NCBI GenBank assembly: GCA_035414245.1
Contig: DAONYH010000005.1
Span: forward strand, 1-56,445
Reading direction: 5' to 3'
Length of the DNA: 56,445 nt
DNA from: a bacterium
GTDB lineage: Bacteria > Patescibacteriota > Patescibacteriia > Patescibacteriales > UBA12465
Part shown: positions 1 through 56,445 of the stretch, piece after piece
Position numbering within the stretch: the stretch's first letter is position 1
Layout: the number at the start of each line of letters is the position of its first letter
Notes under the pieces: generated by a model
What the model saw: only the letters and a program-made list of their open reading frames with translations
Told to the model about the DNA's origin: nothing
The model's database searches: none
Made by a program: the position numbers and the translations under genes

Positions 1-23
1 TTAATAGAGCTTCTTTTCTTTAT

Positions 24-37
24 ATTGCTCAATTTGA
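24..37. repeat. 14-nt exact direct repeat ATTGCTCAATTTGA, copy A (copy B at 1807-1820)
   Basis: The identical 14-mer is read directly at 24-37 and 1807-1820. The pair brackets the whole 16S unit, including its terminator. Confidence 0.8.
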
Positions 38-153
38 GCTTAATTAGCTTATTTCTCAAAACAAACCTAAACTTACTTAAGCAAATTTATTGGTTTTTGT
101 CAAGATGTGTATTTTTTAAACAGGTGTATTGCAATAATATAAACAATAATAAA

Positions 154-170
154 ACCGCCTTAAAGGCGGT
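154..170 (-). terminator. Terminator-like hairpin ~150 nt downstream of the 16S 3' end
   Basis: ACCGCCT / AGGCGGT stem with a 3-nt loop. On the minus strand it is followed by TTTATTATTGTTT. It lies ~35 nt past the 3' arm of the processing stem. The U-run is interrupted, so strength is uncertain. Confidence 0.45.
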
Positions 171-204
171 CTTATTTTATATCAATCAAGTGATAATTAT
201 GAGT

Positions 205-221
205 CTAATTGGCACCAATTC
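205..221 (-). promoter_or_regulatory. 3' arm of a long-range 16S rRNA processing stem (RNase III-type)
   Basis: 205-214 is the exact reverse complement of 1904-1913 (10 bp) and 216-221 of 1897-1902 (6 bp), with one mismatch (215/1903). The arms sit ~100 nt outside each mature 16S end. Confidence 0.65.
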
Positions 222-317
222 TTATGCTAATTGTTTTGCAACAATTAGCCACTCCGACCCTAATGTCGGAGGCGACCATCTCTTCTTTCCACGTGGAAAA
301 GAAGAAATTACTCCCTA

Positions 318-1800
<1,483 letters not shown>

Positions 1801-1806
1801 AATTTG

Positions 1807-1820
1807 ATTGCTCAATTTGA
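1807..1820. repeat. 14-nt exact direct repeat ATTGCTCAATTTGA, copy B
   Basis: Identical to 24-37. It lies only ~7 nt outside the mature 16S 5' end. Confidence 0.8.
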
Positions 1821-1896
1821 AAGTTCTTAACTTTTTTGAAAGTTATGAACCTTCTATATAAGATTCCGTTTAAAAAACGGACAAAATTTAATTTAC

Positions 1897-1913
1897 GAAT
1901 TGATGCCAATTAG
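1897..1913 (-). promoter_or_regulatory. 5' arm of the 16S rRNA processing stem
   Basis: Reverse complementary to 205-221 (16 of 17 positions). Confidence 0.65.
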
Positions 1914-2044
1914 CACCAAAATTAACTTCACCATGATTGTTTATTTATTTAATTTTCAAAGTACTCAAATTAGACAGAAAAAAACAGAGATAAGCAATTA
2001 TCTTGTTTTTTCTAATTTATTCTATTTTAATATTAGATACAGAC

Positions 2045-2073
2045 ATTTTATATTAATAAAAAAGAGTTGTCAA
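2045..2073 (-). promoter_or_regulatory. Sigma70-type promoter for the 16S rRNA unit
   Basis: The minus strand reads TTGACA (2073-2068), a 17-nt spacer, then TAAAAT (2050-2045). This would give a ~240-nt leader. Confidence 0.6.
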
Positions 2074-2110
2074 GGGTTTTAGCTGACAATCATAAATAGC
2101 TCATTTTTAT

Positions 2111-2139
2111 TTGACTTTTAGCCATTTTTGCGGTATAAA
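2111..2139 (+). promoter_or_regulatory. Sigma70-type promoter for infC-rpmI-rplT
   Basis: TTGACT (2111-2116), 17-nt spacer, TATAAA (2134-2139), 36 nt upstream of the infC ATG. Confidence 0.6.
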
Positions 2140-2174
2140 AGATTATATAAATTATTAATTAATTTCGTAAAAAA

Positions 2175-2729
2175 ATGCGCATCAAATTTCACCGTGTTGA
2201 AAGAAAAGAAGAAGTCGTTTTTAGAGCTAATCATCAGATTAAAGCTGAGGAAGTTTTTTTAATTAATGAAAACGAAGAAGCGGTCGGGAAAATGAGTTTA
2301 AGCAAAGCTTTAGGTTTGGCTCAAGAAGCAGACTTAGATTTGGTGGAAGTAAATCCTAAAGCCAATCCGCCAGTGGTAAAAATTGTGAATTTAGGACAAC
2401 TTAAATACGAACGAGAAAAGATGGCTCATAAGCAAAAAATGAATCAAAAGAAAGTTGACACTAAAAATATTCGTTTATCTTTTCGTATTAGTAGCCATGA
2501 TTTAGAAATGCGTCTAAATCAAGCGAAAAAGTTTTTAAGTAAAGATAATAAGATAAAAGTTGAGCTGGTTTTACGAGGCAGAGAGCGCCAGCATCCCCAT
2601 AAAGCCGCGGAAATCATGAATAATTTTGTTAATAAACTTAAGGCTAATTCGGATTTAAATGTAGAAATTGAGCAACCCTTGACAAATCAAGGCGGAAGAT
2701 TTACTATTATATTACTAAATAAAAAGTAA
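2175..2729 (+). CDS. infC: Translation initiation factor IF-3
   Basis: IF-3 N- and C-domain signatures are present (...EEVFLINENEEAVGKMSLSKALGLAQEADLDLVEVNPKANPPVVKIVNLGQLKYE...). The conserved infC-rpmI-rplT order supports the call. The exact start is uncertain because IF-3 genes often use atypical start codons. Confidence 0.93.
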   Translation: MRIKFHRVERKEEVVFRANHQIKAEEVFLINENEEAVGKMSLSKALGLAQEADLDLVEVNPKANPPVVKIVNLGQLKYEREKMAHKQKMNQKKVDTKNIRLSFRISSHDLEMRLNQAKKFLSKDNKIKVELVLRGRERQHPHKAAEIMNNFVNKLKANSDLNVEIEQPLTNQGGRFTIILLNKK

Positions 2730-2743
2730 AAATCGCAAATATT

Positions 2744-2764
2744 CAGGTGATAACCTGTTTTTTT
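2744..2764 (+). terminator. Intrinsic terminator/attenuator between infC and rpmI
   Basis: CAGGT-GATA-ACCTG hairpin followed by TTTTTTT (2758-2764). Confidence 0.5.
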
Positions 2765-2775
2765 AATCTGCTTTT

Positions 2776-2973
2776 ATGCCCAAGATAAAAACTCACAAAG
2801 CAACTGTTAAACGTTATAAAAAAACTGCGACCGACAAATTAAAGAAACGCAAAGCCGGTCAAGATCATTTTAATTCTCGCGAATCAGGAAATACTACTCG
2901 CAAGAAGCGTTTAGATATTAATGCTACCAAAACTTTAGAAAAAACCATTAAGGTTTTAACTCCTTATAATTAA
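2776..2973 (+). CDS. rpmI: 50S ribosomal protein L35
   Basis: MPKIKTHKATVKRYKKTATDKLKKRKAGQDH... matches the L35 signature, and the gene sits between infC and rplT. Confidence 0.95.
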   Translation: MPKIKTHKATVKRYKKTATDKLKKRKAGQDHFNSRESGNTTRKKRLDINATKTLEKTIKVLTPYN

Positions 2974-2991
2974 TTTAAATTATTTTTTTAT

Positions 2992-3339
2992 ATGCCTAGA
3001 GTTAAGCGCGGAACGGCCCATGTTAAAAAGAGACGAAAACTGTTAAAGGCAGTTAAAGGCTATAAATGGGGACGCAAAAATTTAATTAAAGTCGCTAAAA
3101 CAGCTCGCACTAAAGCTGGCGCTCATGCCTTTGTTGATCGACGTAAAAAGAAAAGAACTAATCGTGGTTTATGGCAAATTAAAATAAGTGCTTTTGTAAG
3201 AGAGCATGGAATTTCCTACTCTCGTTTCATTAATGCTTTAAAAGCAAACAAGATTGCTCTTGATAGAAAAATCATGGCTGATTTAGCAGAAAACAATCCG
3301 CAAGTAATGTTAGCGATTGTTAATAAAGTAAAGAAATAA
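2992..3339 (+). CDS. rplT: 50S ribosomal protein L20
   Basis: MPRVKRGTAHVKKRRKLLKAVKGYKWGRKN... is the L20 N-terminal signature. Confidence 0.96.
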   Translation: MPRVKRGTAHVKKRRKLLKAVKGYKWGRKNLIKVAKTARTKAGAHAFVDRRKKKRTNRGLWQIKISAFVREHGISYSRFINALKANKIALDRKIMADLAENNPQVMLAIVNKVKK

Positions 3340-3342
3340 TAT

Positions 3343-3564
3343 ATGTTATTTTGGATTAAAATTGGACAAGTTGTTATTGCCATTTTATTAATGGTTGCAA
3401 TTTTATTACAAAATCGTGGTACTGGTGTTGGTGGCGTATTTGGTGGTACTGGTGGCGTATATTTAACAAAACGAGGAATAGAAAAAAAATTACATATCGC
3501 TACCATTGTTTTAGCGGTTTTATTTGTGGTCTTCTCTTTGCTAGTTTTCCGCTTTAACTCTTAA
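3343..3564 (+). CDS. secG: Preprotein translocase subunit SecG
   Basis: 73 aa with two hydrophobic helices flanking a Gly-rich loop (LLQNRGTGVGGVFGGTGG), as is typical of SecG. Confidence 0.75.
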   Translation: MLFWIKIGQVVIAILLMVAILLQNRGTGVGGVFGGTGGVYLTKRGIEKKLHIATIVLAVLFVVFSLLVFRFNS

Positions 3565-3571
3565 AGTTACT

Positions 3572-5353
3572 GTGATCTCATTAAAAGATAAAATTTCTAA
3601 ATTTTTAGTTAGAACTAAACAAACTTTAGGTTTGTTTTTATTTTCTAAATCAGCCGGACGATTTAATCAAATTGATATTGATAAAAAATTAGTTTATTCT
3701 CTATCGCCACGCAAAATTCCTAGTCAAAAACAATTAAAGTATTTACCAAAATTTTTAAGTTCAAAAGAAAATTTAATTATTAAAATTTGTTTAATTGTTC
3801 TTTTGGCTAATTTAATTTATTTAGGAATTGTTTTTTTCAATAAAAAAGTAGAGACCATCCCAGTTGCTGGTGGAACATATATTGAGGCAATGGTGGGTTA
3901 TCCTAAAACAATCAATCCTCTCTATGCTATTAGTCGAGATGTTGATAATGATTTAAGTCGTTTAATTTATTCCAGTTTATTTCGCTACGATTCTCATGGA
4001 CATCTCGTTACTGACTTAACCAATGTTTATCAAATTTTAGATGGCGGAAAAGAATATTTAATTGAGATTAAAGATGATGTCTATTGGCATAATGGTAAAA
4101 AGTTAACTAGTGATGACATTGTTTTTACTTTTAATATAATTAAAGACGAAAAATATCGTTCGCCTTTAAGAGAAAATTTTCTCGGAGTAACAGTGGAAAA
4201 AATTGATGAGCGAACTGTAAAGTTTACTTTAGTTGAACTATACGCGCCGTTTTTAGAAATGTTAACTTTTGGTATTTTGCCAAAAAATATTTGGGAAACA
4301 ATTAGCGCGGACGCCGCCGTTTTAAACGATTTAAACTTAAAACCAATTGGTTCTGGTCCATATAAATTTAAATCGCTCATCAAGAATAAAAAAGGTGATT
4401 TAAAAGAATATCATTTAGAAGTTAATAATGATTATTATAGTGAAAAACCATATATCAAGTCTTTGGTATTTAAATTTTTTGATGGTCAGGTAGAAGCGAT
4501 TAATAGTTTTAATAATGGCCAACTTGATGGTTTAAGCTATGTTTCTGTTAACAATCGTGCTGATTTAATAAAAAAAGAAACAACTCATATTTTTGAATTA
4601 TTAAAACCGCAACTCACCGGAATATTTTTTAATAAAAATAATAATAGTAGTCTAGGTGAAAAAGAAATCAGAGCGGCTTTAGCTACAGCGATTAATAAAG
4701 AAGAAATTGTAACTGAAATTTTTAAAGGCGCGGGACAAGTTGCTCATGGTCCAATTTTAAAAAACAGCTTTGCCTATAAAGATGACGCGATTAGTCATTA
4801 TTATAACAGAGATGAAGCCGCCGCTACGCTGGCAGATAAAGAATTAAAGATAAAATTAACCGTGATTGATAATAATCAAAATGTTAATGTGGCTAATAAA
4901 ATTAAAGATTATTGGCAAGCTGCCGGCGTGACAGTGGAAGTTGAAGTAATATCTTTAGAACAAGCCGCAGAAGTAATAAAAAATCGTCAATTTGAAGCTT
5001 TGTTGTATGGGCAACAAGTAGGTGGTGATCCTGATGTTTATGCTTTTTGGCATTCTACTCAAACTGGCGCTCGCGGTTTAAATTTTGCCGGCTATAGTAA
5101 TGAAGAAGTTGATATTCTTTTGCAAGAGGCACGGAGCTCCAATGTTTTAGAAGAAAGAATCACTAATTATCACAAATTTCAAGAAATTTGGGGACAAGAT
5201 TTGCCAGTGATTTTCCTTTATTCCCCGGCTCACACCTATGTTCAAGCTGGACGTATTCATGGCTTTAACGGTAGCGCCATTGTTGAACAAGCTGATCGCT
5301 TTAGCAATATTTTCGATTGGTATATAAAAACGAAAAAAAGATTAAACTGGTAA
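3572..5353 (+). CDS. Extracellular solute-binding protein, family 5 (peptide/nickel type), membrane anchored
   Basis: GTG start and an N-terminal TM helix. SBP_bac_5-like core (...LFRYDSHGHLVTDLTNVYQILDGGKEYLIEIKDDVYWHNGKKLTSDDIVFTF...). No permease or ATPase gene is adjacent. Confidence 0.8.
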   Translation: MISLKDKISKFLVRTKQTLGLFLFSKSAGRFNQIDIDKKLVYSLSPRKIPSQKQLKYLPKFLSSKENLIIKICLIVLLANLIYLGIVFFNKKVETIPVAGGTYIEAMVGYPKTINPLYAISRDVDNDLSRLIYSSLFRYDSHGHLVTDLTNVYQILDGGKEYLIEIKDDVYWHNGKKLTSDDIVFTFNIIKDEKYRSPLRENFLGVTVEKIDERTVKFTLVELYAPFLEMLTFGILPKNIWETISADAAVLNDLNLKPIGSGPYKFKSLIKNKKGDLKEYHLEVNNDYYSEKPYIKSLVFKFFDGQVEAINSFNNGQLDGLSYVSVNNRADLIKKETTHIFELLKPQLTGIFFNKNNNSSLGEKEIRAALATAINKEEIVTEIFKGAGQVAHGPILKNSFAYKDDAISHYYNRDEAAATLADKELKIKLTVIDNNQNVNVANKIKDYWQAAGVTVEVEVISLEQAAEVIKNRQFEALLYGQQVGGDPDVYAFWHSTQTGARGLNFAGYSNEEVDILLQEARSSNVLEERITNYHKFQEIWGQDLPVIFLYSPAHTYVQAGRIHGFNGSAIVEQADRFSNIFDWYIKTKKRLNW

Positions 5354-5396
5354 TTTTTACTAGTTAAATTAACTCATAAAACTTAATAAAAAAAAC

Positions 5397-7274
5397 ATGT
5401 TTGTAAAGAATCAGACCTCTGAGGCGCTTTCGCCGCAGAAGAGCTTTACTGGTCGTTCTCGCCAGGCCGCTTTCAACCCCCGGGTGACCGGCAAAAAAAG
5501 AGAAACAAAAAAAGAAGTTTATAAAAAACCTATTTCCAAAAAAGAGTTTAGCTCCAAAAAAGAATTTGGCTCCAAAAAAGAATTTGGCCCAAGTACCAAT
5601 CCTTTGCGAGTGATGGTTCTTGGCGGTCTAGAAGAAGTTGGCCGTAATATGACTCTGATTGAGTATAAGAAGGAAATCATTATTATTGATATGGGTTTGC
5701 AATTTCCGGAAGAAGATATGCCGGGTATTGATTATATTATTCCCGACATCAGTTATTTAAAAGATAAAAAAGATTGGATTAAGGGAGTGATTATTACTCA
5801 TGGTCATTATGATCATATTGGTGGAATACCGCATATTATGGGTGAAATAGGCAATCCAGCGATTTTTACCGGCAAGATGACAGCCGGATTAATTCGCAAA
5901 CGACAATTAGATTTTAAAAATGCGCCGACTTTAAAAATTAAAGAAGTTGATGAAACCAGTAAGATTAAACTAGGCTCTTCATTTGAAATTGAATTTATTC
6001 GTGTTAATCATTCTATTCCTGATTGTTTTGCGATTTTAGTTAAGACTGATTTAGGTAATATTATTCATACCGGTGATTTTAAAATTGATTTTTCGCCGGT
6101 TAATGATAAGCCGGCTGATTTAAATCGCATTGCCCAAATTGGCGCTCAAGGAGTATTGTTGTTGATGATTGATTCAACTGATGCTACTCATCCCGGATAT
6201 CAAATTTCTGAATCAGCCATTGGTGAAGAAATGGGAAATTTATTTGAAGACATTAAGGGTAGAATTATCATCGGCACTTTTGCTTCACAGTTAAGTCGCG
6301 TGCAAAAAATCTTTGATTTAGCCGCTAAATATGGACGTCGCGTTAATTTACAAGGTAGAAGCATGGTGACTAATGTTGAAGTGGCTCATCAAATTGGTTA
6401 TTTAAAGTTTCATCCTTCCCTCTTGCTTGATGATAAAGATTTAAATAAATTACCGGACAATAAAATTTTAATTATTGGCACTGGCGCTCAAGGTGAACAA
6501 AATGCTTTTTTAAGAAGAGTAGTTAATGGTGAGCATCGTACCGTTAATATTAAGCCTGGTGATACGGTGATCTTTTCATCTTCAGTTATTCCCGGCAATG
6601 AAAGAAGTATTCAAAATTTAATGGATATGGTTGTTCGTCAAGGAGCTCGTGTTATCCATTATAAAATGTTAGACATTCATGCTGGTGGTCATGCCAAACA
6701 AGAAGACTTAAAGTTAGCCATGCGTTTATTTAGACCAGAATACGTTATGCCTATTGAAGCTAATCATTATATGTTAAAAGCCAATGCCGAATTAGCCGAG
6801 AAAGTTGGTATTCCAAAAGACAAAATTTTTGTCGCTGATAATGGTCAGGTTGTTTCTTTTCACCGAAATCAAAATAAAGTAGTAGTTGGCGCTTTAACTA
6901 AAGAAAAAGTTCCCAGTGATTATGTGATGGTTGATGGTTTAGGTGTTGGTGATGTTTCAGAAATTGTTTTGCGCGACAGACGAATGATGGCTGAAGATGG
7001 CATGATTGTAATCATTGCCACCATTGATACTAAGACCGGTGACATAATTGGTAATCCTGATTTAATTTCACGGGGTTTTATTTATATGAAAGAGAATCGT
7101 GACTTAATTGAGAAAACCAGAATGCGCGTGAAAAAAATTGTAAAAGATAAAAATCCTTTAACTCCGGCCGATGATGATTACATAAAAAATAAGATCAGAA
7201 ATGATATTGGTCAGTTTTTATTTAACTCCACCAAAAGACGCCCCATGGTTTTGCCGGTGGTGATAAAAGTTTAG
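5397..7274 (+). CDS. rnj: Ribonuclease J (beta-CASP metallo-beta-lactamase) with a basic N-terminal extension
   Basis: HGHYDHIGG motif, a beta-CASP region and a C-terminal domain; 625 aa. The N-terminal ~70 aa are Lys-rich and contain three SKKEF(S/G) repeats. Confidence 0.92.
   Translation: MFVKNQTSEALSPQKSFTGRSRQAAFNPRVTGKKRETKKEVYKKPISKKEFSSKKEFGSKKEFGPSTNPLRVMVLGGLEEVGRNMTLIEYKKEIIIIDMGLQFPEEDMPGIDYIIPDISYLKDKKDWIKGVIITHGHYDHIGGIPHIMGEIGNPAIFTGKMTAGLIRKRQLDFKNAPTLKIKEVDETSKIKLGSSFEIEFIRVNHSIPDCFAILVKTDLGNIIHTGDFKIDFSPVNDKPADLNRIAQIGAQGVLLLMIDSTDATHPGYQISESAIGEEMGNLFEDIKGRIIIGTFASQLSRVQKIFDLAAKYGRRVNLQGRSMVTNVEVAHQIGYLKFHPSLLLDDKDLNKLPDNKILIIGTGAQGEQNAFLRRVVNGEHRTVNIKPGDTVIFSSSVIPGNERSIQNLMDMVVRQGARVIHYKMLDIHAGGHAKQEDLKLAMRLFRPEYVMPIEANHYMLKANAELAEKVGIPKDKIFVADNGQVVSFHRNQNKVVVGALTKEKVPSDYVMVDGLGVGDVSEIVLRDRRMMAEDGMIVIIATIDTKTGDIIGNPDLISRGFIYMKENRDLIEKTRMRVKKIVKDKNPLTPADDDYIKNKIRNDIGQFLFNSTKRRPMVLPVVIKV
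5535..5588 (+). repeat. In-frame 18-bp x3 tandem repeat inside rnj
   Basis: TCCAAAAAAGAGTTTAGC / TCCAAAAAAGAATTTGGC / TCCAAAAAAGAATTTGGC, encoding SKKEFS-SKKEFG-SKKEFG. Confidence 0.95.
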
Positions 7275-7306
7275 GTTATTTAATATTTTCTCTTATATTA
7301 CATAAA

Positions 7307-7332
7307 AAGCCGAAAATTATTCGGCTTTTTTG
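7307..7332 (+). terminator. Rho-independent terminator of rnj
   Basis: AAGCCGAA-AATTA-TTCGGCTT stem-loop followed by TTTTTGTTT. Confidence 0.8.
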
Positions 7333-7370
7333 TTTGTTTATAAAGTGTTTACAAAAAGTGCATAAAACCC

Positions 7371-7399
7371 TTGACAATTACTTTAGGGTATGATATACT
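7371..7399 (+). promoter_or_regulatory. Near-consensus sigma70 promoter driving the orphan small transcript
   Basis: TTGACA (7371-7376), 17-nt spacer, TATACT (7394-7399). Confidence 0.65.
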
Positions 7400-7404
7400 A
7401 GGGA

Positions 7405-7552
7405 GTCAGCTTAAGAAAGTTAAAAAATAAAAAGTCAGTTTAAACGGGACAGGCACGACAAGCATGGGGATTTTCTTTCTGGGGTTTTCCGGCTTCTGCT
7501 CGAAAATTACCAGAGGAAGTTTTCTTGCCTCCCCGTTTAAGCTGATTTTTTA
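7405..7552 (+). ncRNA. Candidate structured small RNA (~150 nt), family unknown
   Basis: It has its own promoter and ends in a stem plus U-run. CAGTTTAAACGGG (7435-7447) pairs with CCCGTTTAAGCTG (7532-7544) through one plus-strand-specific G-U pair, followed by ATTTTTT. An alternative 5' partner, TCAGCTTAA (7406-7414), exists. No downstream plus-strand gene is present. Confidence 0.5.
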
Positions 7553-7554
7553 AA

Positions 7555-7590
7555 ACAAAAAAGGTTAACCTCAGAGTTAACCTTTTTTAT
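7555..7590. terminator. Bidirectional terminator hairpin
   Basis: AAGGTTAAC-CTCAGA-GTTAACCTT, flanked by an A-run upstream and TTTTTT downstream. It serves the minus-strand gene ending at 7664 and acts as a backstop for the plus-strand small transcript. Confidence 0.7.
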
Positions 7591-7663
7591 TGGAAAAAAT
7601 ATTTAGGGATTTAGCAACTAGCTTGTTTAATAACTGGTTTAAATTTATTAAACATCATTAAGA

Positions 7664-8419
7664 TTAATCAAAAGATCTATCCTTCCCTACAATCACATTG
7701 ATTCGATTGCTTACTACTTTTACTTCATTAGGAGTTTTAACTTCAACCACACCATCAAGAAGCAAATTATATCTTTCATTAATTAGAGAAAAGTTTTTTG
7801 CGCGCAAAAGAGTTTCACCACCTTTTTTAGTTTTAATTAAAATATCTAACAAGCCATCATGTGGATTTGATTTAATAGTATTTGAGCGATCACTTAATAA
7901 ATTAATAATTCTAATCTCTCCTCTTTCTTGAGCTTCAATAGAATAGTCAGCAAAATTAATTTTTGTTCCTAAACTTTCAATCCGCGCTTCATTTAAAAAA
8001 TAATAAGAACCGATTAAACCCAAATCAATTTTTTTAATTCGTCGTGCTAATAAAATATTGCAAGCTTGTTCTTCATTTTTAATACCAAAAGAAGAAGCAA
8101 TAGAATTATCTGGGCCAATTGGAACTATTCCTAGTAAAGTATTTTTTTGAAAGTCACCATAAATATCTGCTTCAATAATAGCACCAATAATTTTATTGAC
8201 AGTTTGATTATTGCCAACTGCGACAATGGTTTTTGCGCCTAGTTTAATTTCATTTTGGATAGTTCCTCTAATGTTTTTTATACCACTCAGGCGAATAATT
8301 TTTCCATTTAAACCAAGATCGGTCAACCTAATTTCCATTCGGTTGACCGTTTTATTATATCGCCCTCTATTTAAATAGTCGTCATAAATATAAACATGCA
8401 TAAGAACTTGATTAGACAA
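7664..8419 (-). CDS. Diacylglycerol/lipid kinase catalytic-domain protein (YegS/BmrU-like) with a degenerate GGDGT motif
   Basis: DAGK_cat-like layout: ...TIVAVGNNQTVNKIIGAI... then ...LGIVPIGPDNSIASSFGI.... The usual GGDGT reads GNNQT. The ORF-track start is TTG; the ATG at 8401 (MHVYIYDD) is a plausible true start. Confidence 0.6.
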   Translation of the reverse strand: MSNQVLMHVYIYDDYLNRGRYNKTVNRMEIRLTDLGLNGKIIRLSGIKNIRGTIQNEIKLGAKTIVAVGNNQTVNKIIGAIIEADIYGDFQKNTLLGIVPIGPDNSIASSFGIKNEEQACNILLARRIKKIDLGLIGSYYFLNEARIESLGTKINFADYSIEAQERGEIRIINLLSDRSNTIKSNPHDGLLDILIKTKKGGETLLRAKNFSLINERYNLLLDGVVEVKTPNEVKVVSNRINVIVGKDRSFD

Positions 8420-8425
8420 CTATTT

Positions 8426-8833
8426 TTATTCTTCATCACTTAGTTTAGCCTTTTCGCTTTCCTTTGCTTCCTTTTTACCAACTTCGCCATTAGAACTTAA
8501 TTGTCCATTTATTACTGCTCCCTTTTCAACCGACAAAGTACCGAATTGAATATCACCGTTAATTTTAGCTGTAGCTCCGAGAGATAAATAATTTTTAACT
8601 TTTAAATTTCCCCGGACATCACCATGAATAATCAAATCGTTAGCCTCAATATTAGCGACCACCTTAGCTTTTTCACCAATAAAAATATTAGCGTCAGTTT
8701 TTAAGGAACCTTCAAGTATTCCTTCAATAATAATATTTCCCTGTCCATTAAAGTTTCCCTTCACTTTAATTGAAGCGCCGATCACAGTTTCTGCGTCTTT
8801 AAATTTTTCCGGTTTGATGTTTCGATTAAACAT
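8426..8833 (-). CDS. Bactofilin-family cytoskeletal protein
   Basis: A repetitive beta-helical core typical of bactofilin/DUF583 (...IIIEGILEGSLKTDANIFIGEKAKVVANIEANDLIIHGDVRGNLKVKNYLSLGATAKINGDIQFGTLSVEKGAVINGQL...) with an acidic tail. Confidence 0.85.
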   Translation of the reverse strand: MFNRNIKPEKFKDAETVIGASIKVKGNFNGQGNIIIEGILEGSLKTDANIFIGEKAKVVANIEANDLIIHGDVRGNLKVKNYLSLGATAKINGDIQFGTLSVEKGAVINGQLSSNGEVGKKEAKESEKAKLSDEE

Positions 8834-8870
8834 ATAATTAAAAGCTAAATAAATAGTTGTTTATGCTTAT

Positions 8871-8899
8871 ATTTTAATTTAATAATCAGTGCTTGTCAA
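8871..8899 (-). promoter_or_regulatory. Sigma70-type promoter for the bactofilin/lipid-kinase-like operon
   Basis: The minus strand reads TTGACA (8899-8894), a 17-nt spacer, then TAAAAT (8876-8871). Confidence 0.55.
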
Positions 8900-8986
8900 A
8901 GTTAGTAATAAAAAATAAAAAAGTAATTGTTGATAATAAATTCGCAATAAAATTTATATTGTTAGTTTGAAAAAAAGTTTAATTTT

Positions 8987-9006
8987 CGTTAAGATACGTT
9001 AAGATA
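8987..9006. repeat. 10-bp x2 tandem duplication (CGTTAAGATA)
   Basis: Read directly; intergenic. Confidence 0.9.
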
Positions 9007-9041
9007 GAATAACATAGAGAAAGCCGATAGTAAAATAATTT

Positions 9042-9069
9042 TATCAAGGTAAGATTATCAAGGCAAGAT
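9042..9069. repeat. 14-bp x2 tandem duplication (TATCAAGG[T/C]AAGAT)
   Basis: Read directly; intergenic, upstream of tRNA-Arg. Confidence 0.9.
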
Positions 9070-9135
9070 AAAGAAAGACAAAGTAATAAAAGTTCATATA
9101 GTTTTTTTAAGGATTATTTTGAGGATTATTCAGTT

Positions 9136-9207
9136 GTTCCCATAGTTCAATGGATAGAACGAGAACCTCCTAAGTTCTAAATCCAGGTTCGACTCCTGGT
9201 GGGGACA
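9136..9207 (+). tRNA. tRNA-Arg (anticodon CCU)
   Basis: Cloverleaf by hand: acceptor GUUCCCA/UGGGGAC, anticodon stem AGAAC/GUUCU, loop CUCCUAA, T-arm CCAGG-UUCGACU-CCUGG. No CCA is encoded. Confidence 0.9.
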
Positions 9208-9303
9208 CAGTTATTATTTATAACATCTTGTTTTAAATAATGATTATTATATTATTTGTCAAGTATTTGACAAAAAGAACATTTAATGTTTTTTTTATTA
9301 CTC

Positions 9304-9331
9304 TTGACAATAATTATAGTGATAGTATAAT
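9304..9331 (+). promoter_or_regulatory. Sigma70-type promoter upstream of tRNA-Ala
   Basis: TTGACA (9304-9309), 16-nt spacer, TATAAT (9326-9331). Confidence 0.55.
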
Positions 9332-9454
9332 TTAGGTATTATTTAAATATATTTCATTATATTTAATGTAAATTTATAGGTAAATACAAAAAAAGTTCTT
9401 TAAGGAACAATTTAACATTTTTTGATTGTTAAATGTTTTCTGCAGAACAATTAT

Positions 9455-9528
9455 GGGCCATTAGCTCAGTTGGCTAGAGCGCTTCCATGGCATGGAAGAG
9501 GTCAAGGGTTCAAGTCCCTTATGGTCCA
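9455..9528 (+). tRNA. tRNA-Ala (anticodon GGC)
   Basis: Acceptor GGGCCAU/AUGGUCC carries the G3:U70 alanine identity pair. Anticodon loop AUGGCAU, T-arm AAGGG-UUCAAGU-CCCUU. No CCA is encoded. Confidence 0.9.
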
Positions 9529-10047
9529 CTAATCCACAAAAATTTTAAGAATTTATTATTAAATTTTTATAAGAATTTAATATTTAATTTAAGAAATTTT
9601 TAAACTTGAATTAAAAATACTTTTAAATCATTACACATTACAAGATTACACGAGATCATAAAAGTATAAGACAAAATCAAACAAGATTAAATAAGATTTA
9701 TAAAAGTATAAGGCAAAACTAAGTAATTAAGCTTGGTTTTTTTAAATTATAAACTAAATAAGTTTAATATCATGTTTTATAGATAATTAAATCCACAGGG
9801 AAGCATGATAATACACATAAGAAGCATAATAATACACAAATACACACAATATAATACCTACAATTCGTATAAGTAAATTTAATATAATGGATAAATAGTA
9901 AATTTAGTCAGGGAATTGTCGCAGTTATCATTATTACACTCGCATAAGTATCTGATAATACAAATAAACCCTACAAACTTTATAAAAATTTTAACTTCCC
10001 GATATAAAAAATTTAAACGGATTTTATGTCCACAACTGGGGTGTTTT

Positions 10048-10078
10048 AGTCTACAAAATTGTAGACTTTTCTTTTTTT
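10048..10078 (+). terminator. Rho-independent terminator inside the long gene-free region
   Basis: AGTCTACAA-AA-TTGTAGACT perfect stem followed by TTTTCTTTTTTT. Confidence 0.65.
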
Positions 10079-10252
10079 CTTGGCTAATATTAAATAAAAA
10101 AATTAGTTGAAAAGCTGTGCACAACTTGTGTTTAAAATTTCATTTTTCGCTATTATTAGTGATTAGAGATAATTGATGAAAAACGGTATTTTTCGAAGAA
10201 AAAATATTTATTTTTTTAATTTTTAGTTCTCTGTTAACTCTCTGTTCATAAC

Positions 10253-10281
10253 TTGTTAATCAACTTTTTCTAGTGTATAAT
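10253..10281 (+). promoter_or_regulatory. Promoter for trxB
   Basis: TTGTTA (10253-10258), 17-nt spacer, TATAAT (10276-10281). Confidence 0.5.
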
Positions 10282-10361
10282 TTAGATGTAATATACATAT
10301 TTTTTACATACATATCTTTTAATTAATATTTTTTAGCCGCTTTTAGGCGGTCCTTTATTTT

Positions 10362-11282
10362 ATGTACGACACAATTATTATTGGTTCCGGACCAGCCGGA
10401 ATGACAGCTGCTATTTATGCGGTCAGAAGGGAAATGAAGACTCTATTAATTGGCAAAGAAATTGGTGGTCAAATGATCCTAGCTAATGAAATAGAAAACT
10501 ATCCCGGATTTCAAAGTATAAAAAGTTTTGAACTGATTCAAAAAATTAAAGAACAGGCGGTTAATTTTGGAACTGAATTAGTAAATGAAGAAGTGATAAA
10601 AATTGAAAAGCAAAATAATATTTTCACTGTTCATACGAACAAGCAAGCTTATCAAGGCAAGACGGTTATTATTACGATGGGCTTATCACCTCGCCAATTA
10701 GCAGTTCCTGGCGAGAAAGAATTTAATGGTCGGGGTGTTTCATATTGCGCAAATTGTGATGGTCCTTTTTATAAAAATAAAACGGTGGCGGTTATTGGTA
10801 ATGGCAATTCAGCGCTTGATGCGGCTGAAGTAATGTCTAAAATTGCCCAGAAAGTTTTTTTAATTAATCGTGGTCAAGATTTTAAAGCCTTTGATACTTT
10901 AGTAAATGAAGTAAAGAAAAGAGAAAATATAGAAATAGTTTATGACGCCGACACTAAAGAAATTGTTGGTGAAGGTAAAGTTGAAAAACTTATTTACTCC
11001 CATTTATTAACCAATGAAGAAAGAGAAATTAAAACTGATGGTGTGTTTATTGAAATTGGCCGAATAGCCACTACTGATTTAGTGGCTGATTTTGTTGAGC
11101 GCGATGAGCAAAAGCAAATAATCGTTAATGATGTGATGGAGACTAAAACACCCGGTTTATTTGCCGCTGGTGATGTAACTACGGTTCAATATAAACAAAT
11201 TACAATTGCCATGGGACAAGCGACAATTGCTGCTTTAAGCGCTTATCAATATATTCAAATGAATGCAGAATTGTTAAAATGA
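10362..11282 (+). CDS. trxB: Thioredoxin-disulfide reductase
   Basis: FAD motif IIIGSGPAGMTAAIYA, redox-active CANCDG, NADPH motif VAVIGNGNSALDAA, C-terminal GLFAAGDV. Confidence 0.93.
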   Translation: MYDTIIIGSGPAGMTAAIYAVRREMKTLLIGKEIGGQMILANEIENYPGFQSIKSFELIQKIKEQAVNFGTELVNEEVIKIEKQNNIFTVHTNKQAYQGKTVIITMGLSPRQLAVPGEKEFNGRGVSYCANCDGPFYKNKTVAVIGNGNSALDAAEVMSKIAQKVFLINRGQDFKAFDTLVNEVKKRENIEIVYDADTKEIVGEGKVEKLIYSHLLTNEEREIKTDGVFIEIGRIATTDLVADFVERDEQKQIIVNDVMETKTPGLFAAGDVTTVQYKQITIAMGQATIAALSAYQYIQMNAELLK

Positions 11283-11300
11283 ACGCAGAATTGTTATAAT
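11261..11300 (+). repeat. 20-bp x2 tandem duplication spanning the trxB stop codon
   Basis: GAATGCAGAATTGTTAAAAT / GAACGCAGAATTGTTATAAT. The TGA stop (11280-11282) straddles the junction. Confidence 0.9.
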
Positions 11301-11363
11301 GTTAATATAATAAAGAAGTACTAAAAACTACTTTGTTATTTTTAATAATTATTAAAAGTTTCG

Positions 11364-11403
11364 GAGTTATTTAATCTGAGTTATTTAATCTGAATTATTT
11401 AAT
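11364..11403 (+). repeat. 14-bp x3 tandem repeat abutting the start codon at 11404
   Basis: GAGTTATTTAATCT / GAGTTATTTAATCT / GAATTATTTAAT, then ATG. Confidence 0.9.
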
Positions 11404-12690
11404 ATGGCAAAGCAAAAAAAAATAAATTTAGTGGCGGCTGATATGGGCTATGGCCACCAACGAGCTGCCTATCCACTCTTTGATTTAAGCGGCAGGGAAA
11501 TAATCACCGCCAATAATTATCCCGGTATTTTAGAGTGGGAAGTAAATTATTGGCAAAATAGCTTAAACGCTTACGAAAAAATTTCTCGTTTAAAAAAAAT
11601 TCCCATTTTGGGTGCTGGTGTTTTTGCGGTGATGAATTATTTTCAAAAAATTAAACCCTTTTATCCTTTTCGCGATTTGTCTGCCCTTACTTCCCAACAA
11701 TTCTTGCTTTACAAAGTGATAAAAAAAGGATTGGGAAAAAAATTAATTGATGATCTAAGCGCCAATGGCTTACCGTTAGTAACTACTTTTTTTGCGGTTG
11801 TTTACATGGCTGAATATCATAATTTTCAAGGTGATATTTATTGCATAGTTTGTGATGCGGATATTTCGCGTGCTTGGGCGCCAGTTAAACCAGCCAAGAG
11901 TCGCACTAAATATTTTGCGCCTAATCAGAGAGTTAGAAAGCGTTTAATGATGTATGGGGTAAAAGATGAAAATATTATTGTAACCGGCTTCCCTTTGCCG
12001 GCGGAAAATATTGGTGCTAAACAAGAAATTGCTAAAGAAGATTTAGCTCGTCGAATCAATGCCCTTGATCCTAAAGGAGTATATCGACAAACAGAAAAAG
12101 TGCTGGTGAAAAAAGTTCTTCCTGATATATTAGTTGAGGATTTTAAAGTTCAAGCGCCCACTATCACTTTTGCTGTTGGTGGAGCGGGTGCGCAAAAGGA
12201 AATTGGCGCTTTGATTTTAGAAAAATTAGCTTTAAAAATTAGAGAGAAAAAAGTTAATCTTAATTTAGTGGCGGGCAGCCGACCAGAGGTGGCACAATAT
12301 TTTAAAGAAGAAGTAGAAAAGAATGGTTTAAGTAAAGAAGAGGGCGTTAAAATTATTTTTGAAGCTAAAAAAATGGATTACTTTAAAGCTTTTAATTTAG
12401 TTTTAAGAAAGACTGATATTCTTTGGACTAAACCCTCAGAACTTTCTTTTTATAGTGCGCTTGGTTTACCCATTGTTATGTCTACACCGGTTGGTTCTCA
12501 AGAGGATTTTAATCGTGAGTGGTTGATGGAAACAGGTGGTGGACTTGATAGTCGTGATCCTCGCTATGTTAATGAATGGTTGTTTGATTTACTAAACTCA
12601 GGTCGCTTAGCCAGAGCAGCCATGGACGGTTTTTTGAATGCGGAAAAAATGGGTACTTATAATATAACTAAACATTTCAGTAAAAAATAA
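11404..12690 (+). CDS. GT-B fold glycosyltransferase (MGDG-synthase/UgtP/MurG-like)
   Basis: N-terminal ADMGYGHQRAA resembles the G-x-G-H motif of MGDG-synthase-type enzymes. The C-terminal half (...FAVGGAGAQKE..., ...TKPSELSFYSALGLPIVMSTPVGSQEDFNREWL...) looks like a nucleotide-sugar binding domain. Assigned by eye only. Confidence 0.5.
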   Translation: MAKQKKINLVAADMGYGHQRAAYPLFDLSGREIITANNYPGILEWEVNYWQNSLNAYEKISRLKKIPILGAGVFAVMNYFQKIKPFYPFRDLSALTSQQFLLYKVIKKGLGKKLIDDLSANGLPLVTTFFAVVYMAEYHNFQGDIYCIVCDADISRAWAPVKPAKSRTKYFAPNQRVRKRLMMYGVKDENIIVTGFPLPAENIGAKQEIAKEDLARRINALDPKGVYRQTEKVLVKKVLPDILVEDFKVQAPTITFAVGGAGAQKEIGALILEKLALKIREKKVNLNLVAGSRPEVAQYFKEEVEKNGLSKEEGVKIIFEAKKMDYFKAFNLVLRKTDILWTKPSELSFYSALGLPIVMSTPVGSQEDFNREWLMETGGGLDSRDPRYVNEWLFDLLNSGRLARAAMDGFLNAEKMGTYNITKHFSKK

Positions 12691-12701
12691 TTTATTTTTT
12701 T

Positions 12702-13637
12702 ATGAATTGGTTTTTTATTGCTTTAAGCGCTTATCTATTATTGGCAATCGCTAATTTATTGGATAAGTTTTTAGTTGATAATGTTTTAAAAAGTAGCAAA
12801 GCTTATGCCTTTGTGGTTTGTGTTTTGGGTGCATCGGCTATTTTGATAGCGCCTTGGTTTTTGAAGTGGCCGGGATTTTCTTGGCTAATGTTTAATTTAT
12901 TGATTGGCGGTGTGTTTGCCGGAGCGCTTTGGGCTCTATACGAGGCATTGAAAAAAGGCGAAGCCGCGCGAGTGTTAGTTTTTATTGGTGGTTTAACACC
13001 AGTTTTTTCTATTATCTTTACCATTTTGTTTTTCAAGGAAAGTTATAGTTTGAATCAATGGCTAGGTATGGGTGCTTTGTTGATGGGCGTATTATTTATT
13101 GCTCTTTTACCACAACCACGCAGTTTTTTGGCGCGTTTGATGGCGAAGTTAGGTTTAAAACAAAAGGTAAAACAGAGAGGCTTATTGATTGCCTTATTGT
13201 CAGCCTTCTTGTATGCTTTGTATTTTGTGGGAACTAAACACGCTTATAATCATCAACCTTTTCTTAGTGTTTTTATTTGGACCAGACTCGGCGCGGCTTT
13301 ATTAGTGTTAACCTTTTTATTTAAAAAAGCAGAACGAAAAATTATTCTTGGCATGTTTAAAAAATCTAGCCCCACAAAAAAACGAGGATTAGTTGTTTTC
13401 AATCAAGTCTTAGGTTCTTCAGGATTTGTTTTACAAAACTATGCTGTCTTTTTAGGACCAGTAGCAATAGTTAATGCTCTGCAAGGATTTCAATATGCTT
13501 TTATTTTAATTATCAGCGCGATACTCGCTGTTGTCGCACCGAAAAAATGGCACGAAAATTTTTCTTGGCGAATTATTTTACAAAAAAGTATAGCTGTTGT
13601 TTTAGTAGGGATTGGTCTTTATTTTATAGCAATTTAA
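12702..13637 (+). CDS. EamA/DMT-superfamily transporter
   Basis: 311 aa with about ten hydrophobic helices in two similar halves. Confidence 0.6.
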   Translation: MNWFFIALSAYLLLAIANLLDKFLVDNVLKSSKAYAFVVCVLGASAILIAPWFLKWPGFSWLMFNLLIGGVFAGALWALYEALKKGEAARVLVFIGGLTPVFSIIFTILFFKESYSLNQWLGMGALLMGVLFIALLPQPRSFLARLMAKLGLKQKVKQRGLLIALLSAFLYALYFVGTKHAYNHQPFLSVFIWTRLGAALLVLTFLFKKAERKIILGMFKKSSPTKKRGLVVFNQVLGSSGFVLQNYAVFLGPVAIVNALQGFQYAFILIISAILAVVAPKKWHENFSWRIILQKSIAVVLVGIGLYFIAI

Positions 13638-13655
13638 ACATTTTTATAAAGTTTT

Positions 13656-14717
13656 ATGAAAAATTTTTTTAAAAAAATAGCTGATTTTTTTGCCTCTCAT
13701 CATTCTTGGTTGTGTCAAAATAGGCGTTGCTTTTTCTTAGCCTTGTTAGTGATTGTTATTTTATTATTATTTTATTTTATAAAAGTTGCTCGGAATTATC
13801 CTCTTAAAATTGATTTAAAACATGAGCCAAATTTTTTTGGAGTAACTTATTCAACCAAGTTCTGTAAAGAAATGGGCCTTGATTGGCAAGAAGTTTATTT
13901 AGCGATTTTAAATGATTTAAAAGTAAAAGAAATTCGCTTACCGATTTATTGGGATGAAATTGAAAAAGAGTCGGGTGAATTTAATTTTACTAAATACGAT
14001 TATATTATTAATGAAGGAGAAAAAAGAGGTGTTAAATTTATTATTAATATTGGTTGGCGTTTACCGCGTTGGCCAGAATGTCATGCCCCTGAATGGACTA
14101 ATAAAGAAACTCTAGAAATGACTAAAGCCAAGGTGGTTAGAATGATTGATGAAACAGTTAAGCACTATCGGGACAGAGAGTCTATTACGGCTTGGCAATT
14201 AGAAAATGAACCATTTTTTAATGAATTTGGCGTGTGTCCAGAAAGCGATTATTGGTTTTTCACCAAAGAATTAGAAGCGGTAAAACGTTTAGATGATAGA
14301 CCAATTATAATTTCTGCCACTGGTGAATTAAGCATGTGGCGCAAAGAAGCTAAGTTGGCCGATATATTTGGCAGCACAGTTTATCGAGTGGTTTGGGGAC
14401 CAATAACTGGCTATGTGCGTTATCCAATTCCGGCTTGGTTTTATGGATTAAAAGCTGATTTATTACACATACCAAAAGATAAGCGCATCATTGTTGAGTT
14501 ACAAGCTGAACCTTGGGTACCAAAAGGAAGTATTATTCATCTTTCGGAAAAAGAAGCAAACAAGTCTTTTAATCTTGCACAATTTAAAGCTAATTTACAA
14601 TACGGAATTAATGTTGGTTTCGAAAAAGCTTATCTCTGGGGAGTAGAGTGGTGGTATTATCAGTATAAATTTGGTAATCCAGACTATTGGCGTTTAGCTC
14701 GCACCATTTTTAAATAA
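13656..14717 (+). CDS. Membrane-anchored clan GH-A (TIM-barrel, cellulase/GH5-like) glycoside hydrolase
   Basis: N-terminal TM helix. AWQLENEPF contains the N-E-P acid/base motif of clan GH-A, and a later ELQAEPW is a candidate nucleophile region. Confidence 0.5.
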   Translation: MKNFFKKIADFFASHHSWLCQNRRCFFLALLVIVILLLFYFIKVARNYPLKIDLKHEPNFFGVTYSTKFCKEMGLDWQEVYLAILNDLKVKEIRLPIYWDEIEKESGEFNFTKYDYIINEGEKRGVKFIINIGWRLPRWPECHAPEWTNKETLEMTKAKVVRMIDETVKHYRDRESITAWQLENEPFFNEFGVCPESDYWFFTKELEAVKRLDDRPIIISATGELSMWRKEAKLADIFGSTVYRVVWGPITGYVRYPIPAWFYGLKADLLHIPKDKRIIVELQAEPWVPKGSIIHLSEKEANKSFNLAQFKANLQYGINVGFEKAYLWGVEWWYYQYKFGNPDYWRLARTIFK

Positions 14718-14726
14718 ACTTCTTTT

Positions 14727-15437
14727 ATGCTTTCTATTGTAATTCCTACTCTTAATGAAGAGAAGTATTTACCCCGACTCTTAGACTCAATTAAGAATCA
14801 AGATTTTTCTGATTATGAAATTATTGTTTCTGATGCTGAATCAAGTGATAAAACAATTGAGATAGCAAAAAAATACGGAGCTAAAACTTTGGTTTATACG
14901 ACTACTAAACATCCTTCGGCACAACGTAACGAAGGCGCTAAGATTGCTAAAGGTGAATTATTATTATTTTTAGATGCGGACGTTGTTTTAACGCCGGGAT
15001 TTTTAACCAGTGCTTTAAAAGAATTTAAAAATAGACAATTATCAGCCGCTGCTTTTTATATTAAATTTAATCCTAATCGTTGGTACTATAACTTTTATTC
15101 TTTCATCTCTAATACAGTTTGTTTTTTAAAACAAAAATCAAAATTTCCCGCGGCCATTGGAGCCGGTTTGTTAGTTGACCGAAAAGCCCATGAAGCCGTA
15201 AAGGGATTTGATTTAAGCGTAGTTTTATCTGAAGATTGCGATTATTGCGCGCGTCTGTCTCGGAGTAAATATAAATTTCGCATGTTAAAAAGTTGTCGCT
15301 TATTATATTCAGCGCGACGCATTGAGAAAGAAGGATTTATTAAATCAGGTTTAAAATGGTTTTTAATGGGTTTATTTACTATTTCCAATCAGCGGATTAA
15401 AAAAAATATTGTTAGATATGATTTTGGTAAATTTTAA
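14727..15437 (+). CDS. Family 2 glycosyltransferase
   Basis: MLSIVIPTLNEEKYLPRLLDSIKNQDF..., then LLLFLDADV (DxD). Confidence 0.8.
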   Translation: MLSIVIPTLNEEKYLPRLLDSIKNQDFSDYEIIVSDAESSDKTIEIAKKYGAKTLVYTTTKHPSAQRNEGAKIAKGELLLFLDADVVLTPGFLTSALKEFKNRQLSAAAFYIKFNPNRWYYNFYSFISNTVCFLKQKSKFPAAIGAGLLVDRKAHEAVKGFDLSVVLSEDCDYCARLSRSKYKFRMLKSCRLLYSARRIEKEGFIKSGLKWFLMGLFTISNQRIKKNIVRYDFGKF

Positions 15438-15472
15438 AATTTAACAAATCGTGATATTTAAATATCAATATT

Positions 15473-15502
15473 AAAAAAACGAATTTTTATATTCGTTTTT
15501 TT
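15473..15502. terminator. Bidirectional terminator between convergent genes
   Basis: AACGAAT-TTTTAT-ATTCGTT, flanked by A7 and T7 runs. Confidence 0.75.
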
Positions 15503-15535
15503 GTTTAGCTAATTTTTATTTTTGATTTTTATATT

Positions 15536-16123
15536 TTAATCACAAAATTGAGGAACAATAATTTCATCTGGAAAATTATAGCGCGTGCGCAACTCTTCAC
15601 AATCAACACTGCCATGGCCATCATAAACTAAACTCCAAACTCCATTTTCTAAGATACTTAAAAATTTTCCTTGTTCTCCGGTTTCTTCGTTTTGGCTAAA
15701 GGAAACACTGCCTGCAGCATGATTGTCAGTTTGTTTATCAATCATGATATTTACTTCTGAAGGATTTTTGCCATATTTTTTGGCTAACAAATATTTCATT
15801 TCTTCATTTAGCTCAGAATAACAATTTTCTTCCCAAATTCTTAAACATTTATTTTTTGCCTCGCACCAAGTATAGCCGGCTGAACCTTTACAACCAAACT
15901 CATCTTGATCACCACCAATAATTGGTTGATTAAAGTTTGCTGAATCAATATCATCAATAATTAAATACTCCTCCTCTGAGTTTAAATCGCTTGAGCTATC
16001 TAAGTTGCTTTCGTTTAAAGTGTTATTTAGGTCATTTTTGTCCACTGGCGCTAATGGTTTTAGCGAGCAAGCGCTTAAAAACAATAAAGTTGCCAACATG
16101 GTTATAAAGAAGAGTTTTTTCAT
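15536..16123 (-). CDS. Lipoprotein of unknown function
   Basis: The likely start is MKKLFFITMLATLLFLSAC (lipobox LSAC). The longer ORF to 16147 would overlap the hairpin at 16140-16156. It has an acidic Ser/Asn-rich linker followed by a Cys-containing domain. Confidence 0.7.
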   Translation of the reverse strand: MKKLFFITMLATLLFLSACSLKPLAPVDKNDLNNTLNESNLDSSSDLNSEEEYLIIDDIDSANFNQPIIGGDQDEFGCKGSAGYTWCEAKNKCLRIWEENCYSELNEEMKYLLAKKYGKNPSEVNIMIDKQTDNHAAGSVSFSQNEETGEQGKFLSILENGVWSLVYDGHGSVDCEELRTRYNFPDEIIVPQFCD

Positions 16124-16168
16124 ATACTTATCGTTAAAACAGCTCAAAAAGAGCTGTTTTTTATTATG

Positions 16169-16241
16169 AGCGGGTAAGGGGAATCGAACCCCTCTCTTCA
16201 GCTTGGAAGGCTAACATAATAAGCCACTATACGATACCCGC
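16169..16241 (-). tRNA. tRNA-Gly (anticodon UCC)
   Basis: The reverse complement GCGGGUA...UACCCGC-U has anticodon loop CUUCCAA and T-arm AGGGG-UUCGAUU-CCCCU. A CAGCTC/GAGCTG hairpin follows at 16140-16156. Confidence 0.9.
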
Positions 16242-16365
16242 CTGTAAAGCTGCTTTAAATCTTATAAAATAATTTATTATTAGTCAAACGTTGGTTTGGG
16301 TGAATGATTATTAATAGGTGCAAACGATTATTAACAGATAAAAACGCTACACAAACAGAAATTTA

Positions 16366-17547
16366 TTATTTAGTATCTTTTATGCCGGCCACAAAATAAA
16401 AAGCCGGTGTAATTAAGATGGCAAAAACTAAAAATAAATAATTGATTGGTAAAAATAATAAAAACAATGCGCCAAAAGCCGTACCGGTTGCATAACCGAT
16501 TGGGTTGGTCATACGGAAGATATTAATAAAACCAATATCTTTAGAACTAACTTTTTTGAAAAAATAAGTATCACGCATTGATTCAACTAGGGCCGCGCCG
16601 ATACGACTGAAGAAAAGAACAGCCGCCCAAACTAGAGGTGAAGCAACTTTAATTAGAGAAAATAAAATTGAAGAGAGAAAAATAATAAATAGACCGATGA
16701 TTAACATTTCTTTTTCGCCAAAGTATTTGTCCGCTAAAAAACCGGCCGGAATTTCAAATAACACAAAGGGTACTAACATAAAAGAGAAAATCCAACCGAG
16801 TTGCGACCATTCCATGCCTAAATATTGATGTAAATAAATAGGAATATAAATAACTGCGCCACTGAAAAAAAGATTAAGAGCAATTGCCGATATAAAGACA
16901 CCGCGCAAATTTTTATTTTTCCATAATTTTTTCCAACTAGTTAAAATTTTCTCCTTTTTAAATTTACTTTTATCTTTAAGATTTTTTTTATTTCGGGAAA
17001 TTACAGTAAAAAGAGGAATAACTAAAAGCGCGGAAGCGAGGAAGGGCAAAGGGTATTCACCAATGGTTACTAAATAAGCAGAAATTGTGGGAGCGATGAT
17101 CCAACCCAAATTCATAAAAGTTAGAAACAGAGATCGGATGCGGCCGGTTTCATTATCTATTGAAGCTTCTTCCAATATAATATCAATATTAATCCAAAGC
17201 AGGTTAGAGCTAACAATAAATAACAATAAAGTTAAAGTAGCCGAAAAAGGACCATTAGCCGCTGCCATACCTAAAAGAGCGGTCGCATAAACTATCATTA
17301 CTATTTTGCTACTAAAATAGTTACCCAAACGATTTATTAAACGAGGAAAAAGAGCAATCATAACTGCCGTAGTTGAGTTGGCTAAAACAAAAAACAAGCT
17401 CACTAACTCTAAGCTAATAAACTGACTAATAAAATTAGATTGAATAAAGGCTGGTAAAGCAACCGAGATAGCTAAAATAAAGCCCACTAAGTACATGATG
17501 AGGCGTTGTTTTCTATTAGCTTTGTCTTTTAGACGGAACCAGGACAT
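16366..17547 (-). CDS. MFS transporter
   Basis: About 12 TM helices, with an MFS motif-A-like GFLADKYFGEKE between helices. The start may be the internal MYLVGF, because the long ORF overlaps lgt by 32 nt. Confidence 0.75.
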   Translation of the reverse strand: MSWFRLKDKANRKQRLIMYLVGFILAISVALPAFIQSNFISQFISLELVSLFFVLANSTTAVMIALFPRLINRLGNYFSSKIVMIVYATALLGMAAANGPFSATLTLLLFIVSSNLLWINIDIILEEASIDNETGRIRSLFLTFMNLGWIIAPTISAYLVTIGEYPLPFLASALLVIPLFTVISRNKKNLKDKSKFKKEKILTSWKKLWKNKNLRGVFISAIALNLFFSGAVIYIPIYLHQYLGMEWSQLGWIFSFMLVPFVLFEIPAGFLADKYFGEKEMLIIGLFIIFLSSILFSLIKVASPLVWAAVLFFSRIGAALVESMRDTYFFKKVSSKDIGFINIFRMTNPIGYATGTAFGALFLLFLPINYLFLVFAILITPAFYFVAGIKDTK

Positions 17548-18343
17548 GTGATTTAAAAAATAATATTAAAGATATAATAATTATAATTAAAGAAACTATT
17601 TGTGGCCAACGGAGCCCAAGCAGAATAGGAGTTTTATCAATTCGTATAAATTCCAGAAAGAAACGTAAAACCGAATAAGAAATTAAATAAATAAAAACTT
17701 GGTTTTTATAAAAGTTTGGGCAAACAGTTTGTTTCTTTAAAAAACGAATGGTTAAAAATAATAAGTTTAAAAAAATTATTATTAAGCCTAAACTTTCATA
17801 TAAAAAAGTTGGTTGGAAATAAGTATATGATAAATAATCTGCCGGACGATGACTTATATCAATGGGAATTCCCCAAGCTAAATTTGTTGGCCGGCCGAAT
17901 AGTTCTTGGTTAAAATAATTTCCCCAACGACCAATGGCTTGGGCTAAGGGCAAGACTGTGGCTGTTAAAGCGCTTAAAGCCCAAAAGTTTAACTGCTGTT
18001 TTTTGCTAAAAAAATAAAGAACAAATAAACCGGCGATGATCGCGCCATGAATAGCTAAACCACCTTCCCAAATATAAAATATTTTAATCGGATATTTTAA
18101 ATAATAAGGTAGTTCAAGCAGAACATCATAAAGTCGCGCGCCCAAAAGGCCAATAATTATTAACCAAAAAGCTAAATCAAGCACCACTTCTTTTTTTAGT
18201 TGATAATATTTGGCCAGTTTCAAGGCAACCAGTAGAGCTAGAGTAGCGCCCAAAACAATTAATAGGCCATACCATTTTAAAGTTAAAGATCCTAAAGAAA
18301 AAATATTTGGACTAGGAGAAAAGTTATGTAAGAAACTAATCAT
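17516..18343 (-). CDS. lgt: Prolipoprotein diacylglyceryl transferase
   Basis: ...LKWYGLLIVLG..., ...GRWGNYFNQELFGRPT... and ...PTFLYESL... are Lgt signatures. Confidence 0.92.
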   Translation of the reverse strand: MISFLHNFSPSPNIFSLGSLTLKWYGLLIVLGATLALLVALKLAKYYQLKKEVVLDLAFWLIIIGLLGARLYDVLLELPYYLKYPIKIFYIWEGGLAIHGAIIAGLFVLYFFSKKQQLNFWALSALTATVLPLAQAIGRWGNYFNQELFGRPTNLAWGIPIDISHRPADYLSYTYFQPTFLYESLGLIIIFLNLLFLTIRFLKKQTVCPNFYKNQVFIYLISYSVLRFFLEFIRIDKTPILLGLRWPQIVSLIIIIISLILFFKSHVLVPSKRQS

Positions 18344-18523
18344 AGTTTTATCATAGTTAGTATTTTACCAATTTTTAGATAAATAAGCAAAAGATAAAAA
18401 ACATTTTTTGGATTAAGAAATTAAAAAACAAGCCCGATTAAAGTGCTTGTTTTATTTTTATTATATTGTTTTATTGGTTAATTGATTTGTCACCCTTAAT
18501 TGTTTTTATCGCTTTAAATTTAG

Positions 18524-18605
18524 TGCGGACGGAGAGACTCGAACTCTCAAGGGTCACCCCGCTTGGTCCTAAGCCAAGTGCGTCTACCAGTTTCGCCACG
18601 TCCGC
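18524..18605 (-). tRNA. tRNA-Leu (anticodon UAG)
   Basis: The reverse complement GCGGACG...CGUCCGC-A has anticodon loop CUUAGGA and a long variable arm (type II tRNA). No CCA is encoded. Confidence 0.9.
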
Positions 18606-18661
18606 TTTCTTTTTTATCTTAAATGATTATTTATATAAAGTAAAGATTTATTAAATGATTA

Positions 18662-18690
18662 TTCATATAAAGTCAAGATTGTGCTATAAT
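18662..18690 (+). promoter_or_regulatory. Extended -10 promoter for ppsA
   Basis: TGCTATAAT (18682-18690) with a weak -35, TTCATA. Confidence 0.45.
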
Positions 18691-18742
18691 TTAATTATCT
18701 TGTAAAATTAATATTAATTAATAATAAATTAAAATATAAAAT

Positions 18743-21157
18743 ATGGCAAAAAGAAAATTTGTTAAATTTTTTGAAGAAATTTCCATTGAAGATGTCCCGC
18801 AAGTGGGCGGTAAAAATGCTTCTTTAGGAGAGATGTATGTTGATTTATCAAAGAAGGGTTTACGCATTCCCAATGGCTTTGCTACCACGGCCGATGCGTA
18901 TCGTTATTTTTTAGATTCGGCTGGTTTAAAAAATAAAATCAGAAAAATTTTACGTGGTTTAGATACTCATAATGTAAAAGATTTAATGATGCGTGGTCAA
19001 GAGATTCGTGAATTGATTCTCAGTACCCCTTTCCCCAAAGATTTAGCTCAAGAGATTGTCTCGGCCTATAAAGATTTATCAAGTAGCTATAAAAAGCGAG
19101 CGATTGATGTGGCTGTTCGCTCCAGCGCTACAGCTGAGGATTTACCAGATGCTTCTTTTGCCGGGCAACAAGAAACTTTTTTAAATATTGTTGGTGAGAA
19201 ACAATTATTAGTAGCCGTAAAAAAATGTATTGCTTCTTTATTTACTAACCGTGCCATTTCTTACCGCGTTGATAAAAAGTTTAGTCATTTTTCTGTAGCC
19301 TTATCAGTGGGAGTGCAAAAAATGGTCCGGGCTGATTTAGGATCATCAGGAGTAATGTTCACCATTGATACAGAATCAGGTTTTAAAGATGCAATTTTAA
19401 TTAATTCTATCTATGGCTTGGGTGAAAATATTGTTCAAGGAAAAGTGAACCCGGATGAATTTTATTTTTTCAAACCTACCCAAACAATTATTTCAAAAAA
19501 TATTGGTCAAAAAGCCATTAAAATGGTTTATGACCTAAAAGGAAAAAGACCGGTCAAAAACTTGCCTGTTTCCGCAGCTGATCGCTTAAAGCCATCAATC
19601 ACTGACAAACAAGTAATTCAATTAGCTAAGTGGGGTTTAATAATTGAGGAACACTATAAACGCCCCATGGATATTGAATGGGCGCTTGATGGTCGAACGA
19701 ATGAATTGTTCATTACTCAAGCTCGACCAGAAACCGTTCAAAGTATTGTGAACCCGAATGTGATTGAAAGATATAAATTGGAAAAGAAAAGTCAGTTAAT
19801 TTGTTCTGGACAAAGTGTTGGCCATAAAATTGGTACTGGAGTATCTCACCGAATCATGAGCGTCAAAGATATTACCAAATTTAGACCAGGAGAAGTTCTA
19901 GTTACTGACATGACTGATCCTGATTGGGAGCCGATTATGAAAATTGCCTCTGCTATTGTGACTGATAAAGGGGGACGCACTTGTCACGCCGCCATTGTTT
20001 CTCGAGAATTGGGCATTCCTTGTATAGTGGGAACTAAAAATGTTACTAAGAAAATAAAAAACGGGCGCAAAGTAACAGTCAATTGCGCCGAAGGTGAAGT
20101 TGGATATGTTTATGATGGCATCTTGCCCTTTAAAATTGAAAAAACAAACATTAAAGATTTGAAAAAGCCGAAAACAAAAATCATGTTAAATATTGGTGAA
20201 CCTAATAAGGCCTTTTTGAACTCTTTTATCCCTAATGACGGAGTTGGTTTGGCACGTTTAGAGTTCATTATCAGTAACTACATCAAAATTCATCCCTTGG
20301 CTTTGGTTAATTATAATCGTTTACAAGATAAAAACGCCAAGAAAAAAATTGATGAGCTAACCGCTTCTTATGATAACAAAAAACAATATTTTGTTGATCG
20401 TTTAGCGCAAGGTATTGCTATGATTGCCGCTGCTTTTTATCCCAAGGAAGTGATTTTACGATTAAGTGATTTCAAGAGTAATGAATATGCTAACTTAATT
20501 GGTGGTCAGGCCTATGAACCAATAGAAGCTAATCCAATGATTGGTTACCGTGGCGCGAGTCGTTATTATTCAAAGAGCTTTTTGCCTGCTTTTAAACTTG
20601 AATGTCAGGCAATCAAAATGGTGCGCGAGAAAATGAAGTTAAATAATATTAAAATAATGGTGCCATTTTGTCGAACAATTGAAGAAGGTAAGGCAGTGTT
20701 AAAAATTATGGAAGACAATGGTCTAAAAAGAGGCGAAAATGGTTTACAAGTTTATGTGATGGCGGAAATTCCCGCGAATGTAGTATTGGCTGAACAGTTT
20801 TGCAAGATTTTTGACGGCTTTTCAATCGGTTCAAATGATTTAACTCAATTAGCCTTAGGAATTGATCGAGATTCGGGCGGTACTCTGGAAATTTTGGGCA
20901 GTTCTGATGAAAGAAATGAAGCAGTTAAAATTTTAATTAAAAATTTGATTTCTGTTGCCAAGAAAAATAAACGCAAAGTTGGTATTTGCGGTCAAGGACC
21001 AAGCGACTTCCCTGACTTTGCTAACTTTTTAGTGGAACAGGGAATAGATAGTCTATCATTAATTCCTGATTCGGCTATTTCAACTATGATAGAAGTTTAT
21101 AAAAAGGAAAAGCAGTTAAAACGTCGTCGCGGCGTATTAGGTTTATTTACTTTTTAG
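18743..21157 (+). CDS. ppsA: Phosphoenolpyruvate synthase (pyruvate, water dikinase)
   Basis: N-terminal VGGKNASLGEM, phosphohistidine region GGRTCHAAIVSRELGIPCIVG, and a C-terminal PEP-utilising TIM-barrel domain; 804 aa. Confidence 0.93.
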   Translation: MAKRKFVKFFEEISIEDVPQVGGKNASLGEMYVDLSKKGLRIPNGFATTADAYRYFLDSAGLKNKIRKILRGLDTHNVKDLMMRGQEIRELILSTPFPKDLAQEIVSAYKDLSSSYKKRAIDVAVRSSATAEDLPDASFAGQQETFLNIVGEKQLLVAVKKCIASLFTNRAISYRVDKKFSHFSVALSVGVQKMVRADLGSSGVMFTIDTESGFKDAILINSIYGLGENIVQGKVNPDEFYFFKPTQTIISKNIGQKAIKMVYDLKGKRPVKNLPVSAADRLKPSITDKQVIQLAKWGLIIEEHYKRPMDIEWALDGRTNELFITQARPETVQSIVNPNVIERYKLEKKSQLICSGQSVGHKIGTGVSHRIMSVKDITKFRPGEVLVTDMTDPDWEPIMKIASAIVTDKGGRTCHAAIVSRELGIPCIVGTKNVTKKIKNGRKVTVNCAEGEVGYVYDGILPFKIEKTNIKDLKKPKTKIMLNIGEPNKAFLNSFIPNDGVGLARLEFIISNYIKIHPLALVNYNRLQDKNAKKKIDELTASYDNKKQYFVDRLAQGIAMIAAAFYPKEVILRLSDFKSNEYANLIGGQAYEPIEANPMIGYRGASRYYSKSFLPAFKLECQAIKMVREKMKLNNIKIMVPFCRTIEEGKAVLKIMEDNGLKRGENGLQVYVMAEIPANVVLAEQFCKIFDGFSIGSNDLTQLALGIDRDSGGTLEILGSSDERNEAVKILIKNLISVAKKNKRKVGICGQGPSDFPDFANFLVEQGIDSLSLIPDSAISTMIEVYKKEKQLKRRRGVLGLFTF

Positions 21158-21252
21158 TCTGATAAGCTACTTGCTTTGATTAAGAATTTTTTCGTTAATC
21201 AAGAATCCCTTAATTAACTAAGAATCCTTAAATTAAAATTGTCAAAATAACT

Positions 21253-21281
21253 AAAAACACTCCGGTTAAGGAGTGTTTTTG
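21253..21281. terminator. Bidirectional terminator between ppsA and the 3D-domain gene
   Basis: ACACTCC-GGTTAA-GGAGTGT, flanked by an A-run and a T-run. Confidence 0.75.
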
Positions 21282-21303
21282 ATAGGTTATATTAATTTGA
21301 AAA

Positions 21304-22131
21304 TTATTCAATTACTTTAATTTCGGCTACTTTAACGCCAAATTTTTTCGCATCGTCGTAATTTATCATCCAAATATCAACACGATCCGGATATCTTTTA
21401 TTCATTCGGTCACGAACAATAAAGACGCGGTCGCCAAACAATTCTGGAATCATTACTTTAGTACCAAACTTTAAAAAGTTAGCTGCAATTGTATCTTCAA
21501 CGCCGTGTTCACAAACATTAAAGCCGTTAGCCGTAATACAAGGTGTGTCATCAGTTTGGCGCGGATCAGAGTTATAGGCTGTCATGACATGTGTACTGGT
21601 GCGAATAACTTTTGGTCCAACTTCAGCACTGGTTGTAGCGGTTTCGGTTATTTCATTATCAAGAGGAGTGGCTTCCTTAGCAAGAGTTTTGTTTGCATTA
21701 GTTTTATTCGCTATTACCTTGTTTGCCATTGGATTAGATTTTTGAGCAACTAGATTAGTCTCCTCTTCATTAATAATTGGGTTTTCAACGTTAGTTGTGT
21801 TTTCAGCTAAGACAATTTCTTCCTCGGTTTCTACTTTTTCTATAATTTCCTTAATTCTTAGCTCTTCCTCATTAGCATTATTATCTTCAATATTAATATC
21901 TTCGTGTGCCAGAGGCATTTCCCAGGGCTCAGTTTGAGCATTAGTTTGATGAATCTTTATCTCCGCAGTAACAATTTCATTGGTTGAAGCCTGTTTTATA
22001 GCATCTTCAGCTAGTGCTGGGGCATAAAAAAGAACAAACTGAAAAACACAGGCGATGGTTATATATAAAACAAGTCCTTGCCTACTACTGAGAGGGACAA
22101 TCTCTTCTTTAATAGTTTGTAATATCGACAT
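21304..22131 (-). CDS. 3D-domain (MltA/RlpA-like double-psi beta-barrel) cell-wall protein with a membrane anchor
   Basis: N-terminal TM helix and an acidic Glu/Asn/Thr-rich linker. The C-terminal ...TAYNSDPRQTDDTPCITANGFNV...GTKVMIPELFGDRVFIVRDRMNKRYPDRVDIWM is typical of 3D domains. Confidence 0.75.
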   Translation of the reverse strand: MSILQTIKEEIVPLSSRQGLVLYITIACVFQFVLFYAPALAEDAIKQASTNEIVTAEIKIHQTNAQTEPWEMPLAHEDINIEDNNANEEELRIKEIIEKVETEEEIVLAENTTNVENPIINEEETNLVAQKSNPMANKVIANKTNANKTLAKEATPLDNEITETATTSAEVGPKVIRTSTHVMTAYNSDPRQTDDTPCITANGFNVCEHGVEDTIAANFLKFGTKVMIPELFGDRVFIVRDRMNKRYPDRVDIWMINYDDAKKFGVKVAEIKVIE

Positions 22132-22274
22132 ATTTATTTAATATTAGCTAAATAAAAAACCCCTAGCAGTTTATCAAATAATTATGATCAAGCTAGGGAT
22201 TTCTTAACGTATCATCTTAGCATATAAAGAGAGACAGGTCAAGGTAAAAAATTTTTTGTCTGATTTTGTTAATA

Positions 22275-22303
22275 TTGACAAAATTTGTTTTATATGATAT
22301 AAT
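22275..22303 (+). promoter_or_regulatory. Consensus sigma70 promoter for the 22359 gene
   Basis: TTGACA (22275-22280), 17-nt spacer, TATAAT (22298-22303). Confidence 0.65.
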
Positions 22304-22358
22304 ATAAGCAAGAAAAATGATCTTTAAAAAATAAATAAACTAAAAAATATAGGAAAAA

Positions 22359-23186
22359 ATGAAGAAAATGTTAGTATTTTTGGCCTTGGTTACCGGAATG
22401 GGAATCAGCCAGCAGCATGTATTCGGACAGATGACTAGACAAGAGAAAAGTCAACTAGAACTCCTTGAGAGTGAAATAACTAAGTTAGAAAATTCCATAA
22501 ATCAGGACGTGAAAGCTTTTGAAAAAAGTAAACGCGAAGCTCAGTTTGAACTCGGAAGAGAATTAGGCAGACTTGAAATTCAGGCCGATCCCAAAAGAGC
22601 AGCTTCGGTTGACGAAATTGAATGGCTAAAAAAGGAAATGGAGAGAGTTAGACTTCAAATTGATTCAGTTGAATCATCAACGCCGTATAGCTTTGAGCTT
22701 GAGTATAAAAAAGAAAAACTTTTTCTACTCCAGGAACAAAGAGAGGAAATGATCCAACGCTTTCTTTCTCCGAATCTAGCTATTCCCAGAGAAATGGGAC
22801 GGTTGACGAAAAATCGTCGTCAACGAGCCAATGTCATTCGTAGAGAAGAGTTAGGTCTTATGAGAAGTGAGAACAATATTAGGAGTCTTGACACTGCCGT
22901 TGATCAAACTATTGCGCCGAAGGGATTTAAGATTATCTTTGATAACAAGTATAGTCTTAATACAACTTTTAGACTGATTCCTCTTGATGGCGGCGAAAGA
23001 TTAGCGATTAATTTGGCCCCCAGAACTAAACAGTATGTAGATGTTCTGTCGGGCAGATATCTTGTTGAATTCATTGTCAACGGAAGGAAATGGGATGAAC
23101 TCACCTCTCCATTAACAATTGACGGGACTAAACACTCTTATGAAAAGGAAGAATGTTTTGGCTTTGTCTATAAGTCGGAGTTTTGA
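22359..23186 (+). CDS. Secreted coiled-coil protein of unknown function
   Basis: Signal peptide MKKMLVFLALVTGMGISQQHVFG, ~150 aa rich in heptad-like E/K/L/R, and a ~100-aa C-terminal beta-rich domain. I recognised no family. Confidence 0.6.
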   Translation: MKKMLVFLALVTGMGISQQHVFGQMTRQEKSQLELLESEITKLENSINQDVKAFEKSKREAQFELGRELGRLEIQADPKRAASVDEIEWLKKEMERVRLQIDSVESSTPYSFELEYKKEKLFLLQEQREEMIQRFLSPNLAIPREMGRLTKNRRQRANVIRREELGLMRSENNIRSLDTAVDQTIAPKGFKIIFDNKYSLNTTFRLIPLDGGERLAINLAPRTKQYVDVLSGRYLVEFIVNGRKWDELTSPLTIDGTKHSYEKEECFGFVYKSEF

Positions 23187-23214
23187 AAGATTTAAAAAAT
23201 CATTCGCGTACATT

Positions 23215-23251
23215 TAAAAAAGGAGTATCAAACGATACTCCTCTTTTTTTA
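23215..23251. terminator. Bidirectional terminator ending the pilin-like array and the 22359 gene
   Basis: AGGAGTATC-AAAC-GATACTCCT, flanked by A6 and T7 runs. Confidence 0.8.
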
Positions 23252-23300
23252 TTTAAAAATTAATTAGGGAATTCTTTTAGGAAATTCTTTGTTCAGTTTA

Positions 23301-23753
23301 TTAACCGCTTGTTCCGCCTCCACCACCAACACCCCCGCCTAAAGGTAAAATTCTGAAAATAAACCAAGTGATAGTATAAGCAGCAATCACAATTATTAAA
23401 CCAATGATGGCCGCCTTAATTGAAGCAGTCGCTTTTTTAATTTGTTCTTCATTACCTTGCGCTGTCATCCATTTGAAACCGGCTATTAAAGTTAAAACTA
23501 AAAAGATGATCGCTAAGAAACTTAAAACAGTCTGCACTCCGCGCGCAACCAAAACACCAACACTGATATCACCTAAATTAGCAGCATCAGCCGCCTCCTT
23601 GGTCATATCATTCATTTCTCGCGGATTATTTATTAAACCCATTGACGCATTTGATGGCTGGGTGTCTGGCTGAGCATTAACCAAAGTTAAATTCAAAAAA
23701 GCGAAAGTTAGAACAATTATTAAGCTAATAATTTTTTTCATAAATTTATTCAT
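23301..23753 (-). CDS. VirB2/TrbC-like pilin-type small membrane protein, array copy 6 (last transcribed)
   Basis: Signal peptide ending LVNA|QPD, a polar variable segment, TM1, the GFKWMTAQGNEEQIKKATA loop, TM2, and a Gly-rich tail GGGVGGGGGTSG. Confidence 0.7.
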   Translation of the reverse strand: MNKFMKKIISLIIVLTFAFLNLTLVNAQPDTQPSNASMGLINNPREMNDMTKEAADAANLGDISVGVLVARGVQTVLSFLAIIFLVLTLIAGFKWMTAQGNEEQIKKATASIKAAIIGLIIVIAAYTITWFIFRILPLGGGVGGGGGTSG

Positions 23754-24173
23754 TTATTTACCCAAAACTAAACGTTCAAAGATAAATTTCCAAATTGCCC
23801 AAGCTGAAAGAGTCAAAATAAGACCAATTGTCGCCGCCTTAATAGTGGCGGTTGCTTTCTTAATCTTTTCTTCATTACCCGAGGAAGTCATCCAGGTAAA
23901 ACCGGCGATAACCATTAAAATGACAAAAATGACCCCTAAAATACTAGTGAAAGCCCTAATTATTAAGCCAACTATTCGGGGAGCGGAAGCGGTTTGTTCA
24001 TCAGTTACATAACCTCCTTCTTGGGCTATATTCTGTAATCTGTCTAACATTTGATTATCAGAAGCGCTAGTAGATACATCAGAGGTTTGTGCCTGAAGTG
24101 GAGTGATTATTAAAAAGGAAAATAAAAATAAACAAGCTATAATTGAAAAAGTAATTTTTAGGAAATTTTTCAT
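23754..24173 (-). CDS. VirB2/TrbC-like pilin-type small membrane protein, array copy 5
   Basis: Signal peptide ending PLQA|QTSD, a Ser/Thr/Asp-rich segment, TM1, the GFTWMTSSGNEEKIKKATA loop, and TM2. Its stop abuts the start of copy 6. Confidence 0.7.
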   Translation of the reverse strand: MKNFLKITFSIIACLFLFSFLIITPLQAQTSDVSTSASDNQMLDRLQNIAQEGGYVTDEQTASAPRIVGLIIRAFTSILGVIFVILMVIAGFTWMTSSGNEEKIKKATATIKAATIGLILTLSAWAIWKFIFERLVLGK

Positions 24174-24179
24174 AAACTA

Positions 24180-24581
24180 TTATTGAATTAAATTAGCTAA
24201 GACTTTTGATATCCAAGAACTAAGGGCATAAGCGCCTAAAACAATAAATAAACCAATTAAAAGTGATTTAATTTTTTCTTGTGATTCAGCAACTATTTGC
24301 GCATTTCCACCAGCACGCATCCAAGCTTGTCCGGCTAAAAATAAATAAATCATGAAAACAGTTCCCAGAGCAGCTAAAACAATTCTAATAATTCGAGCAA
24401 TTATTACTTCTAAAGTATCAGCTTGTGAATAACCACTTTGACTGGAAATGGCATTAACATTATTTTGCAAATCCTTTTGTTTGTCAGATTTTAAAATTTG
24501 CCCTTGCGCTACTAAAGTGCCGACTGAAAAAATAAAGAAACTTATGGCAAGAATGGTACAAATTTTTTTTAGATTCCACAT
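24180..24581 (-). CDS. VirB2/TrbC-like pilin-type small membrane protein, array copy 4 (most divergent)
   Basis: Same architecture as the other copies; the loop reads GQAWMRAGGNAQIVAESQEKIK. Confidence 0.65.
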   Translation of the reverse strand: MWNLKKICTILAISFFIFSVGTLVAQGQILKSDKQKDLQNNVNAISSQSGYSQADTLEVIIARIIRIVLAALGTVFMIYLFLAGQAWMRAGGNAQIVAESQEKIKSLLIGLFIVLGAYALSSWISKVLANLIQ

Positions 24582-24622
24582 AAATCTTTTTTGAAACTAG
24601 AAATTTAATCCAAGCTAAATAT

Positions 24623-25033
24623 TTAATTCAAACGTCCGACAATAAAGAAAGTAATCGCGTAAGCCGCCAGCGTTATTATTAAGCCAATTAAAGCATCTGT
24701 TAAAATGTTTTTGGCTTTTTTTACTCTTTCTTGATTACCTTCAGCTATCATCCATCTAAAGCCACCATAAATTACAAAGCCAAAGAATATAACTCCAACC
24801 CAAGTTAAAACAGTTAAGATTACTCGGGAAATAATATTATCAACAGTGTCAGCGCCTGGACCGGTTTCAAAGCCGGCTTCATCAGCAGTTGTATCTAAGC
24901 CGCTATCTTTTTGGAAATTATAAGCATTGGCGTAATTGTAGGTGGAACTTAATTGTCCATAAATAAAAATTGGCGCCAAAATTAAAATTAGCGCCCAAGC
25001 CGACCAGGTTTTTTTGTTGAATATTTTTTTCAT
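24623..25033 (-). CDS. VirB2/TrbC-like pilin-type small membrane protein, array copy 3
   Basis: Signal peptide, an acidic variable segment, and the loop GFRWMIAEGNQERVKKAKN between two TM helices. Confidence 0.7.
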   Translation of the reverse strand: MKKIFNKKTWSAWALILILAPIFIYGQLSSTYNYANAYNFQKDSGLDTTADEAGFETGPGADTVDNIISRVILTVLTWVGVIFFGFVIYGGFRWMIAEGNQERVKKAKNILTDALIGLIITLAAYAITFFIVGRLN

Positions 25034-25038
25034 CTTTA

Positions 25039-25443
25039 TTAGCTTAAAATTTCAGTACCGATAAAGGAGGTAATCGCGTAAGCGGCTAAAGTTATAATTA
25101 AGCCGATTGTGGCGTTGATTAACAAATTTTTTGCCTTTGACACCTGTTGTTCATTGCCTTGCGCCGTCATCCAAAGAATACCGGCGTAAATCATTAAAAT
25201 GAAAAATAAGACACCGACAAAGGATAAGAGAATGCTAATAATTTGTCCAACTTTGGTTTGAATAAAGTTGTCATCAACACTTTGTCCTTGATAAGCCTCA
25301 ACTTCTCCTGCTGAATCTTCTAGACCGGCTAAGGGATCATTTGTAATAGCGTTAGCGGTATGAGTGGCAAGGGGACAAAAAAAGAATACACCACTAAAAA
25401 AGGCTAAAAATAAAATCCACGAAAATAATGAGCTTTTCTTCAT
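25039..25443 (-). CDS. VirB2/TrbC-like pilin-type small membrane protein, array copy 2
   Basis: Signal peptide, an acidic variable segment, and the loop GILWMTAQGNEQQVSKAKN between two TM helices. Confidence 0.7.
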   Translation of the reverse strand: MKKSSLFSWILFLAFFSGVFFFCPLATHTANAITNDPLAGLEDSAGEVEAYQGQSVDDNFIQTKVGQIISILLSFVGVLFFILMIYAGILWMTAQGNEQQVSKAKNLLINATIGLIITLAAYAITSFIGTEILS

Positions 25444-25457
25444 AAAGAAAATTTTTA

Positions 25458-25496
25458 CACTGGCCTAAAAACAAAAAATTTGTGTTTAGGCCAGTG
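25458..25496 (-). promoter_or_regulatory. Long stem-loop between array copies 1 and 2 (attenuator / mRNA 3'-stabiliser candidate)
   Basis: CACTGGCCTAAA (25458-25469) pairs perfectly with TTTAGGCCAGTG (25485-25496), with 3 further bp after one mismatch. A second hairpin, GTGATTC/GAATCAC, lies at 25494-25522. No clean U-run follows on the minus strand. Confidence 0.55.
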
Positions 25497-25529
25497 ATTC
25501 CCATATAAAAAATGAGAATCACATATTTA

Positions 25530-25925
25530 TTACATGCCTGTGGTAGTATTGTAAAGAGAACCGACAATGAAGTTGGCAAGAGCCCAAGATAAGAAGATGA
25601 TTGCTAAACCGATAACACCGGCTCCAATCATTTTTTTCGCTTGTGAGACCTTGTCTTCGTTTCCTCCAGCCGTCATCCAAGTGAAACCACCCATTAAAAT
25701 GATGGCTAAAGCGATAACGCCTAAGAAGCCTAGGGCAATGTTAATAATACGACCAACTACCGTTCTCGGATCTTCATTTCCTAATGTGCCGTTTAAGCCA
25801 TCATCAACTTGTTGTAAACCGAAATCACCAGGAGTTGTCTGCGCAGCTACTGGCAAAGCAAGCATGGGCATTAATAGAAAAGAAAGAATAGCAAAAGATA
25901 GTAAGAATTTAGAGATTTTATTCAT
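25530..25925 (-). CDS. VirB2/TrbC-like pilin-type small membrane protein, array copy 1 (first transcribed; candidate major subunit)
   Basis: Signal peptide ending PVAA|QTTPG, the loop GFTWMTAGGNEDKVSQAKK between two TM helices. It is the only array member with a strong Shine-Dalgarno site: AAAGGGGGTGA, 5 nt before the ATG (plus-strand 25931-25941). Confidence 0.75.
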   Translation of the reverse strand: MNKISKFLLSFAILSFLLMPMLALPVAAQTTPGDFGLQQVDDGLNGTLGNEDPRTVVGRIINIALGFLGVIALAIILMGGFTWMTAGGNEDKVSQAKKMIGAGVIGLAIIFLSWALANFIVGSLYNTTTGM

Positions 25926-26051
25926 ATTTTCACCCCCTTTCTTTAATGATAATAAATTTTATTTTACACCTTTAATCCTAGCATATATTTTAAAATAAGA
26001 CAAACAATAATTCTTGTGATAGAATAGAGTTGCGTATAAGATAAAGGGCTT

Positions 26052-27644
26052 ATGTTAGGAAAAATAAAAAATTTAAAATTTGTCAATATATTTTGGCCTT
26101 TTTTTTATTTGTTGGTTTTTATCATCTTAATAAAAAATGGTTTTTCCTATCTTGATCCTGATTTAGGTTGGCACTTAAAGGTTGGAGAAGAAGCTTTTTT
26201 AAATAAAGCGGCGCCAACTGCTAATCTCTATAATTATACTTATACCGGGAATTGGGTTAATCATGAATGGTTAAGTGATATTGTTCTTTTCCGTCTTTAT
26301 GAAACTGTTGGTTATGAATTTATTGTTATTTTATTTGCCCTTTTGATTGTTATCGCGCTCATAATATTAAATGTTTTTATTTACAAGAACGCGCGCACAA
26401 AAATTTTGTGGCCTATTTTAGCCGGTTTACAATTATTTGGCTTGATGGCTTCTTTGCCTCATTTAGGGGTGAGAATGCAAGAATTGGCCTGGCTGTTTGT
26501 TTTATTTATTTTGATAATTATTCATTATTATCACAAAACCGAAAATTGGCGCTATTTGTTATTTTTGCCGCCCCTATTTTTAGCTTGGGCTAATTTACAT
26601 GGCAGTTTCTTGATTGGTTTTTTTCTCCTCGGTTCTTTTTGGGGATTACAGATTTTTTTACAACTTTATTTTAAAAGTCGTTTAGCACAAAAAATTATTT
26701 TAAAACGCGGCCTAAGCTGGTCAGCGATTAAAATTTTTGGTTTATTTATTGCATTGGCTTGGACCGCTACCTTATTAAACCCTTATCACTTAGGTCTTTA
26801 TGAATTTTTAAGTGGCTATCGCAATTTAGCTTATTTATCTTTAATTAAAGAATGGCTACCACAATCAAATTTTCCTTTTCATTATGATCAATTAATTTAT
26901 TTGGCTTTAGGAATAATCGCGGTTATTTTTTATAGTCTTGATCGTTTGCGCGCTAAAAAAGCCCTAGATGTTTGGTCCTTATTTTTAGTAATTGTTTTTT
27001 CCTTTTTCGCTTTTAAATCAAGACGACATTTCCCCTTATTTTTTATCACTACTTTGCCCTTTTTAGTTTATTTTAATAGCGCTTTTTTTGCTAAAATAAA
27101 AATAGCTTATCAACGTCTCCTTTTTGCCTTAGTATTTTTTTGTTTATTTTTAGTTAGCGCGGAGCAATTAATTATTACTAAATTTAATAAAAATCCTTTT
27201 CAGTCTTATTGCCATAAATATCCTTGCGCAGCGGTTGAGTTTTTAAAAGACAATCAACATTATTTAGAGTATAATATTTTTAATAGCTATATTTGGGGCG
27301 GATATTTAATTTGGAATTTACCTGAGAAAAAAATCTTTATTGACGGACGTTTGCCGCAAGTTAATTTTGCCGGACAAAGTTTTATAGAAGAATATTTTGA
27401 CTTTTTTAAAAGCGAAATCAATCACGCGGAAAAATTGGCCAGCCATGATATTCGTTTAGTTTTGATGGAAGCTAAGGATATTGATCTGGTTGCTAGAAAA
27501 TGGGAGAAAATTTTTTTCCATATTAAAGATGAGGATTTAAAGGCTCATAACAGTTTACGCGATTATTTAGAAAACTCTTCAAGCTGGAAAATTATTTATG
27601 AAGATTCAACCGCTAAAATATATTTTTTAGAGAATCAAGATTAG
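26052..27644 (+). CDS. Polytopic membrane protein, GT-C-like glycosyltransferase candidate with a C-terminal soluble domain
   Basis: 530 aa with about 11-13 TM helices over the first ~370 aa. The first predicted extracytoplasmic loop carries YLDPDLGWHLKVGE (D-x-D type motif). A ~150-aa hydrophilic C-terminal domain follows. Assigned by architecture only. Confidence 0.4.
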   Translation: MLGKIKNLKFVNIFWPFFYLLVFIILIKNGFSYLDPDLGWHLKVGEEAFLNKAAPTANLYNYTYTGNWVNHEWLSDIVLFRLYETVGYEFIVILFALLIVIALIILNVFIYKNARTKILWPILAGLQLFGLMASLPHLGVRMQELAWLFVLFILIIIHYYHKTENWRYLLFLPPLFLAWANLHGSFLIGFFLLGSFWGLQIFLQLYFKSRLAQKIILKRGLSWSAIKIFGLFIALAWTATLLNPYHLGLYEFLSGYRNLAYLSLIKEWLPQSNFPFHYDQLIYLALGIIAVIFYSLDRLRAKKALDVWSLFLVIVFSFFAFKSRRHFPLFFITTLPFLVYFNSAFFAKIKIAYQRLLFALVFFCLFLVSAEQLIITKFNKNPFQSYCHKYPCAAVEFLKDNQHYLEYNIFNSYIWGGYLIWNLPEKKIFIDGRLPQVNFAGQSFIEEYFDFFKSEINHAEKLASHDIRLVLMEAKDIDLVARKWEKIFFHIKDEDLKAHNSLRDYLENSSSWKIIYEDSTAKIYFLENQD

Positions 27645-27708
27645 CTAAAGACTTAAAGGATAATAATTGATTATGAAATAAAAGAATATTGATTTATATT
27701 GATTAATT

Positions 27709-28458
27709 ATGAAAATTGAAATTTTTTTGCCAATCAAAAACGAGGGTTTAATTTTGAACAGTAATCTAAAAAAATTATTAGATTATTTATTTTTAGAATT
27801 TAAGGATTATGATTGGCAAGTCGTGGGTGTGGTTAATAATTCTACTGATAATTCTCTGCAAATTGTGCAGGATTATGAAAAGCGTCAGCCAATTAAAGTA
27901 AAAGCGCTTTCAATTTCTCAGCCCGGTAAAGGGCGAGCCTTAAAAACTGCTTGGCGAGCAAGTCAGGCTGATATTTTAGTATTTATGGATGCTGATTTAG
28001 CGGTTGACTTAGAGGCAACCAAACACTTAATTTTGCCAATCATTAATCAAGAAGCTGATTTAGTGGTTGGCTCGCGTTTTCTGCAAGACTCCTTAGCACA
28101 AAGATCAAAAAGACGAGGATTTTTGTCTCGAAGTTATGTTATATTTTCTAATTTTATTTTAAATCATCAGCAAACCGATATTCAGTGTGGGTTTAAAGCT
28201 ATTAAAAAAGAAGCTTTCCAGCAAATTGAAAAATATTTACAAGATGATTATTGGTTTTTTGATACTGAGTTAGTGGTTTTAGCTCGTTTAGCAAATTTAA
28301 GAATCAAAACAATCCCCGTTAAATGGCGCGAGAATAGGACTGATAGGCAAAAAAGTAATGTTAAGATTTTCCAAGATACTTTTGAATTTATTAAAAATGT
28401 AATTTGCTTTAAAATAAGACTTAAGAAAATTAAAAAATATTTAAGTAAAGATTTATAG
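27709..28458 (+). CDS. Polyprenol-phosphate sugar synthase-type GT2 (Dpm1/GtrB-like)
   Basis: ...VVNNSTDNS..., ...ILVFMDADLAVDL..., ...DLVVGSRF..., ...TDIQCGFKAIKKEAF..., ...WFFDTELVVLA... match the Dpm1/GtrB motif order. Confidence 0.7.
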   Translation: MKIEIFLPIKNEGLILNSNLKKLLDYLFLEFKDYDWQVVGVVNNSTDNSLQIVQDYEKRQPIKVKALSISQPGKGRALKTAWRASQADILVFMDADLAVDLEATKHLILPIINQEADLVVGSRFLQDSLAQRSKRRGFLSRSYVIFSNFILNHQQTDIQCGFKAIKKEAFQQIEKYLQDDYWFFDTELVVLARLANLRIKTIPVKWRENRTDRQKSNVKIFQDTFEFIKNVICFKIRLKKIKKYLSKDL

Positions 28459-28816
28459 TGGCCGTCTTTTGTTTATCCGTCGTGTTAGTTAGTGTAACAG
28501 TGATTAAGCCAAAATTTATATTTTTAAAAGATAATTTATTTAAAGTCGCATAAATAGAAGCGGCTTTTTTTAAATTTAAAATTTGTTTTTGGCTTAAATA
28601 ATTGTCAGTATACAGTTTATAATTTATTGAGCGCGTTTTAATTTTAATTAAACGTGTTTTAATTTCAAATAAAAATATAATTCCGTTCTTTTGAGCAATC
28701 AAATCTAATTCTAAATGTCCCAAGTGTAAATTTTGCGCTTTTATTATATAACCTTTATTGCGTAAATAATTTTTAGCCAGCTCTTCTCCCCAAGCGCCAA
28801 GCCGTTTATTTTTCAT
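28430..28816 (-). CDS. YraN-family (UPF0102) endonuclease-fold protein
   Basis: GAWGEELAKNYLRNKGYIIKAQNLHLGHLELDLIAQKNGIIFLFEIKTR matches the YraN core. It converges on, and overlaps, the GT2 gene by 29 nt. Confidence 0.8.
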   Translation of the reverse strand: MKNKRLGAWGEELAKNYLRNKGYIIKAQNLHLGHLELDLIAQKNGIIFLFEIKTRLIKIKTRSINYKLYTDNYLSQKQILNLKKAASIYATLNKLSFKNINFGLITVTLTNTTDKQKTATINLYLNIF

Positions 28817-28861
28817 ACACTTTTAATTTATCTGTATTTTATGTTCCCTTAAATAAAAGCA

Positions 28862-28879
28862 AGCTCCAAAAAAGGAGCT
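28862..28879 (-). terminator. Terminator hairpin downstream of the 28931 gene
   Basis: AGCTCC-AAAAAA-GGAGCT. On the minus strand it is followed by a T-rich tract. Confidence 0.5.
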
Positions 28880-28930
28880 CGTTTTATTTAAATATGATTA
28901 GAAGATTCAAAAAATTAAGGTAGACAAAAA

Positions 28931-29314
28931 TTAAGGTAGGTATTTTTTTATTTCTTTTTCCGCTTCAAACATTTTTCTTTTTTCTGGAATTTCTTTTATT
29001 TTTTTAAGAATAAAAAACAACCAAACAACTAAACCAATAAACCAAATAGCGAGCCAAAAACGAGCGGTAAAGAAAGGAACATTTTCGTAATAGAAAAATA
29101 GAAATATTAAACCAATAAAAAAGTTAGCCACGGAAAAATCATAAAGATTATTTAAGATTTTTTTAAAGAAACCACCGCGACGTTTTAAGATAAAGCTGAC
29201 TATTCCTAAAATAAAAATTAAAGCTACAAAGCTAATTAAAACAATAAAACCCAATCGAGATAATGGTTCAGGATAGACAGTAAACCAATATTTAATCGTA
29301 AAAAGATTTTTCAT
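28931..29314 (-). CDS. Small integral membrane protein, unknown function
   Basis: 127 aa with three to four hydrophobic helices and a Lys/Glu-rich tail. Confidence 0.55.
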   Translation of the reverse strand: MKNLFTIKYWFTVYPEPLSRLGFIVLISFVALIFILGIVSFILKRRGGFFKKILNNLYDFSVANFFIGLIFLFFYYENVPFFTARFWLAIWFIGLVVWLFFILKKIKEIPEKRKMFEAEKEIKKYLP

Positions 29315-29384
29315 AGCAGTTCATTTATTAAGTAATTAATCATTCGGTATTTAACTGAGCCGAATTTTATAGTTTAGTTAATTT

Positions 29385-29936
29385 TTATAATTTAGTCAAA
29401 ATTAAACCGTAGTGATAAGGGCCGGCCGCAAATTCTTCCTTAATGTCAAAGCCAAGTTTATGAGCGGCTGTTTTTAAGGAAGCTAACTTAAGGCGTCTTT
29501 CTGGTTTTGGTCCAATCGGTGTGTCAGCACTGTTCCAATCAACGATTAAAAGTTTTCCGCCAATTTTTAACATGCGCCAGGCTTCGCGTAAAATATTAGC
29601 CCGATTATTTGATTGATGGAGAACATTAACTAGTAGGGCGGCATCTAAAGTATTAGCTTCAATTTTAGTTCCTTTAAATATTTCCAAATTGCTCCAAATA
29701 GTGATAACTTGCGGTAAATTTTCTTTAGTTGCGCGCGCTTTAATTTCTTGCAAAGTTGATTTTAAAATATCAACCGCGTAAACTTTTCCGGAACGTCCAA
29801 CCAAGCGAGCGATGGGAAAGACAAAAAAACCGAAATTACCACAACCTAATTCCGCCACAATCTGTCTTTCTCCTATGGACATTTTATGCAAAATAGTCGC
29901 AATGTCAAATAAAGCGCTTTTTTTTATCTCGAGCAT
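29385..29936 (-). CDS. Class I SAM-dependent methyltransferase
   Basis: Motif I VAELGCGNFGF, followed by VYAVDI and GGKLLIVDW. Confidence 0.75.
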   Translation of the reverse strand: MLEIKKSALFDIATILHKMSIGERQIVAELGCGNFGFFVFPIARLVGRSGKVYAVDILKSTLQEIKARATKENLPQVITIWSNLEIFKGTKIEANTLDAALLVNVLHQSNNRANILREAWRMLKIGGKLLIVDWNSADTPIGPKPERRLKLASLKTAAHKLGFDIKEEFAAGPYHYGLILTKL

Positions 29937-29984
29937 ATAAATAATTTTATTTTTTTATTTAATATTAGATAAATTAAATAAAAT

Positions 29985-30644
29985 CTATTCAACTAAAATT
30001 TGTCTAATAATAATATTTTCCCGACTGTATTTTTTCTTAGCACTAACTTCAATAGTATTTACTCCTTTTTTTAAATCAACTAATTTAGAAAATTCGCCAT
30101 TAGTATCACTTAAAATCAGTTCGCCATTTATTTTTATTTCCGCCTCTTTTTCTGTTTGTCCGATCACCATTAAGGATGATTCTTGAACTGATAAGTCGCT
30201 ATCAGGTTGAAGTAGAGTTAATTTTGGTGGCAAAATAATTTTATTAAAGTAAAAAATCAGGTATAAAAAACAAATTATGATTGCCAAACTGATAATTATA
30301 TTTCTGATTATTTTAGGAAAAACTCGTAAGCGACTTTTTTTTAGAATTTTCTGTGAAAAAGGATCAGTGCTTTTTAGTTCATCTTGTAAATCTGATAATA
30401 GACTGGGATGAGATGATAAATCAACTTCTAAAAATTCAGCATATTTTTTCAAATAATTTTTCGCATACAAACCAGCCGGTAAAAGATCTAAGTCTTCTGT
30501 TTCTAAAGCCAATAAATATTCACGACGAATTTTTAGTTTTTCGGCGACAGTTTCTAAACTTAGATTTTTAAAATTACGAGCCCTTCTCAGTTCTTCTCCC
30601 CAGCTATCCTCAGTTATTATTTTTTTGGGAACAAAAGAGTTCAT
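29985..30644 (-). CDS. RodZ-like HTH-domain membrane protein
   Basis: N-terminal XRE-type HTH (WGEELRRARNFKNLSLETVAEKLKIRREYLLALE), a central TM helix, and a C-terminal beta-rich extracytoplasmic domain. Confidence 0.7.
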   Translation of the reverse strand: MNSFVPKKIITEDSWGEELRRARNFKNLSLETVAEKLKIRREYLLALETEDLDLLPAGLYAKNYLKKYAEFLEVDLSSHPSLLSDLQDELKSTDPFSQKILKKSRLRVFPKIIRNIIISLAIIICFLYLIFYFNKIILPPKLTLLQPDSDLSVQESSLMVIGQTEKEAEIKINGELILSDTNGEFSKLVDLKKGVNTIEVSAKKKYSRENIIIRQILVE

Positions 30645-30646
30645 GC

Positions 30647-31096
30647 TTATCTACTTAAATTTACTGTTCCGTTAAAAGAAAACTTGCCCTGTGCGCCTAA
30701 AGTATCGGCAACAAATTTGATTATTAGCCAGCTGGAAAAAACAATTATTAACCCAATGATAGCTGCTATTAATGTCCTTTTTGCTTTTGCAATTTTATCG
30801 CTTGAGCCGGCGGAAATTAAAAACATTACTCCTCCGTAAACAAACATTATTAAAGCTAAAGAGCCGACTAAACCAAGAATTAACTGCGCAATATTAATTG
30901 CTAGAGTAACCAAATCACTCACTGCGTAGTCGCCGCAGTAGGTTCCATCTTTACAAGTAGTATCTCCGGTGGCGGCTGGCATTATTCCTCCTTGAGCTAA
31001 AGCATTTTCTATTAAGGGCGAATTATTGATAGTAAAAATTCCAAGAAAAAATAAGATACTGAAAAGCGAGGTAATGAATAGACTTTTTTTAAACAT
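30647..31096 (-). CDS. VirB2/TrbC-like pilin-type small membrane protein, dispersed copy 7
   Basis: Signal peptide ending NALA|QGG, a variable segment with a Cys pair (TTCKDGTYCGDY), TM1, the loop GGVMFLISAGSSDKIAKAKR, TM2, and an extended tail. Confidence 0.65.
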   Translation of the reverse strand: MFKKSLFITSLFSILFFLGIFTINNSPLIENALAQGGIMPAATGDTTCKDGTYCGDYAVSDLVTLAINIAQLILGLVGSLALIMFVYGGVMFLISAGSSDKIAKAKRTLIAAIIGLIIVFSSWLIIKFVADTLGAQGKFSFNGTVNLSR

Positions 31097-31100
31097 ATTT

Positions 31101-32477
31101 TTAATAAATAGTTTGTTGTACTCGAGAGGCAGTGGTATTTAAAATATTGGGCATTCTATCAGCGGTGTTAATTAGGACTGCGTCAATCATTTCTTTAATG
31201 GCGTTTTCGGCCGCGACTACATTCATGCCTTGATACCAACTGCGAGCCGTTAATACTTGATCAGCAAAGACACCAATCTCATCATCATTTCTTTGATTGG
31301 AGATTAAGGAGCGAAGTGCAGTGGGTTTTTTAGTTTTTTCTAAATAAGAACCAACTTGTTCGCTTTTAGTCATGAATTGTACAAAGTCCCAAGCTTCATT
31401 GATATGAGCGCTTTTTTTAGAAACAGTTTCCACCCAGTAATTAGCAAAATTAATATTAGTAGGCGGGTTGCCTTCAATTTGCGGAAATTTAGAAACAGAG
31501 AAATTTAATTTTGGCGCCACTGCTTTGATTAAGGGAATATGATAAGAATAGCCAAACATAATGGCTAAATTACCACTGGAAAACATTTCTAGAGAATTTC
31601 CCAACTCATTATTCCAAGTGTAAGACTCTTTGCCGGGATTGGCAAAATCAGTGTAAAAACGTAAAGCTTCTAAGCCGGGATTATAACCGGTTTCGCGCGC
31701 AAATTCTGGAATGCTATTAAAAACTACTTGATTACTATCATTAATAATTGTGGCACCGTTTTGCATCATTAGGAGCATTAAAATATCACTATATCTTTCA
31801 ATATTATTACTGCCACCCATAGCCACTCCAGATTGAATTAAGCCTCTTTTAGGATCTTGTTTAGTTAATTTTTTTACAGCATTTAAAAATTCACGATTCC
31901 AATAGCGTGGTACTTCGCTAATACCGGCGTTATTGAGTAAATCTTTGTTATAAAACATGGCTAAGGTATCAACTGACAATGGCAAGCCATAAACTTTGTT
32001 GTCTAAAATCACATCTTTAGCAACGACATCAACAAAATTATCTTTTATTTCTCTTAAGCTTAAACTACGATTAGTGCGCATTTGCATAATCGTTTCTTTT
32101 TTAACAGTTCCGGTAACAACCGGATAAGCCATTGTCGTTGTTTCCGGCATTGGCTCAATTTTTGTTTTATATTTTTTTATCCAAGTATTATGAATAGAAA
32201 AAATATCTGGCCCGCGATCTTCGGCTAAAGCATTAAGTAGTTCTTTCTCATATTCCTCATAACGTAATTTGCGATATTCAATATTGATAAAGGGATGTTG
32301 TAATTTATAATTAGCAATAATTTCATCAAAGGCATCTGGTCCATCAAAAACACGCCAGTAAACAAGAGTAATTGGTTTGGCCGCTTCAATAACTTTATTA
32401 TCCGGTTTTTTGCAGCCAAAACCGGAGGTAATTAAGAAAATAGCCAATAGACAAAGAATGGTTATTTTTTTGAACAT
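31101..32477 (-). CDS. Extracellular solute-binding lipoprotein, family 1 (sugar type)
   Basis: Lipobox LITSGFGC. SBP_bac_1-like sequence (...LVYWRVFDGPDAFDEIIANYKLQHPFINIEY..., ...YGLPLSVDTLAMFYNKDLL...). No permease genes are adjacent. Confidence 0.8.
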   Translation of the reverse strand: MFKKITILCLLAIFLITSGFGCKKPDNKVIEAAKPITLVYWRVFDGPDAFDEIIANYKLQHPFINIEYRKLRYEEYEKELLNALAEDRGPDIFSIHNTWIKKYKTKIEPMPETTTMAYPVVTGTVKKETIMQMRTNRSLSLREIKDNFVDVVAKDVILDNKVYGLPLSVDTLAMFYNKDLLNNAGISEVPRYWNREFLNAVKKLTKQDPKRGLIQSGVAMGGSNNIERYSDILMLLMMQNGATIINDSNQVVFNSIPEFARETGYNPGLEALRFYTDFANPGKESYTWNNELGNSLEMFSSGNLAIMFGYSYHIPLIKAVAPKLNFSVSKFPQIEGNPPTNINFANYWVETVSKKSAHINEAWDFVQFMTKSEQVGSYLEKTKKPTALRSLISNQRNDDEIGVFADQVLTARSWYQGMNVVAAENAIKEMIDAVLINTADRMPNILNTTASRVQQTIY

Positions 32478-32530
32478 ATTTTTATTTTTAGCTGCTTTTA
32501 TTATAACAAAGATAAGGCAATAATTCCAAC

Positions 32531-34156
32531 TTAATCAAGGCGCGGACGATATTGAATGGCCTCGGCAATATGACAACTTTTAATCGCCGAACAATTTTCT
32601 AAATCAGCAATCGTGCGTGCGATTTTAAAAATCTTAAAATAAGAACGATTTGATAAATTTAATTTTTTTGCGGCCGCACTTATTAATTCTAGACCATCGT
32701 GATTAACTCGGCAAAAAAGATTTATTTTATTTGTGGGGATGTAAGCGTTAAGTGGATAAGGAAATTCTGATAGACGTTTAGCTTGAATTTCACGCGCCCT
32801 TTTTATAGTTTCTTTCGTTTTTTCAACATTATTAACATTATCAACATCATTAATTTCAAGATTATTTAGAGCGTGATTATTTAATTCTTCAGGCGACAGA
32901 TTAGAAACTTCAACTTGCAGATCAATTCTATCTAGAATAGGACCGGAAATTTTTTGTCGGTATTTATTTATTTTTTCTGGAGTGCAAAAACAATTTTTTC
33001 CTTTTATACCTTTAAAACCACAAGGACAAAGATTCATGGCTGCAATCAAAATAAACCGAGCTGGTAAAAATAGATTGCCACCAGCGCGACTGATAGTTAT
33101 TTGTCCAGTTTCCAGTGGTTGCCTTAAACTTTCTATCACCGAGCGATTAAATTCAGGAAATTCATCAAGAAATAAAATACCGAGATGCGCCAAGGAAATT
33201 TCCCCGGGTCTAAATTTTGTTCCTCCACCAATCATAGCCACTGTTGAAGCACTATGATGAGGCGCGCGAAAAGGACGTTTTAAATTTAAAGAATAATTAT
33301 TGGTTCTTGAATAATTATTAATTCCTGAATAATTATTGATCCCCGGTATGTCAGCGGCGCTATAAATTTGCGCGATTGCTAGTGATTCCTCGGCACTTAA
33401 AGGGGGCAAGATACTCATGGCGGCTTGCGCTAAAGAAGTTTTGCCACTCCCGGGCGGACCACTTAATAAAATATTATGACCGCCGGCAATAGCTATTTTT
33501 AAAGCCCGCTTAGCTTGTTCTTGTCCGTGAATTTTAGAAAAATCAAAAACATCACTTGCCTTGTTGCTAGTATTATTATTTAGGGGCGGATTATTTATTG
33601 ACGAATTATTTATTAGTGTTTTTAGCGAGTATTTTTTAAAAATTATTTCTTTAGTTAAAGACAAGAAAAAGTCGCGCAGATTATATAAAGGAATAATGTC
33701 TAAACCAGCAACCAAACTAGCTTCTGAACAATTTTCTAAAGGTAAAAAAATTTTTTTCAAACCCTGTTTTTTGGCAGTCAGAGCCAATGCCACCGCTCCT
33801 TTTATTTTTTTTATTTCTCCAGACAAAGATAGCTCTCCCGCGATTAAGCAATCAGCCAAATTATATTTTAGTTCGTATTTTAAAGCTAAAATACTAATGG
33901 CAATCGGAACATCATAGCTTGAACCAACTTTTTTTAAGTCGGCCGGCGCTAAATTTATAGTCACCTTTCTTTTAGGAAATTCAAAATTACTGTTTTTTAT
34001 TGCGCCTCTCACTCTTTCCTTAGCTTCGGTTAATGATGTATCAGGCAGACCGACGATAATCATCTGACCAAAATCACCACCACCGAGAGTAGCTTCAATT
34101 TCTACTATTTGTGCGTTAATACCAATCAGCGCTCCAGATAAAATTTTTTGAATCAT
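32531..34156 (-). CDS. comM: YifB/ComM-family Mg-chelatase-like AAA+ ATPase
   Basis: Lon-protease-like N-domain, Walker A LLSGPPGSGKTSLA, RPFRAPHHSAS, and LFLDEFPEF. The preferred start is MIQKIL (34156), because the longer ORF would run into a hairpin. Confidence 0.88.
   Translation of the reverse strand: MIQKILSGALIGINAQIVEIEATLGGGDFGQMIIVGLPDTSLTEAKERVRGAIKNSNFEFPKRKVTINLAPADLKKVGSSYDVPIAISILALKYELKYNLADCLIAGELSLSGEIKKIKGAVALALTAKKQGLKKIFLPLENCSEASLVAGLDIIPLYNLRDFFLSLTKEIIFKKYSLKTLINNSSINNPPLNNNTSNKASDVFDFSKIHGQEQAKRALKIAIAGGHNILLSGPPGSGKTSLAQAAMSILPPLSAEESLAIAQIYSAADIPGINNYSGINNYSRTNNYSLNLKRPFRAPHHSASTVAMIGGGTKFRPGEISLAHLGILFLDEFPEFNRSVIESLRQPLETGQITISRAGGNLFLPARFILIAAMNLCPCGFKGIKGKNCFCTPEKINKYRQKISGPILDRIDLQVEVSNLSPEELNNHALNNLEINDVDNVNNVEKTKETIKRAREIQAKRLSEFPYPLNAYIPTNKINLFCRVNHDGLELISAAAKKLNLSNRSYFKIFKIARTIADLENCSAIKSCHIAEAIQYRPRLD
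33291..33344 (-). repeat. In-frame 18-bp x3 tandem repeat inside comM
   Basis: The plus strand reads GAATAATTATTGGTTCTT / GAATAATTATTAATTCCT / GAATAATTATTGATCCCC, encoding GINNYS-GINNYS-RTNNYS. Confidence 0.95.
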
Positions 34157-34309
34157 AAAATTAAAATCGCCCTGCAAAGAGCGATTTTATTTTAACAGAT
34201 AGCGAGTAAAGTATTGCTAAACTAATATTAAATTTTCAGTTAAATTATTTTTTACGCGGAATAAACAAACGAGAAGTAAATTAATGCGAGATTTTTTAGA
34301 TTGAAAAAA

Positions 34310-37300
34310 TTACTTTTTAAAATTATTTTCCGCTTCATCTAATTTAACACTCAAAATTTGACTGACACCATCGGTTTGCATGGTTACACCGTATAAAATA
34401 CTGGCGCGACGCATTGAGGCGCGATTATGAGTAACAACAATAAACTGTGTTTTGTTTGATAAATCGTCCAAAATTTTTGCTAGGCGTTCAGAGTTTGATT
34501 CGTCTAAGGCCGCATCAACTTCATCTAAAACTACAAATGGTGATGGATTTGCGCTAATAATAGCACAAATTAAAGCAATAGCCGTTAGAGCCCTTTCTCC
34601 GCCAGATAGCATAGCCACGGTTTGAATTTTTTTGCCCGGTGGCGTAGCTTGAATATCAATACCAGCCAAACCAACCGCATTGTATTTTTTTAAGAATTTT
34701 ATTTTGTTCATTTTTTCTTCCGCCGCTTTTCTCATTTCCATTTCCGCCGGTGTTAATCCTTCCTCCGTTGAATGGTTTTTATTTTGATTATTTTTATTTT
34801 CTTCTTTTTCCAAATCTTCAATCATGATTTTAGAAATTTTAGCGTTGCCACCGTTAAAAAGAATTTTAAAATAATCATTAAATTTTTCAGAGATGATTTT
34901 AAATTCCTGATCAAAACGAGATTTAATATTTAAATCAAGTTCATAAATAATCTGTTCTAAAGATTTAATGGCTTGGTTAAGATCAGTGGTTTGATTATTT
35001 AAGAAATCATAACGAGTTTTAGTTTCGGCAAATTCTTGTTCAGTTTCCGGATCAATACCACCAATTTGATCTAGTTGACTTTTCCATTGAGCAATATTTT
35101 TTTGCAAACGTTCTAAATCAACTTCATTAATCTTAATTTCCAAACGGCTAATTTCCGTAATATCTAGCTGATTGCTTCTAATATTATTTTCTAATTCTTC
35201 CAATTTTGTTTCTTGACGAGTGGCGTTAATTTTTAGCTCATTTAAATCCGAAACCACTTTAGATATTTCTTGTTGCAAAGATTGAATATTTTTTTGACAA
35301 GCAAACAGATCATTTTTTTCTTTTTCTTTGGCCGCGTTTAATTCATCTAATTTAGAAACCACTTCTTTTATCTCGGCGTTAATTTTTTCAATCGCTTTGT
35401 TAATTTCTTCCTTGTCTTCATTAATTGAATGAGCGTCAAATTTTAGTTCTGCTTTAGACATTTTTTCTTTTAGGTCAGCTAATTCTTTTTCTAAATCAGA
35501 TTTTTTGTCATTTATTAGTTTAAGTCGTTCGTTAATGGTTGAATCTTTAAGACGACAAGCTTGCAGACTTTCCAAAAGACTTTGTTTTTTTTCAACTAAC
35601 ACCTCATCTTTAAGATCTAAAGATAGTTGTCTTTGCTTTTCTGTTAGTTCTTTCAGTTGACGATTAAGCGCCACTTTTTCATTTTCAATTTTTTGCCCAT
35701 CAAATTTAGTTTGTGCCTTCTCAAGACTGACTTTTATTTCCGCTAACTCCTTGTTTAATCTTTCTTTTTTCTCCTGAATGATTCTTAATTTTTCCGTGGC
35801 TGAATTAAGACGCAACAGTTCATCATTCAAACGATCATTGAGAGCTTGTTTTTTTTCGGCTAAAGCAATAATGGCGGTTTGTGTTTCTTGAATTTGTTGA
35901 GAATCTTCATCGCTTTCGCCTGTGAGAATAACTTTAATTTTCGCTTGAAATTGAGTTTTGGCTTCATTAATTAATCGGCGTAATTTATTTAAATCAGTTT
36001 CCGTTTCTAAATCATCTAATTTTTTCAAAAATTCATTAACTATGCGACTGATTTCTTCGTTTTTTCCACCTGATTTAGCGGCTACTTTTATTTTTTCCGT
36101 GATTTGATTTAGCTTTTGATTCAAGCGGTTCATTTCCGTTTGAATATCTTGCAGTTTATTTTTTAGTTTTTCACTTTCTGTTGGCTCAATCTCTTTTTCC
36201 AGTTGAAATATATCTTCCGTGATTTTTTCTAACTCAGAATTAATTTCATTTTTTTTATTATTCAACCAAGAAACATTAAACTGTCCGCTCGCCTCCAAAC
36301 TCGCCTCTAAAATCGCTTCTAACTTTGTTAATTGGCGATTCAAGTTAAGTTTTTCTTGCTCAAGATTAGAAATTGTTTTTTTGATTTCTAAACTAGCGTC
36401 AAGCTCGGCATCAATTTCTTTAAGCTGAGCAAGCAGGGATGCTTCTTCATTTTTCGGGCGACTTTTTTCCAAGGAATTTATTTCTAATACTAAATTTTCC
36501 AACTCTACTTCCAGTTCGTTTGATTTATTATTCAGCCAAGAAACATCAAATTGCCCCTGAGATTCTAATTGAAGCTCTAATTCGGCCTGAAGTTTGCTAA
36601 ATTTTTTTTGTAATTGATTTTTTTGGCTTTCTAAATCACGCAAACGGGGCTGTAGTTCATTAATTTCTCGAAAATTATCAGTTGCTCGCAAACGATTTAA
36701 GTCATCATCTAATTTATCTAACTTTTTTTCTTTTTCAATCTTAACTTTTTCCAGGTCTAAATATTTATTGTTAAAATTATTCAACTGTTTATTTATGTCT
36801 TGCCAAATAAAGCTGTAGTAATCAAGTTGAGCGGCTTTTAAATTTTTTTCAATTTCATCTCGTCTTTTTAATTTATCAACTTGGCGAGTTAAACTTTTTA
36901 AACGTGGTTTTATTTCCGAAAGTAGCATGTCCACTTGTTGAAGATTTTCATAACTAGATTCTAGCTTGTTTAAAGCGGCGTCTCTTTTTATTTGGAATTG
37001 TTTAACACCCGTTGCTTCATCAAAAAAATCTTTTCTTTCCGCCGCGGAAGTATTTAAAAAATTTTCTACCATCCCTTGGCCGATAACGCTGTAAGTTTTT
37101 TGACCGAAGTTGGCTTTAGCGAGAAGCATTTGAATATCTGCCAAGCGAACACGATTATTATTAAGAAGATACTCACTCTCACCACTGCGAAAAATACGAC
37201 GGGTAATCACAATTTCTTTACAAGTTTTAAGAATCTGATCAAGTTCATTATTTTTTTCCGGATCAGCTTCATCTTCTAAATAACGAGTAATTTTTTCTTC

Positions 37301-37579
37301 ATTATTTAAAAATAAAGAAACCTCAGCAAAGCTAAGTTGATTTTTTTTATCAGAACCAGAAAAAATTACATCTTCACTTTTTTTACCACGTAAAGTTTTT
37401 AGACTTTGTTCACCCAGCGCCCAGCGAATAGCATCGGCAATATTTGATTTTCCTGAACCATTAGGTCCAACTATCGCTGTTATGCCTCTTTTTTGTCCAT
37501 CAACTAAACCAGAGAAAATAAGACGATTTTTATTGGCAAACGATTTAAAACCTTGGATTTCCAGTTTTTCTAAATACAT
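34310..37579 (-). CDS. smc: Chromosome segregation protein SMC
   Basis: Walker A GPNGSGKSNIADAI, long coiled coils, signature LSGGERALTAIAL, Walker B FVVLDEVDAALD; 1089 aa. Confidence 0.93.
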   Translation of the reverse strand: MYLEKLEIQGFKSFANKNRLIFSGLVDGQKRGITAIVGPNGSGKSNIADAIRWALGEQSLKTLRGKKSEDVIFSGSDKKNQLSFAEVSLFLNNEEKITRYLEDEADPEKNNELDQILKTCKEIVITRRIFRSGESEYLLNNNRVRLADIQMLLAKANFGQKTYSVIGQGMVENFLNTSAAERKDFFDEATGVKQFQIKRDAALNKLESSYENLQQVDMLLSEIKPRLKSLTRQVDKLKRRDEIEKNLKAAQLDYYSFIWQDINKQLNNFNNKYLDLEKVKIEKEKKLDKLDDDLNRLRATDNFREINELQPRLRDLESQKNQLQKKFSKLQAELELQLESQGQFDVSWLNNKSNELEVELENLVLEINSLEKSRPKNEEASLLAQLKEIDAELDASLEIKKTISNLEQEKLNLNRQLTKLEAILEASLEASGQFNVSWLNNKKNEINSELEKITEDIFQLEKEIEPTESEKLKNKLQDIQTEMNRLNQKLNQITEKIKVAAKSGGKNEEISRIVNEFLKKLDDLETETDLNKLRRLINEAKTQFQAKIKVILTGESDEDSQQIQETQTAIIALAEKKQALNDRLNDELLRLNSATEKLRIIQEKKERLNKELAEIKVSLEKAQTKFDGQKIENEKVALNRQLKELTEKQRQLSLDLKDEVLVEKKQSLLESLQACRLKDSTINERLKLINDKKSDLEKELADLKEKMSKAELKFDAHSINEDKEEINKAIEKINAEIKEVVSKLDELNAAKEKEKNDLFACQKNIQSLQQEISKVVSDLNELKINATRQETKLEELENNIRSNQLDITEISRLEIKINEVDLERLQKNIAQWKSQLDQIGGIDPETEQEFAETKTRYDFLNNQTTDLNQAIKSLEQIIYELDLNIKSRFDQEFKIISEKFNDYFKILFNGGNAKISKIMIEDLEKEENKNNQNKNHSTEEGLTPAEMEMRKAAEEKMNKIKFLKKYNAVGLAGIDIQATPPGKKIQTVAMLSGGERALTAIALICAIISANPSPFVVLDEVDAALDESNSERLAKILDDLSNKTQFIVVTHNRASMRRASILYGVTMQTDGVSQILSVKLDEAENNFKK

Positions 37580-37713
37580 ATATAATTAAGAAAAGCCTTT
37601 ATCAGGCGTTTTATAACAGTTAGATTAAAGTAAAAACGGCACAAAGGCCTTAACTGTTTTTATTATAAGCTATCTAATTGATTTTTAAAAGTTTATTAGA
37701 TAAGATTAATTAT

Positions 37714-38277
37714 ATGATTATTTCTTTTAGTGGAGCGCAAGGCTCGGGAAAAAGTACTATTGCTGAAAGATTAGCCAAAAAATTAGGATGGCCACGTTAT
37801 TATGTGGGTGGTTTAAGGCGCGAAGCAGCCAAAAAAAGAGGCCTAACTTTATCAGAATACAATAAATTAGGCGAAACAGACCCGGAAACAGATTTAGAAG
37901 TTGATAAATATCAAGAAAAATTAGGTAAAGAACAGGATAATTTTATTATTGAAGGCCGAACTTCTTGGTACTTTATTCCGCATTCTTTCAAGATTTATTT
38001 AGATGTGGAAAAAGAGGTCGGAGCAAAAAGGATTTTTGGCCATTTACAGCAAAAAAATGACAGAAATGAAGATGTAAATTTAAAAAGCTGGGAGGATGTT
38101 TTAGCTAGCAATGAAAAGCGTTTAGAAAGCGATCGTTTACGCTATCAAAAATATTATCAAATTGATGTTAATGATTTAAAACATTATGATTTTTATCTAG
38201 ATACCACCAAGTTTAATCAAGATGAGGTTTTTGCTCAGGTTTGGGAGGCTGTCAAAGAAAAATTAGGGTTAAAATAG
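37714..38277 (+). CDS. Cytidylate-kinase-like P-loop nucleotide kinase
   Basis: MIISFSGAQGSGKSTIAERLAKKLGW... P-loop, with a ...FIIEGR... lid region. The ORF-track start at 37678 is TTG, so I prefer the ATG at 37714. Confidence 0.6.
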   Translation: MIISFSGAQGSGKSTIAERLAKKLGWPRYYVGGLRREAAKKRGLTLSEYNKLGETDPETDLEVDKYQEKLGKEQDNFIIEGRTSWYFIPHSFKIYLDVEKEVGAKRIFGHLQQKNDRNEDVNLKSWEDVLASNEKRLESDRLRYQKYYQIDVNDLKHYDFYLDTTKFNQDEVFAQVWEAVKEKLGLK

Positions 38278-38300
38278 TTAATTTATTCAAGTTTTGTCGC

Positions 38301-38329
38301 TTGACACGTTTTTAAAATAATTATAATAT
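38301..38329 (+). promoter_or_regulatory. Promoter for rplS
   Basis: TTGACA (38301-38306), then TATAAT at 38322-38327 (15-nt spacer) or TAATAT (17-nt spacer). Confidence 0.5.
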
Positions 38330-38410
38330 TAGACAAGATTTATAAACTAAATTTATCAGAAAAAATAATGAGATTAACCAATCTCTTTTATATTACTGAA
38401 AAATAACAAT

Positions 38411-38737
38411 ATGGTTGCAACTAAAATGGAATTAAAACCCGGCTTAACAGTCAGAGTATACCAGAAAATTAAAGAACTTAATTCTAAAGGCGAAGAAAAA
38501 GAACGAGTCCAATATTTTGAGGGCTTGATTATTGCGCGCAAACATAATAAAGAAAAGGGAGCAACGATTACGGTTCGTAAGGTTTCCGATGGTGTTGGCG
38601 TGGAAAAAATCTTTCCGCTTAATTTACCCACGATTACTAAAATTGAAATCAAGAAAGAAGCTAAGGTAAAAAAAGCGAAATTATATTATCTTCGTTCCGG
38701 CTATAAAAAAAGATTAAAAGAGAAAGTAGTAAAATAA
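38411..38737 (+). CDS. rplS: 50S ribosomal protein L19
   Basis: ...RVYQKIKE...[15 protein letters not shown]...[28 protein letters not shown]... is the L19 signature. Confidence 0.93.
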
Positions 38738-38759
38738 TTTTTTGCGCGAATTTATTTTC

Positions 38760-38846
<87 letters not shown>

Positions 38847-38895
38847 TTCGTTCAGAAAATATTTTTTTATTTGATTAACAATTAAAATAGTATTC

Positions 38896-38972
38896 GGGCG
38901 CATAGCTCAGCTGGTTAGAGCACTTCGTTTACACCGAAGGGGTCCAGGGTTCGATTCCTTGTGCGCCCACCA
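38896..38972 (+). tRNA. tRNA-Val (anticodon UAC), CCA encoded
   Basis: Acceptor GGGCGCA/UGCGCCC, anticodon loop UUUACAC, T-loop GGTTCGATTCC, then A-CCA. Confidence 0.9.
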
Positions 38973-38977
38973 GAACA

Positions 38978-39024
38978 ACAAAACATCCGTCAGGGTGTTT
39001 TTTGTTTTGTTGATTATTTTAGTT
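38978..39024 (+). terminator. Terminator module, direct-repeat copy A (after tRNA-Val)
   Basis: AACATCC-GTCA-GGGTGTT hairpin plus TTTTTGTTTTGTTGATT. The same ~45-bp module recurs at 41192-41236. Confidence 0.8.
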
Positions 39025-39106
39025 AATCTAGATAGAATAAATCTAGATAAAACAATATATTATTAAAATGATAATATATATCAATTAATATGAATTAAGA
39101 ATTAAT

Positions 39107-41131
39107 ATGATGAACCTAGAAAGAAACCCAAATTTTCTCAAGAATAAATATAATCTCCATAATACTGAAGAAGTGCGTTCAGCTAGTTTGAGAACTGAAA
39201 AAAGAACTGGCGAAAAAGTACCTCAAAAACCAGAGGCCCAGATTCAAAACTATTTAGACAGATTCCAAGAAATAATTAACAGACCAGATGAAAATAAAAG
39301 AGCCCAAGGACTGGAGGCGCTCAAAAAAGTATTACACAATAATCTAGTTATTAAACCAGAAGACATACCGGAAAACTATTTCAAAAATCAACAAAGGCTA
39401 GCCAGAGAACAAGGGTGGGGTGATATTGAAATAGATGACGAACAAAAAAAGCAGCGAATTGAAATAATTATAGCTGATCAAAAGAGTTCACTTGATAATT
39501 GGGTGGACTATTTATCCTCGGAAGATGCGTTGTATCCTGATTGGCTCAAATATTATGCGTTTAGAAGTATTTCTCAATTAGGTAGGTATAACAAAGAAAA
39601 GAAAGAGTTCGCTAAAAGAACAAAAAATACTACTGAACCATTTCCGGATATTAATCGTGAAGCTTTAGCTTATGTATTAGATGAAATAGTTAATAAATAT
39701 CAGAGCCAAATAAAACCTAAAGAAGCATTGGAATTGAGATATCAAAAAATTGATAAAGATGAAACTCTAACAGCTAAAGGAAAAGAAAGCCGAAAGGCAG
39801 AGCAAGCACAATTTCAAGAATTTTTAAATAATGAAAATTTTGCTAAGTTATATGCTTTTGCGATTGATAAAGTAGCACCAATTAGCAAAGAAAGACTAGA
39901 AAATATTGAAGGTAAGTGGGTTAAGTATGATAAGGGCTCTGATTATCTTCCCCTAATTAAATCTTTGCAGGGACACGGCACTGGTTGGTGCACGACTGGT
40001 GAGTTAACTGCTAAAACTCAACTTCAAGAAGGCGATTTTTATGTTTATTATTCAAATGATGAAAAAAATAACCCTAATATTCCTAGAGTAGCTATTAGAA
40101 TGAGCGAAAATAATATTTCAGAAATAAGAGGAGTTGCACCTAATCAAAATCTTGACCAATATATTTCTCCTGTAGTTGATAAAAAATTAGCTGAGTTTGG
40201 TCACGAAGGAGAAAGATATAAGAAGAAGTCATCTGACATGAAAATTCTAACAGATATTGATAATAGATTTAAAAAGGGAGAAGAATTAACTGAAAATGAT
40301 TTAAGATTTTTGTATCAAGTAGATTCTAGAATTGAAGGTTTTGGCTATAAAAAAGATCCAAGAATTGAGGAAATATTAAACGAGCGAAATAAAAGAGAAG
40401 ATTTATTCAATCTTTTTAATTGCCGACCAGAACAAATTAGTTTTACTGAGGAAGAGGCTCTGAGTGGAAATATTGTTTTTCATCATGGAGATTTAAGTCC
40501 TAAAAAAATTACCTCAGCCGAAGGATTAAAACTGCCTAACTCTATTAGTGGAAATCTTAACCTTAGAAATCTAAAATCAGCCGAAGGATTAAAACTACCT
40601 AACTCTATTAGTGGAAATCTTAATCTTAGAAATCTAAAATCAGCCGAAGGATTAACGCTGTCTAAATATATTGGTGGTAATCTTAATCTTTGTAACCTTA
40701 CTTCAGCCGAAGGACTGACATTCCCTGACTCTATTGATGGGAATATTGATCTTGATAGTCTTACCTCAGCCGAAGGACTAACATTCCCTGACTCTATTGG
40801 TGGAGATCTTGTTCTTAGAAACCTTACCTCAGCCGAAGGATTAAAACTGCCTAATTCTATTGGTGGAGATCTTGTTCTTAGAAACCTTACCTCAGCCGAA
40901 GGATTAAAACTGCCTAATTCTATAAATAGAGATCTTGATTTTAGAAATCTTTTTTCAGCCGAAGGACTAACATTCCCTAACTCTATTGGCGGGAATCTTT
41001 ATCTTCACAATCTTGATCTTGATAGTCTTAAATCAACTAAAGGACTAACACTGCCTAATTTTATTGGTGGGAAACTTTATCTTAGAGATGGCGAACATAC
41101 TTTAGAAGACTTACATAAACTGATGAACTAA
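39107..41131 (+). CDS. Large protein: unknown ~470-aa N-terminal region plus nine C-terminal 20-aa LRR-like repeats
   Basis: 674-aa ORF with no signal peptide seen by eye. The C-terminus carries repeats of the form SAEGL(K/T)(L/F)P(N/D)SI(S/G)G(N/D)L(N/V)LRNL(K/T). Confidence 0.8.
   Translation: MMNLERNPNFLKNKYNLHNTEEVRSASLRTEKRTGEKVPQKPEAQIQNYLDRFQEIINRPDENKRAQGLEALKKVLHNNLVIKPEDIPENYFKNQQRLAREQGWGDIEIDDEQKKQRIEIIIADQKSSLDNWVDYLSSEDALYPDWLKYYAFRSISQLGRYNKEKKEFAKRTKNTTEPFPDINREALAYVLDEIVNKYQSQIKPKEALELRYQKIDKDETLTAKGKESRKAEQAQFQEFLNNENFAKLYAFAIDKVAPISKERLENIEGKWVKYDKGSDYLPLIKSLQGHGTGWCTTGELTAKTQLQEGDFYVYYSNDEKNNPNIPRVAIRMSENNISEIRGVAPNQNLDQYISPVVDKKLAEFGHEGERYKKKSSDMKILTDIDNRFKKGEELTENDLRFLYQVDSRIEGFGYKKDPRIEEILNERNKREDLFNLFNCRPEQISFTEEEALSGNIVFHHGDLSPKKITSAEGLKLPNSISGNLNLRNLKSAEGLKLPNSISGNLNLRNLKSAEGLTLSKYIGGNLNLCNLTSAEGLTFPDSIDGNIDLDSLTSAEGLTFPDSIGGDLVLRNLTSAEGLKLPNSIGGDLVLRNLTSAEGLKLPNSINRDLDFRNLFSAEGLTFPNSIGGNLYLHNLDLDSLKSTKGLTLPNFIGGKLYLRDGEHTLEDLHKLMN
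40514..41090 (+). repeat. Tandem ~60-bp coding repeats (about 9 units)
   Basis: Units 1 and 2 (40514-40633) are nearly identical at the DNA level, as are the pair at ~40814-40933. The repeats stay in frame throughout. Confidence 0.95.
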
Positions 41132-41191
41132 TAACAAAATAAAGAGAAAATTTTATTAAGAGAAAAATTTTCTAAATGCGCTCATAAAAGC

Positions 41192-41236
41192 AATAAAACA
41201 TCCGTTAGGGTGTTTTTTTTGTTTTGTTGATTTAGT
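41192..41236 (+). terminator. Terminator module, direct-repeat copy B (after the 674-aa gene)
   Basis: AACATCC-GTTA-GGGTGTT hairpin plus TTTTTTTGTTTTGTTGATTTAGTT. It differs from copy A by a loop substitution and T-run length. Confidence 0.8.
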
Positions 41237-41288
41237 TTGTGTTTAAGTTTTTTTGGTGATAATATGAAAGCGATTAATCTTAAAGCTA

Positions 41289-42029
41289 ATGCGAGAAAAA
41301 TTAAGCGAACAATTAAGTAAGATTTTAGTTGTCTTTCTCTTCTTTTTATCATTTTTGTTAATATTTAATATCAATGATAAAGAAGTAATATTGAGCGATG
41401 AGGAGTTAGATTTAGTGGCTAATGTCTGGGAAGAAAATAATGAAGAGTATGATTATCTAATTAATAACGAAGTAGATATTTTAGAAGATGGCTTGTTTGA
41501 GGTTATTAAAGTTGTAGATGGTGATACGATTAAGGTCAATATAAATGGTGAAGAGAAAACAGTCAGATTAATTGGGATTAACACACCAGAAGTAGTTGAT
41601 CCTAGAAAAACAGTTGAATGTTTTGGTCGGGAAGCATCAGCCAAAGCTAAGGAAATTTTGGAAAATAAAAAAGTTAAGTTAGAAAGCGATTTTAGTCAAG
41701 ACAATTATGATCGCTATGGGCGGCTATTGCGTTATGTATATTTGGAAGACGGATTATTTTTTAATGAATGGATGATTGAGAATGGTTATGCTTTTGAATA
41801 TACTTATGAACTGCCTTATCAATATCAAACAGAATTTAAAAATGCGCAGAGATTTGCTCAGGATAATAAAATGGGATTATGGGCTGATGGTGTCTGTGAT
41901 TATTTTACCGAATCAAATACAGAATTAGACAAAGAGGAAGTCAAATCAGATTCAAATAAAAATTTAAAAGATAATTTAGCTCAATTTATAAAAAATAGTA
42001 TAATAAGGAATGTATGGAAAAAAGATTAA
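41289..42029 (+). CDS. Membrane-anchored/secreted staphylococcal-nuclease-like (SNase/thermonuclease) protein
   Basis: N-terminal TM helix, then ...VVDGDTIKVNINGEEKTVRLIGINTPE...CFGREASAKAKE...DRYGRLLRYVYLEDG...NEWMIENGYA..., the SNase core. Confidence 0.85.
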   Translation: MREKLSEQLSKILVVFLFFLSFLLIFNINDKEVILSDEELDLVANVWEENNEEYDYLINNEVDILEDGLFEVIKVVDGDTIKVNINGEEKTVRLIGINTPEVVDPRKTVECFGREASAKAKEILENKKVKLESDFSQDNYDRYGRLLRYVYLEDGLFFNEWMIENGYAFEYTYELPYQYQTEFKNAQRFAQDNKMGLWADGVCDYFTESNTELDKEEVKSDSNKNLKDNLAQFIKNSIIRNVWKKD

Positions 42030-42475
42030 TCACGCAAAGTGCCAAGGCCAGTTTTGTTTTAGGAAAAAAATTGGGCAGTCAGTTATCAGGCGGAGAGTTT
42101 TTAGCTTTGACCGGTGATTTAGGCTCGGGAAAAACCACTTTTTTACAGGGATTAGCACAAGGACTAGGTGTCTTAGCGAAAGTTAATAGTCCGACTTTTA
42201 ATATTTTGAAAATTTATAAAACCAAGAAAGGGGCAACGGTTAAGAGTTTTTGTCATATTGACGCTTATCGTTTAAATTCGGCGCGTGAATTAGAAAATTT
42301 GGGTTTTGACGAACTACTTGAACAAAAAGATTTAGTCATTGCTTTGGAATGGGCCGATAAGGTAAAAAGTATTTTGCCTCAGTGCAGAATAAATATTGCT
42401 ATAAAGCACAAAACAAATCAAATCAGAGAAATAAAAATTAAATCTACCATCAAAGCTATTAAATTAGATTTATAA
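42014..42475 (+). CDS. tsaE: tRNA t6A37 biosynthesis ATPase TsaE
   Basis: [33 protein letters not shown] and HIDAYRL motifs. Confidence 0.88.
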
Positions 42476-42506
42476 AAAAATAGTCGCGTCAATAAATCGC
42501 CTAAAC

Positions 42507-42540
42507 AAAAACCGTCCAAATACAATAGGACGGTTTTTGT
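42507..42540. terminator. Bidirectional terminator (tsaE / basic protein gene)
   Basis: AAAACCGTCC-loop-GGACGGTTTT, a 10-bp stem with flanking A and T runs. Confidence 0.8.
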
Positions 42541-42588
42541 ATAATTTTCAAATTAATAAAACCTATTATCACTAATAAATTTTAAAAA

Positions 42589-42741
42589 TTATTTTCTCTT
42601 TTTTGCGGTTTTTCTTTTAGCAGTTTTTTTCTTAGGAGCTGCTTTCTTTTTAGCAGCTTTCTTTTTTGGAGCTGCTTTCTTTTTAGCAACCTTCTTCTTA
42701 GGAGCTGCTTTCTTCACCGCTTTTTTAGCTTTTTTCTTCAT
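42589..42741 (-). CDS. Histone H1-like Lys/Ala/Pro-rich basic protein (50 aa)
   Basis: MKKKAKKAVKKAAPKKKVAKKKAAPKKKAAKKKAAPKKKTAKRKTAKKRK. A strong SD, AAGGGGGGTGA, lies 5 nt upstream of this ATG, so I prefer it over the longer 67-aa ORF. Confidence 0.7.
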   Translation of the reverse strand: MKKKAKKAVKKAAPKKKVAKKKAAPKKKAAKKKAAPKKKTAKRKTAKKRK

Positions 42742-42826
42742 AGATATCACCCCCCTTCTTGAAAAATTTTTATCATTAGAATGATGATACAAAAAAATTT
42801 TTGTAAAGAATTATCCTTACAACTAT

Positions 42827-42855
42827 ATTATACAACGATTAAAAATAAGTAGCAA
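42827..42855 (-). promoter_or_regulatory. Promoter for the basic protein gene
   Basis: The minus strand reads TTGCTA (42855-42850), a 17-nt spacer, then TATAAT (42832-42827). Confidence 0.6.
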
Positions 42856-42879
42856 TAGTTTTTCCGCTTTTTTTAAAAA

Positions 42880-42913
42880 AATCTCCCCGACCGATTCCGA
42901 AGTCGAGGAGATT
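42880..42913 (-). terminator. Rho-independent terminator of glyQS
   Basis: 12-bp stem AATCTCCCCGAC/GTCGAGGAGATT (one mismatch). On the minus strand it is followed by TTTTTTT. Confidence 0.7.
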
Positions 42914-42963
42914 TATTTTTTATTTTCAGCAAGAAAATTTTTTCCAACCAGTTCAACTAATGT

Positions 42964-44352
42964 TTAAATTTGTTTTTGGAAAAAATTTTTCAATTCCGAT
43001 ATTTTAATTCTGGTTTGTTTCATACTATCTCGTTCACGCACTGTGACATCATCATTTTCTAAAGAATCAAAGTCAACTGTCAGACAGAAAGGTGTACCAA
43101 TTTCATCTTGGCGACGATAACGTTTACCAATATTACCGTTATCATCAAATTCACAACGCCAATTATTTTTTAAATCATTATAAAGATCATGAGCTTTTTT
43201 GACTAATTCTGGCTTATTTTTAAGCAGAGGAAAGATGGCGATTTTGATTGGTGCCAGCTTTGGATTAAGGGCTAAAACAATTCTTTTTTCGCCATTAACT
43301 TCCTCTTCTTTATAAGCATCATTTAAGACTGCTAAAAATGTTCGGCCAACACCAGCGGAAGTTTCTACAACATGAGGCACAAATTTTTCATTAGTAGTTG
43401 GATCAAGATAACTTAAATCTTGTTTAGAAAATTTAGCGTGTTGAGTTAAGTCATAATTACCACGCGCATGTATACCTTCTAGTTCTTTAAAACCAAAAGG
43501 AAAATTGTATTCTATGTCATAAGCTTGTTTGGCATAAAAAACAAGATTTTCGTGTTTATGCCAACGCAAATTTTCTTTTTTTATACCCAAGTCAAGATAA
43601 AAGTTAAATCTGATTTCTTTCCACAGATCAAAATATTTATCTTCTTCTTCCGGTCTAACAAAGAATTGCATTTCCATTTGTTCAAATTCTCTAGTGCGAA
43701 AAATAAATTGACGAGCCGTGATTTCATTTCGAAACGCTTTTCCGATTTGGGCAATGCCGAAAGGAATTTTAACGCGCGCTGAGTCAACCACATTTTTAAA
43801 ATTAACATAAATACCCTGACAAGTTTCGCCCCGCAAGTAAGTTGGCTCCTTAGTCCAATCACTGGTGAAATTTCCTAAATTAGATTGAACCAATAAATTA
43901 AATTTTTTTCCGGGAGTTAAATTTTTAGCGCCACAGTTCGGACATTTAATTTTATCTTTATGATTGGCAAAAATTTTATTTATTTCCTCTTCGCTCATTT
44001 TTTCATCAGCTAATATACCGGCATCTTCTAATAAAGAGTCAAGACGCAAACGACTATGACATTTTTTACATTCAGTCAAAGGATCAGAAAAACCCTTTAC
44101 ATGACCGGAAGCTTCCCAGATTTTGGGACTCATAAATATAGCCGAGTCTAAACCAACTACATCATCTCTTAGTTGAGTCATGGCTTTCCACCAAGCTTGT
44201 TTTATATTATTTGCTAGTTCAACTCCATAAGGGCCAAAGTCATAAATTGCGGCAAAACCATCATAAATTTCCGAAGAAGGGAAAACAAAACCCCTTCTTT
44301 TCGCTAGGGCGACTAAATTTTCTAATTTTTTTTCGTTTGCTTTCTCTTTCAT
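42964..44352 (-). CDS. glyQS: Glycine--tRNA ligase (dimeric class II type)
   Basis: ...AKRRGFVFPSSEIYDGFAAIYDFGPYGVELANNIKQAWW..., the class II motifs, and an anticodon-binding C-domain; 462 aa. Confidence 0.93.
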   Translation of the reverse strand: MKEKANEKKLENLVALAKRRGFVFPSSEIYDGFAAIYDFGPYGVELANNIKQAWWKAMTQLRDDVVGLDSAIFMSPKIWEASGHVKGFSDPLTECKKCHSRLRLDSLLEDAGILADEKMSEEEINKIFANHKDKIKCPNCGAKNLTPGKKFNLLVQSNLGNFTSDWTKEPTYLRGETCQGIYVNFKNVVDSARVKIPFGIAQIGKAFRNEITARQFIFRTREFEQMEMQFFVRPEEEDKYFDLWKEIRFNFYLDLGIKKENLRWHKHENLVFYAKQAYDIEYNFPFGFKELEGIHARGNYDLTQHAKFSKQDLSYLDPTTNEKFVPHVVETSAGVGRTFLAVLNDAYKEEEVNGEKRIVLALNPKLAPIKIAIFPLLKNKPELVKKAHDLYNDLKNNWRCEFDDNGNIGKRYRRQDEIGTPFCLTVDFDSLENDDVTVRERDSMKQTRIKISELKNFFQKQI

Positions 44353-44418
44353 ATAATTAAGATTACATTTTTCCTAATTAAAATTATGCTCTTCAAAATT
44401 ACGTTCTCCTAATTAAGA

Positions 44419-46116
44419 TTACATTTCTTCCAGCACCTCAATCCCCAGAATATTTAAACCGTTTTTAATCGTTTGTGAAATCGCTCTAATAAGGGATAGG
44501 CGGGCTTTTTTTATTCTTTTCTCCGCTTTTAAAATATTAATTGCGTGATAATAATCATTAGAGAGTTGTGCTAATTCAAATAAATATTTAGTTAATTCGC
44601 TCGGATTTTTTTTATCGTTGGCAGCGATAATTATTTCCGGATAGCGAGCAATTTTTATTAATAGTTCCTTTTCTTTTATTTCCGTTAGTAAGCCTAAATT
44701 TGTTTTACCTAGAAAATAGTTGTTTGATTCTTTTCTCAAAATGCTTTTAAGACGCGCATAACTATATTCTAAATAGCAAGCAGTGTATCCTTCAAATTTT
44801 AAGGCCTCTTCAATATTAAAAGTGATGATTTTATCGGCTCCGGTTTTCAACATTTCAAATTTGATAATCGCCTTGGTCAAAGTCCAAGCTGTCTCAGCTA
44901 CTTTTTCTTCGTCCCAATCCTCATGACGTTTGGCAGTTTCTTTTTCCAAACGAATTTTAATTTTATTTTTTAGTTCTTGATAAGTGATGATATTACCACT
45001 ACGCGAAGACATCATGCCTTCGGGCAGGGTGACAAAGTCGTATGGCAAATGAACTAATTTTTGTTTATAACCCAGTAGTTCTAAAACCTTGAAAAGTTGT
45101 TTGAAATAAAGACTTTGTCGGACATCGACGACATAAATTGATTCCTCCAAATCAAAAAGACTGAATTTATTAACGGCTAAAGCTAAATCAGCCACTGGGT
45201 AAAGAGCTGTTCCATCAGAACGAATAATCGGCAAGATGCCTAAATTGTATTTTTCTAAATCAGCAATAATTGCCCCTTCACTTTTTTTAAGAATTCCTTT
45301 TTCCAGTAAGGAATTAACCATTTTTAAGCCTTCATCAATAACTTCGCTTTCGTAAAAATATTTGCTGAATTTAATGCCTAAGTCTTTATAAATTTCAGCA
45401 TAATATTCCAAGCTCCAATTTCTGGTTTCTTTCCAAAGTTGATAATTTTCACCTTCCCGACTTTCAATATCTTGCATTATTTTCACAACTTCCGTTTGAT
45501 ATTCTGGTCGTTCTTTTAATTTTTGACTAGCTTCGGCATAGCATTTTCCTAATAAATAACCTTTAGGTTCGGTTTGATTAGCATAGGCAGGATTTTTTTT
45601 CCAATGCCAAAGAGTTTTAGCAACATGAATGCCAAAATCATTGAGATAAGAGACCGGAATCGCTCCGTAACCATTAGCCATTAAAAGACGATATATACTG
45701 TCGCCATAAGCAATATTACGCAAATGGCCGATATGACACTCTTTATGCGTATTACCATTGGAATATTCAATCATTATTTTTCTGCCCTCTCCGTTTTTAT
45801 TATGACCGTATTTTTCTTTTTTGATTTTTATTTCTCCTAAAACTTTTTCCGCCAATAATTCTGGCTTAAAGAAAAAGTTCAAATAAGGTCCAGTAGGCTC
45901 AATTTGCGCAAAAAAAGACATAATTTCCTTGTCTTTTTTTAAAGTTTTAGCTAAGGCAAGGGCTTGATCAGCCGGATTTGAAGATTTATTTTTTGATAAA
46001 TTAAAACAGGCCAAACTTAAATCGCCCAGCTCAGGACGAGGGGGATAAGAGAAAATTAAATCTTGATTACCAATGGTTGATTTTAATTTATTTTTAATTT
46101 CTGTCAGGAAGGACAT
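44419..46116 (-). CDS. argS: Arginine--tRNA ligase
   Basis: HIGHLRN (HIGH motif), MSSRSG (KMSKS-equivalent), and a DALR-type anticodon-binding C-domain; 565 aa. Confidence 0.93.
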   Translation of the reverse strand: MSFLTEIKNKLKSTIGNQDLIFSYPPRPELGDLSLACFNLSKNKSSNPADQALALAKTLKKDKEIMSFFAQIEPTGPYLNFFFKPELLAEKVLGEIKIKKEKYGHNKNGEGRKIMIEYSNGNTHKECHIGHLRNIAYGDSIYRLLMANGYGAIPVSYLNDFGIHVAKTLWHWKKNPAYANQTEPKGYLLGKCYAEASQKLKERPEYQTEVVKIMQDIESREGENYQLWKETRNWSLEYYAEIYKDLGIKFSKYFYESEVIDEGLKMVNSLLEKGILKKSEGAIIADLEKYNLGILPIIRSDGTALYPVADLALAVNKFSLFDLEESIYVVDVRQSLYFKQLFKVLELLGYKQKLVHLPYDFVTLPEGMMSSRSGNIITYQELKNKIKIRLEKETAKRHEDWDEEKVAETAWTLTKAIIKFEMLKTGADKIITFNIEEALKFEGYTACYLEYSYARLKSILRKESNNYFLGKTNLGLLTEIKEKELLIKIARYPEIIIAANDKKNPSELTKYLFELAQLSNDYYHAINILKAEKRIKKARLSLIRAISQTIKNGLNILGIEVLEEM

Positions 46117-46237
46117 AATAAGTCAAAAAATTCTTGGTAATTATTACTAATTTATGTTATAATATTATCAGAGTTTATCTAGTTTTTCAATCAACATTAA
46201 TAATTAAGCTAAACTGTCAAGTTGGCTTTTAAATTTT

Positions 46238-47224
46238 ATGTTTTCTTATCGTTCAATCTTAAAACAATCTTGGAACATCGCTTGGAAGCACAAGTATCTT
46301 TGGATTTTCGGACTCTTTGCTTCTATTGCGGCCGCCAGTGGCTCATTTGAGTACCAAATAATTTCTACTGGACTCCAAAATGGCGCTTTGGAAAATTCTT
46401 ACTACCAAATTAATCATTGGTTTGCCATTTTAGCTGCCATCTCCCAATTTTTAGTTGGTTTTTCTCAGCTTTTTTCTTATGATATTTTTACGATTATCAA
46501 TGTTTTATCAATCGTAATTGTTACTTTCATTTTAATTGTTTCTTTTTTTTGGTTGGCAATTTCTTCGCAAGGAGCTTTGGTTGTTAGTGTTAAAAAATTA
46601 TTAACCGCTAAAAAGAAAGCGCCGGATTTAAATTTAAGAGAAAATTTAGCGGTGGGACATCGTCATTTTTGGCCGGTTTTAGGATTTAATGTTTTAGCTA
46701 AGGTAATTATTAGCTTAATTTTAATCATTGTTAGTTTACCCCTAATTTTATTAACCTTAGTCGGAACATCTTATTTAGCTTTAGTTTATACTTTAACCTT
46801 CTTAATTTTAGTTCCTATTGCCGTGTCTTGCGCTTTAATTTTAAAATATGCCATCGCTTTTCAAGTTTTAGAAAAAGGTGATTTTTTCTCCTCTATTAAG
46901 AAAGCGTGGCGACTTTTTATTGGCAGTTGGTTGATTAGTTTAGAGATGGGCATCTTATTATTTATTATCAGCTTCTTGTTTGGTTTTATTATTTTAATAT
47001 TCTTAGCCCTCGTTGTTTTCCCTTATTTTATTTTTGCTTTAAGCTATGGTCTCACTTGGTTAATTATTTTATTAGGTTTGGCAACTTTAATAATTGTTAT
47101 TTTGTCCGGCTCCTTTATTACCACTTTCCAAATAGCTACTTGGACTAACTTATTTTTAGAATTAAAAGGAGGAAAGGGAGAGGCTAAGTTAGAACGTTTA
47201 GCTAAACCAAAGACCAAGAAGTAA
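46238..47224 (+). CDS. Polytopic membrane protein of unknown function
   Basis: 328 aa, about 6-7 TM helices and a Lys-rich tail. It ends 35 nt upstream of the double ATPase gene on the same strand. Confidence 0.6.
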   Translation: MFSYRSILKQSWNIAWKHKYLWIFGLFASIAAASGSFEYQIISTGLQNGALENSYYQINHWFAILAAISQFLVGFSQLFSYDIFTIINVLSIVIVTFILIVSFFWLAISSQGALVVSVKKLLTAKKKAPDLNLRENLAVGHRHFWPVLGFNVLAKVIISLILIIVSLPLILLTLVGTSYLALVYTLTFLILVPIAVSCALILKYAIAFQVLEKGDFFSSIKKAWRLFIGSWLISLEMGILLFIISFLFGFIILIFLALVVFPYFIFALSYGLTWLIILLGLATLIIVILSGSFITTFQIATWTNLFLELKGGKGEAKLERLAKPKTKK

Positions 47225-47259
47225 AATAATCAGTCTATCATATTGGTACGTATACGTAT

Positions 47260-50200
47260 ATGAGTAAATTAGATTCAATTGAAAGTTTAATAAATCCAAA
47301 TACAGGCGACGACGAAAGCGTCGCCGGTATTTTTGCGAGCAAACAGCAGGAAATTAAAAGCAAGGAAGAAGAAAGAAAAACTCAAAGAGATGCTTATAGT
47401 CTAGGAATGGACTATGTTAGTTTAATTAAATTTCCGGTTAGCCCTGAAGCTTTAATATTAATTCCTGAAAAAAGAGCCAGGGAAATTAAGGCGGTTTGTT
47501 TTTTCTATGACGGGAAAAATATTCGTTTGGGTTGTCTTTATCCTACTCAAGAAGTAATTGAGGAAATGGAAAGACTAAAAGAACAATATTATTGTGAAAC
47601 AAAACTATATTTAATTTCTCAAAACAGTTTTGAACGCGCTTTGGAAGTTTATAAAATTGTTCCTAAAGTAAAAAAATATAGTAGCGGTGTAGAAATTAGC
47701 TCTGAGCAACTTAAGAGATTTAAAGACGAATTGACTAGTTTTAAAAGTTTGAATGAAAAAATAAACGAAGTAAATATTACCGATGTTGTTACTTTAATGT
47801 TAGCGACGGCGATTAAGGTGAGCGCTAGTGATATTCATATTGAAGCTGAAGAAAGCGGTGTGGTGGTTAGAATTAGAATTGATGGTGTTTTGCAGGAAGC
47901 AGCAGTAATTGTGCGAGAAAAATGGCAAAAAATAATTTCTCGTTTAAAAATTTTAGCGCGGGTAAAAATAAATATTGATAAAAAACCGCAAGATGGTCGT
48001 TTTACAATTTATCTTGATGATCATAAAATTGATGTGCGTTGTTCTTTTTTACCAACCGCTTTTGGTGAAAGCGTGGTAATGCGTATTTTAGATGCTAAAG
48101 CTGATTCTTTAGATATTGAAAATTTAGGAATTAGACCAGAAATAGTGCCGATTTTAAAAAGAGAAATTTCTAAGCCGAATGGCTTAGTTTTGGCCACCGG
48201 GCCAACCGGTAGCGGCAAAACTACTACTTTATATTCAATTCTAAAAAAACTTAATAAGCCGGGTATAAAAATTATTACTTTAGAGGATCCGATTGAGTAT
48301 CGGCTGGAAGGCATTAATCAAAGTCAGGTTGATAGAAAACAGGGCTTTAGTTTTTCTGATGGTTTAAAATCGGTTTTGCGCCAAGACCCGAATATTGTGA
48401 TGGTAGGAGAAATACGCGATTTGGAAACAGCGGAAATTTCTATTCAAGCCGCTTTGACCGGTCACTTGGTTTTATCCACTTTACACACTAATGATGCTTC
48501 TGGTGTTATTCCGCGTTTAATTGATATTGGTGTAAAACCATATTTCTTAGCCCCATCTTTAAATGCAGTGATTGGGCAACGTTTAATCAGATTGCTTTGT
48601 CCTAAATGTCGACAAGAACAAACCCCGACCAAGGATGAGGAAGAAATGATTGCTAAGATTTTAGCGGTTATTTCTCCGAAAGCAGGCGTTGAAGTGCCAA
48701 CAATTCTACCGACTATTTATCAGGCTGGTGAAGGTTGTGAACATTGTAACTTTACTGGCTACAAAGGACGATCTGGTATCTTTGAAATATTTACTATTAC
48801 TGATAATATCCGTCAATTAACAGTTGACCAAGCGCCATCATTTAAAATATTACAACAAGCGATTGAAAATGGCATGATTACCATGTTACAAGACGGAGTA
48901 TTGAAAGTTTTGGAAGGGGTAACTAGTCTAGAAGAAGTGTATCGCGTGGTTGGTAACTTTGATTATGTTGATGAGTTGTATGATATTGTTATTTCGCAAA
49001 CCATTGGTCGAGGAATTAGAATTGATACAGAACAAATGGCTGAAGTAACCGACTTGGCCAAAGATATTTTAAATATTAATGATAAGGTAAAAAATTTACC
49101 CACTTCTCGTTTAATCGGTTTGACTATGGGATTAGCAGCACAAAGAGATGCCGGAGATATTCATATTGAACCAACTGAAAATAATGTGAAAGTTCGTTTT
49201 CGTATTGATGGTATAATGCACGATATTTTAACTCTGCCTAAAACCAGTTATTTGCCTTTAATATCGGAAATAAAAATTTTAGCCGGTACCCCGACTAATA
49301 TTAAGAAAGCCACTTTTGACGGTCGCTTTAGTATTTATTTGCCGGAAAAGAAAAAAATTGATTGTCGTTTATCAATTATTTCCGGTGGTTATGGAGAAAC
49401 AATTGTTATTCGTTTGCTTTCCACTTCGGCTGCTAATTTAGATATGGAAAAATTGGGCATTACTTCAACTTCCTTAACCGCCATGCAGAACGCGATGAAG
49501 AAAAATCGCGGTATTATTATTACTACTGGGCCAACGGGCAGCGGTAAAACCACGACTTTGTATAGTATTTTAAATAAGCTTAATAAACCTGATGTTAAGA
49601 TTATTACGGTTGAAGATCCGATTGAATATCAATTGGCCGGAGTCATGCAAACGCAAATTGATGAAGCTCATGGCTATACTTTTGCCTCTGCCATGCGTTC
49701 CTTGCTTCGTCAAAATCCAAACATTATGATGATTGGGGAAATCAGAGATGCAGAAACAGCTAAGATTGCGATTGAAGCTTCAATGACTGGTCACTTAGTA
49801 TTATCCACTATTCATGCCAATAGCGCTGCCAGCGCGGTTTCTCGCTTTTCCGGTTTAGGCGTTGATCGTCAGGCACTCGCTAATTCAATGGAGTTTGCGA
49901 TTGGACAAAGATTAGTGAGAAGAATTTGTCCTCATTGTAAACAAGTTCATGAAGTAAATCCGGAAGATTTAAAAAGAGTAAAAGAAGCTCTTAAAGCTAT
50001 TAATAATCCGGCTGTTAAAATACCTGAACAATTAACATTTTATAAAGGAGCGGGTTGCGATAAATGCGGTCAAATTGGCTACAAAGGACGAATTGGTTTG
50101 TATGAAACAATTGAGATGATTCCGGAAATCAGAAAAATAATTCAAGAAGAAAAAATAACCGACTATGAAATAGAACAAATTGCCATTAAAAATGGCATGG

Positions 50201-50277
50201 TTACTATGTTGCAAGATGGTATTTTAAAAGCCTTGGCCGGAGAAACTGCGCTTGAAGAAGTTTTCCGAGTCGCTTAA
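47260..50277 (+). CDS. Tandem-duplicated GspE/PilB-family secretion ATPase (two complete ATPase modules in one polypeptide)
   Basis: A GspII_E-N-like N-terminus is followed by two full modules. Walker A GPTGSGKTTT occurs at 48199-48228 and 49528-49557. Walker B reads IVMVGEIRD / IMMIGEIRD, and the His box TGHLVLSTLHTN / TGHLVLSTIHAN. Each module has a tetracysteine motif (CPKC...CEHC and CPHC...CDKC). Confidence 0.9.
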   Translation: MSKLDSIESLINPNTGDDESVAGIFASKQQEIKSKEEERKTQRDAYSLGMDYVSLIKFPVSPEALILIPEKRAREIKAVCFFYDGKNIRLGCLYPTQEVIEEMERLKEQYYCETKLYLISQNSFERALEVYKIVPKVKKYSSGVEISSEQLKRFKDELTSFKSLNEKINEVNITDVVTLMLATAIKVSASDIHIEAEESGVVVRIRIDGVLQEAAVIVREKWQKIISRLKILARVKINIDKKPQDGRFTIYLDDHKIDVRCSFLPTAFGESVVMRILDAKADSLDIENLGIRPEIVPILKREISKPNGLVLATGPTGSGKTTTLYSILKKLNKPGIKIITLEDPIEYRLEGINQSQVDRKQGFSFSDGLKSVLRQDPNIVMVGEIRDLETAEISIQAALTGHLVLSTLHTNDASGVIPRLIDIGVKPYFLAPSLNAVIGQRLIRLLCPKCRQEQTPTKDEEEMIAKILAVISPKAGVEVPTILPTIYQAGEGCEHCNFTGYKGRSGIFEIFTITDNIRQLTVDQAPSFKILQQAIENGMITMLQDGVLKVLEGVTSLEEVYRVVGNFDYVDELYDIVISQTIGRGIRIDTEQMAEVTDLAKDILNINDKVKNLPTSRLIGLTMGLAAQRDAGDIHIEPTENNVKVRFRIDGIMHDILTLPKTSYLPLISEIKILAGTPTNIKKATFDGRFSIYLPEKKKIDCRLSIISGGYGETIVIRLLSTSAANLDMEKLGITSTSLTAMQNAMKKNRGIIITTGPTGSGKTTTLYSILNKLNKPDVKIITVEDPIEYQLAGVMQTQIDEAHGYTFASAMRSLLRQNPNIMMIGEIRDAETAKIAIEASMTGHLVLSTIHANSAASAVSRFSGLGVDRQALANSMEFAIGQRLVRRICPHCKQVHEVNPEDLKRVKEALKAINNPAVKIPEQLTFYKGAGCDKCGQIGYKGRIGLYETIEMIPEIRKIIQEEKITDYEIEQIAIKNGMVTMLQDGILKALAGETALEEVFRVA

Positions 50278-50405
50278 AATACAAATACAATATCGCTTAA
50301 AAATAAATGCAATGTCGCTCAAACTGGATATCGTTAAAATGGAAGTTGCTAAAACGCAATATCGTTTAGAACACAATTAGTTTAGGGCATGAAAATAGAA
50401 AATAT

Positions 50406-50981
50406 ATGATTGATAAAAAATTTTTAGAAACTTTACGCGCTGATTACTTGGCTAATGAAAAAGAAAGACGGCAAATTATTAATGCCTCCAATAATCTTTT
50501 ATTTGAAGCAAAAAAAATAATTTTTTTATTACAACGTCAAGATTTTAAAGAAGCAGAAAAAAAGTTCGCTGAATTAGAGAGTTTATTTAAAAATTTAGCC
50601 AAAAAATTTGGCTTAGAGCGTTTAAAAAAGGAAGGAACTTATAAAGCAGCGGCTGAAGAATATTTAGAAGCAAAAACCTTGTTTTTGGTCATCAAAAAAA
50701 AGAAAATCGGACCAATTAAAGATTTGGTTTTTGATTACGAAGCTTACCTGGGAGGAATTTGCGACCTAATTGGCGAACTAGTTCGTTATGCCACGAATCA
50801 AGCGGCCAAAGGAAAGTTTGCGGAAGTTTATAAGATTAAAAAAACCGCCGAAGAAATTATGGCTCAACTGATTGATTTTGATTTAACAGGTTACTTAAGA
50901 ACTAAATATGATCAAGCCCGTGGTCATTTAAGAAAACTGGAGCAAATGGCCTACGAAATTCGTCTAAGAACCGATAAATAG
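50406..50981 (+). CDS. Translin-family protein
   Basis: ...YLEAKTLFLVI..., ...YLGGICDLIGELVRYATNQAAKGKF..., ...LRTKYDQARGHLRKLEQMAYEI fit the translin helical-bundle pattern. Assigned by eye. Confidence 0.6.
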   Translation: MIDKKFLETLRADYLANEKERRQIINASNNLLFEAKKIIFLLQRQDFKEAEKKFAELESLFKNLAKKFGLERLKKEGTYKAAAEEYLEAKTLFLVIKKKKIGPIKDLVFDYEAYLGGICDLIGELVRYATNQAAKGKFAEVYKIKKTAEEIMAQLIDFDLTGYLRTKYDQARGHLRKLEQMAYEIRLRTDK

Positions 50982-50985
50982 TTTT

Positions 50986-51486
50986 ATGAAAATAGTAATC
51001 ATTTCCGATCTTCATGATAATATTTTTAATCTGGAAAAATTGCTTAACTGGTGTCAGAAAAATAAAATCAGTAAAATAATTTGTTGTGGTGATGTTTGCA
51101 GCGCTGCCACGCTAAAATTTCTCTCCGCCCAATTTAACGGTGAGATTTTTTTAGTTTTAGGGAATGGTGATTTTTATGAGAAGAAAGATTATCAAAAAAT
51201 GAAAAATGTTCGTTATTATGGTTTAGTGGGAGAAGAAAAAATTTCTGGCTTAAATTTTATTTTTTCCCACTATGAAAAAGAAATTAAGAAAGAACTTGAG
51301 GTTAGCAAAGAAAAATTTGACTTTGCTTTTTATGGTCATAGTCATAAACCCTGGTTAGAAAAAAAAGGAAAATTAATATTGGCCAACCCCGGAAACTTAG
51401 CGGGCATTTTTTATAACCCTACTTTCGCAGTTTTAGACACGACCACTAAAAATTTAGAATTAAAAATTTTAGATGAAACATTTTAA
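50986..51486 (+). CDS. YfcE/MJ0936-type metallophosphoesterase
   Basis: The motifs ISDLHDN, CCGDV, LGNGD and YGHSH occur in the canonical order. Confidence 0.8.
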   Translation: MKIVIISDLHDNIFNLEKLLNWCQKNKISKIICCGDVCSAATLKFLSAQFNGEIFLVLGNGDFYEKKDYQKMKNVRYYGLVGEEKISGLNFIFSHYEKEIKKELEVSKEKFDFAFYGHSHKPWLEKKGKLILANPGNLAGIFYNPTFAVLDTTTKNLELKILDETF

Positions 51487-51534
51487 ATAAATAATAGAGT
51501 TTAAGCTAAATTAGCAGGCGTTGAGTAGAAAATA

Positions 51535-51561
51535 AAAAATGGGGTAAAAGCCCCATTTTTG
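51535..51561. terminator. Bidirectional terminator between convergent genes
   Basis: AAATGGGG-TAAAAG-CCCCATTT, flanked by A and T runs. Confidence 0.75.
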
Positions 51562-51619
51562 TAATTAGTAAAATTAATAATTATTGATTCAAGATTTTTT
51601 TTGAATAAATGTCAGTTGA

Positions 51620-54115
51620 TTATTGATTCAAAATTTCTTTTAAATAAATACCAGTAAAACTTTTTTTATTTTTCGCTACTTCTAAAGGAGTGCCGGTGGC
51701 TACTAAATAACCGCCTTTTTCTCCTCCCTCAGGTCCTAAATCAATTATCCAATCAGCTGATTTGATTACATCTAAATTATGTTCAATCACTAAAACAGTA
51801 TTACCCTGATCAACTAATAAGTTCAAAACTTTAAGTAGACGGTCAATATCATCAAAATGAAGACCAGTGGTTGGTTCATCTAAAATATAAAGCGTTTTGC
51901 CGGTGGAGCGACGTGCTAATTCGGTTGCTAATTTAATTCTTTGCGCTTCTCCGCCAGAAAAAGTAGTGGCACTTTGACCTAAACGAATATAACCTAAGCC
52001 AACTTTTTCTAAAGTGCTAAGCTTTTGAATGATAGATGGATTATTAACAAAAAAGCGACTGGCTTCAGAAACGGTCATTTCTAAAATTTCATAAATATTT
52101 TTTCCTTGGTATAAAACGCTTAAGACTTTTTCAGTAAATTTCTTGCCCCCGCAAACATCGCAAGTAATAAAAACATCAGATAAAAATTGCATTTCCACTT
52201 TGATTGCTCCGTCGCCCGCACAATTTTCACAACGTCCCCCGGGAACATTAAAAGAGAAGTGGCCGGCGCTTAAACCTTTTACGCGCGCTTCTGGTAACTC
52301 GGCAAAAAGATCACGGATATTAGTAAACAAACCAGTATAAGTTGCTGGATTAGAACGAGGTGTTTTACCAATTGCTGATTGATCAATGTTAATTATTTTA
52401 TCAATATTTTCCACACCCAGAATTTCCTGATGAGCGCCAACATCAGTTTTAGCGCGATAAAACTTTTTACTTAAATAGTTGGCCAAAATATCATTCATTA
52501 AAGTTGATTTGCCTGAACCGGAAACTCCGGTAATCGCCACCAGTTTTCCCAAAGGAAATTTAACATCAATATTTTTTAAATTATGTTCTTTGGCGCCTTT
52601 TATTTCTAAAAATTTACCCGAGCCGGCGCGAAATTTTTTTGGTACAACAATTTTTTTGCGACCGGATAAATAAGCGCCAGTTAAAGATTGAGTTGAATTA
52701 ATAATTTCTTGAGGAGCGCCACTAAATAATATCTCTCCTCCGTTTTCGCCGGCACCCGGTCCAATATCAATTAAATAGTCAGCCGCCAACATCGTGGCAG
52801 CGTCATGTTCAACAATAATTACCGTGTTACCGTTATCGCGTAAATTTTTTAAAGTATTGATTAATTTTTCATTATCTTTTTGATGTAAGCCGATTGATGG
52901 TTCATCAAGCACGTAAAGAACACCTGATAAAGCTGAGCCAACTTGAGAGGCTAGACGAATTCTTTGCGCTTCTCCGCCGGAAAGAGTTGCGGCTGAGCGG
53001 GACAGTGTTAAATAGTTTAAACCGACATCGGCCAAAAAACCAAGATTTTTATCTATTTCCTTGGCGATGGGTAATAATATTTGCGCTTGTCCATTAAAAA
53101 TTTTATTGTTTTTTGTCCAATCAACAAATAATTTTTTGGCTTTCTCAATACTTAATTGAGTAATTTCAAAAATATTTAGGCCGTTAATTTTTACAGCTAA
53201 AGATTCTGGTTTTAAGCGAGCGCCAAAACATAAAGGACAAAGCGCATTATGCATGGTTTTTTCAATTTCCTGTTTAACAAAATTAGATTTAGTTTCTTGA
53301 TATTTATTTTCTAAATATTTTATTATCCCCGGAAACTTTTCATCGCCTTTTAATAATAAATTTTTTATATTTAAGGGCAAATCTTTGATTGCTTCTCGCA
53401 AACTAAAATTATGGCGAGTGGCTAGATTTTCTAAGTCAGTTAAAAGACCGTTACCATTTAGATTAGAATGAGAAAGAGATTTAATTGCGCCTTCTAAAAT
53501 ACTTAAATTATTATTAAAAACCAGTTCTGGATCTATTTCTAAACGAACACCCAAGCCTGAACAGGTGGGACAAGCGCCATGACCAGAATTAAAAGAAAAT
53601 TCTCTTGGTTCTAAACTCGGTCTTTTATAACCACAATCGGCGCAAAAGAAAGATCTTTCAATTTTGCTAGACTTAATAGTTCGCTTGCCCACGATTTTAA
53701 TCTTTTTCTTTTCCTCAGCCATTTTTTTTAATTTGCTTCCACAATTAGGACAACTGGGCTCTCCGCATTTAGCATAAAGCAAACGCAAGTAATCATAGAT
53801 TTCTGTAATTGTTCCGACTGTTGAACGAGGATTATGACCGACGGTGCGTTGATCAATTGAAATGGCGGGCGACAAACCCTCAATTAAATCAACATCAGGC
53901 TTATCCATCAAATCAACAAATTGACGCGCATAAGAAGACAGGGACTCAACATAACGTCTTTGTCCCTCCGCATAAATAGTATCAAAGGCGAGTGATGATT
54001 TTCCTGACCCGGAAAGTCCGGTTATTACTATGAGTTTACGACGAGGAATATCCAAACTAATATTTTTCAAATTATTAGTACGAGCACCACGAACTTTTAT
54101 AAAATCAGACACCAT
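51620..54115 (-). CDS. uvrA: UvrA-family ABC ATPase lacking the UvrB-binding domain (class II UvrA-like)
   Basis: [14 protein letters not shown], two LSGGEAQRI signatures, and a second Walker [11 protein letters not shown]. Only ~32 aa separate CPNCG from [19 protein letters not shown], whereas E. coli UvrA has ~130 aa there. The total is 831 aa versus ~940. Confidence 0.85.
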
Positions 54116-54243
54116 AGTTTAAGAAAAATTAAAAATAATTATCGCGAATTATTATACAGTAAAATTAATAAAAAAACAAGACCAAAATGATCAAGTTTAT
54201 TTTTAAGTTAAATCAGTTTATTGTTTCAAGTTAAATAAGGGTT

Positions 54244-55281
54244 TTATAAAATCGGATAAAAGAGACGAAAGAAAAAAATCATTATTTTATGGGTTATTTT
54301 GATTTTTTTATTTTCTCCTAAAAATGGCTCAGCTTCAACTTTCCATTTTTCAATAATTGTTTTTACATCATTAACTAAAGTTCTTTGCGAAGAAAGAATG
54401 CCGGCTTCAAGGTTGGGGCCGAAAGATAAGATATCTAAATTTTGCGAACCAATCATTACTTCTTTATCATCAATTAGCAGTATTTTAGCATGATTCATGG
54501 TTTTGCTTAAATAAAATTTAATGCCAATCGCTGAAAAGCGACAATAATTCAAAAAATTTACTTGATCTAAATATCTAATATCCGTATTTTTAGGAATTAT
54601 TATTTCAACGTTTACTTGCCTGCGACAAGCATCATCAAGTAAAGCAATCAACCAACGAGGCGGCAAAAAATAAGGGGTGACAATTTGAATAGATTGCTTA
54701 GCATTTTTAATTTTAGCGCGATAGTGGCGGTTAAGATAATAAGGATTTTTTGCACCCAAGACATTATCAACAATAAAAGATTTAATTTTTTTTGGAAAAG
54801 GAGTAAAGCTGAATTTTAAAATTGATTGCCGCTTGCCACCGCTTTTTTTATATGAATTAGCAAACGATTTTAAGATTGGTTTTATAATTGCTCCCTGCAA
54901 GCGAATTTGCATATCACGCCAGTTACGTGATTTTTCTTTGATATTAACGCCACCTAAAAACGCAATCTTATTATCAACAATCAGAATTTTACGATGAGTA
55001 CGTTTAAGCCAATGACTAAAGAAAATAAAATCTATCCCTAAGTCGCGCAGACTTTTTACTTCTTGCGTTTTTAAAGATGAACTTCCATAAGCATCGGCAA
55101 TAATTACCACTTCCACACCACTTTTTACCTTTTCTTTCAGTAACTTAAAAAAATCATGAGTCTGATTAGTGTCGTTAGCAAAAATATACATTTCCAGATA
55201 AATCGATTTTTCCGCCTTAGACATGGCCGCAAACATTCCGTCCCAAGCTTTTTGTGAAGTTGTATATAAACGGTATTTCAT
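54244..55281 (-). CDS. Phospholipase D-family protein (cardiolipin-synthase-like, two HKD motifs)
   Basis: HRKILIVDNKIAFLGGVN and HAKILLIDDKEVMIGSQN. There are no N-terminal TM helices. Confidence 0.8.
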   Translation of the reverse strand: MKYRLYTTSQKAWDGMFAAMSKAEKSIYLEMYIFANDTNQTHDFFKLLKEKVKSGVEVVIIADAYGSSSLKTQEVKSLRDLGIDFIFFSHWLKRTHRKILIVDNKIAFLGGVNIKEKSRNWRDMQIRLQGAIIKPILKSFANSYKKSGGKRQSILKFSFTPFPKKIKSFIVDNVLGAKNPYYLNRHYRAKIKNAKQSIQIVTPYFLPPRWLIALLDDACRRQVNVEIIIPKNTDIRYLDQVNFLNYCRFSAIGIKFYLSKTMNHAKILLIDDKEVMIGSQNLDILSFGPNLEAGILSSQRTLVNDVKTIIEKWKVEAEPFLGENKKIKITHKIMIFFFRLFYPIL

Positions 55282-55310
55282 TACTTAAACAACACCTTAA
55301 AGACGTTTTC

Positions 55311-56183
55311 TTATTTTAGCAACGCTTTTAAGGCGTTTCGTTTTTTATTTGTTTCTTGATAGCCAAGATCAATTATTTGTTTAGTTACTGTTTGTGATAA
55401 ATAGCGTTTCGGATAAATATATTTTAAAAAATAAGAAGTATCAGGATTAATTAAAACATCACTTTCTTTTACATCATTTCTAGCTAAATTATAAAGAGCA
55501 ATGCGCGCGCTTTTTAGCGCTATTTTAGTTAAAGTAAAATTTTTTTCTTTAAATTCGTTGCGATGATAAAGATTAACAGCAATTATTTTCTTTGCCCCGA
55601 GCTTTTTCAGCACTTTAATTGGCACTGGATTGCTCAAGGCTCCATCAACTAAATGCGCTTTTATTCCTTTGGGAAGATTTAAGATAATTGGTACAGACGA
55701 ACTAGCTCTAACCGCTGTGGCAATGCTACCGTGAGAAAAAATAAAAGGTTCGCCGCTTGTTAAATCAGTAGCTAATATTCGTAAAGGTATTTTGGTTTGC
55801 GAGAAAGAAGCTTCACCAAATAGAAATTTTATGAATTTAATAAAACTAGGAGTATTAAAACCATCTCGGAAGTCTCGGAAATTTAAGTCAGGTAATTTAA
55901 ATAAATCATTTTTATATTTTGAAAATTTGTCTGTTAGACTATCAACTTCACCATGTAGAGCATAGTAAGCAGCGACCAAAGAGCCGATTGAAGAACCACT
56001 TATATAATTAATTGGAATGTTATTTTCCTGCAATGCTTTGATTACACCTAAATGAGCAAAGCCGCGAAAAGCACCGGCGCTTAAAGCTAAACCAATTTGA
56101 CATCCCTTTTTATTTTGACATCCCTTTTTATTTTGGCGACTTTTTTTATCTTGGCGCCCTTTTTTATTATTTATTTTAGCCAT
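55311..56183 (-). CDS. Patatin-like phospholipase
   Basis: Oxyanion-hole region LSAGAFRG, nucleophile motif GSSIG, catalytic Asp motif VDGALSNP. The N-terminus carries basic hexapeptide repeats. Confidence 0.85.
   Translation of the reverse strand: MAKINNKKGRQDKKSRQNKKGCQNKKGCQIGLALSAGAFRGFAHLGVIKALQENNIPINYISGSSIGSLVAAYYALHGEVDSLTDKFSKYKNDLFKLPDLNFRDFRDGFNTPSFIKFIKFLFGEASFSQTKIPLRILATDLTSGEPFIFSHGSIATAVRASSSVPIILNLPKGIKAHLVDGALSNPVPIKVLKKLGAKKIIAVNLYHRNEFKEKNFTLTKIALKSARIALYNLARNDVKESDVLINPDTSYFLKYIYPKRYLSQTVTKQIIDLGYQETNKKRNALKALLK
56094..56165 (-). repeat. In-frame 18-bp x4 tandem repeat at the patatin N-terminus
   Basis: Encodes KKGRQD-KKSRQN-KKGCQN-KKGCQI. The plus-strand units are AATTTGACATCCCTTTTT / ATTTTGACATCCCTTTTT / ATTTTGGCGACTTTTTTT / ATCTTGGCGCCCTTTTTT. 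Confidence 0.95.
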
Positions 56184-56374
56184 ATTTTTTTATATTTATG
56201 TTAAAACTATAGCATGAATGCTAATTAACAACCAGTTGCTAATCAACCTGCTAATTAACTGCCAAACAAAAAAGACGGACCTCTTGGGCACCGCCTTTTT
56301 TGTCATATTACGTTAATGTAACAGAATTATTATTTTAATTTAATCAAATTATTATTAAGCTTTAGTGATATTTA

Positions 56375-56445
56375 TTATTGAGCTTTAGTAACAATCACCG
56401 GGTTCTTATAAAGATCAGCTTGTTCAACTACAGCAATAATGAAAG
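56375..56445 (-). CDS. 3' end of an unidentified gene running off the window
   Basis: Only one minus-strand frame is open to the window edge (...FIIAVVEQADLYKNPVIVTKAQ*). It is too short to assign. Confidence 0.3.
   Translation of the reverse strand, partial: FIIAVVEQADLYKNPVIVTKAQ

Follow-up and report, generated by a model that had tools for sequence, protein, structure and literature searches.

A conserved set of six tandem and one detached VirB2-like pilin genes on a Patescibacteria chromosome

What do six tandem genes for small secreted membrane proteins assemble when no secretion machinery is encoded near them? The question is posed by a 56,445-nucleotide stretch of bacterial DNA (the window), in which six consecutive minus-strand genes occupy positions 25925-23301 with intergenic gaps of 0-86 nt. 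These are gene 1 (25530..25925, 131 aa), gene 2 (25039..25443, 134 aa), gene 3 (24623..25033, 136 aa), gene 4 (24180..24581, 133 aa), gene 5 (23754..24173, 139 aa), and gene 6 (23301..23753, 150 aa). The seventh gene (30647..31096, minus strand, 149 aa) is a singleton 5 kb away, directly downstream of an SBP_bac_1 lipoprotein gene. The preliminary description of this DNA had located all seven, giving product lengths of 131-150 aa and a loop motif for each of the six array copies; the coordinates and the motifs proved exact. A six-frame search of the window with a profile of the seven pilins found these seven ORFs only.

The seven proteins share the architecture proposed for them. Their hydropathy profiles contain an N-terminal signal-like segment, a hydrophilic segment of 25-37 aa, and two hydrophobic helices. 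In the AF2 model of the gene 5 core (residues 62-139; pLDDT 90.8) the helices (3-34 and 40-75) form a hairpin, with a conserved Lys-rich loop between them. The paralogs are 22-38% identical overall in pairwise comparisons, with a mean identity of 37% in the hairpin core and 12% in the variable segment. All seven match the Pfam family PF18895 (T4SS_pilin), which has approximately 79,000 representatives at 50% identity. Six of the matches (32.5-49.8 bits) exceed the gathering cut-off of 26.6 bits: 33.8, 33.9, and 32.5 bits for genes 1, 2, and 3, 35.4 and 32.8 bits for genes 5 and 6, and 49.8 bits, the highest value, for the seventh pilin. Gene 4, the most divergent of the six array copies, falls below the cut-off at 19.6 bits; it matches the profile of the seven paralogs at 7e-45, being itself a part of that profile. 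The NCBIfam family NF045849 (pilin-like conjugal transfer protein family) also matches the seven, and gene 5, at 45.1 bits, is above the cut-off of this model. The profile searches suggested in the preliminary description were thus positive for PF18895 and NF045849, but gave no direct match of the window pilins to the TrbC/VirB2 family PF04956 at E <= 1. Precomputed PF04956 matches are carried by some orthologs, including some of copy 1.

Profile-profile and structural comparisons with VirB2-type proteins were uninformative. The hhalign comparisons of the window pilins with R388 TrwL (E = 0.18) and with PrgF (E = 0.11) were not significant. Foldseek searches against the PDB with the full-length and core models produced no match at E <= 0.001, only generic helical hairpins, and the top 50 contained no VirB2 or pilin chain. 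Searching PDB sequences with the profile of the pilins yielded chance matches only. Since the proteins are small and have two transmembrane helices, and the window also encodes a fused double T2SSE ATPase (PilB-like, 47260-50277), the genes could belong to an unrelated two-helix family, such as holins, or encode PilA-type pilins assembled by this ATPase. However, T4SS_pilin is the only significant family for the seven proteins in Pfam and NCBIfam, with no holin or other confident family. The array is surrounded by chromosomal housekeeping genes (PPDK, Lgt, SMC), and phage genes are absent. The class III prepilin leader (G|F/M...E5) is absent, and the proteins have Sec-type signal peptides with n-, h-, and c-regions and AxA-like sites, followed by two further hydrophobic helices. 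On sequence grounds, the holin or PilA interpretation is effectively refuted. The original assignment to VirB2/TrbC-like T4SS pilins finds support in Pfam and NCBIfam, and the literature agrees with it (Quinonero-Coronel et al., 2025, PMC12102498; Wang et al., 2023, PMC10633639; review PMC12857230).

The mature N-terminus had been likened to that of Agrobacterium VirB2, which is cleaved to an N-terminal Gln and cyclised. The A|Q sites listed for copies 1, 5, 6, and 7 stand, but copy 4 had been missed; Gln is at position +1 of the crudely predicted cleavage site in five of the seven copies (1, 4, 5, 6, and 7). It occupies this position in 31% of the 390 pilin ORFs of related loci, compared with a background of 5%, and in 28% of the 72 non-pilin secreted ORFs of the same loci. 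Because it is as common in the latter, +1 Gln is not a pilin-specific, VirB2-like feature; the argument from Gln and cyclisation is weak, and we have dropped the N-terminal Gln as a signature. The Gly-rich C-terminal tail of copy 6, in turn, is real and is kept in the orthologs of this copy.

The layout of six genes plus one is repeated in syntenic loci, where orthology is diagonal-dominant, one-to-one, and positional, and the seventh pilin keeps the same position. Conservation is highest for gene 1: its product is 100% identical in strain L004 and shares 55-61% identity with its counterparts in the related loci L010 and L011, more than any other of the seven, and the exact protein is present in 101 blocks of the assembly collection. 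Positional orthologs of genes 2, 3, and 4 and of the seventh pilin are 51-89, 45-88, 39-86, and 46-87% identical, respectively. Among 80 metagenome loci, arrays of 5-7 pilin genes are typical and some have 11-13; copy number is constant across many related loci. The dN/dS ratio is 0.10-0.21 in all regions and 0.14 in the variable segments, which differ between paralogs and are conserved between orthologs. The N-terminal segment of gene 6 changes fastest between strains, being 40% identical to its L004 counterpart with an 11-aa indel (dN 0.22, dS 0.35). Judging from these alignments, the layout is ancient, and every region is under purifying selection.

These data bear on the suggestion that hypervariable exposed segments make the paralogs variant surface subunits. 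In its general form, the paralogs would be interchangeable variants used for immune-like evasion or host switching, as proposed for VirB2 of Bartonella and Anaplasma, and the idea of VirB2 paralog variation has been raised for Patescibacteria as well (PMC12102498). It is consistent with the unrelated exposed segments of the paralogs and with the rapid change and indel in copy 6. On the other hand, one-to-one positional orthology is strict even across relatives that are only 39-61% identical, copy number is constant, the dN/dS of the variable segments is low, and no repeats or recombination cassettes were noticed. Therefore, each copy is probably kept for its own role, antigenic-variation-type turnover is unlikely, and we regard the variant repertoire as improbable. 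The comparison of variable segments across related genomes, which had been recommended as a check, thus spoke against rapidly varying surface variants. The Bartonella and Anaplasma arrays resemble the window array in the tandem amplification of divergent virB2 genes. Those genes are virB-linked, with antigenic variation as their proposed function, whereas each window copy has a conserved ortholog under purifying selection.

The array also contains a conserved RNA element. Between genes 1 and 2, the minus strand encodes a twin hairpin (25459..25520; HP1 at 25520-25496 and HP2 at 25495-25459), with a minimum free energy of -35.3 kcal/mol (z = -6.4). Compensatory double changes are observed in 14 of its 27 pairs, and 94% of the alignment cells are paired, compared with 35-47% when the partners are slid. 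The covariance model R1, whose match in the window covers 25440-25530, finds one twin hairpin per locus on the sense strand in approximately 31 loci; it follows the first pilin gene in all but three of them, where it follows the second. The element matches no Rfam family and is not a canonical terminator. It probably plays a role in expression, and its conserved location after gene 1 suggests that this gene encodes the major subunit. The upstream intergenic region (25926..26051) is common to the array and a divergently transcribed membrane-protein gene; on the minus strand, it carries a purine-rich ribosome-binding site, AAAGGGGGTG, just 5' of the ATG at 25925. As a consensus scan of the minus strand upstream of the array revealed no convincing sigma-70 site, we only infer the array promoter, which presumably sits in this region. 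At the other end, a terminator scan and the sequence itself point to a hairpin (23215..23250; stem-loop 23221-23242, flanked on either side by A/T runs) in the interval that separates the array from the convergent gene 22359-23186. It may act as a bidirectional terminator.

The host DNA is a Patescibacteria/CPR chromosome. The source contig is 870 kb long, has a G+C content of approximately 33%, and within the window holds a 16S rRNA gene and housekeeping genes. The names attached to homologs are Patescibacteria group bacterium and Ca. Falkowbacteria, the latter being the closest relatives that have a name, and we tentatively consider the host class ABY1-like. A tblastn search with pilin 7 against 72,556 plasmids found no match. 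The claim that the 56 kb lack T4SS machinery genes is borne out: nearly every window ORF of at least approximately 115 aa, including all those above 400 aa, was scanned against Pfam, and the families detected were housekeeping or unknown ones, none of them a VirB4, VirD4, or relaxase family. The 10-kb flanks on both sides contain no T4SS machinery either, and no VirB4 or VirB6 was found within 76 kb. In related loci, no virB3, virB4, or virB6 gene was found beside the array (approximately 25 of them have 8-10 kb on both sides). In phmmer searches with the T4SS proteins of pCF10 and R388, PrgF gave a weak match to one pilin ORF, most often the leading one of the array, in 14 related loci (E ~1e-4 in a small database), and nothing else was found. 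Here the control failed, as PrgJ does not detect TrwK; these negatives therefore carry little weight, and the VirB4 negative is based on the Pfam scans.

Among the readings offered for the array was a pilin family with an unknown assembly machine. Neither this nor an unusual or orphan system is supported, as detached tandem arrays have already been described in Patescibacteria. A survey counted 441 VirB2-like arrays across 383 assemblies (2-11 genes per array; mean identity 25%, maximum 54%; Quinonero-Coronel et al., 2025, PMC12102498). The virB4 gene is found in 2417 of 3035 Patescibacteria assemblies (80%); pilins are near virB4 in only 1135 of 1948, approximately 40% keeping them apart (PMC12102498). 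In Ca. Falkowbacteria (ABY1), pilin clusters, detected by CONJScan T_virB2 profiles, are 43-400 genes from virB4/trsD of the same genome; VirB4, TrsD, VirB3, and T4CP are all encoded far from them (PMC12102498). The window array agrees with the published definition, having at least two tandem VirB2-like genes (one intervening non-pilin gene is allowed) of low identity in a Patescibacteria host. Like the published arrays, it consists of tandem PF18895 genes with low paralog identity, is chromosomal, and has no virB4 nearby, much as they often lie far from it. Even a cluster with one more pilin a few genes away has a parallel in Falkowbacteria (genes 589-591 plus 595). Since arrays far from T4SS genes are thus known in Patescibacteria, this one is an unexceptional further case. 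Nothing essential distinguishes it from the published arrays; our analysis adds the seven-copy positional orthology, the purifying selection, and the intercistronic RNA.

Candidate partners of another kind are encoded next to the array. The divergent pair at 26052..28458 (plus strand) consists of a gene for a 530-aa polytopic membrane protein followed by a GT2 glycosyltransferase gene of the polyprenyl-phosphate-hexose-synthase type; AglJ, PgfS, and dolichyl-P-hexose transferase models matched the latter below their cut-offs. In 22 related loci outside the window species, the membrane-protein gene is found 11-222 bp upstream of the pilin genes. Its product matches nothing in Pfam, NCBIfam, or the PDB, nor do the 19 members of its family, the window copy included, match Pfam; the candidate relationship to DUF2079/GT-C proteins was rejected, as no similarity was found. 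The gene at 21304-22131, considered as a 3D/DPBB-like cell-wall hydrolase, was likewise rejected, with no Pfam, NCBIfam, or PDB match and 19 orthologs lacking Pfam matches. Some relatives encode proteins of 770-1800 aa that begin with a complete pilin module and continue with a very large extension.

A natural alternative is that the hairpins function independently of any T4SS, as anchors in the membrane or as a self-organising structure of the envelope, on which the N-terminal segments and C-terminal tails would be displayed, perhaps modified by the GT2/membrane-protein pair. Arrays of the window clade never adjoin virB4, the pair is directly upstream in the 22 related loci, and the giant proteins would fit an anchor. 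Nevertheless, we consider this unlikely. The homology at the family level is to T4SS pilins, the Saccharimonadia array is inside a T4SS locus and is essential together with the T4SS, and VirB4 and TrsD are encoded even by Falkowbacteria whose arrays are detached. Moreover, the pair is absent beside some arrays, such as those of L046 and L069, and its linkage to the array may therefore be inherited synteny; a functional partnership is possible. A more elaborate version is also doubtful: the six genes plus one would be a self-contained envelope module, a heteromeric filament or anchor array with gene 1 as the major subunit, in which the RNA sets stoichiometry, the GT2 and membrane protein modify or assemble the subunits, and the giant pilin-anchored proteins are adhesive.

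Among characterized systems, Southlakia epibionticum ML1 also has six tandem VirB2-like pilins, conserved in structure and divergent in sequence (Wang et al., 2023, PMC10633639; review PMC12857230). There the array forms part of the T4SS cluster (SEML1_0006-0019), and experiments showed it to be essential (PMC10633639), whereas the window array, known from its genes alone, is among housekeeping genes with no T4SS gene within 76 kb. PrgF of the Enterococcus plasmid pCF10 is the VirB2-like pilin of a monoderm MPF-FATA T4SS, the class in which Patescibacteria VirB4 nests (bioRxiv 10.64898/2025.12.18.695078). It demonstrates the use of VirB2-like pili by T4SSs of monoderms, and it is likewise a small two-helix hairpin with a short charged loop. 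However, PrgF lacks both a cleavable signal peptide and an N-terminal extension, is single-copy, adjoins virB6 and virB4, and matches Maff2 in Pfam, not PF18895. With the diderm proteins of PF04956 (Agrobacterium VirB2, RP4 TrbC, R388 TrwL), the window pilins share a signal peptide and a two-helix hairpin whose loop is predicted to line the lumen. They differ in having a long paralog-specific N-terminal segment, a monoderm host, and a location neither within nor beside a virB3/virB4/virB6 cluster.

Most probably, then, at approximately 0.7 in our estimate, these are seven chromosomal VirB2-like pilin genes that feed a chromosomal T4SS encoded elsewhere in the genome and provide a heteropolymer or specialised subunits. 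This interpretation is supported by the PF18895/NF045849 matches, the hairpin fold, the conserved layout, and the literature on Patescibacteria and PrgF. We counted against it the absence of VirB4/VirB6 within 76 kb and beside related arrays, the lack of a VirB2 chain in Foldseek, and the non-significant hhalign results, as well as the fact that a pilus has never been seen for any Patescibacteria T4SS. Under the T4SS-fed interpretation, the six array genes would form one operon, in which the twin hairpin would set unequal expression, high for gene 1 and lower for genes 2-6. The preproteins would be inserted via Sec/YidC and cut by signal peptidase I, after which the loop would face the cytoplasm, and the N-terminal segment and C-terminus the exterior. 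A T4SS of the monoderm (MPF-FATA-like) type, encoded on the chromosome by putative virB4, trsD, virB3, and virB6 genes elsewhere in the 870-kb genome, would extract pilins from this membrane pool and polymerise them. The product would be a short pilus or conduit, with the conserved loop lining the lumen and the paralog-specific segments on the surface, and would probably serve in host-cell contact or exchange. None of the seven subunits would be redundant; they would be either mixed in a heteropolymer or serving as specialised minor subunits.

In summary, the main value of the finding is corrective: in Patescibacteria, it is normal for a pilin array to have no T4SS genes nearby, and such an array does not testify to an unknown assembly machine. 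What is new is the ancient layout of six genes plus one, with one-to-one orthologs under purifying selection, and a strongly covarying, previously unannotated twin-hairpin RNA. In Patescibacteria MAGs, the genes with the highest expression include those for T4SS pilins, and pilin arrays are essential in the one species tested (Southlakia epibionticum; PMC10633639). The individually conserved ancient paralogs point to non-redundant roles rather than variation, and the conserved RNA after the first gene provides a testable handle on subunit stoichiometry.

Six consecutive ORFs on the minus strand (25925-23301; 131, 134, 136, 133, 139, and 150 aa; pilins 1-6 in transcription order) and a seventh at 31096-30647 on the same strand (pilin 7, 149 aa) lie exactly where the preliminary description had placed the tandem array and its outlying copy; the loop motifs quoted there are also exact. 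All seven proteins match the Pfam family PF18895 (T4SS_pilin), six of them above the gathering cut-off and copy 4 with 19.6 bits, as well as NF045849, the NCBIfam family of pilin-like conjugal transfer proteins from mycoplasma ICEs. These profile searches support the assignment to VirB2/TrbC-like T4SS pilins; that the genes encode holins or type IV pilins is extremely improbable. By hydropathy, every copy consists of a signal-like N-terminus, a hydrophilic segment of 25-37 aa, and two hydrophobic helices. A profile built from the seven copies found no eighth in the six-frame translation of the window.

The AlphaFold2 model of the core (pilin 5, residues 62-139) is a clean helical hairpin with a pLDDT of 90.8; in the model of the full-length pilin, based on an 86-sequence alignment (pLDDT 71.6), the variable segment is disordered. 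Overall identity between the paralogs is 22-38%; the core averages 37% and the variable segment 12%. A Foldseek search of the PDB with the pilin models returned generic hairpins only, and hhalign comparisons with TrwL of R388 and PrgF of pCF10 were not significant. PrgF is a VirB2-like pilin used by monoderm conjugative T4SSs (2025 preprint, bioRxiv 10.64898/2025.12.18.695078); as a phmmer query it gives a weak hit to a pilin ORF in 14 related loci, in most cases to the one that opens the array. A predicted N-terminal glutamine had been noted as recalling VirB2, which is cyclized. It is no argument for such cyclization here: glutamine at position +1 of the predicted signal-peptidase site occurs in 31% of the pilins and about as often (28%) in secreted ORFs from these loci that are not pilins.

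The same gene order is observed in syntenic loci from the same species, from the sister strain L004, and from relatives that are only 39-61% identical (loci L010 and L011). It comprises SMC, the ComM-like ATPase, SBP, pilin 7, a RodZ-like HTH protein, a methyltransferase, a small TM protein, UPF0102, GT2, a large membrane protein, pilins 1-6, two unknown secreted proteins, PPDK, and Lgt. The best match of each window pilin is the pilin at the equal position in the syntenic loci; between orthologs the core is 63-65% identical and the variable segment still 38-39%. Between the window and L004, dN/dS falls from 0.21 in the signal peptide through 0.14 in the variable segment to 0.10 in the core, and fast change is restricted to the N-terminal segment of copy 6. 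Judging from these alignments, the paralogs are old, each has been retained, and all are under purifying selection. Orthology and purifying selection both argue against the pilins forming an interchangeable variant repertoire, and we consider that explanation quite improbable. A scan of JGI metagenomes yielded 80 loci, with arrays typically of 5-7 genes and some of 11-13.

The window is chromosomal: it contains a 16S rRNA gene, six tRNA genes, and the genes for IF3, L20, RNase J, PPDK, Lgt, SMC, the ComM-like ATPase, ArgRS, a class II tRNA synthetase, UvrA, and TsaE. The 16S rRNA gene (319-1802, minus strand) is flanked by protein genes on both sides, as seen in the window and the flank of locus L015: IF3 lies on one side and, some 0.4 kb beyond the 3' end, a Fib_succ_major-domain protein gene on the other; no 23S gene follows, and therefore the rRNA genes are unlinked. 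No window ORF matches the VirB4, VirD4, VirB6, or relaxase families, and T4SS families are likewise missing within 10 kb past either end, so the reported lack of T4SS machinery near the array holds for the window and both flanks. This result rests on Pfam scans, because the phmmer screen with PrgJ is an invalid negative (PrgJ does not detect TrwK of R388); Pfam scans do recognize Patescibacteria VirB4, as PF19044 (Quinonero-Coronel et al., 2025; PMC12102498). No T4SS ATPase is found near the array in related loci with long flanks, where the large neighbors are PPDK, H+-PPase, IF2, BipA, IleRS, PBP1A, DUF2079, and P-type ATPase. The sole secretion-type ATPase of the window is encoded at 47260-50277 (plus strand), a 1005-aa fusion of two T2SSE (PilB/VirB11-superfamily) domains in one chain; it is preceded by a gene for a 328-aa polytopic membrane protein of no known family (46238-47224). 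The 674-aa ORF at 39107-41131 (plus strand) has no Pfam or other family match and no P-loop; about nine tandem repeats of 21 residues (NL.SAEGL.LPNSIGGNL.LR), leucine-rich-repeat-like in appearance, make up its C-terminal third.

The array was correctly observed and its family correctly assigned; it adds a further member to a kind of array that is already described. Quinonero-Coronel et al. (2025; PMC12102498) applied PF18895 and VirB2 profiles to 3,035 Patescibacteria genomes and reported 441 VirB2 arrays, each of 2-11 genes, from 383 assemblies; identity averaged 25% and reached at most 54%. In their data virB4 is present in 2417 of the 3035 genomes, but only 1135 of 1948 assemblies have pilins close to virB4. 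Hence the absence of machinery nearby, noted earlier along with the possibility of an unknown machine, is the normal state of the phylum. In Ca. Falkowbacteria (their Table S3), each pilin cluster is accompanied by one pilin a few genes off, virB4/trsD lies 43-400 genes from the clusters, and VirB3 and T4CP homologs are scattered. In Southlakia epibionticum a six-pilin array lies within the T4SS locus and is essential (PMC10633639), and in Patescibacteria MAGs from methanogenic reactors the genes for T4SS pilins rank with the most expressed. The pilin proteins studied here were found on numerous metagenome contigs, of which the longest measures 870,412 bp, and JGI 3300009670 and ERR3656295 are examples of samples with this organism; named homologs belong to "Patescibacteria group bacterium" and "Candidatus Falkowbacteria", and NCBI labels some as pilin. 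The family has 79,077 representatives at 50% identity (E <= 1e-3). Many database proteins of 230-1775 aa (P0142-P0156 and others) contain 2-17 pilin-profile matches each; such entries are genuine polyproteins built from tandem pilin modules, or else gene calls reading through stop codons.

Divergently from the array are transcribed the genes for a 530-aa polytopic membrane protein of no known family (26052-27644, plus strand) and a polyprenyl-P-hexose-synthase-like GT2 (27709-28458, plus strand). Outside the window species, 22 related loci have the membrane-protein gene 11-222 bp upstream of their array. The pair may have a partner role in glycosylation or assembly, or its position may only reflect inherited synteny. 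In more distant JGI arrays (L051, L079, L081, and L086), the place of the 530-aa protein is taken by a polytopic membrane protein with DUF2079, encoded 1-2 kb downstream. Directly downstream of the array, in many loci, are two conserved secreted proteins of no known family (21304-22131, minus strand; 22359-23186, plus strand). A resemblance of the C-terminal ~95 aa of the former to a 3D/DPBB cell-wall hydrolase domain has no Pfam, NCBIfam, or PDB support, even with 20 orthologs included. The SBP_bac_1 lipoprotein gene (31101-32477, minus strand) directly adjoins pilin 7, and in distant relatives (L008, L057, L061, L068, L079, L081, L092, and L095) such a gene adjoins the whole array; this adjacency may be an ancestral junction. 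Some relatives encode giant ORFs of 770-1800 aa (L074:1899-4214; L085:477-3200 and 3200-8611; L091:2143-4845 and 4857-9953), in which the first ~135 residues form a complete copy-1-like pilin module, signal peptide and hairpin, and all the rest is a very large C-terminal extension; they are candidates for adhesins anchored by a pilin module. Such giant proteins, together with the conserved GT2 and membrane-protein neighbors, would fit a T4SS-independent anchor or envelope module, an explanation that we regard as unlikely.

A new element added by this analysis is an unannotated, strongly covarying RNA between pilin genes 1 and 2 (25440-25530, minus strand). In the 86-nt gap 3' of gene 1, the RNA folds as a pair of adjacent hairpins at 25459-25520 (-35.3 kcal/mol, z = -6.4). 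The first, GUGAUUCUCAU-loop-AUGGGAAUCAC, has a conserved sequence in which sense-strand G.U wobbles are the only variation; of the 18 pairs in the second, 14 show compensatory double changes among 11 loci. Of the cells, 94% are paired, compared with 35-47% when the partners are slid. The covariance model gives one sense-strand match per locus in about 31 loci; the match follows the second pilin gene in three of these and the first in most, and the 56 kb window contains a single significant match. No Rfam family matches the element, and it is not a canonical terminator. Gene 1 is the most conserved of the pilin copies. The twin hairpin probably acts as an intercistronic control of stability or attenuation and would thereby make gene 1 the major subunit.

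The searches and models above establish family membership and architecture. Beyond these, we favor the following mechanism, each step of which we infer, with a probability of roughly 0.7 for the whole. The six genes would form one operon extending from the intergenic region 25926-26051 to a bidirectional hairpin at 23221-23242, with unequal expression set by the twin-hairpin RNA. After export of the pilins by Sec, signal peptidase I would cleave them, leaving the N-terminal segment and the C-terminus outside and the loop on the cytoplasmic side. A VirB4/VirB6 T4SS encoded elsewhere would then polymerize them into a short heteromeric pilus or conduit for host contact.

Follow-up and report, generated by a model that had tools for sequence, protein, structure and literature searches.

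A natural two-module PilB/GspE-family ATPase of Patescibacteria, conserved among relatives and proposed to assemble as a ring of three chains

ATPases of the PilB/GspE family form rings of six units, in which each N2D is packed against the CTD of the adjacent unit. The gene examined here encodes a single chain with two such units, which raises the questions of how the chain arose, how it would fit a ring and which machine it serves. It lies in a 56,445-nt stretch of DNA (GCA_035414245.1, contig DAONYH010000005.1, positions 1 to 56,445, forward strand), referred to here as the window, whose host was placed by GTDB in the lineage Patescibacteriota; Patescibacteriia; Patescibacteriales; UBA12465. 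Subunit order is often fixed in studies of ring ATPases with engineered covalent dimers; natural covalent dimers with both sites intact, which occur in hundreds of organisms and have several independent origins, would provide ready material for mutating alternating positions. How PilB/PilT hexamers couple ATP hydrolysis to pilin insertion is still debated, including C2 versus C3 symmetry and the interfaces that fire, and the solved structures include both 'C2ccocco' and 'C3ocococ' states. The gene and the parts of its product were located as follows.

47260..50277, + strand: two-module PilB/GspE-family ATPase gene (ORF, ATG start, 1005 aa plus stop)
47401..47646, + strand: N1 domain, residues 48-129, T2SSE_N/MshEN fold, one per chain (PF05157 match)
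47773..48951, + strand: module 1 core, residues 172-564 (Pfam, motifs, alignments, PilB residue mapping)
49099..50274, + strand: module 2 core, residues 614-1005 (Pfam, motifs, alignments, PilB residue mapping)
48199..48222, + strand: Walker A of module 1, GPTGSGKT, residues 314-321 (motif scan)
49528..49551, + strand: Walker A of module 2, GPTGSGKT, residues 757-764 (motif scan)

The 1005-aa ATPase was found to carry an N1 domain (T2SSE_N/MshEN) followed by two full N2D+CTD modules (M1 and M2). Two matches to PF00437 (T2SSE) were detected by Pfam at a whole-protein E-value of 2e-232, and residues 48-129 matched PF05157 with an E-value of 2.1e-5 (24.8 bits, above the cut-off of 23.1), in agreement with the GspII_E-N-like N-terminus recognized in a preliminary description made from the sequence. 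The same description had proposed one gene with two intact modules, each with Walker A, Asp box, Walker B, His box and tetracysteine cluster, and the doubled PF00437 match and the location of every motif in both halves bore this out. Walker B (GEIRD) was positioned at residues 383-387 and 826-830, the His box (TGH) at 400-402 and 843-845, and the CxxC pairs at 447/493 and 890/933 of modules 1 and 2, respectively, while the Walker A lysines (K320 and K763) were invariant in two family alignments. Mapping from Geobacter PilB assigned to module 1 the arginine fingers R247/R260/R275, the Asp box E342/E346, the catalytic E384, the pore E389, the His box H402/H409 and Cys 447/450/493/496, with R444 also among the key residues; and to module 2 the arginine fingers R689/R703/R718, the Asp box E785/E789, the catalytic E827, the pore E832, the His box H845/H852 and Cys 890/893/933/936, with R887 also among the key residues. 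All catalytic and inter-subunit residues of Geobacter PilB were thus located in each module. These functional residues were invariant or at least 90% conserved both among 46 family members and across 14 clusters with identities as low as 38%; the Walker A lysine, Asp-box glutamates, catalytic glutamate, His box and three arginine fingers were invariant in both modules across the 46 sequences. Both modules are probably active, judging from sequence, because every residue needed for ATP binding and hydrolysis and for sensing of the neighbouring site is retained.

AF2 prediction of the full-length monomer gave a pLDDT of 81.8 and a pTM of 0.51, with a pLDDT of 80-90 across the N1 stretch and below 50 for the linker helix (568-584), and the two modules were not placed confidently relative to each other. 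When the AF2 model was searched with Foldseek, the modules aligned to PilB 5tsh/5tsg and to 5it5 at a TMt of 0.90-0.94; in the predicted structure, the bilobed N2D+CTD fold is present in each module. By sequence profile the protein belongs to the T2SSE / PilT-like secretion ATPase family (PF00437), and each module alone scored 416-488 bits against the PilB and GspE models. For TIGR02538 (PilB), N1 plus M1 scored 488 and M2 416 bits, both below the cut-off of 675.65, and the whole protein exceeded it at 893 bits only because the two module scores sum. The module scores were likewise below the cut-off for TIGR02533 (GspE; 488 and 435 bits versus 630.25) and for NF041000 (ComGA; 250 and 237 bits versus 300), and no comG-like operon was found near the gene. 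By these scores, each module taken singly falls short of the NCBIfam equivalog thresholds for PilB, GspE and ComGA.

Among known systems, PilB of Geobacter metallireducens (5TSG/5TSH/6OLJ), Myxococcus (3JC8) and Thermus (PilF; 5IT5/5OIU) has an N2D+CTD like that of each module at 42-47% identity, and shares the Walker A and B motifs, Asp box, His box, N2D arginine fingers, pore glutamate, tetracysteine and a single N-terminal T2SSE_N-type domain. It differs in that the present chain has two modules, which no solved chain spans (TMq ≤0.37), and in that the gene here has no PilC, PilT or PilM nearby and falls in a separate clade, restricted to Patescibacteria in this sampling. GspE/EpsE (4PHT, 1P9R, 4KSR) matched as strongly as PilB, with the same motifs and Zn-binding cysteines, but the modules score below the 630 cut-off, the layout is tandem, and no GspF, GspL or pseudopilin genes were found near the ATPase gene. 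The PilB homologue PilF of Thermus thermophilus (6F8L, 913 aa) is also enlarged by internal duplication; however, PilF triplicates its N-terminal GSPII regulatory domain and keeps a single motor, whereas here the motor itself is duplicated.

The origin of the second module was traced by self-alignment, which delimited two copies of the duplication unit.

47623..48951, + strand: copy 1, residues ~122-564, N1 last helix, N1-N2 linker, N2D-1 and CTD-1 (self-alignments)
48952..50274, + strand: copy 2, residues 565-1005, inter-module linker 565-613, N2D-2 and CTD-2 (self-alignments)

The modules were 44% identical over 418 aa (self-BLAST, residues 149-564 versus 591-1005, E-value 3e-125), and in a 115-aa core, which starts at Walker A and extends beyond the His box, the identity between halves was calculated at 60.9%, close to the value of about 62% previously counted by eye. 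At the DNA level the two copies were spaced by 1320-1329 nt and were 71-72% identical. As the duplicated unit corresponds to residues ~122-564, the inter-module "linker" is therefore a copy of the N1 tail; alignment of the two gave a score of 31, compared with 16.2 ± 3.1 for shuffled sequences (0 of 1000 shuffles reached 31), and the linker motif G[ND]FDYVxELYDIVISQTIGRG was conserved among relatives. The divergence of the DNA copies and this homology indicate an old duplication. The C-termini of relatives with a single module showed no remnant of the linker, which is compatible with loss as well as with gain. If residues ~122-564 were duplicated in tandem and in frame, the order N1-[N2D-CTD]-linker-[N2D-CTD] would result. 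Internal duplication rather than fusion, as suggested from the initial reading, is supported because both modules fall within one clade at 100/100 bootstrap; a fusion of distant paralogues was ruled out on the same placement. There is next to no chance that the layout is an assembly or annotation artefact, such as an assembly that collapsed or doubled a repeat, or a gene call that merged two neighbouring genes. No evidence in its favour was found: DNA copies only ~71% identical exclude an assembly-made duplication, which the preliminary description had named as the outcome that would overturn it, and the same 1003-1027-aa ORF recurred across independent projects (more than 120 clusters), with the closed 977-kb genome CP066698.1 among the sources.

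Conservation was further examined in sequence collections and trees. The best 120 homologues, from NCBI, JGI, ENA and Logan assemblies, were all 1003-1027 aa in length with 100% coverage, and 13 further two-module clusters were identified at 50% identity. A scan of genome contigs, which was a sample and not a census, listed mostly ordinary PilBs, and locus L014 was the only new two-module case among the matches listed. Thus, the reservation that tandem PilBs might prove common and already characterized in this lineage holds for the first part, but no characterizing paper was found; a literature search for tandem or fused PilB returned no description. This natural two-module PilB-type ATPase is conserved in many relatives, has several origins and is undescribed in the literature searched. 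All Patescibacteria two-module proteins examined had both modules in one clade (100/100 bootstrap), here named class B, which is PilB-like and has a TsaE/DHH/Ruv-type neighbourhood without PilC or PilT. The 1005-aa ATPase lies in this clade (100/100); in the window, TsaE is encoded 4.8 kb upstream of it, and neither PilC nor PilT was found. Class B members in this analysis came from Patescibacteria only, and the canonical PilB-PilT-PilC clusters formed a separate group. Within class B the tandem duplication occurred at least three times, and one more occurred outside it, in a protein grouping with non-Patescibacteria PilBs. Single-module class B proteins (e.g., L011, L015, L020, L024, and L032), of 550-700 aa or of 433-450 aa without N1, share the clade (100/100) and the same PolA-TsaE|DHH-X-RuvB slot, and none has been characterized; the tandem forms descend directly from such single-module and N1-less ATPases. 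Saccharibacteria are among the carriers of single-module class B genes (L030, L039 and L054 type). An NJ tree of 161 representative modules recovered neither M1 nor M2 as monophyletic, and the conclusions on the clade were drawn from later trees annotated with locus context, which replaced it. The non-monophyly was attributed to the counting of gene fragments as single-module proteins, to duplications that had occurred independently and to saturation at around 45% identity. The basal placement of M2 may be a product of long-branch attraction.

The surroundings of the gene were analyzed in the window and at related loci.

46134..46163, + strand: promoter-like site TTGGTA-18-TATAAT with TG, 5′ of the membrane-protein gene (consensus scan; pattern match only)
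46238..47224, + strand: multi-TM protein, 328 aa, 35 nt 5′ of the ATPase gene (ORF; weak DUF7544/DUF4013 similarity)
50406..50981, + strand: translin-family protein, 191 aa (PF01997, E-value 2.9e-20)
50986..51486, + strand: YfcE-type calcineurin-like phosphodiesterase, 166 aa, last gene of the putative operon (PF12850, E-value 2.9e-25)
51535..51560, - strand: terminator-like hairpin, 10 pairs, between the phosphodiesterase gene and the convergent uvrA (scan; pattern match only)

The site at 46134..46163 is a possible start of a four-gene operon (46238-51486). In the lineage of the window, the ATPase gene was flanked by the DUF7544-like membrane protein and then by translin and the YfcE-like phosphodiesterase, the latter scoring 67.3 bits against TIGR00040 (yfcE; cut-off 56.25). 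The multi-TM gene noted upstream in the preliminary description was found to be real and kept beside the ATPase in relatives: its family was restricted to Patescibacteria-named records, L001 had an unannotated 326-aa ORF 3 nt upstream of the ATPase and L093 a 333-aa ORF, and a local HMM seeded with the window and L001 copies also matched the upstream ORFs of the single-module loci L010 and L013. A divergent PilC was considered for the 328-aa protein and rejected, as no PilC HMM match was obtained and only the weak DUF7544/DUF4013 similarity was detected. Translin was located 4 nt after the ATPase gene in L001 and also 3′ of it in L093 (63% ATPase identity), making it a conserved partner in this sub-clade, and the YfcE-type gene held the same position in L001. 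More widely, class B displayed the conserved neighbourhood PolA-TsaE|DHH-ATPase-RuvB-YebC-RuvC; in the window, the DHH slot holds the membrane protein of 328 aa, an arrangement shared with L010 and L013. Neither PilC nor PilT was detected within 10 kb at any of 29 class B loci (0/29), nor were PilM, PilD or pilin genes found near the ATPase in these 29; a PilC/GspF-like gene was present at 55 of the 92 fetched loci overall. The window itself had already been described as free of PilC, PilM/N/O, prepilin peptidase (PilD) and PilA-type pilin genes, and this held in the Pfam analysis (44 ORFs, most of those ≥80 aa), in a local HMM search of the 56 kb for PilC/GspF and in a regex search for the prepilin motif.

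Overall, we favor, at a probability of roughly 60%, the reading that an in-frame tandem duplication (~122-564) of a genuine PilB/GspE motor gave rise to a chain of which three form a pseudo-hexamer, and that this ring serves a type IV-filament or DNA-uptake machine. Because N2D packs on the next CTD in the six-unit rings of the family, the simplest assembly would consist of three two-module chains, with M1 and M2 in fixed alternation and just three N1 domains for docking. Six chains might instead build two stacked homotypic rings, one of M1 and one of M2, as in type II AAA+ proteins (p97, ClpB). Tandem ATPases of other superfamilies usually form stacked rings; the ~49-residue linker (565-613), predicted to be helical at low confidence, could bridge two tiers; and AF2 prediction of a CTD1-linker-N2D2 construct (pTM 0.62) gave no confident placement of N2D-2 on CTD-1. 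We nevertheless regard stacking as unlikely: no such arrangement was present in the retrieved structures of PilT-like ATPases, the platform protein is modelled as contacting the pore face, which would leave a second tier far from the membrane, and N1 is carried by M1 only. Type II AAA+ proteins (p97, NSF, ClpB), with two nucleotide-binding modules per chain, offer a precedent for tandem sites with divided roles, but belong to another ATPase superfamily with stacked rings and share only the P-loop with PilB-type modules. In another rival reading, one module would be a regulatory pseudo-ATPase, which binds ATP without hydrolysing it, and only the other would do the work. M2 was found to evolve faster (42.5% mean pairwise identity versus 48.1% for M1) and lacks an N1 of its own, and only the second module of P0134, a separate tandem protein, matched the pattern for Walker A; yet the invariance of all catalytic residues in both modules in the 46 sequences of the window's clade makes a pseudo-ATPase improbable, more so than stacking.

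With regard to the machine served, the retained N1 and pore glutamates suggest that the class B ATPase still drives the membrane platform of a type IV-filament machine, and the neighbouring genes, which handle nucleic acid (translin, YfcE-like and DHH phosphoesterases, Ruv, PolA), suggest that such a machine would act in competence or the uptake of DNA. Patescibacteria are naturally competent with widespread com and T4P genes, and T4P locus 2 of TM7x includes recA/recX. The Ruv/PolA/TsaE synteny may simply reflect an ancestral gene order and carry no functional meaning, and ComEC was dispensable for growth in one Saccharibacterium, which weakens the nucleotide-scavenging rationale. The lack of PilC, PilM, PilT, PilD and pilin genes near any of the 29 class B loci was counted against the role. 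The same pattern would fit an ATPase that is no longer a pilus motor and handles nucleic acid with its neighbours (e.g., DNA translocation or recombination support), as it is never beside PilC, PilT or pilins, has persistent neighbours in DHH phosphoesterase, RuvB/YebC/RuvC, PolA or PolX, UvrA, translin and GIY-YIG, and in some class B members (433-450 aa) is devoid of N1. This departure from pili appears to us rather improbable, given that N1, the pore glutamate and the Zn-binding cysteines are kept, and that ruvB-yebC-ruvC is a widespread housekeeping cluster, so its adjacency to the ATPase may be incidental. Furthermore, we know of no PilB/GspE-family ATPase that acts without a PilC/GspF-type platform. 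Far less probable still is that the ATPase energises assembly of the VirB2-like (PF18895) pilins of the window, a role raised in the preliminary description on finding such pilins with no VirB4 or VirB11. Seven PF18895 genes (23301-25925, 30647-31096) were indeed present and neither VirB4 nor VirB11 was found in the window, but these lie over 16 kb from the ATPase gene, on the opposite strand, and no PF18895 gene occurred within 10 kb of the orthologue at 10 related loci with Pfam annotation. The whole protein was also far from VirB11 (98 bits for TIGR02788 versus a cut-off of 250) and TrbB (103 bits versus 305), compared with about 900 bits for the GspE/PilB models, and the proposed role was not upheld. 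To our knowledge, no PilB/GspE-type ATPase polymerises VirB2-type pilins.

The proposed ring of three chains can be extended to a bolder and tentative model, which we hold to be unlikely as a whole, in that the covalent dimers would fix strict M1-M2 alternation, three-fold symmetry and three docking domains, follow a C3 ('ocococ'-like) rather than the C2 cycle of PilB, and serve, with a matching platform, solely to import nucleic acid, coupled to the functions of the neighbouring translin, phosphoesterase and Ruv genes, with repeated origins (at least three, in Patescibacteria). If true, the repeated independent origin would point to selection for fused motors in ultrasmall cells. The class B ATPase is an uncharacterized phylum-wide PilB paralogue in Patescibacteria, apart from the Saccharibacteria T4P clusters studied; it sits among DNA recombination and repair genes and bears on DNA acquisition by reduced, competent epibionts. 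In two Saccharibacteria, the TsaE-adjacent slot was found to be occupied by PilB-PilC, a positional link to pili.

The tandem ATPase was found to be a recurrent, conserved tandem-motor form within a clade of PilB paralogues that is found here only in Patescibacteria. In its 1005 residues, the Pfam domain T2SSE was matched twice (whole-protein E-value 2e-232), a T2SSE_N/MshEN docking domain (N1) scored above the cut-off at residues 48-129, and each half carried one Walker A, one Walker B, one His box and two CxxC pairs. Alignment of the halves (residues 149-564 versus 591-1005) gave 44% identity (E-value 3e-125), and over a 115-aa core modules 1 and 2 (M1 and M2) were 60.9% identical, close to the approximately 62% of the preliminary description, whose account of two intact modules in one chain was accurate. 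Its concern over an assembly artefact was ruled out, because an assembly-made duplicate is expected to be near-identical, whereas the DNA of the two halves was 71-72% identical over the best 103-159 nt (spacing 1320-1329 nt), and the same architecture was recovered in independent assemblies. The best 120 database relatives (71-100% identity), drawn from NCBI, JGI, ENA and Logan assemblies, were all 1003-1027 aa at full coverage, the named nearest ones among them labelled Patescibacteria or Candidatus Falkowbacteria; carriers included CP066698.1, a closed genome of 977 kb. Extending this survey of how widespread two-module forms are, a search across 1.8 billion representatives added 13 further two-module clusters (P0121-P0133) at 38-63% identity. 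Public records have carried two-module sequences under generic names from the time of the GW2011 Parcubacteria genomes (KKU82539.1) or earlier, and no description of a two-module PilB/GspE was found in the literature searched in full text. Thus, of the earlier proviso that tandem forms might be common in this lineage and already characterised, the first part held, and for the second no such characterisation was found. The tandem ATPase offers motor research a genuine natural experiment, for which we infer a mechanism and role.

The window is a chromosomal segment of low GC content (~33%) that encodes a 16S rRNA, six tRNAs and the housekeeping proteins IF3, L20, RNase J, PPDK, SMC, GlyRS, ArgRS and UvrA. 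GC content rises at the window start because the 16S rRNA gene lies there; no 23S rRNA gene was visible within the 56 kb. Features relevant to the ATPase were as follows.

319-1802 (-), 16S rRNA gene, complete, bacterial (1435 bits)
23301-25925 (-), six tandem paralogues of PF18895 'T4SS_pilin' (VirB2-like), each ~130-150 aa
26052-27644, 530-aa ORF adjacent to the PF18895 genes, no Pfam match
30647-31096 (-), one separate PF18895 gene of the same size range
32531-34177 (-), ComM-like Mg-chelatase-family ATPase
41289-42029 (+), staphylococcal-nuclease homologue, secreted-type
42014-42475 (+), TsaE
46238-47224 (+), multi-TM protein, 328 aa
47260-50277 (+), tandem ATPase
50406-50981 (+), translin-family protein

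The tandem ATPase gene starts 35 nt past the multi-TM protein gene and is followed by translin and a YfcE-type phosphodiesterase, with a promoter-like site upstream of the multi-TM protein gene and a terminator-like hairpin 3' of the phosphodiesterase gene. The same four genes are present in CP066698.1 with 3-4-nt gaps, and the order membrane protein-ATPase-GIY-YIG-translin was retained at 63% ATPase identity. The multi-TM protein family has 287 detectable members, all named ones labelled Patescibacteria or Falkowbacteria, and displayed weak DUF7544/DUF4013 similarity and nothing stronger. Translin belongs to a family known chiefly from eukaryotes and archaea; its gene lies immediately 3' of the ATPase as a conserved feature of the window's sub-clade, including loci L001 (13017-13592) and L093 (8653-9234); in the latter a 98-aa GIY-YIG protein is encoded between the two.

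When 92 fetched loci were scanned with local HMMs built from annotated neighbours, the Patescibacteria ATPase loci among them fell into two classes: (i) class A, the canonical cluster PilB(~580 aa)-PilT(~360 aa)-PilC; and (ii) class B, with the neighbourhood PolA-TsaE | DHH-ATPase-RuvB-YebC-RuvC, its DHH protein weakly NrnA-like, and with no PilC or PilT detected within 10 kb of the ATPase in any class B locus. Class B comprises single-module proteins (550-700 aa), N1-less proteins (433-450 aa) and all two-module Patescibacteria proteins. The window's tandem ATPase belongs to class B, with a TsaE gene 4.8 kb upstream of it and the multi-TM protein in the DHH slot, as in the single-module loci L010 and L013.

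Trees were built by neighbour joining from Kimura-corrected distances (~385 columns), and as simple distance trees they need likelihood methods for their deep order. All 32 class B modules, among them M1 and M2 of each two-module protein from Patescibacteria, formed one clade (support 100/100) that left out class A PilBs and the PilB/GspE of other bacteria. The halves therefore represent a duplication within class B, and a fusion of distant paralogues was rejected in favor of the internal duplication proposed in the preliminary description. M2 of 14 proteins, including the window's, formed one clade (79%) whose internal order matched that of the M1 partners, which indicates, on tree topology, one old duplication. 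The inter-module segment 565-592 was homologous to the N1 end and N1-N2 linker (residues 122-150), with a local alignment score of 31 versus 16.2 ± 3.1 for shuffles (0 of 1000 reaching 31), and family consensus sequences concurred; therefore, the duplicated unit is 443 aa long (residues ~122-564) and has its in-frame copy at 565-1005, in agreement with the DNA repeat spacing. By this homology, the linker carries a duplicate of the final N1 helix, seen as the conserved motif G[ND]FDYVxELYDIVISQTIGRG; of the 14 cluster representatives examined, the 12 that fall in the M2 group share it. In P0129 (L012) and P0128 (L003), M1 and M2 were sisters (100% support; 74% and 55% identical, respectively) joined by linkers of a different, shorter kind, and these two probably represent independent duplications, gene conversion being less likely. 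Single-module L010 and L013 nested next to M1 of the window clade (79%), which implies that M2 was lost later or that M2, which evolves faster (M2-M2 identity 42.5% versus 48.1% for M1-M1), is subject to long-branch attraction. A fourth tandem case, P0134 (1047 aa), was placed with PilBs of non-Patescibacteria records; its two modules were each other's closest relatives, and the first may be degenerate because the Walker A pattern matched the second only.

Alignment to Geobacter PilB (PilB_Gm), with functions as reported for that enzyme (bioRxiv 10.1101/082750), revealed a counterpart of every functional residue in both M1 and M2.

Functional residues of PilB_Gm and their counterparts in the tandem ATPase
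Role; PilB_Gm; M1; M2
N2D arginine forming a salt bridge to E357; R257; R247; R689
N2D arginines sensing neighbour's gamma-phosphate; R271, R286; R260, R275; R703, R718
Walker A lysine; number not given in source; K320; K763
Asp-box glutamate; E357; E346; E789
Catalytic glutamate; E395; E384; E827
Pore glutamate; E400; E389; E832
His box; T411, H413, H420; T400, H402, H409; T843, H845, H852
Arginine; R455; R444; R887

Except for E832, which was invariant among 36 close relatives, each of these residues was either unchanged or conserved to 90% or more across 46 family members, and nearly all were also kept across 14 clusters at identities down to 38%. Both modules thus look competent from sequence. 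AF2 folded every domain (mean pLDDT 81.8) with relative placement uncertain (pTM 0.51) and the linker helix 568-584 below pLDDT 50; each module superposed on PilB structures (TMt 0.90-0.94), and no solved chain among the structure matches covered both (TMq at most 0.37).

In the PilB family, each unit packs its N2D on the following unit's CTD, six such packing units form a ring, and PilB crystals have C2 symmetry (bioRxiv 10.1101/082750); PilT also has a C3 'ocococ' form, according to structure entry titles. Each tandem chain holds a single docking domain and two motor units, both intact. The most likely assembly is a ring closed by three chains, which would force M1 and M2 to alternate and in which all packing units would be heterotypic (N2D-1 on CTD-2 and N2D-2 on CTD-1), one contact being intrachain and the other interchain, and three N1 domains would be present, not six. 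A two-tier hexamer of chains is a possible alternative to this three-chain ring. The AF2 sub-construct CTD1-linker-N2D2 gave a pTM of 0.62.

Single modules scored about equally against the GspE (435-488 bits) and PilB (416-488 bits) models and lower against ComGA (237-250 bits), neither module alone reaching these equivalog cut-offs, and the whole protein scored ~100 bits against VirB11 and TrbB; it is thus a generic GspE/PilB-family ATPase and not VirB11-like. The suggestion that it serves the VirB2-like pilins was not supported: the ATPase is of another type than VirB11, the seven PF18895 genes lie >16 kb away on the opposite strand, and none was found near the orthologue in 10 related loci with Pfam annotation. 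Within the window, VirB4, VirB6 and VirB11 all went undetected. The N1 domain, pore glutamates and Zn site argue that the tandem ATPase would still act on a PilC/PilM-type platform. The constant nucleic-acid-enzyme neighbours fit, circumstantially, a competence/DNA-uptake role. Patescibacteria have natural competence and commonly carry com genes (PMC10633639), and T4P locus 2 of TM7x carries recA/recX; that TM7x analysis reports PilB1 and PilB2 only, each encoded with PilC, with no mention of a tandem PilB or of an orphan one linked to Ruv genes (PMC11623550). The ComM-like ATPase and nuclease homologue are further window genes related to DNA uptake/processing.

Two Saccharibacteria MAGs have a class A PilB directly followed by PilC in the slot that diverges from tsaE (L059 9345-12867; L037 1499-5021), and other Patescibacteria have a PilC-less class B ATPase there; because of this, the class B locus may have descended from a pilB-pilC locus. 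The N1 docking domain was absent, and the PolA-TsaE-(DHH)-X-Ruv context kept, in the 433-450-aa class B members of L024, L025, L028, L032 and L040, whose record titles read Wildermuthbacteria, Saccharibacteria, Patescibacteria group, Nealsonbacteria and Staskawiczbacteria, respectively. Unlike the fusion in the tandem ATPase, motors were multiplied by separate genes in loci with three T2SSE genes (L021, L034, L057, L058, L060, L066, L085, L089 and L091). The record titles mostly name Planctomycetota or Verrucomicrobiota (no phylum for L058 and L085), and the gene lengths in most of these loci fit PilB-PilT-PilB, with L060 having three PilB-length genes and L085 PilB-PilB-PilT.
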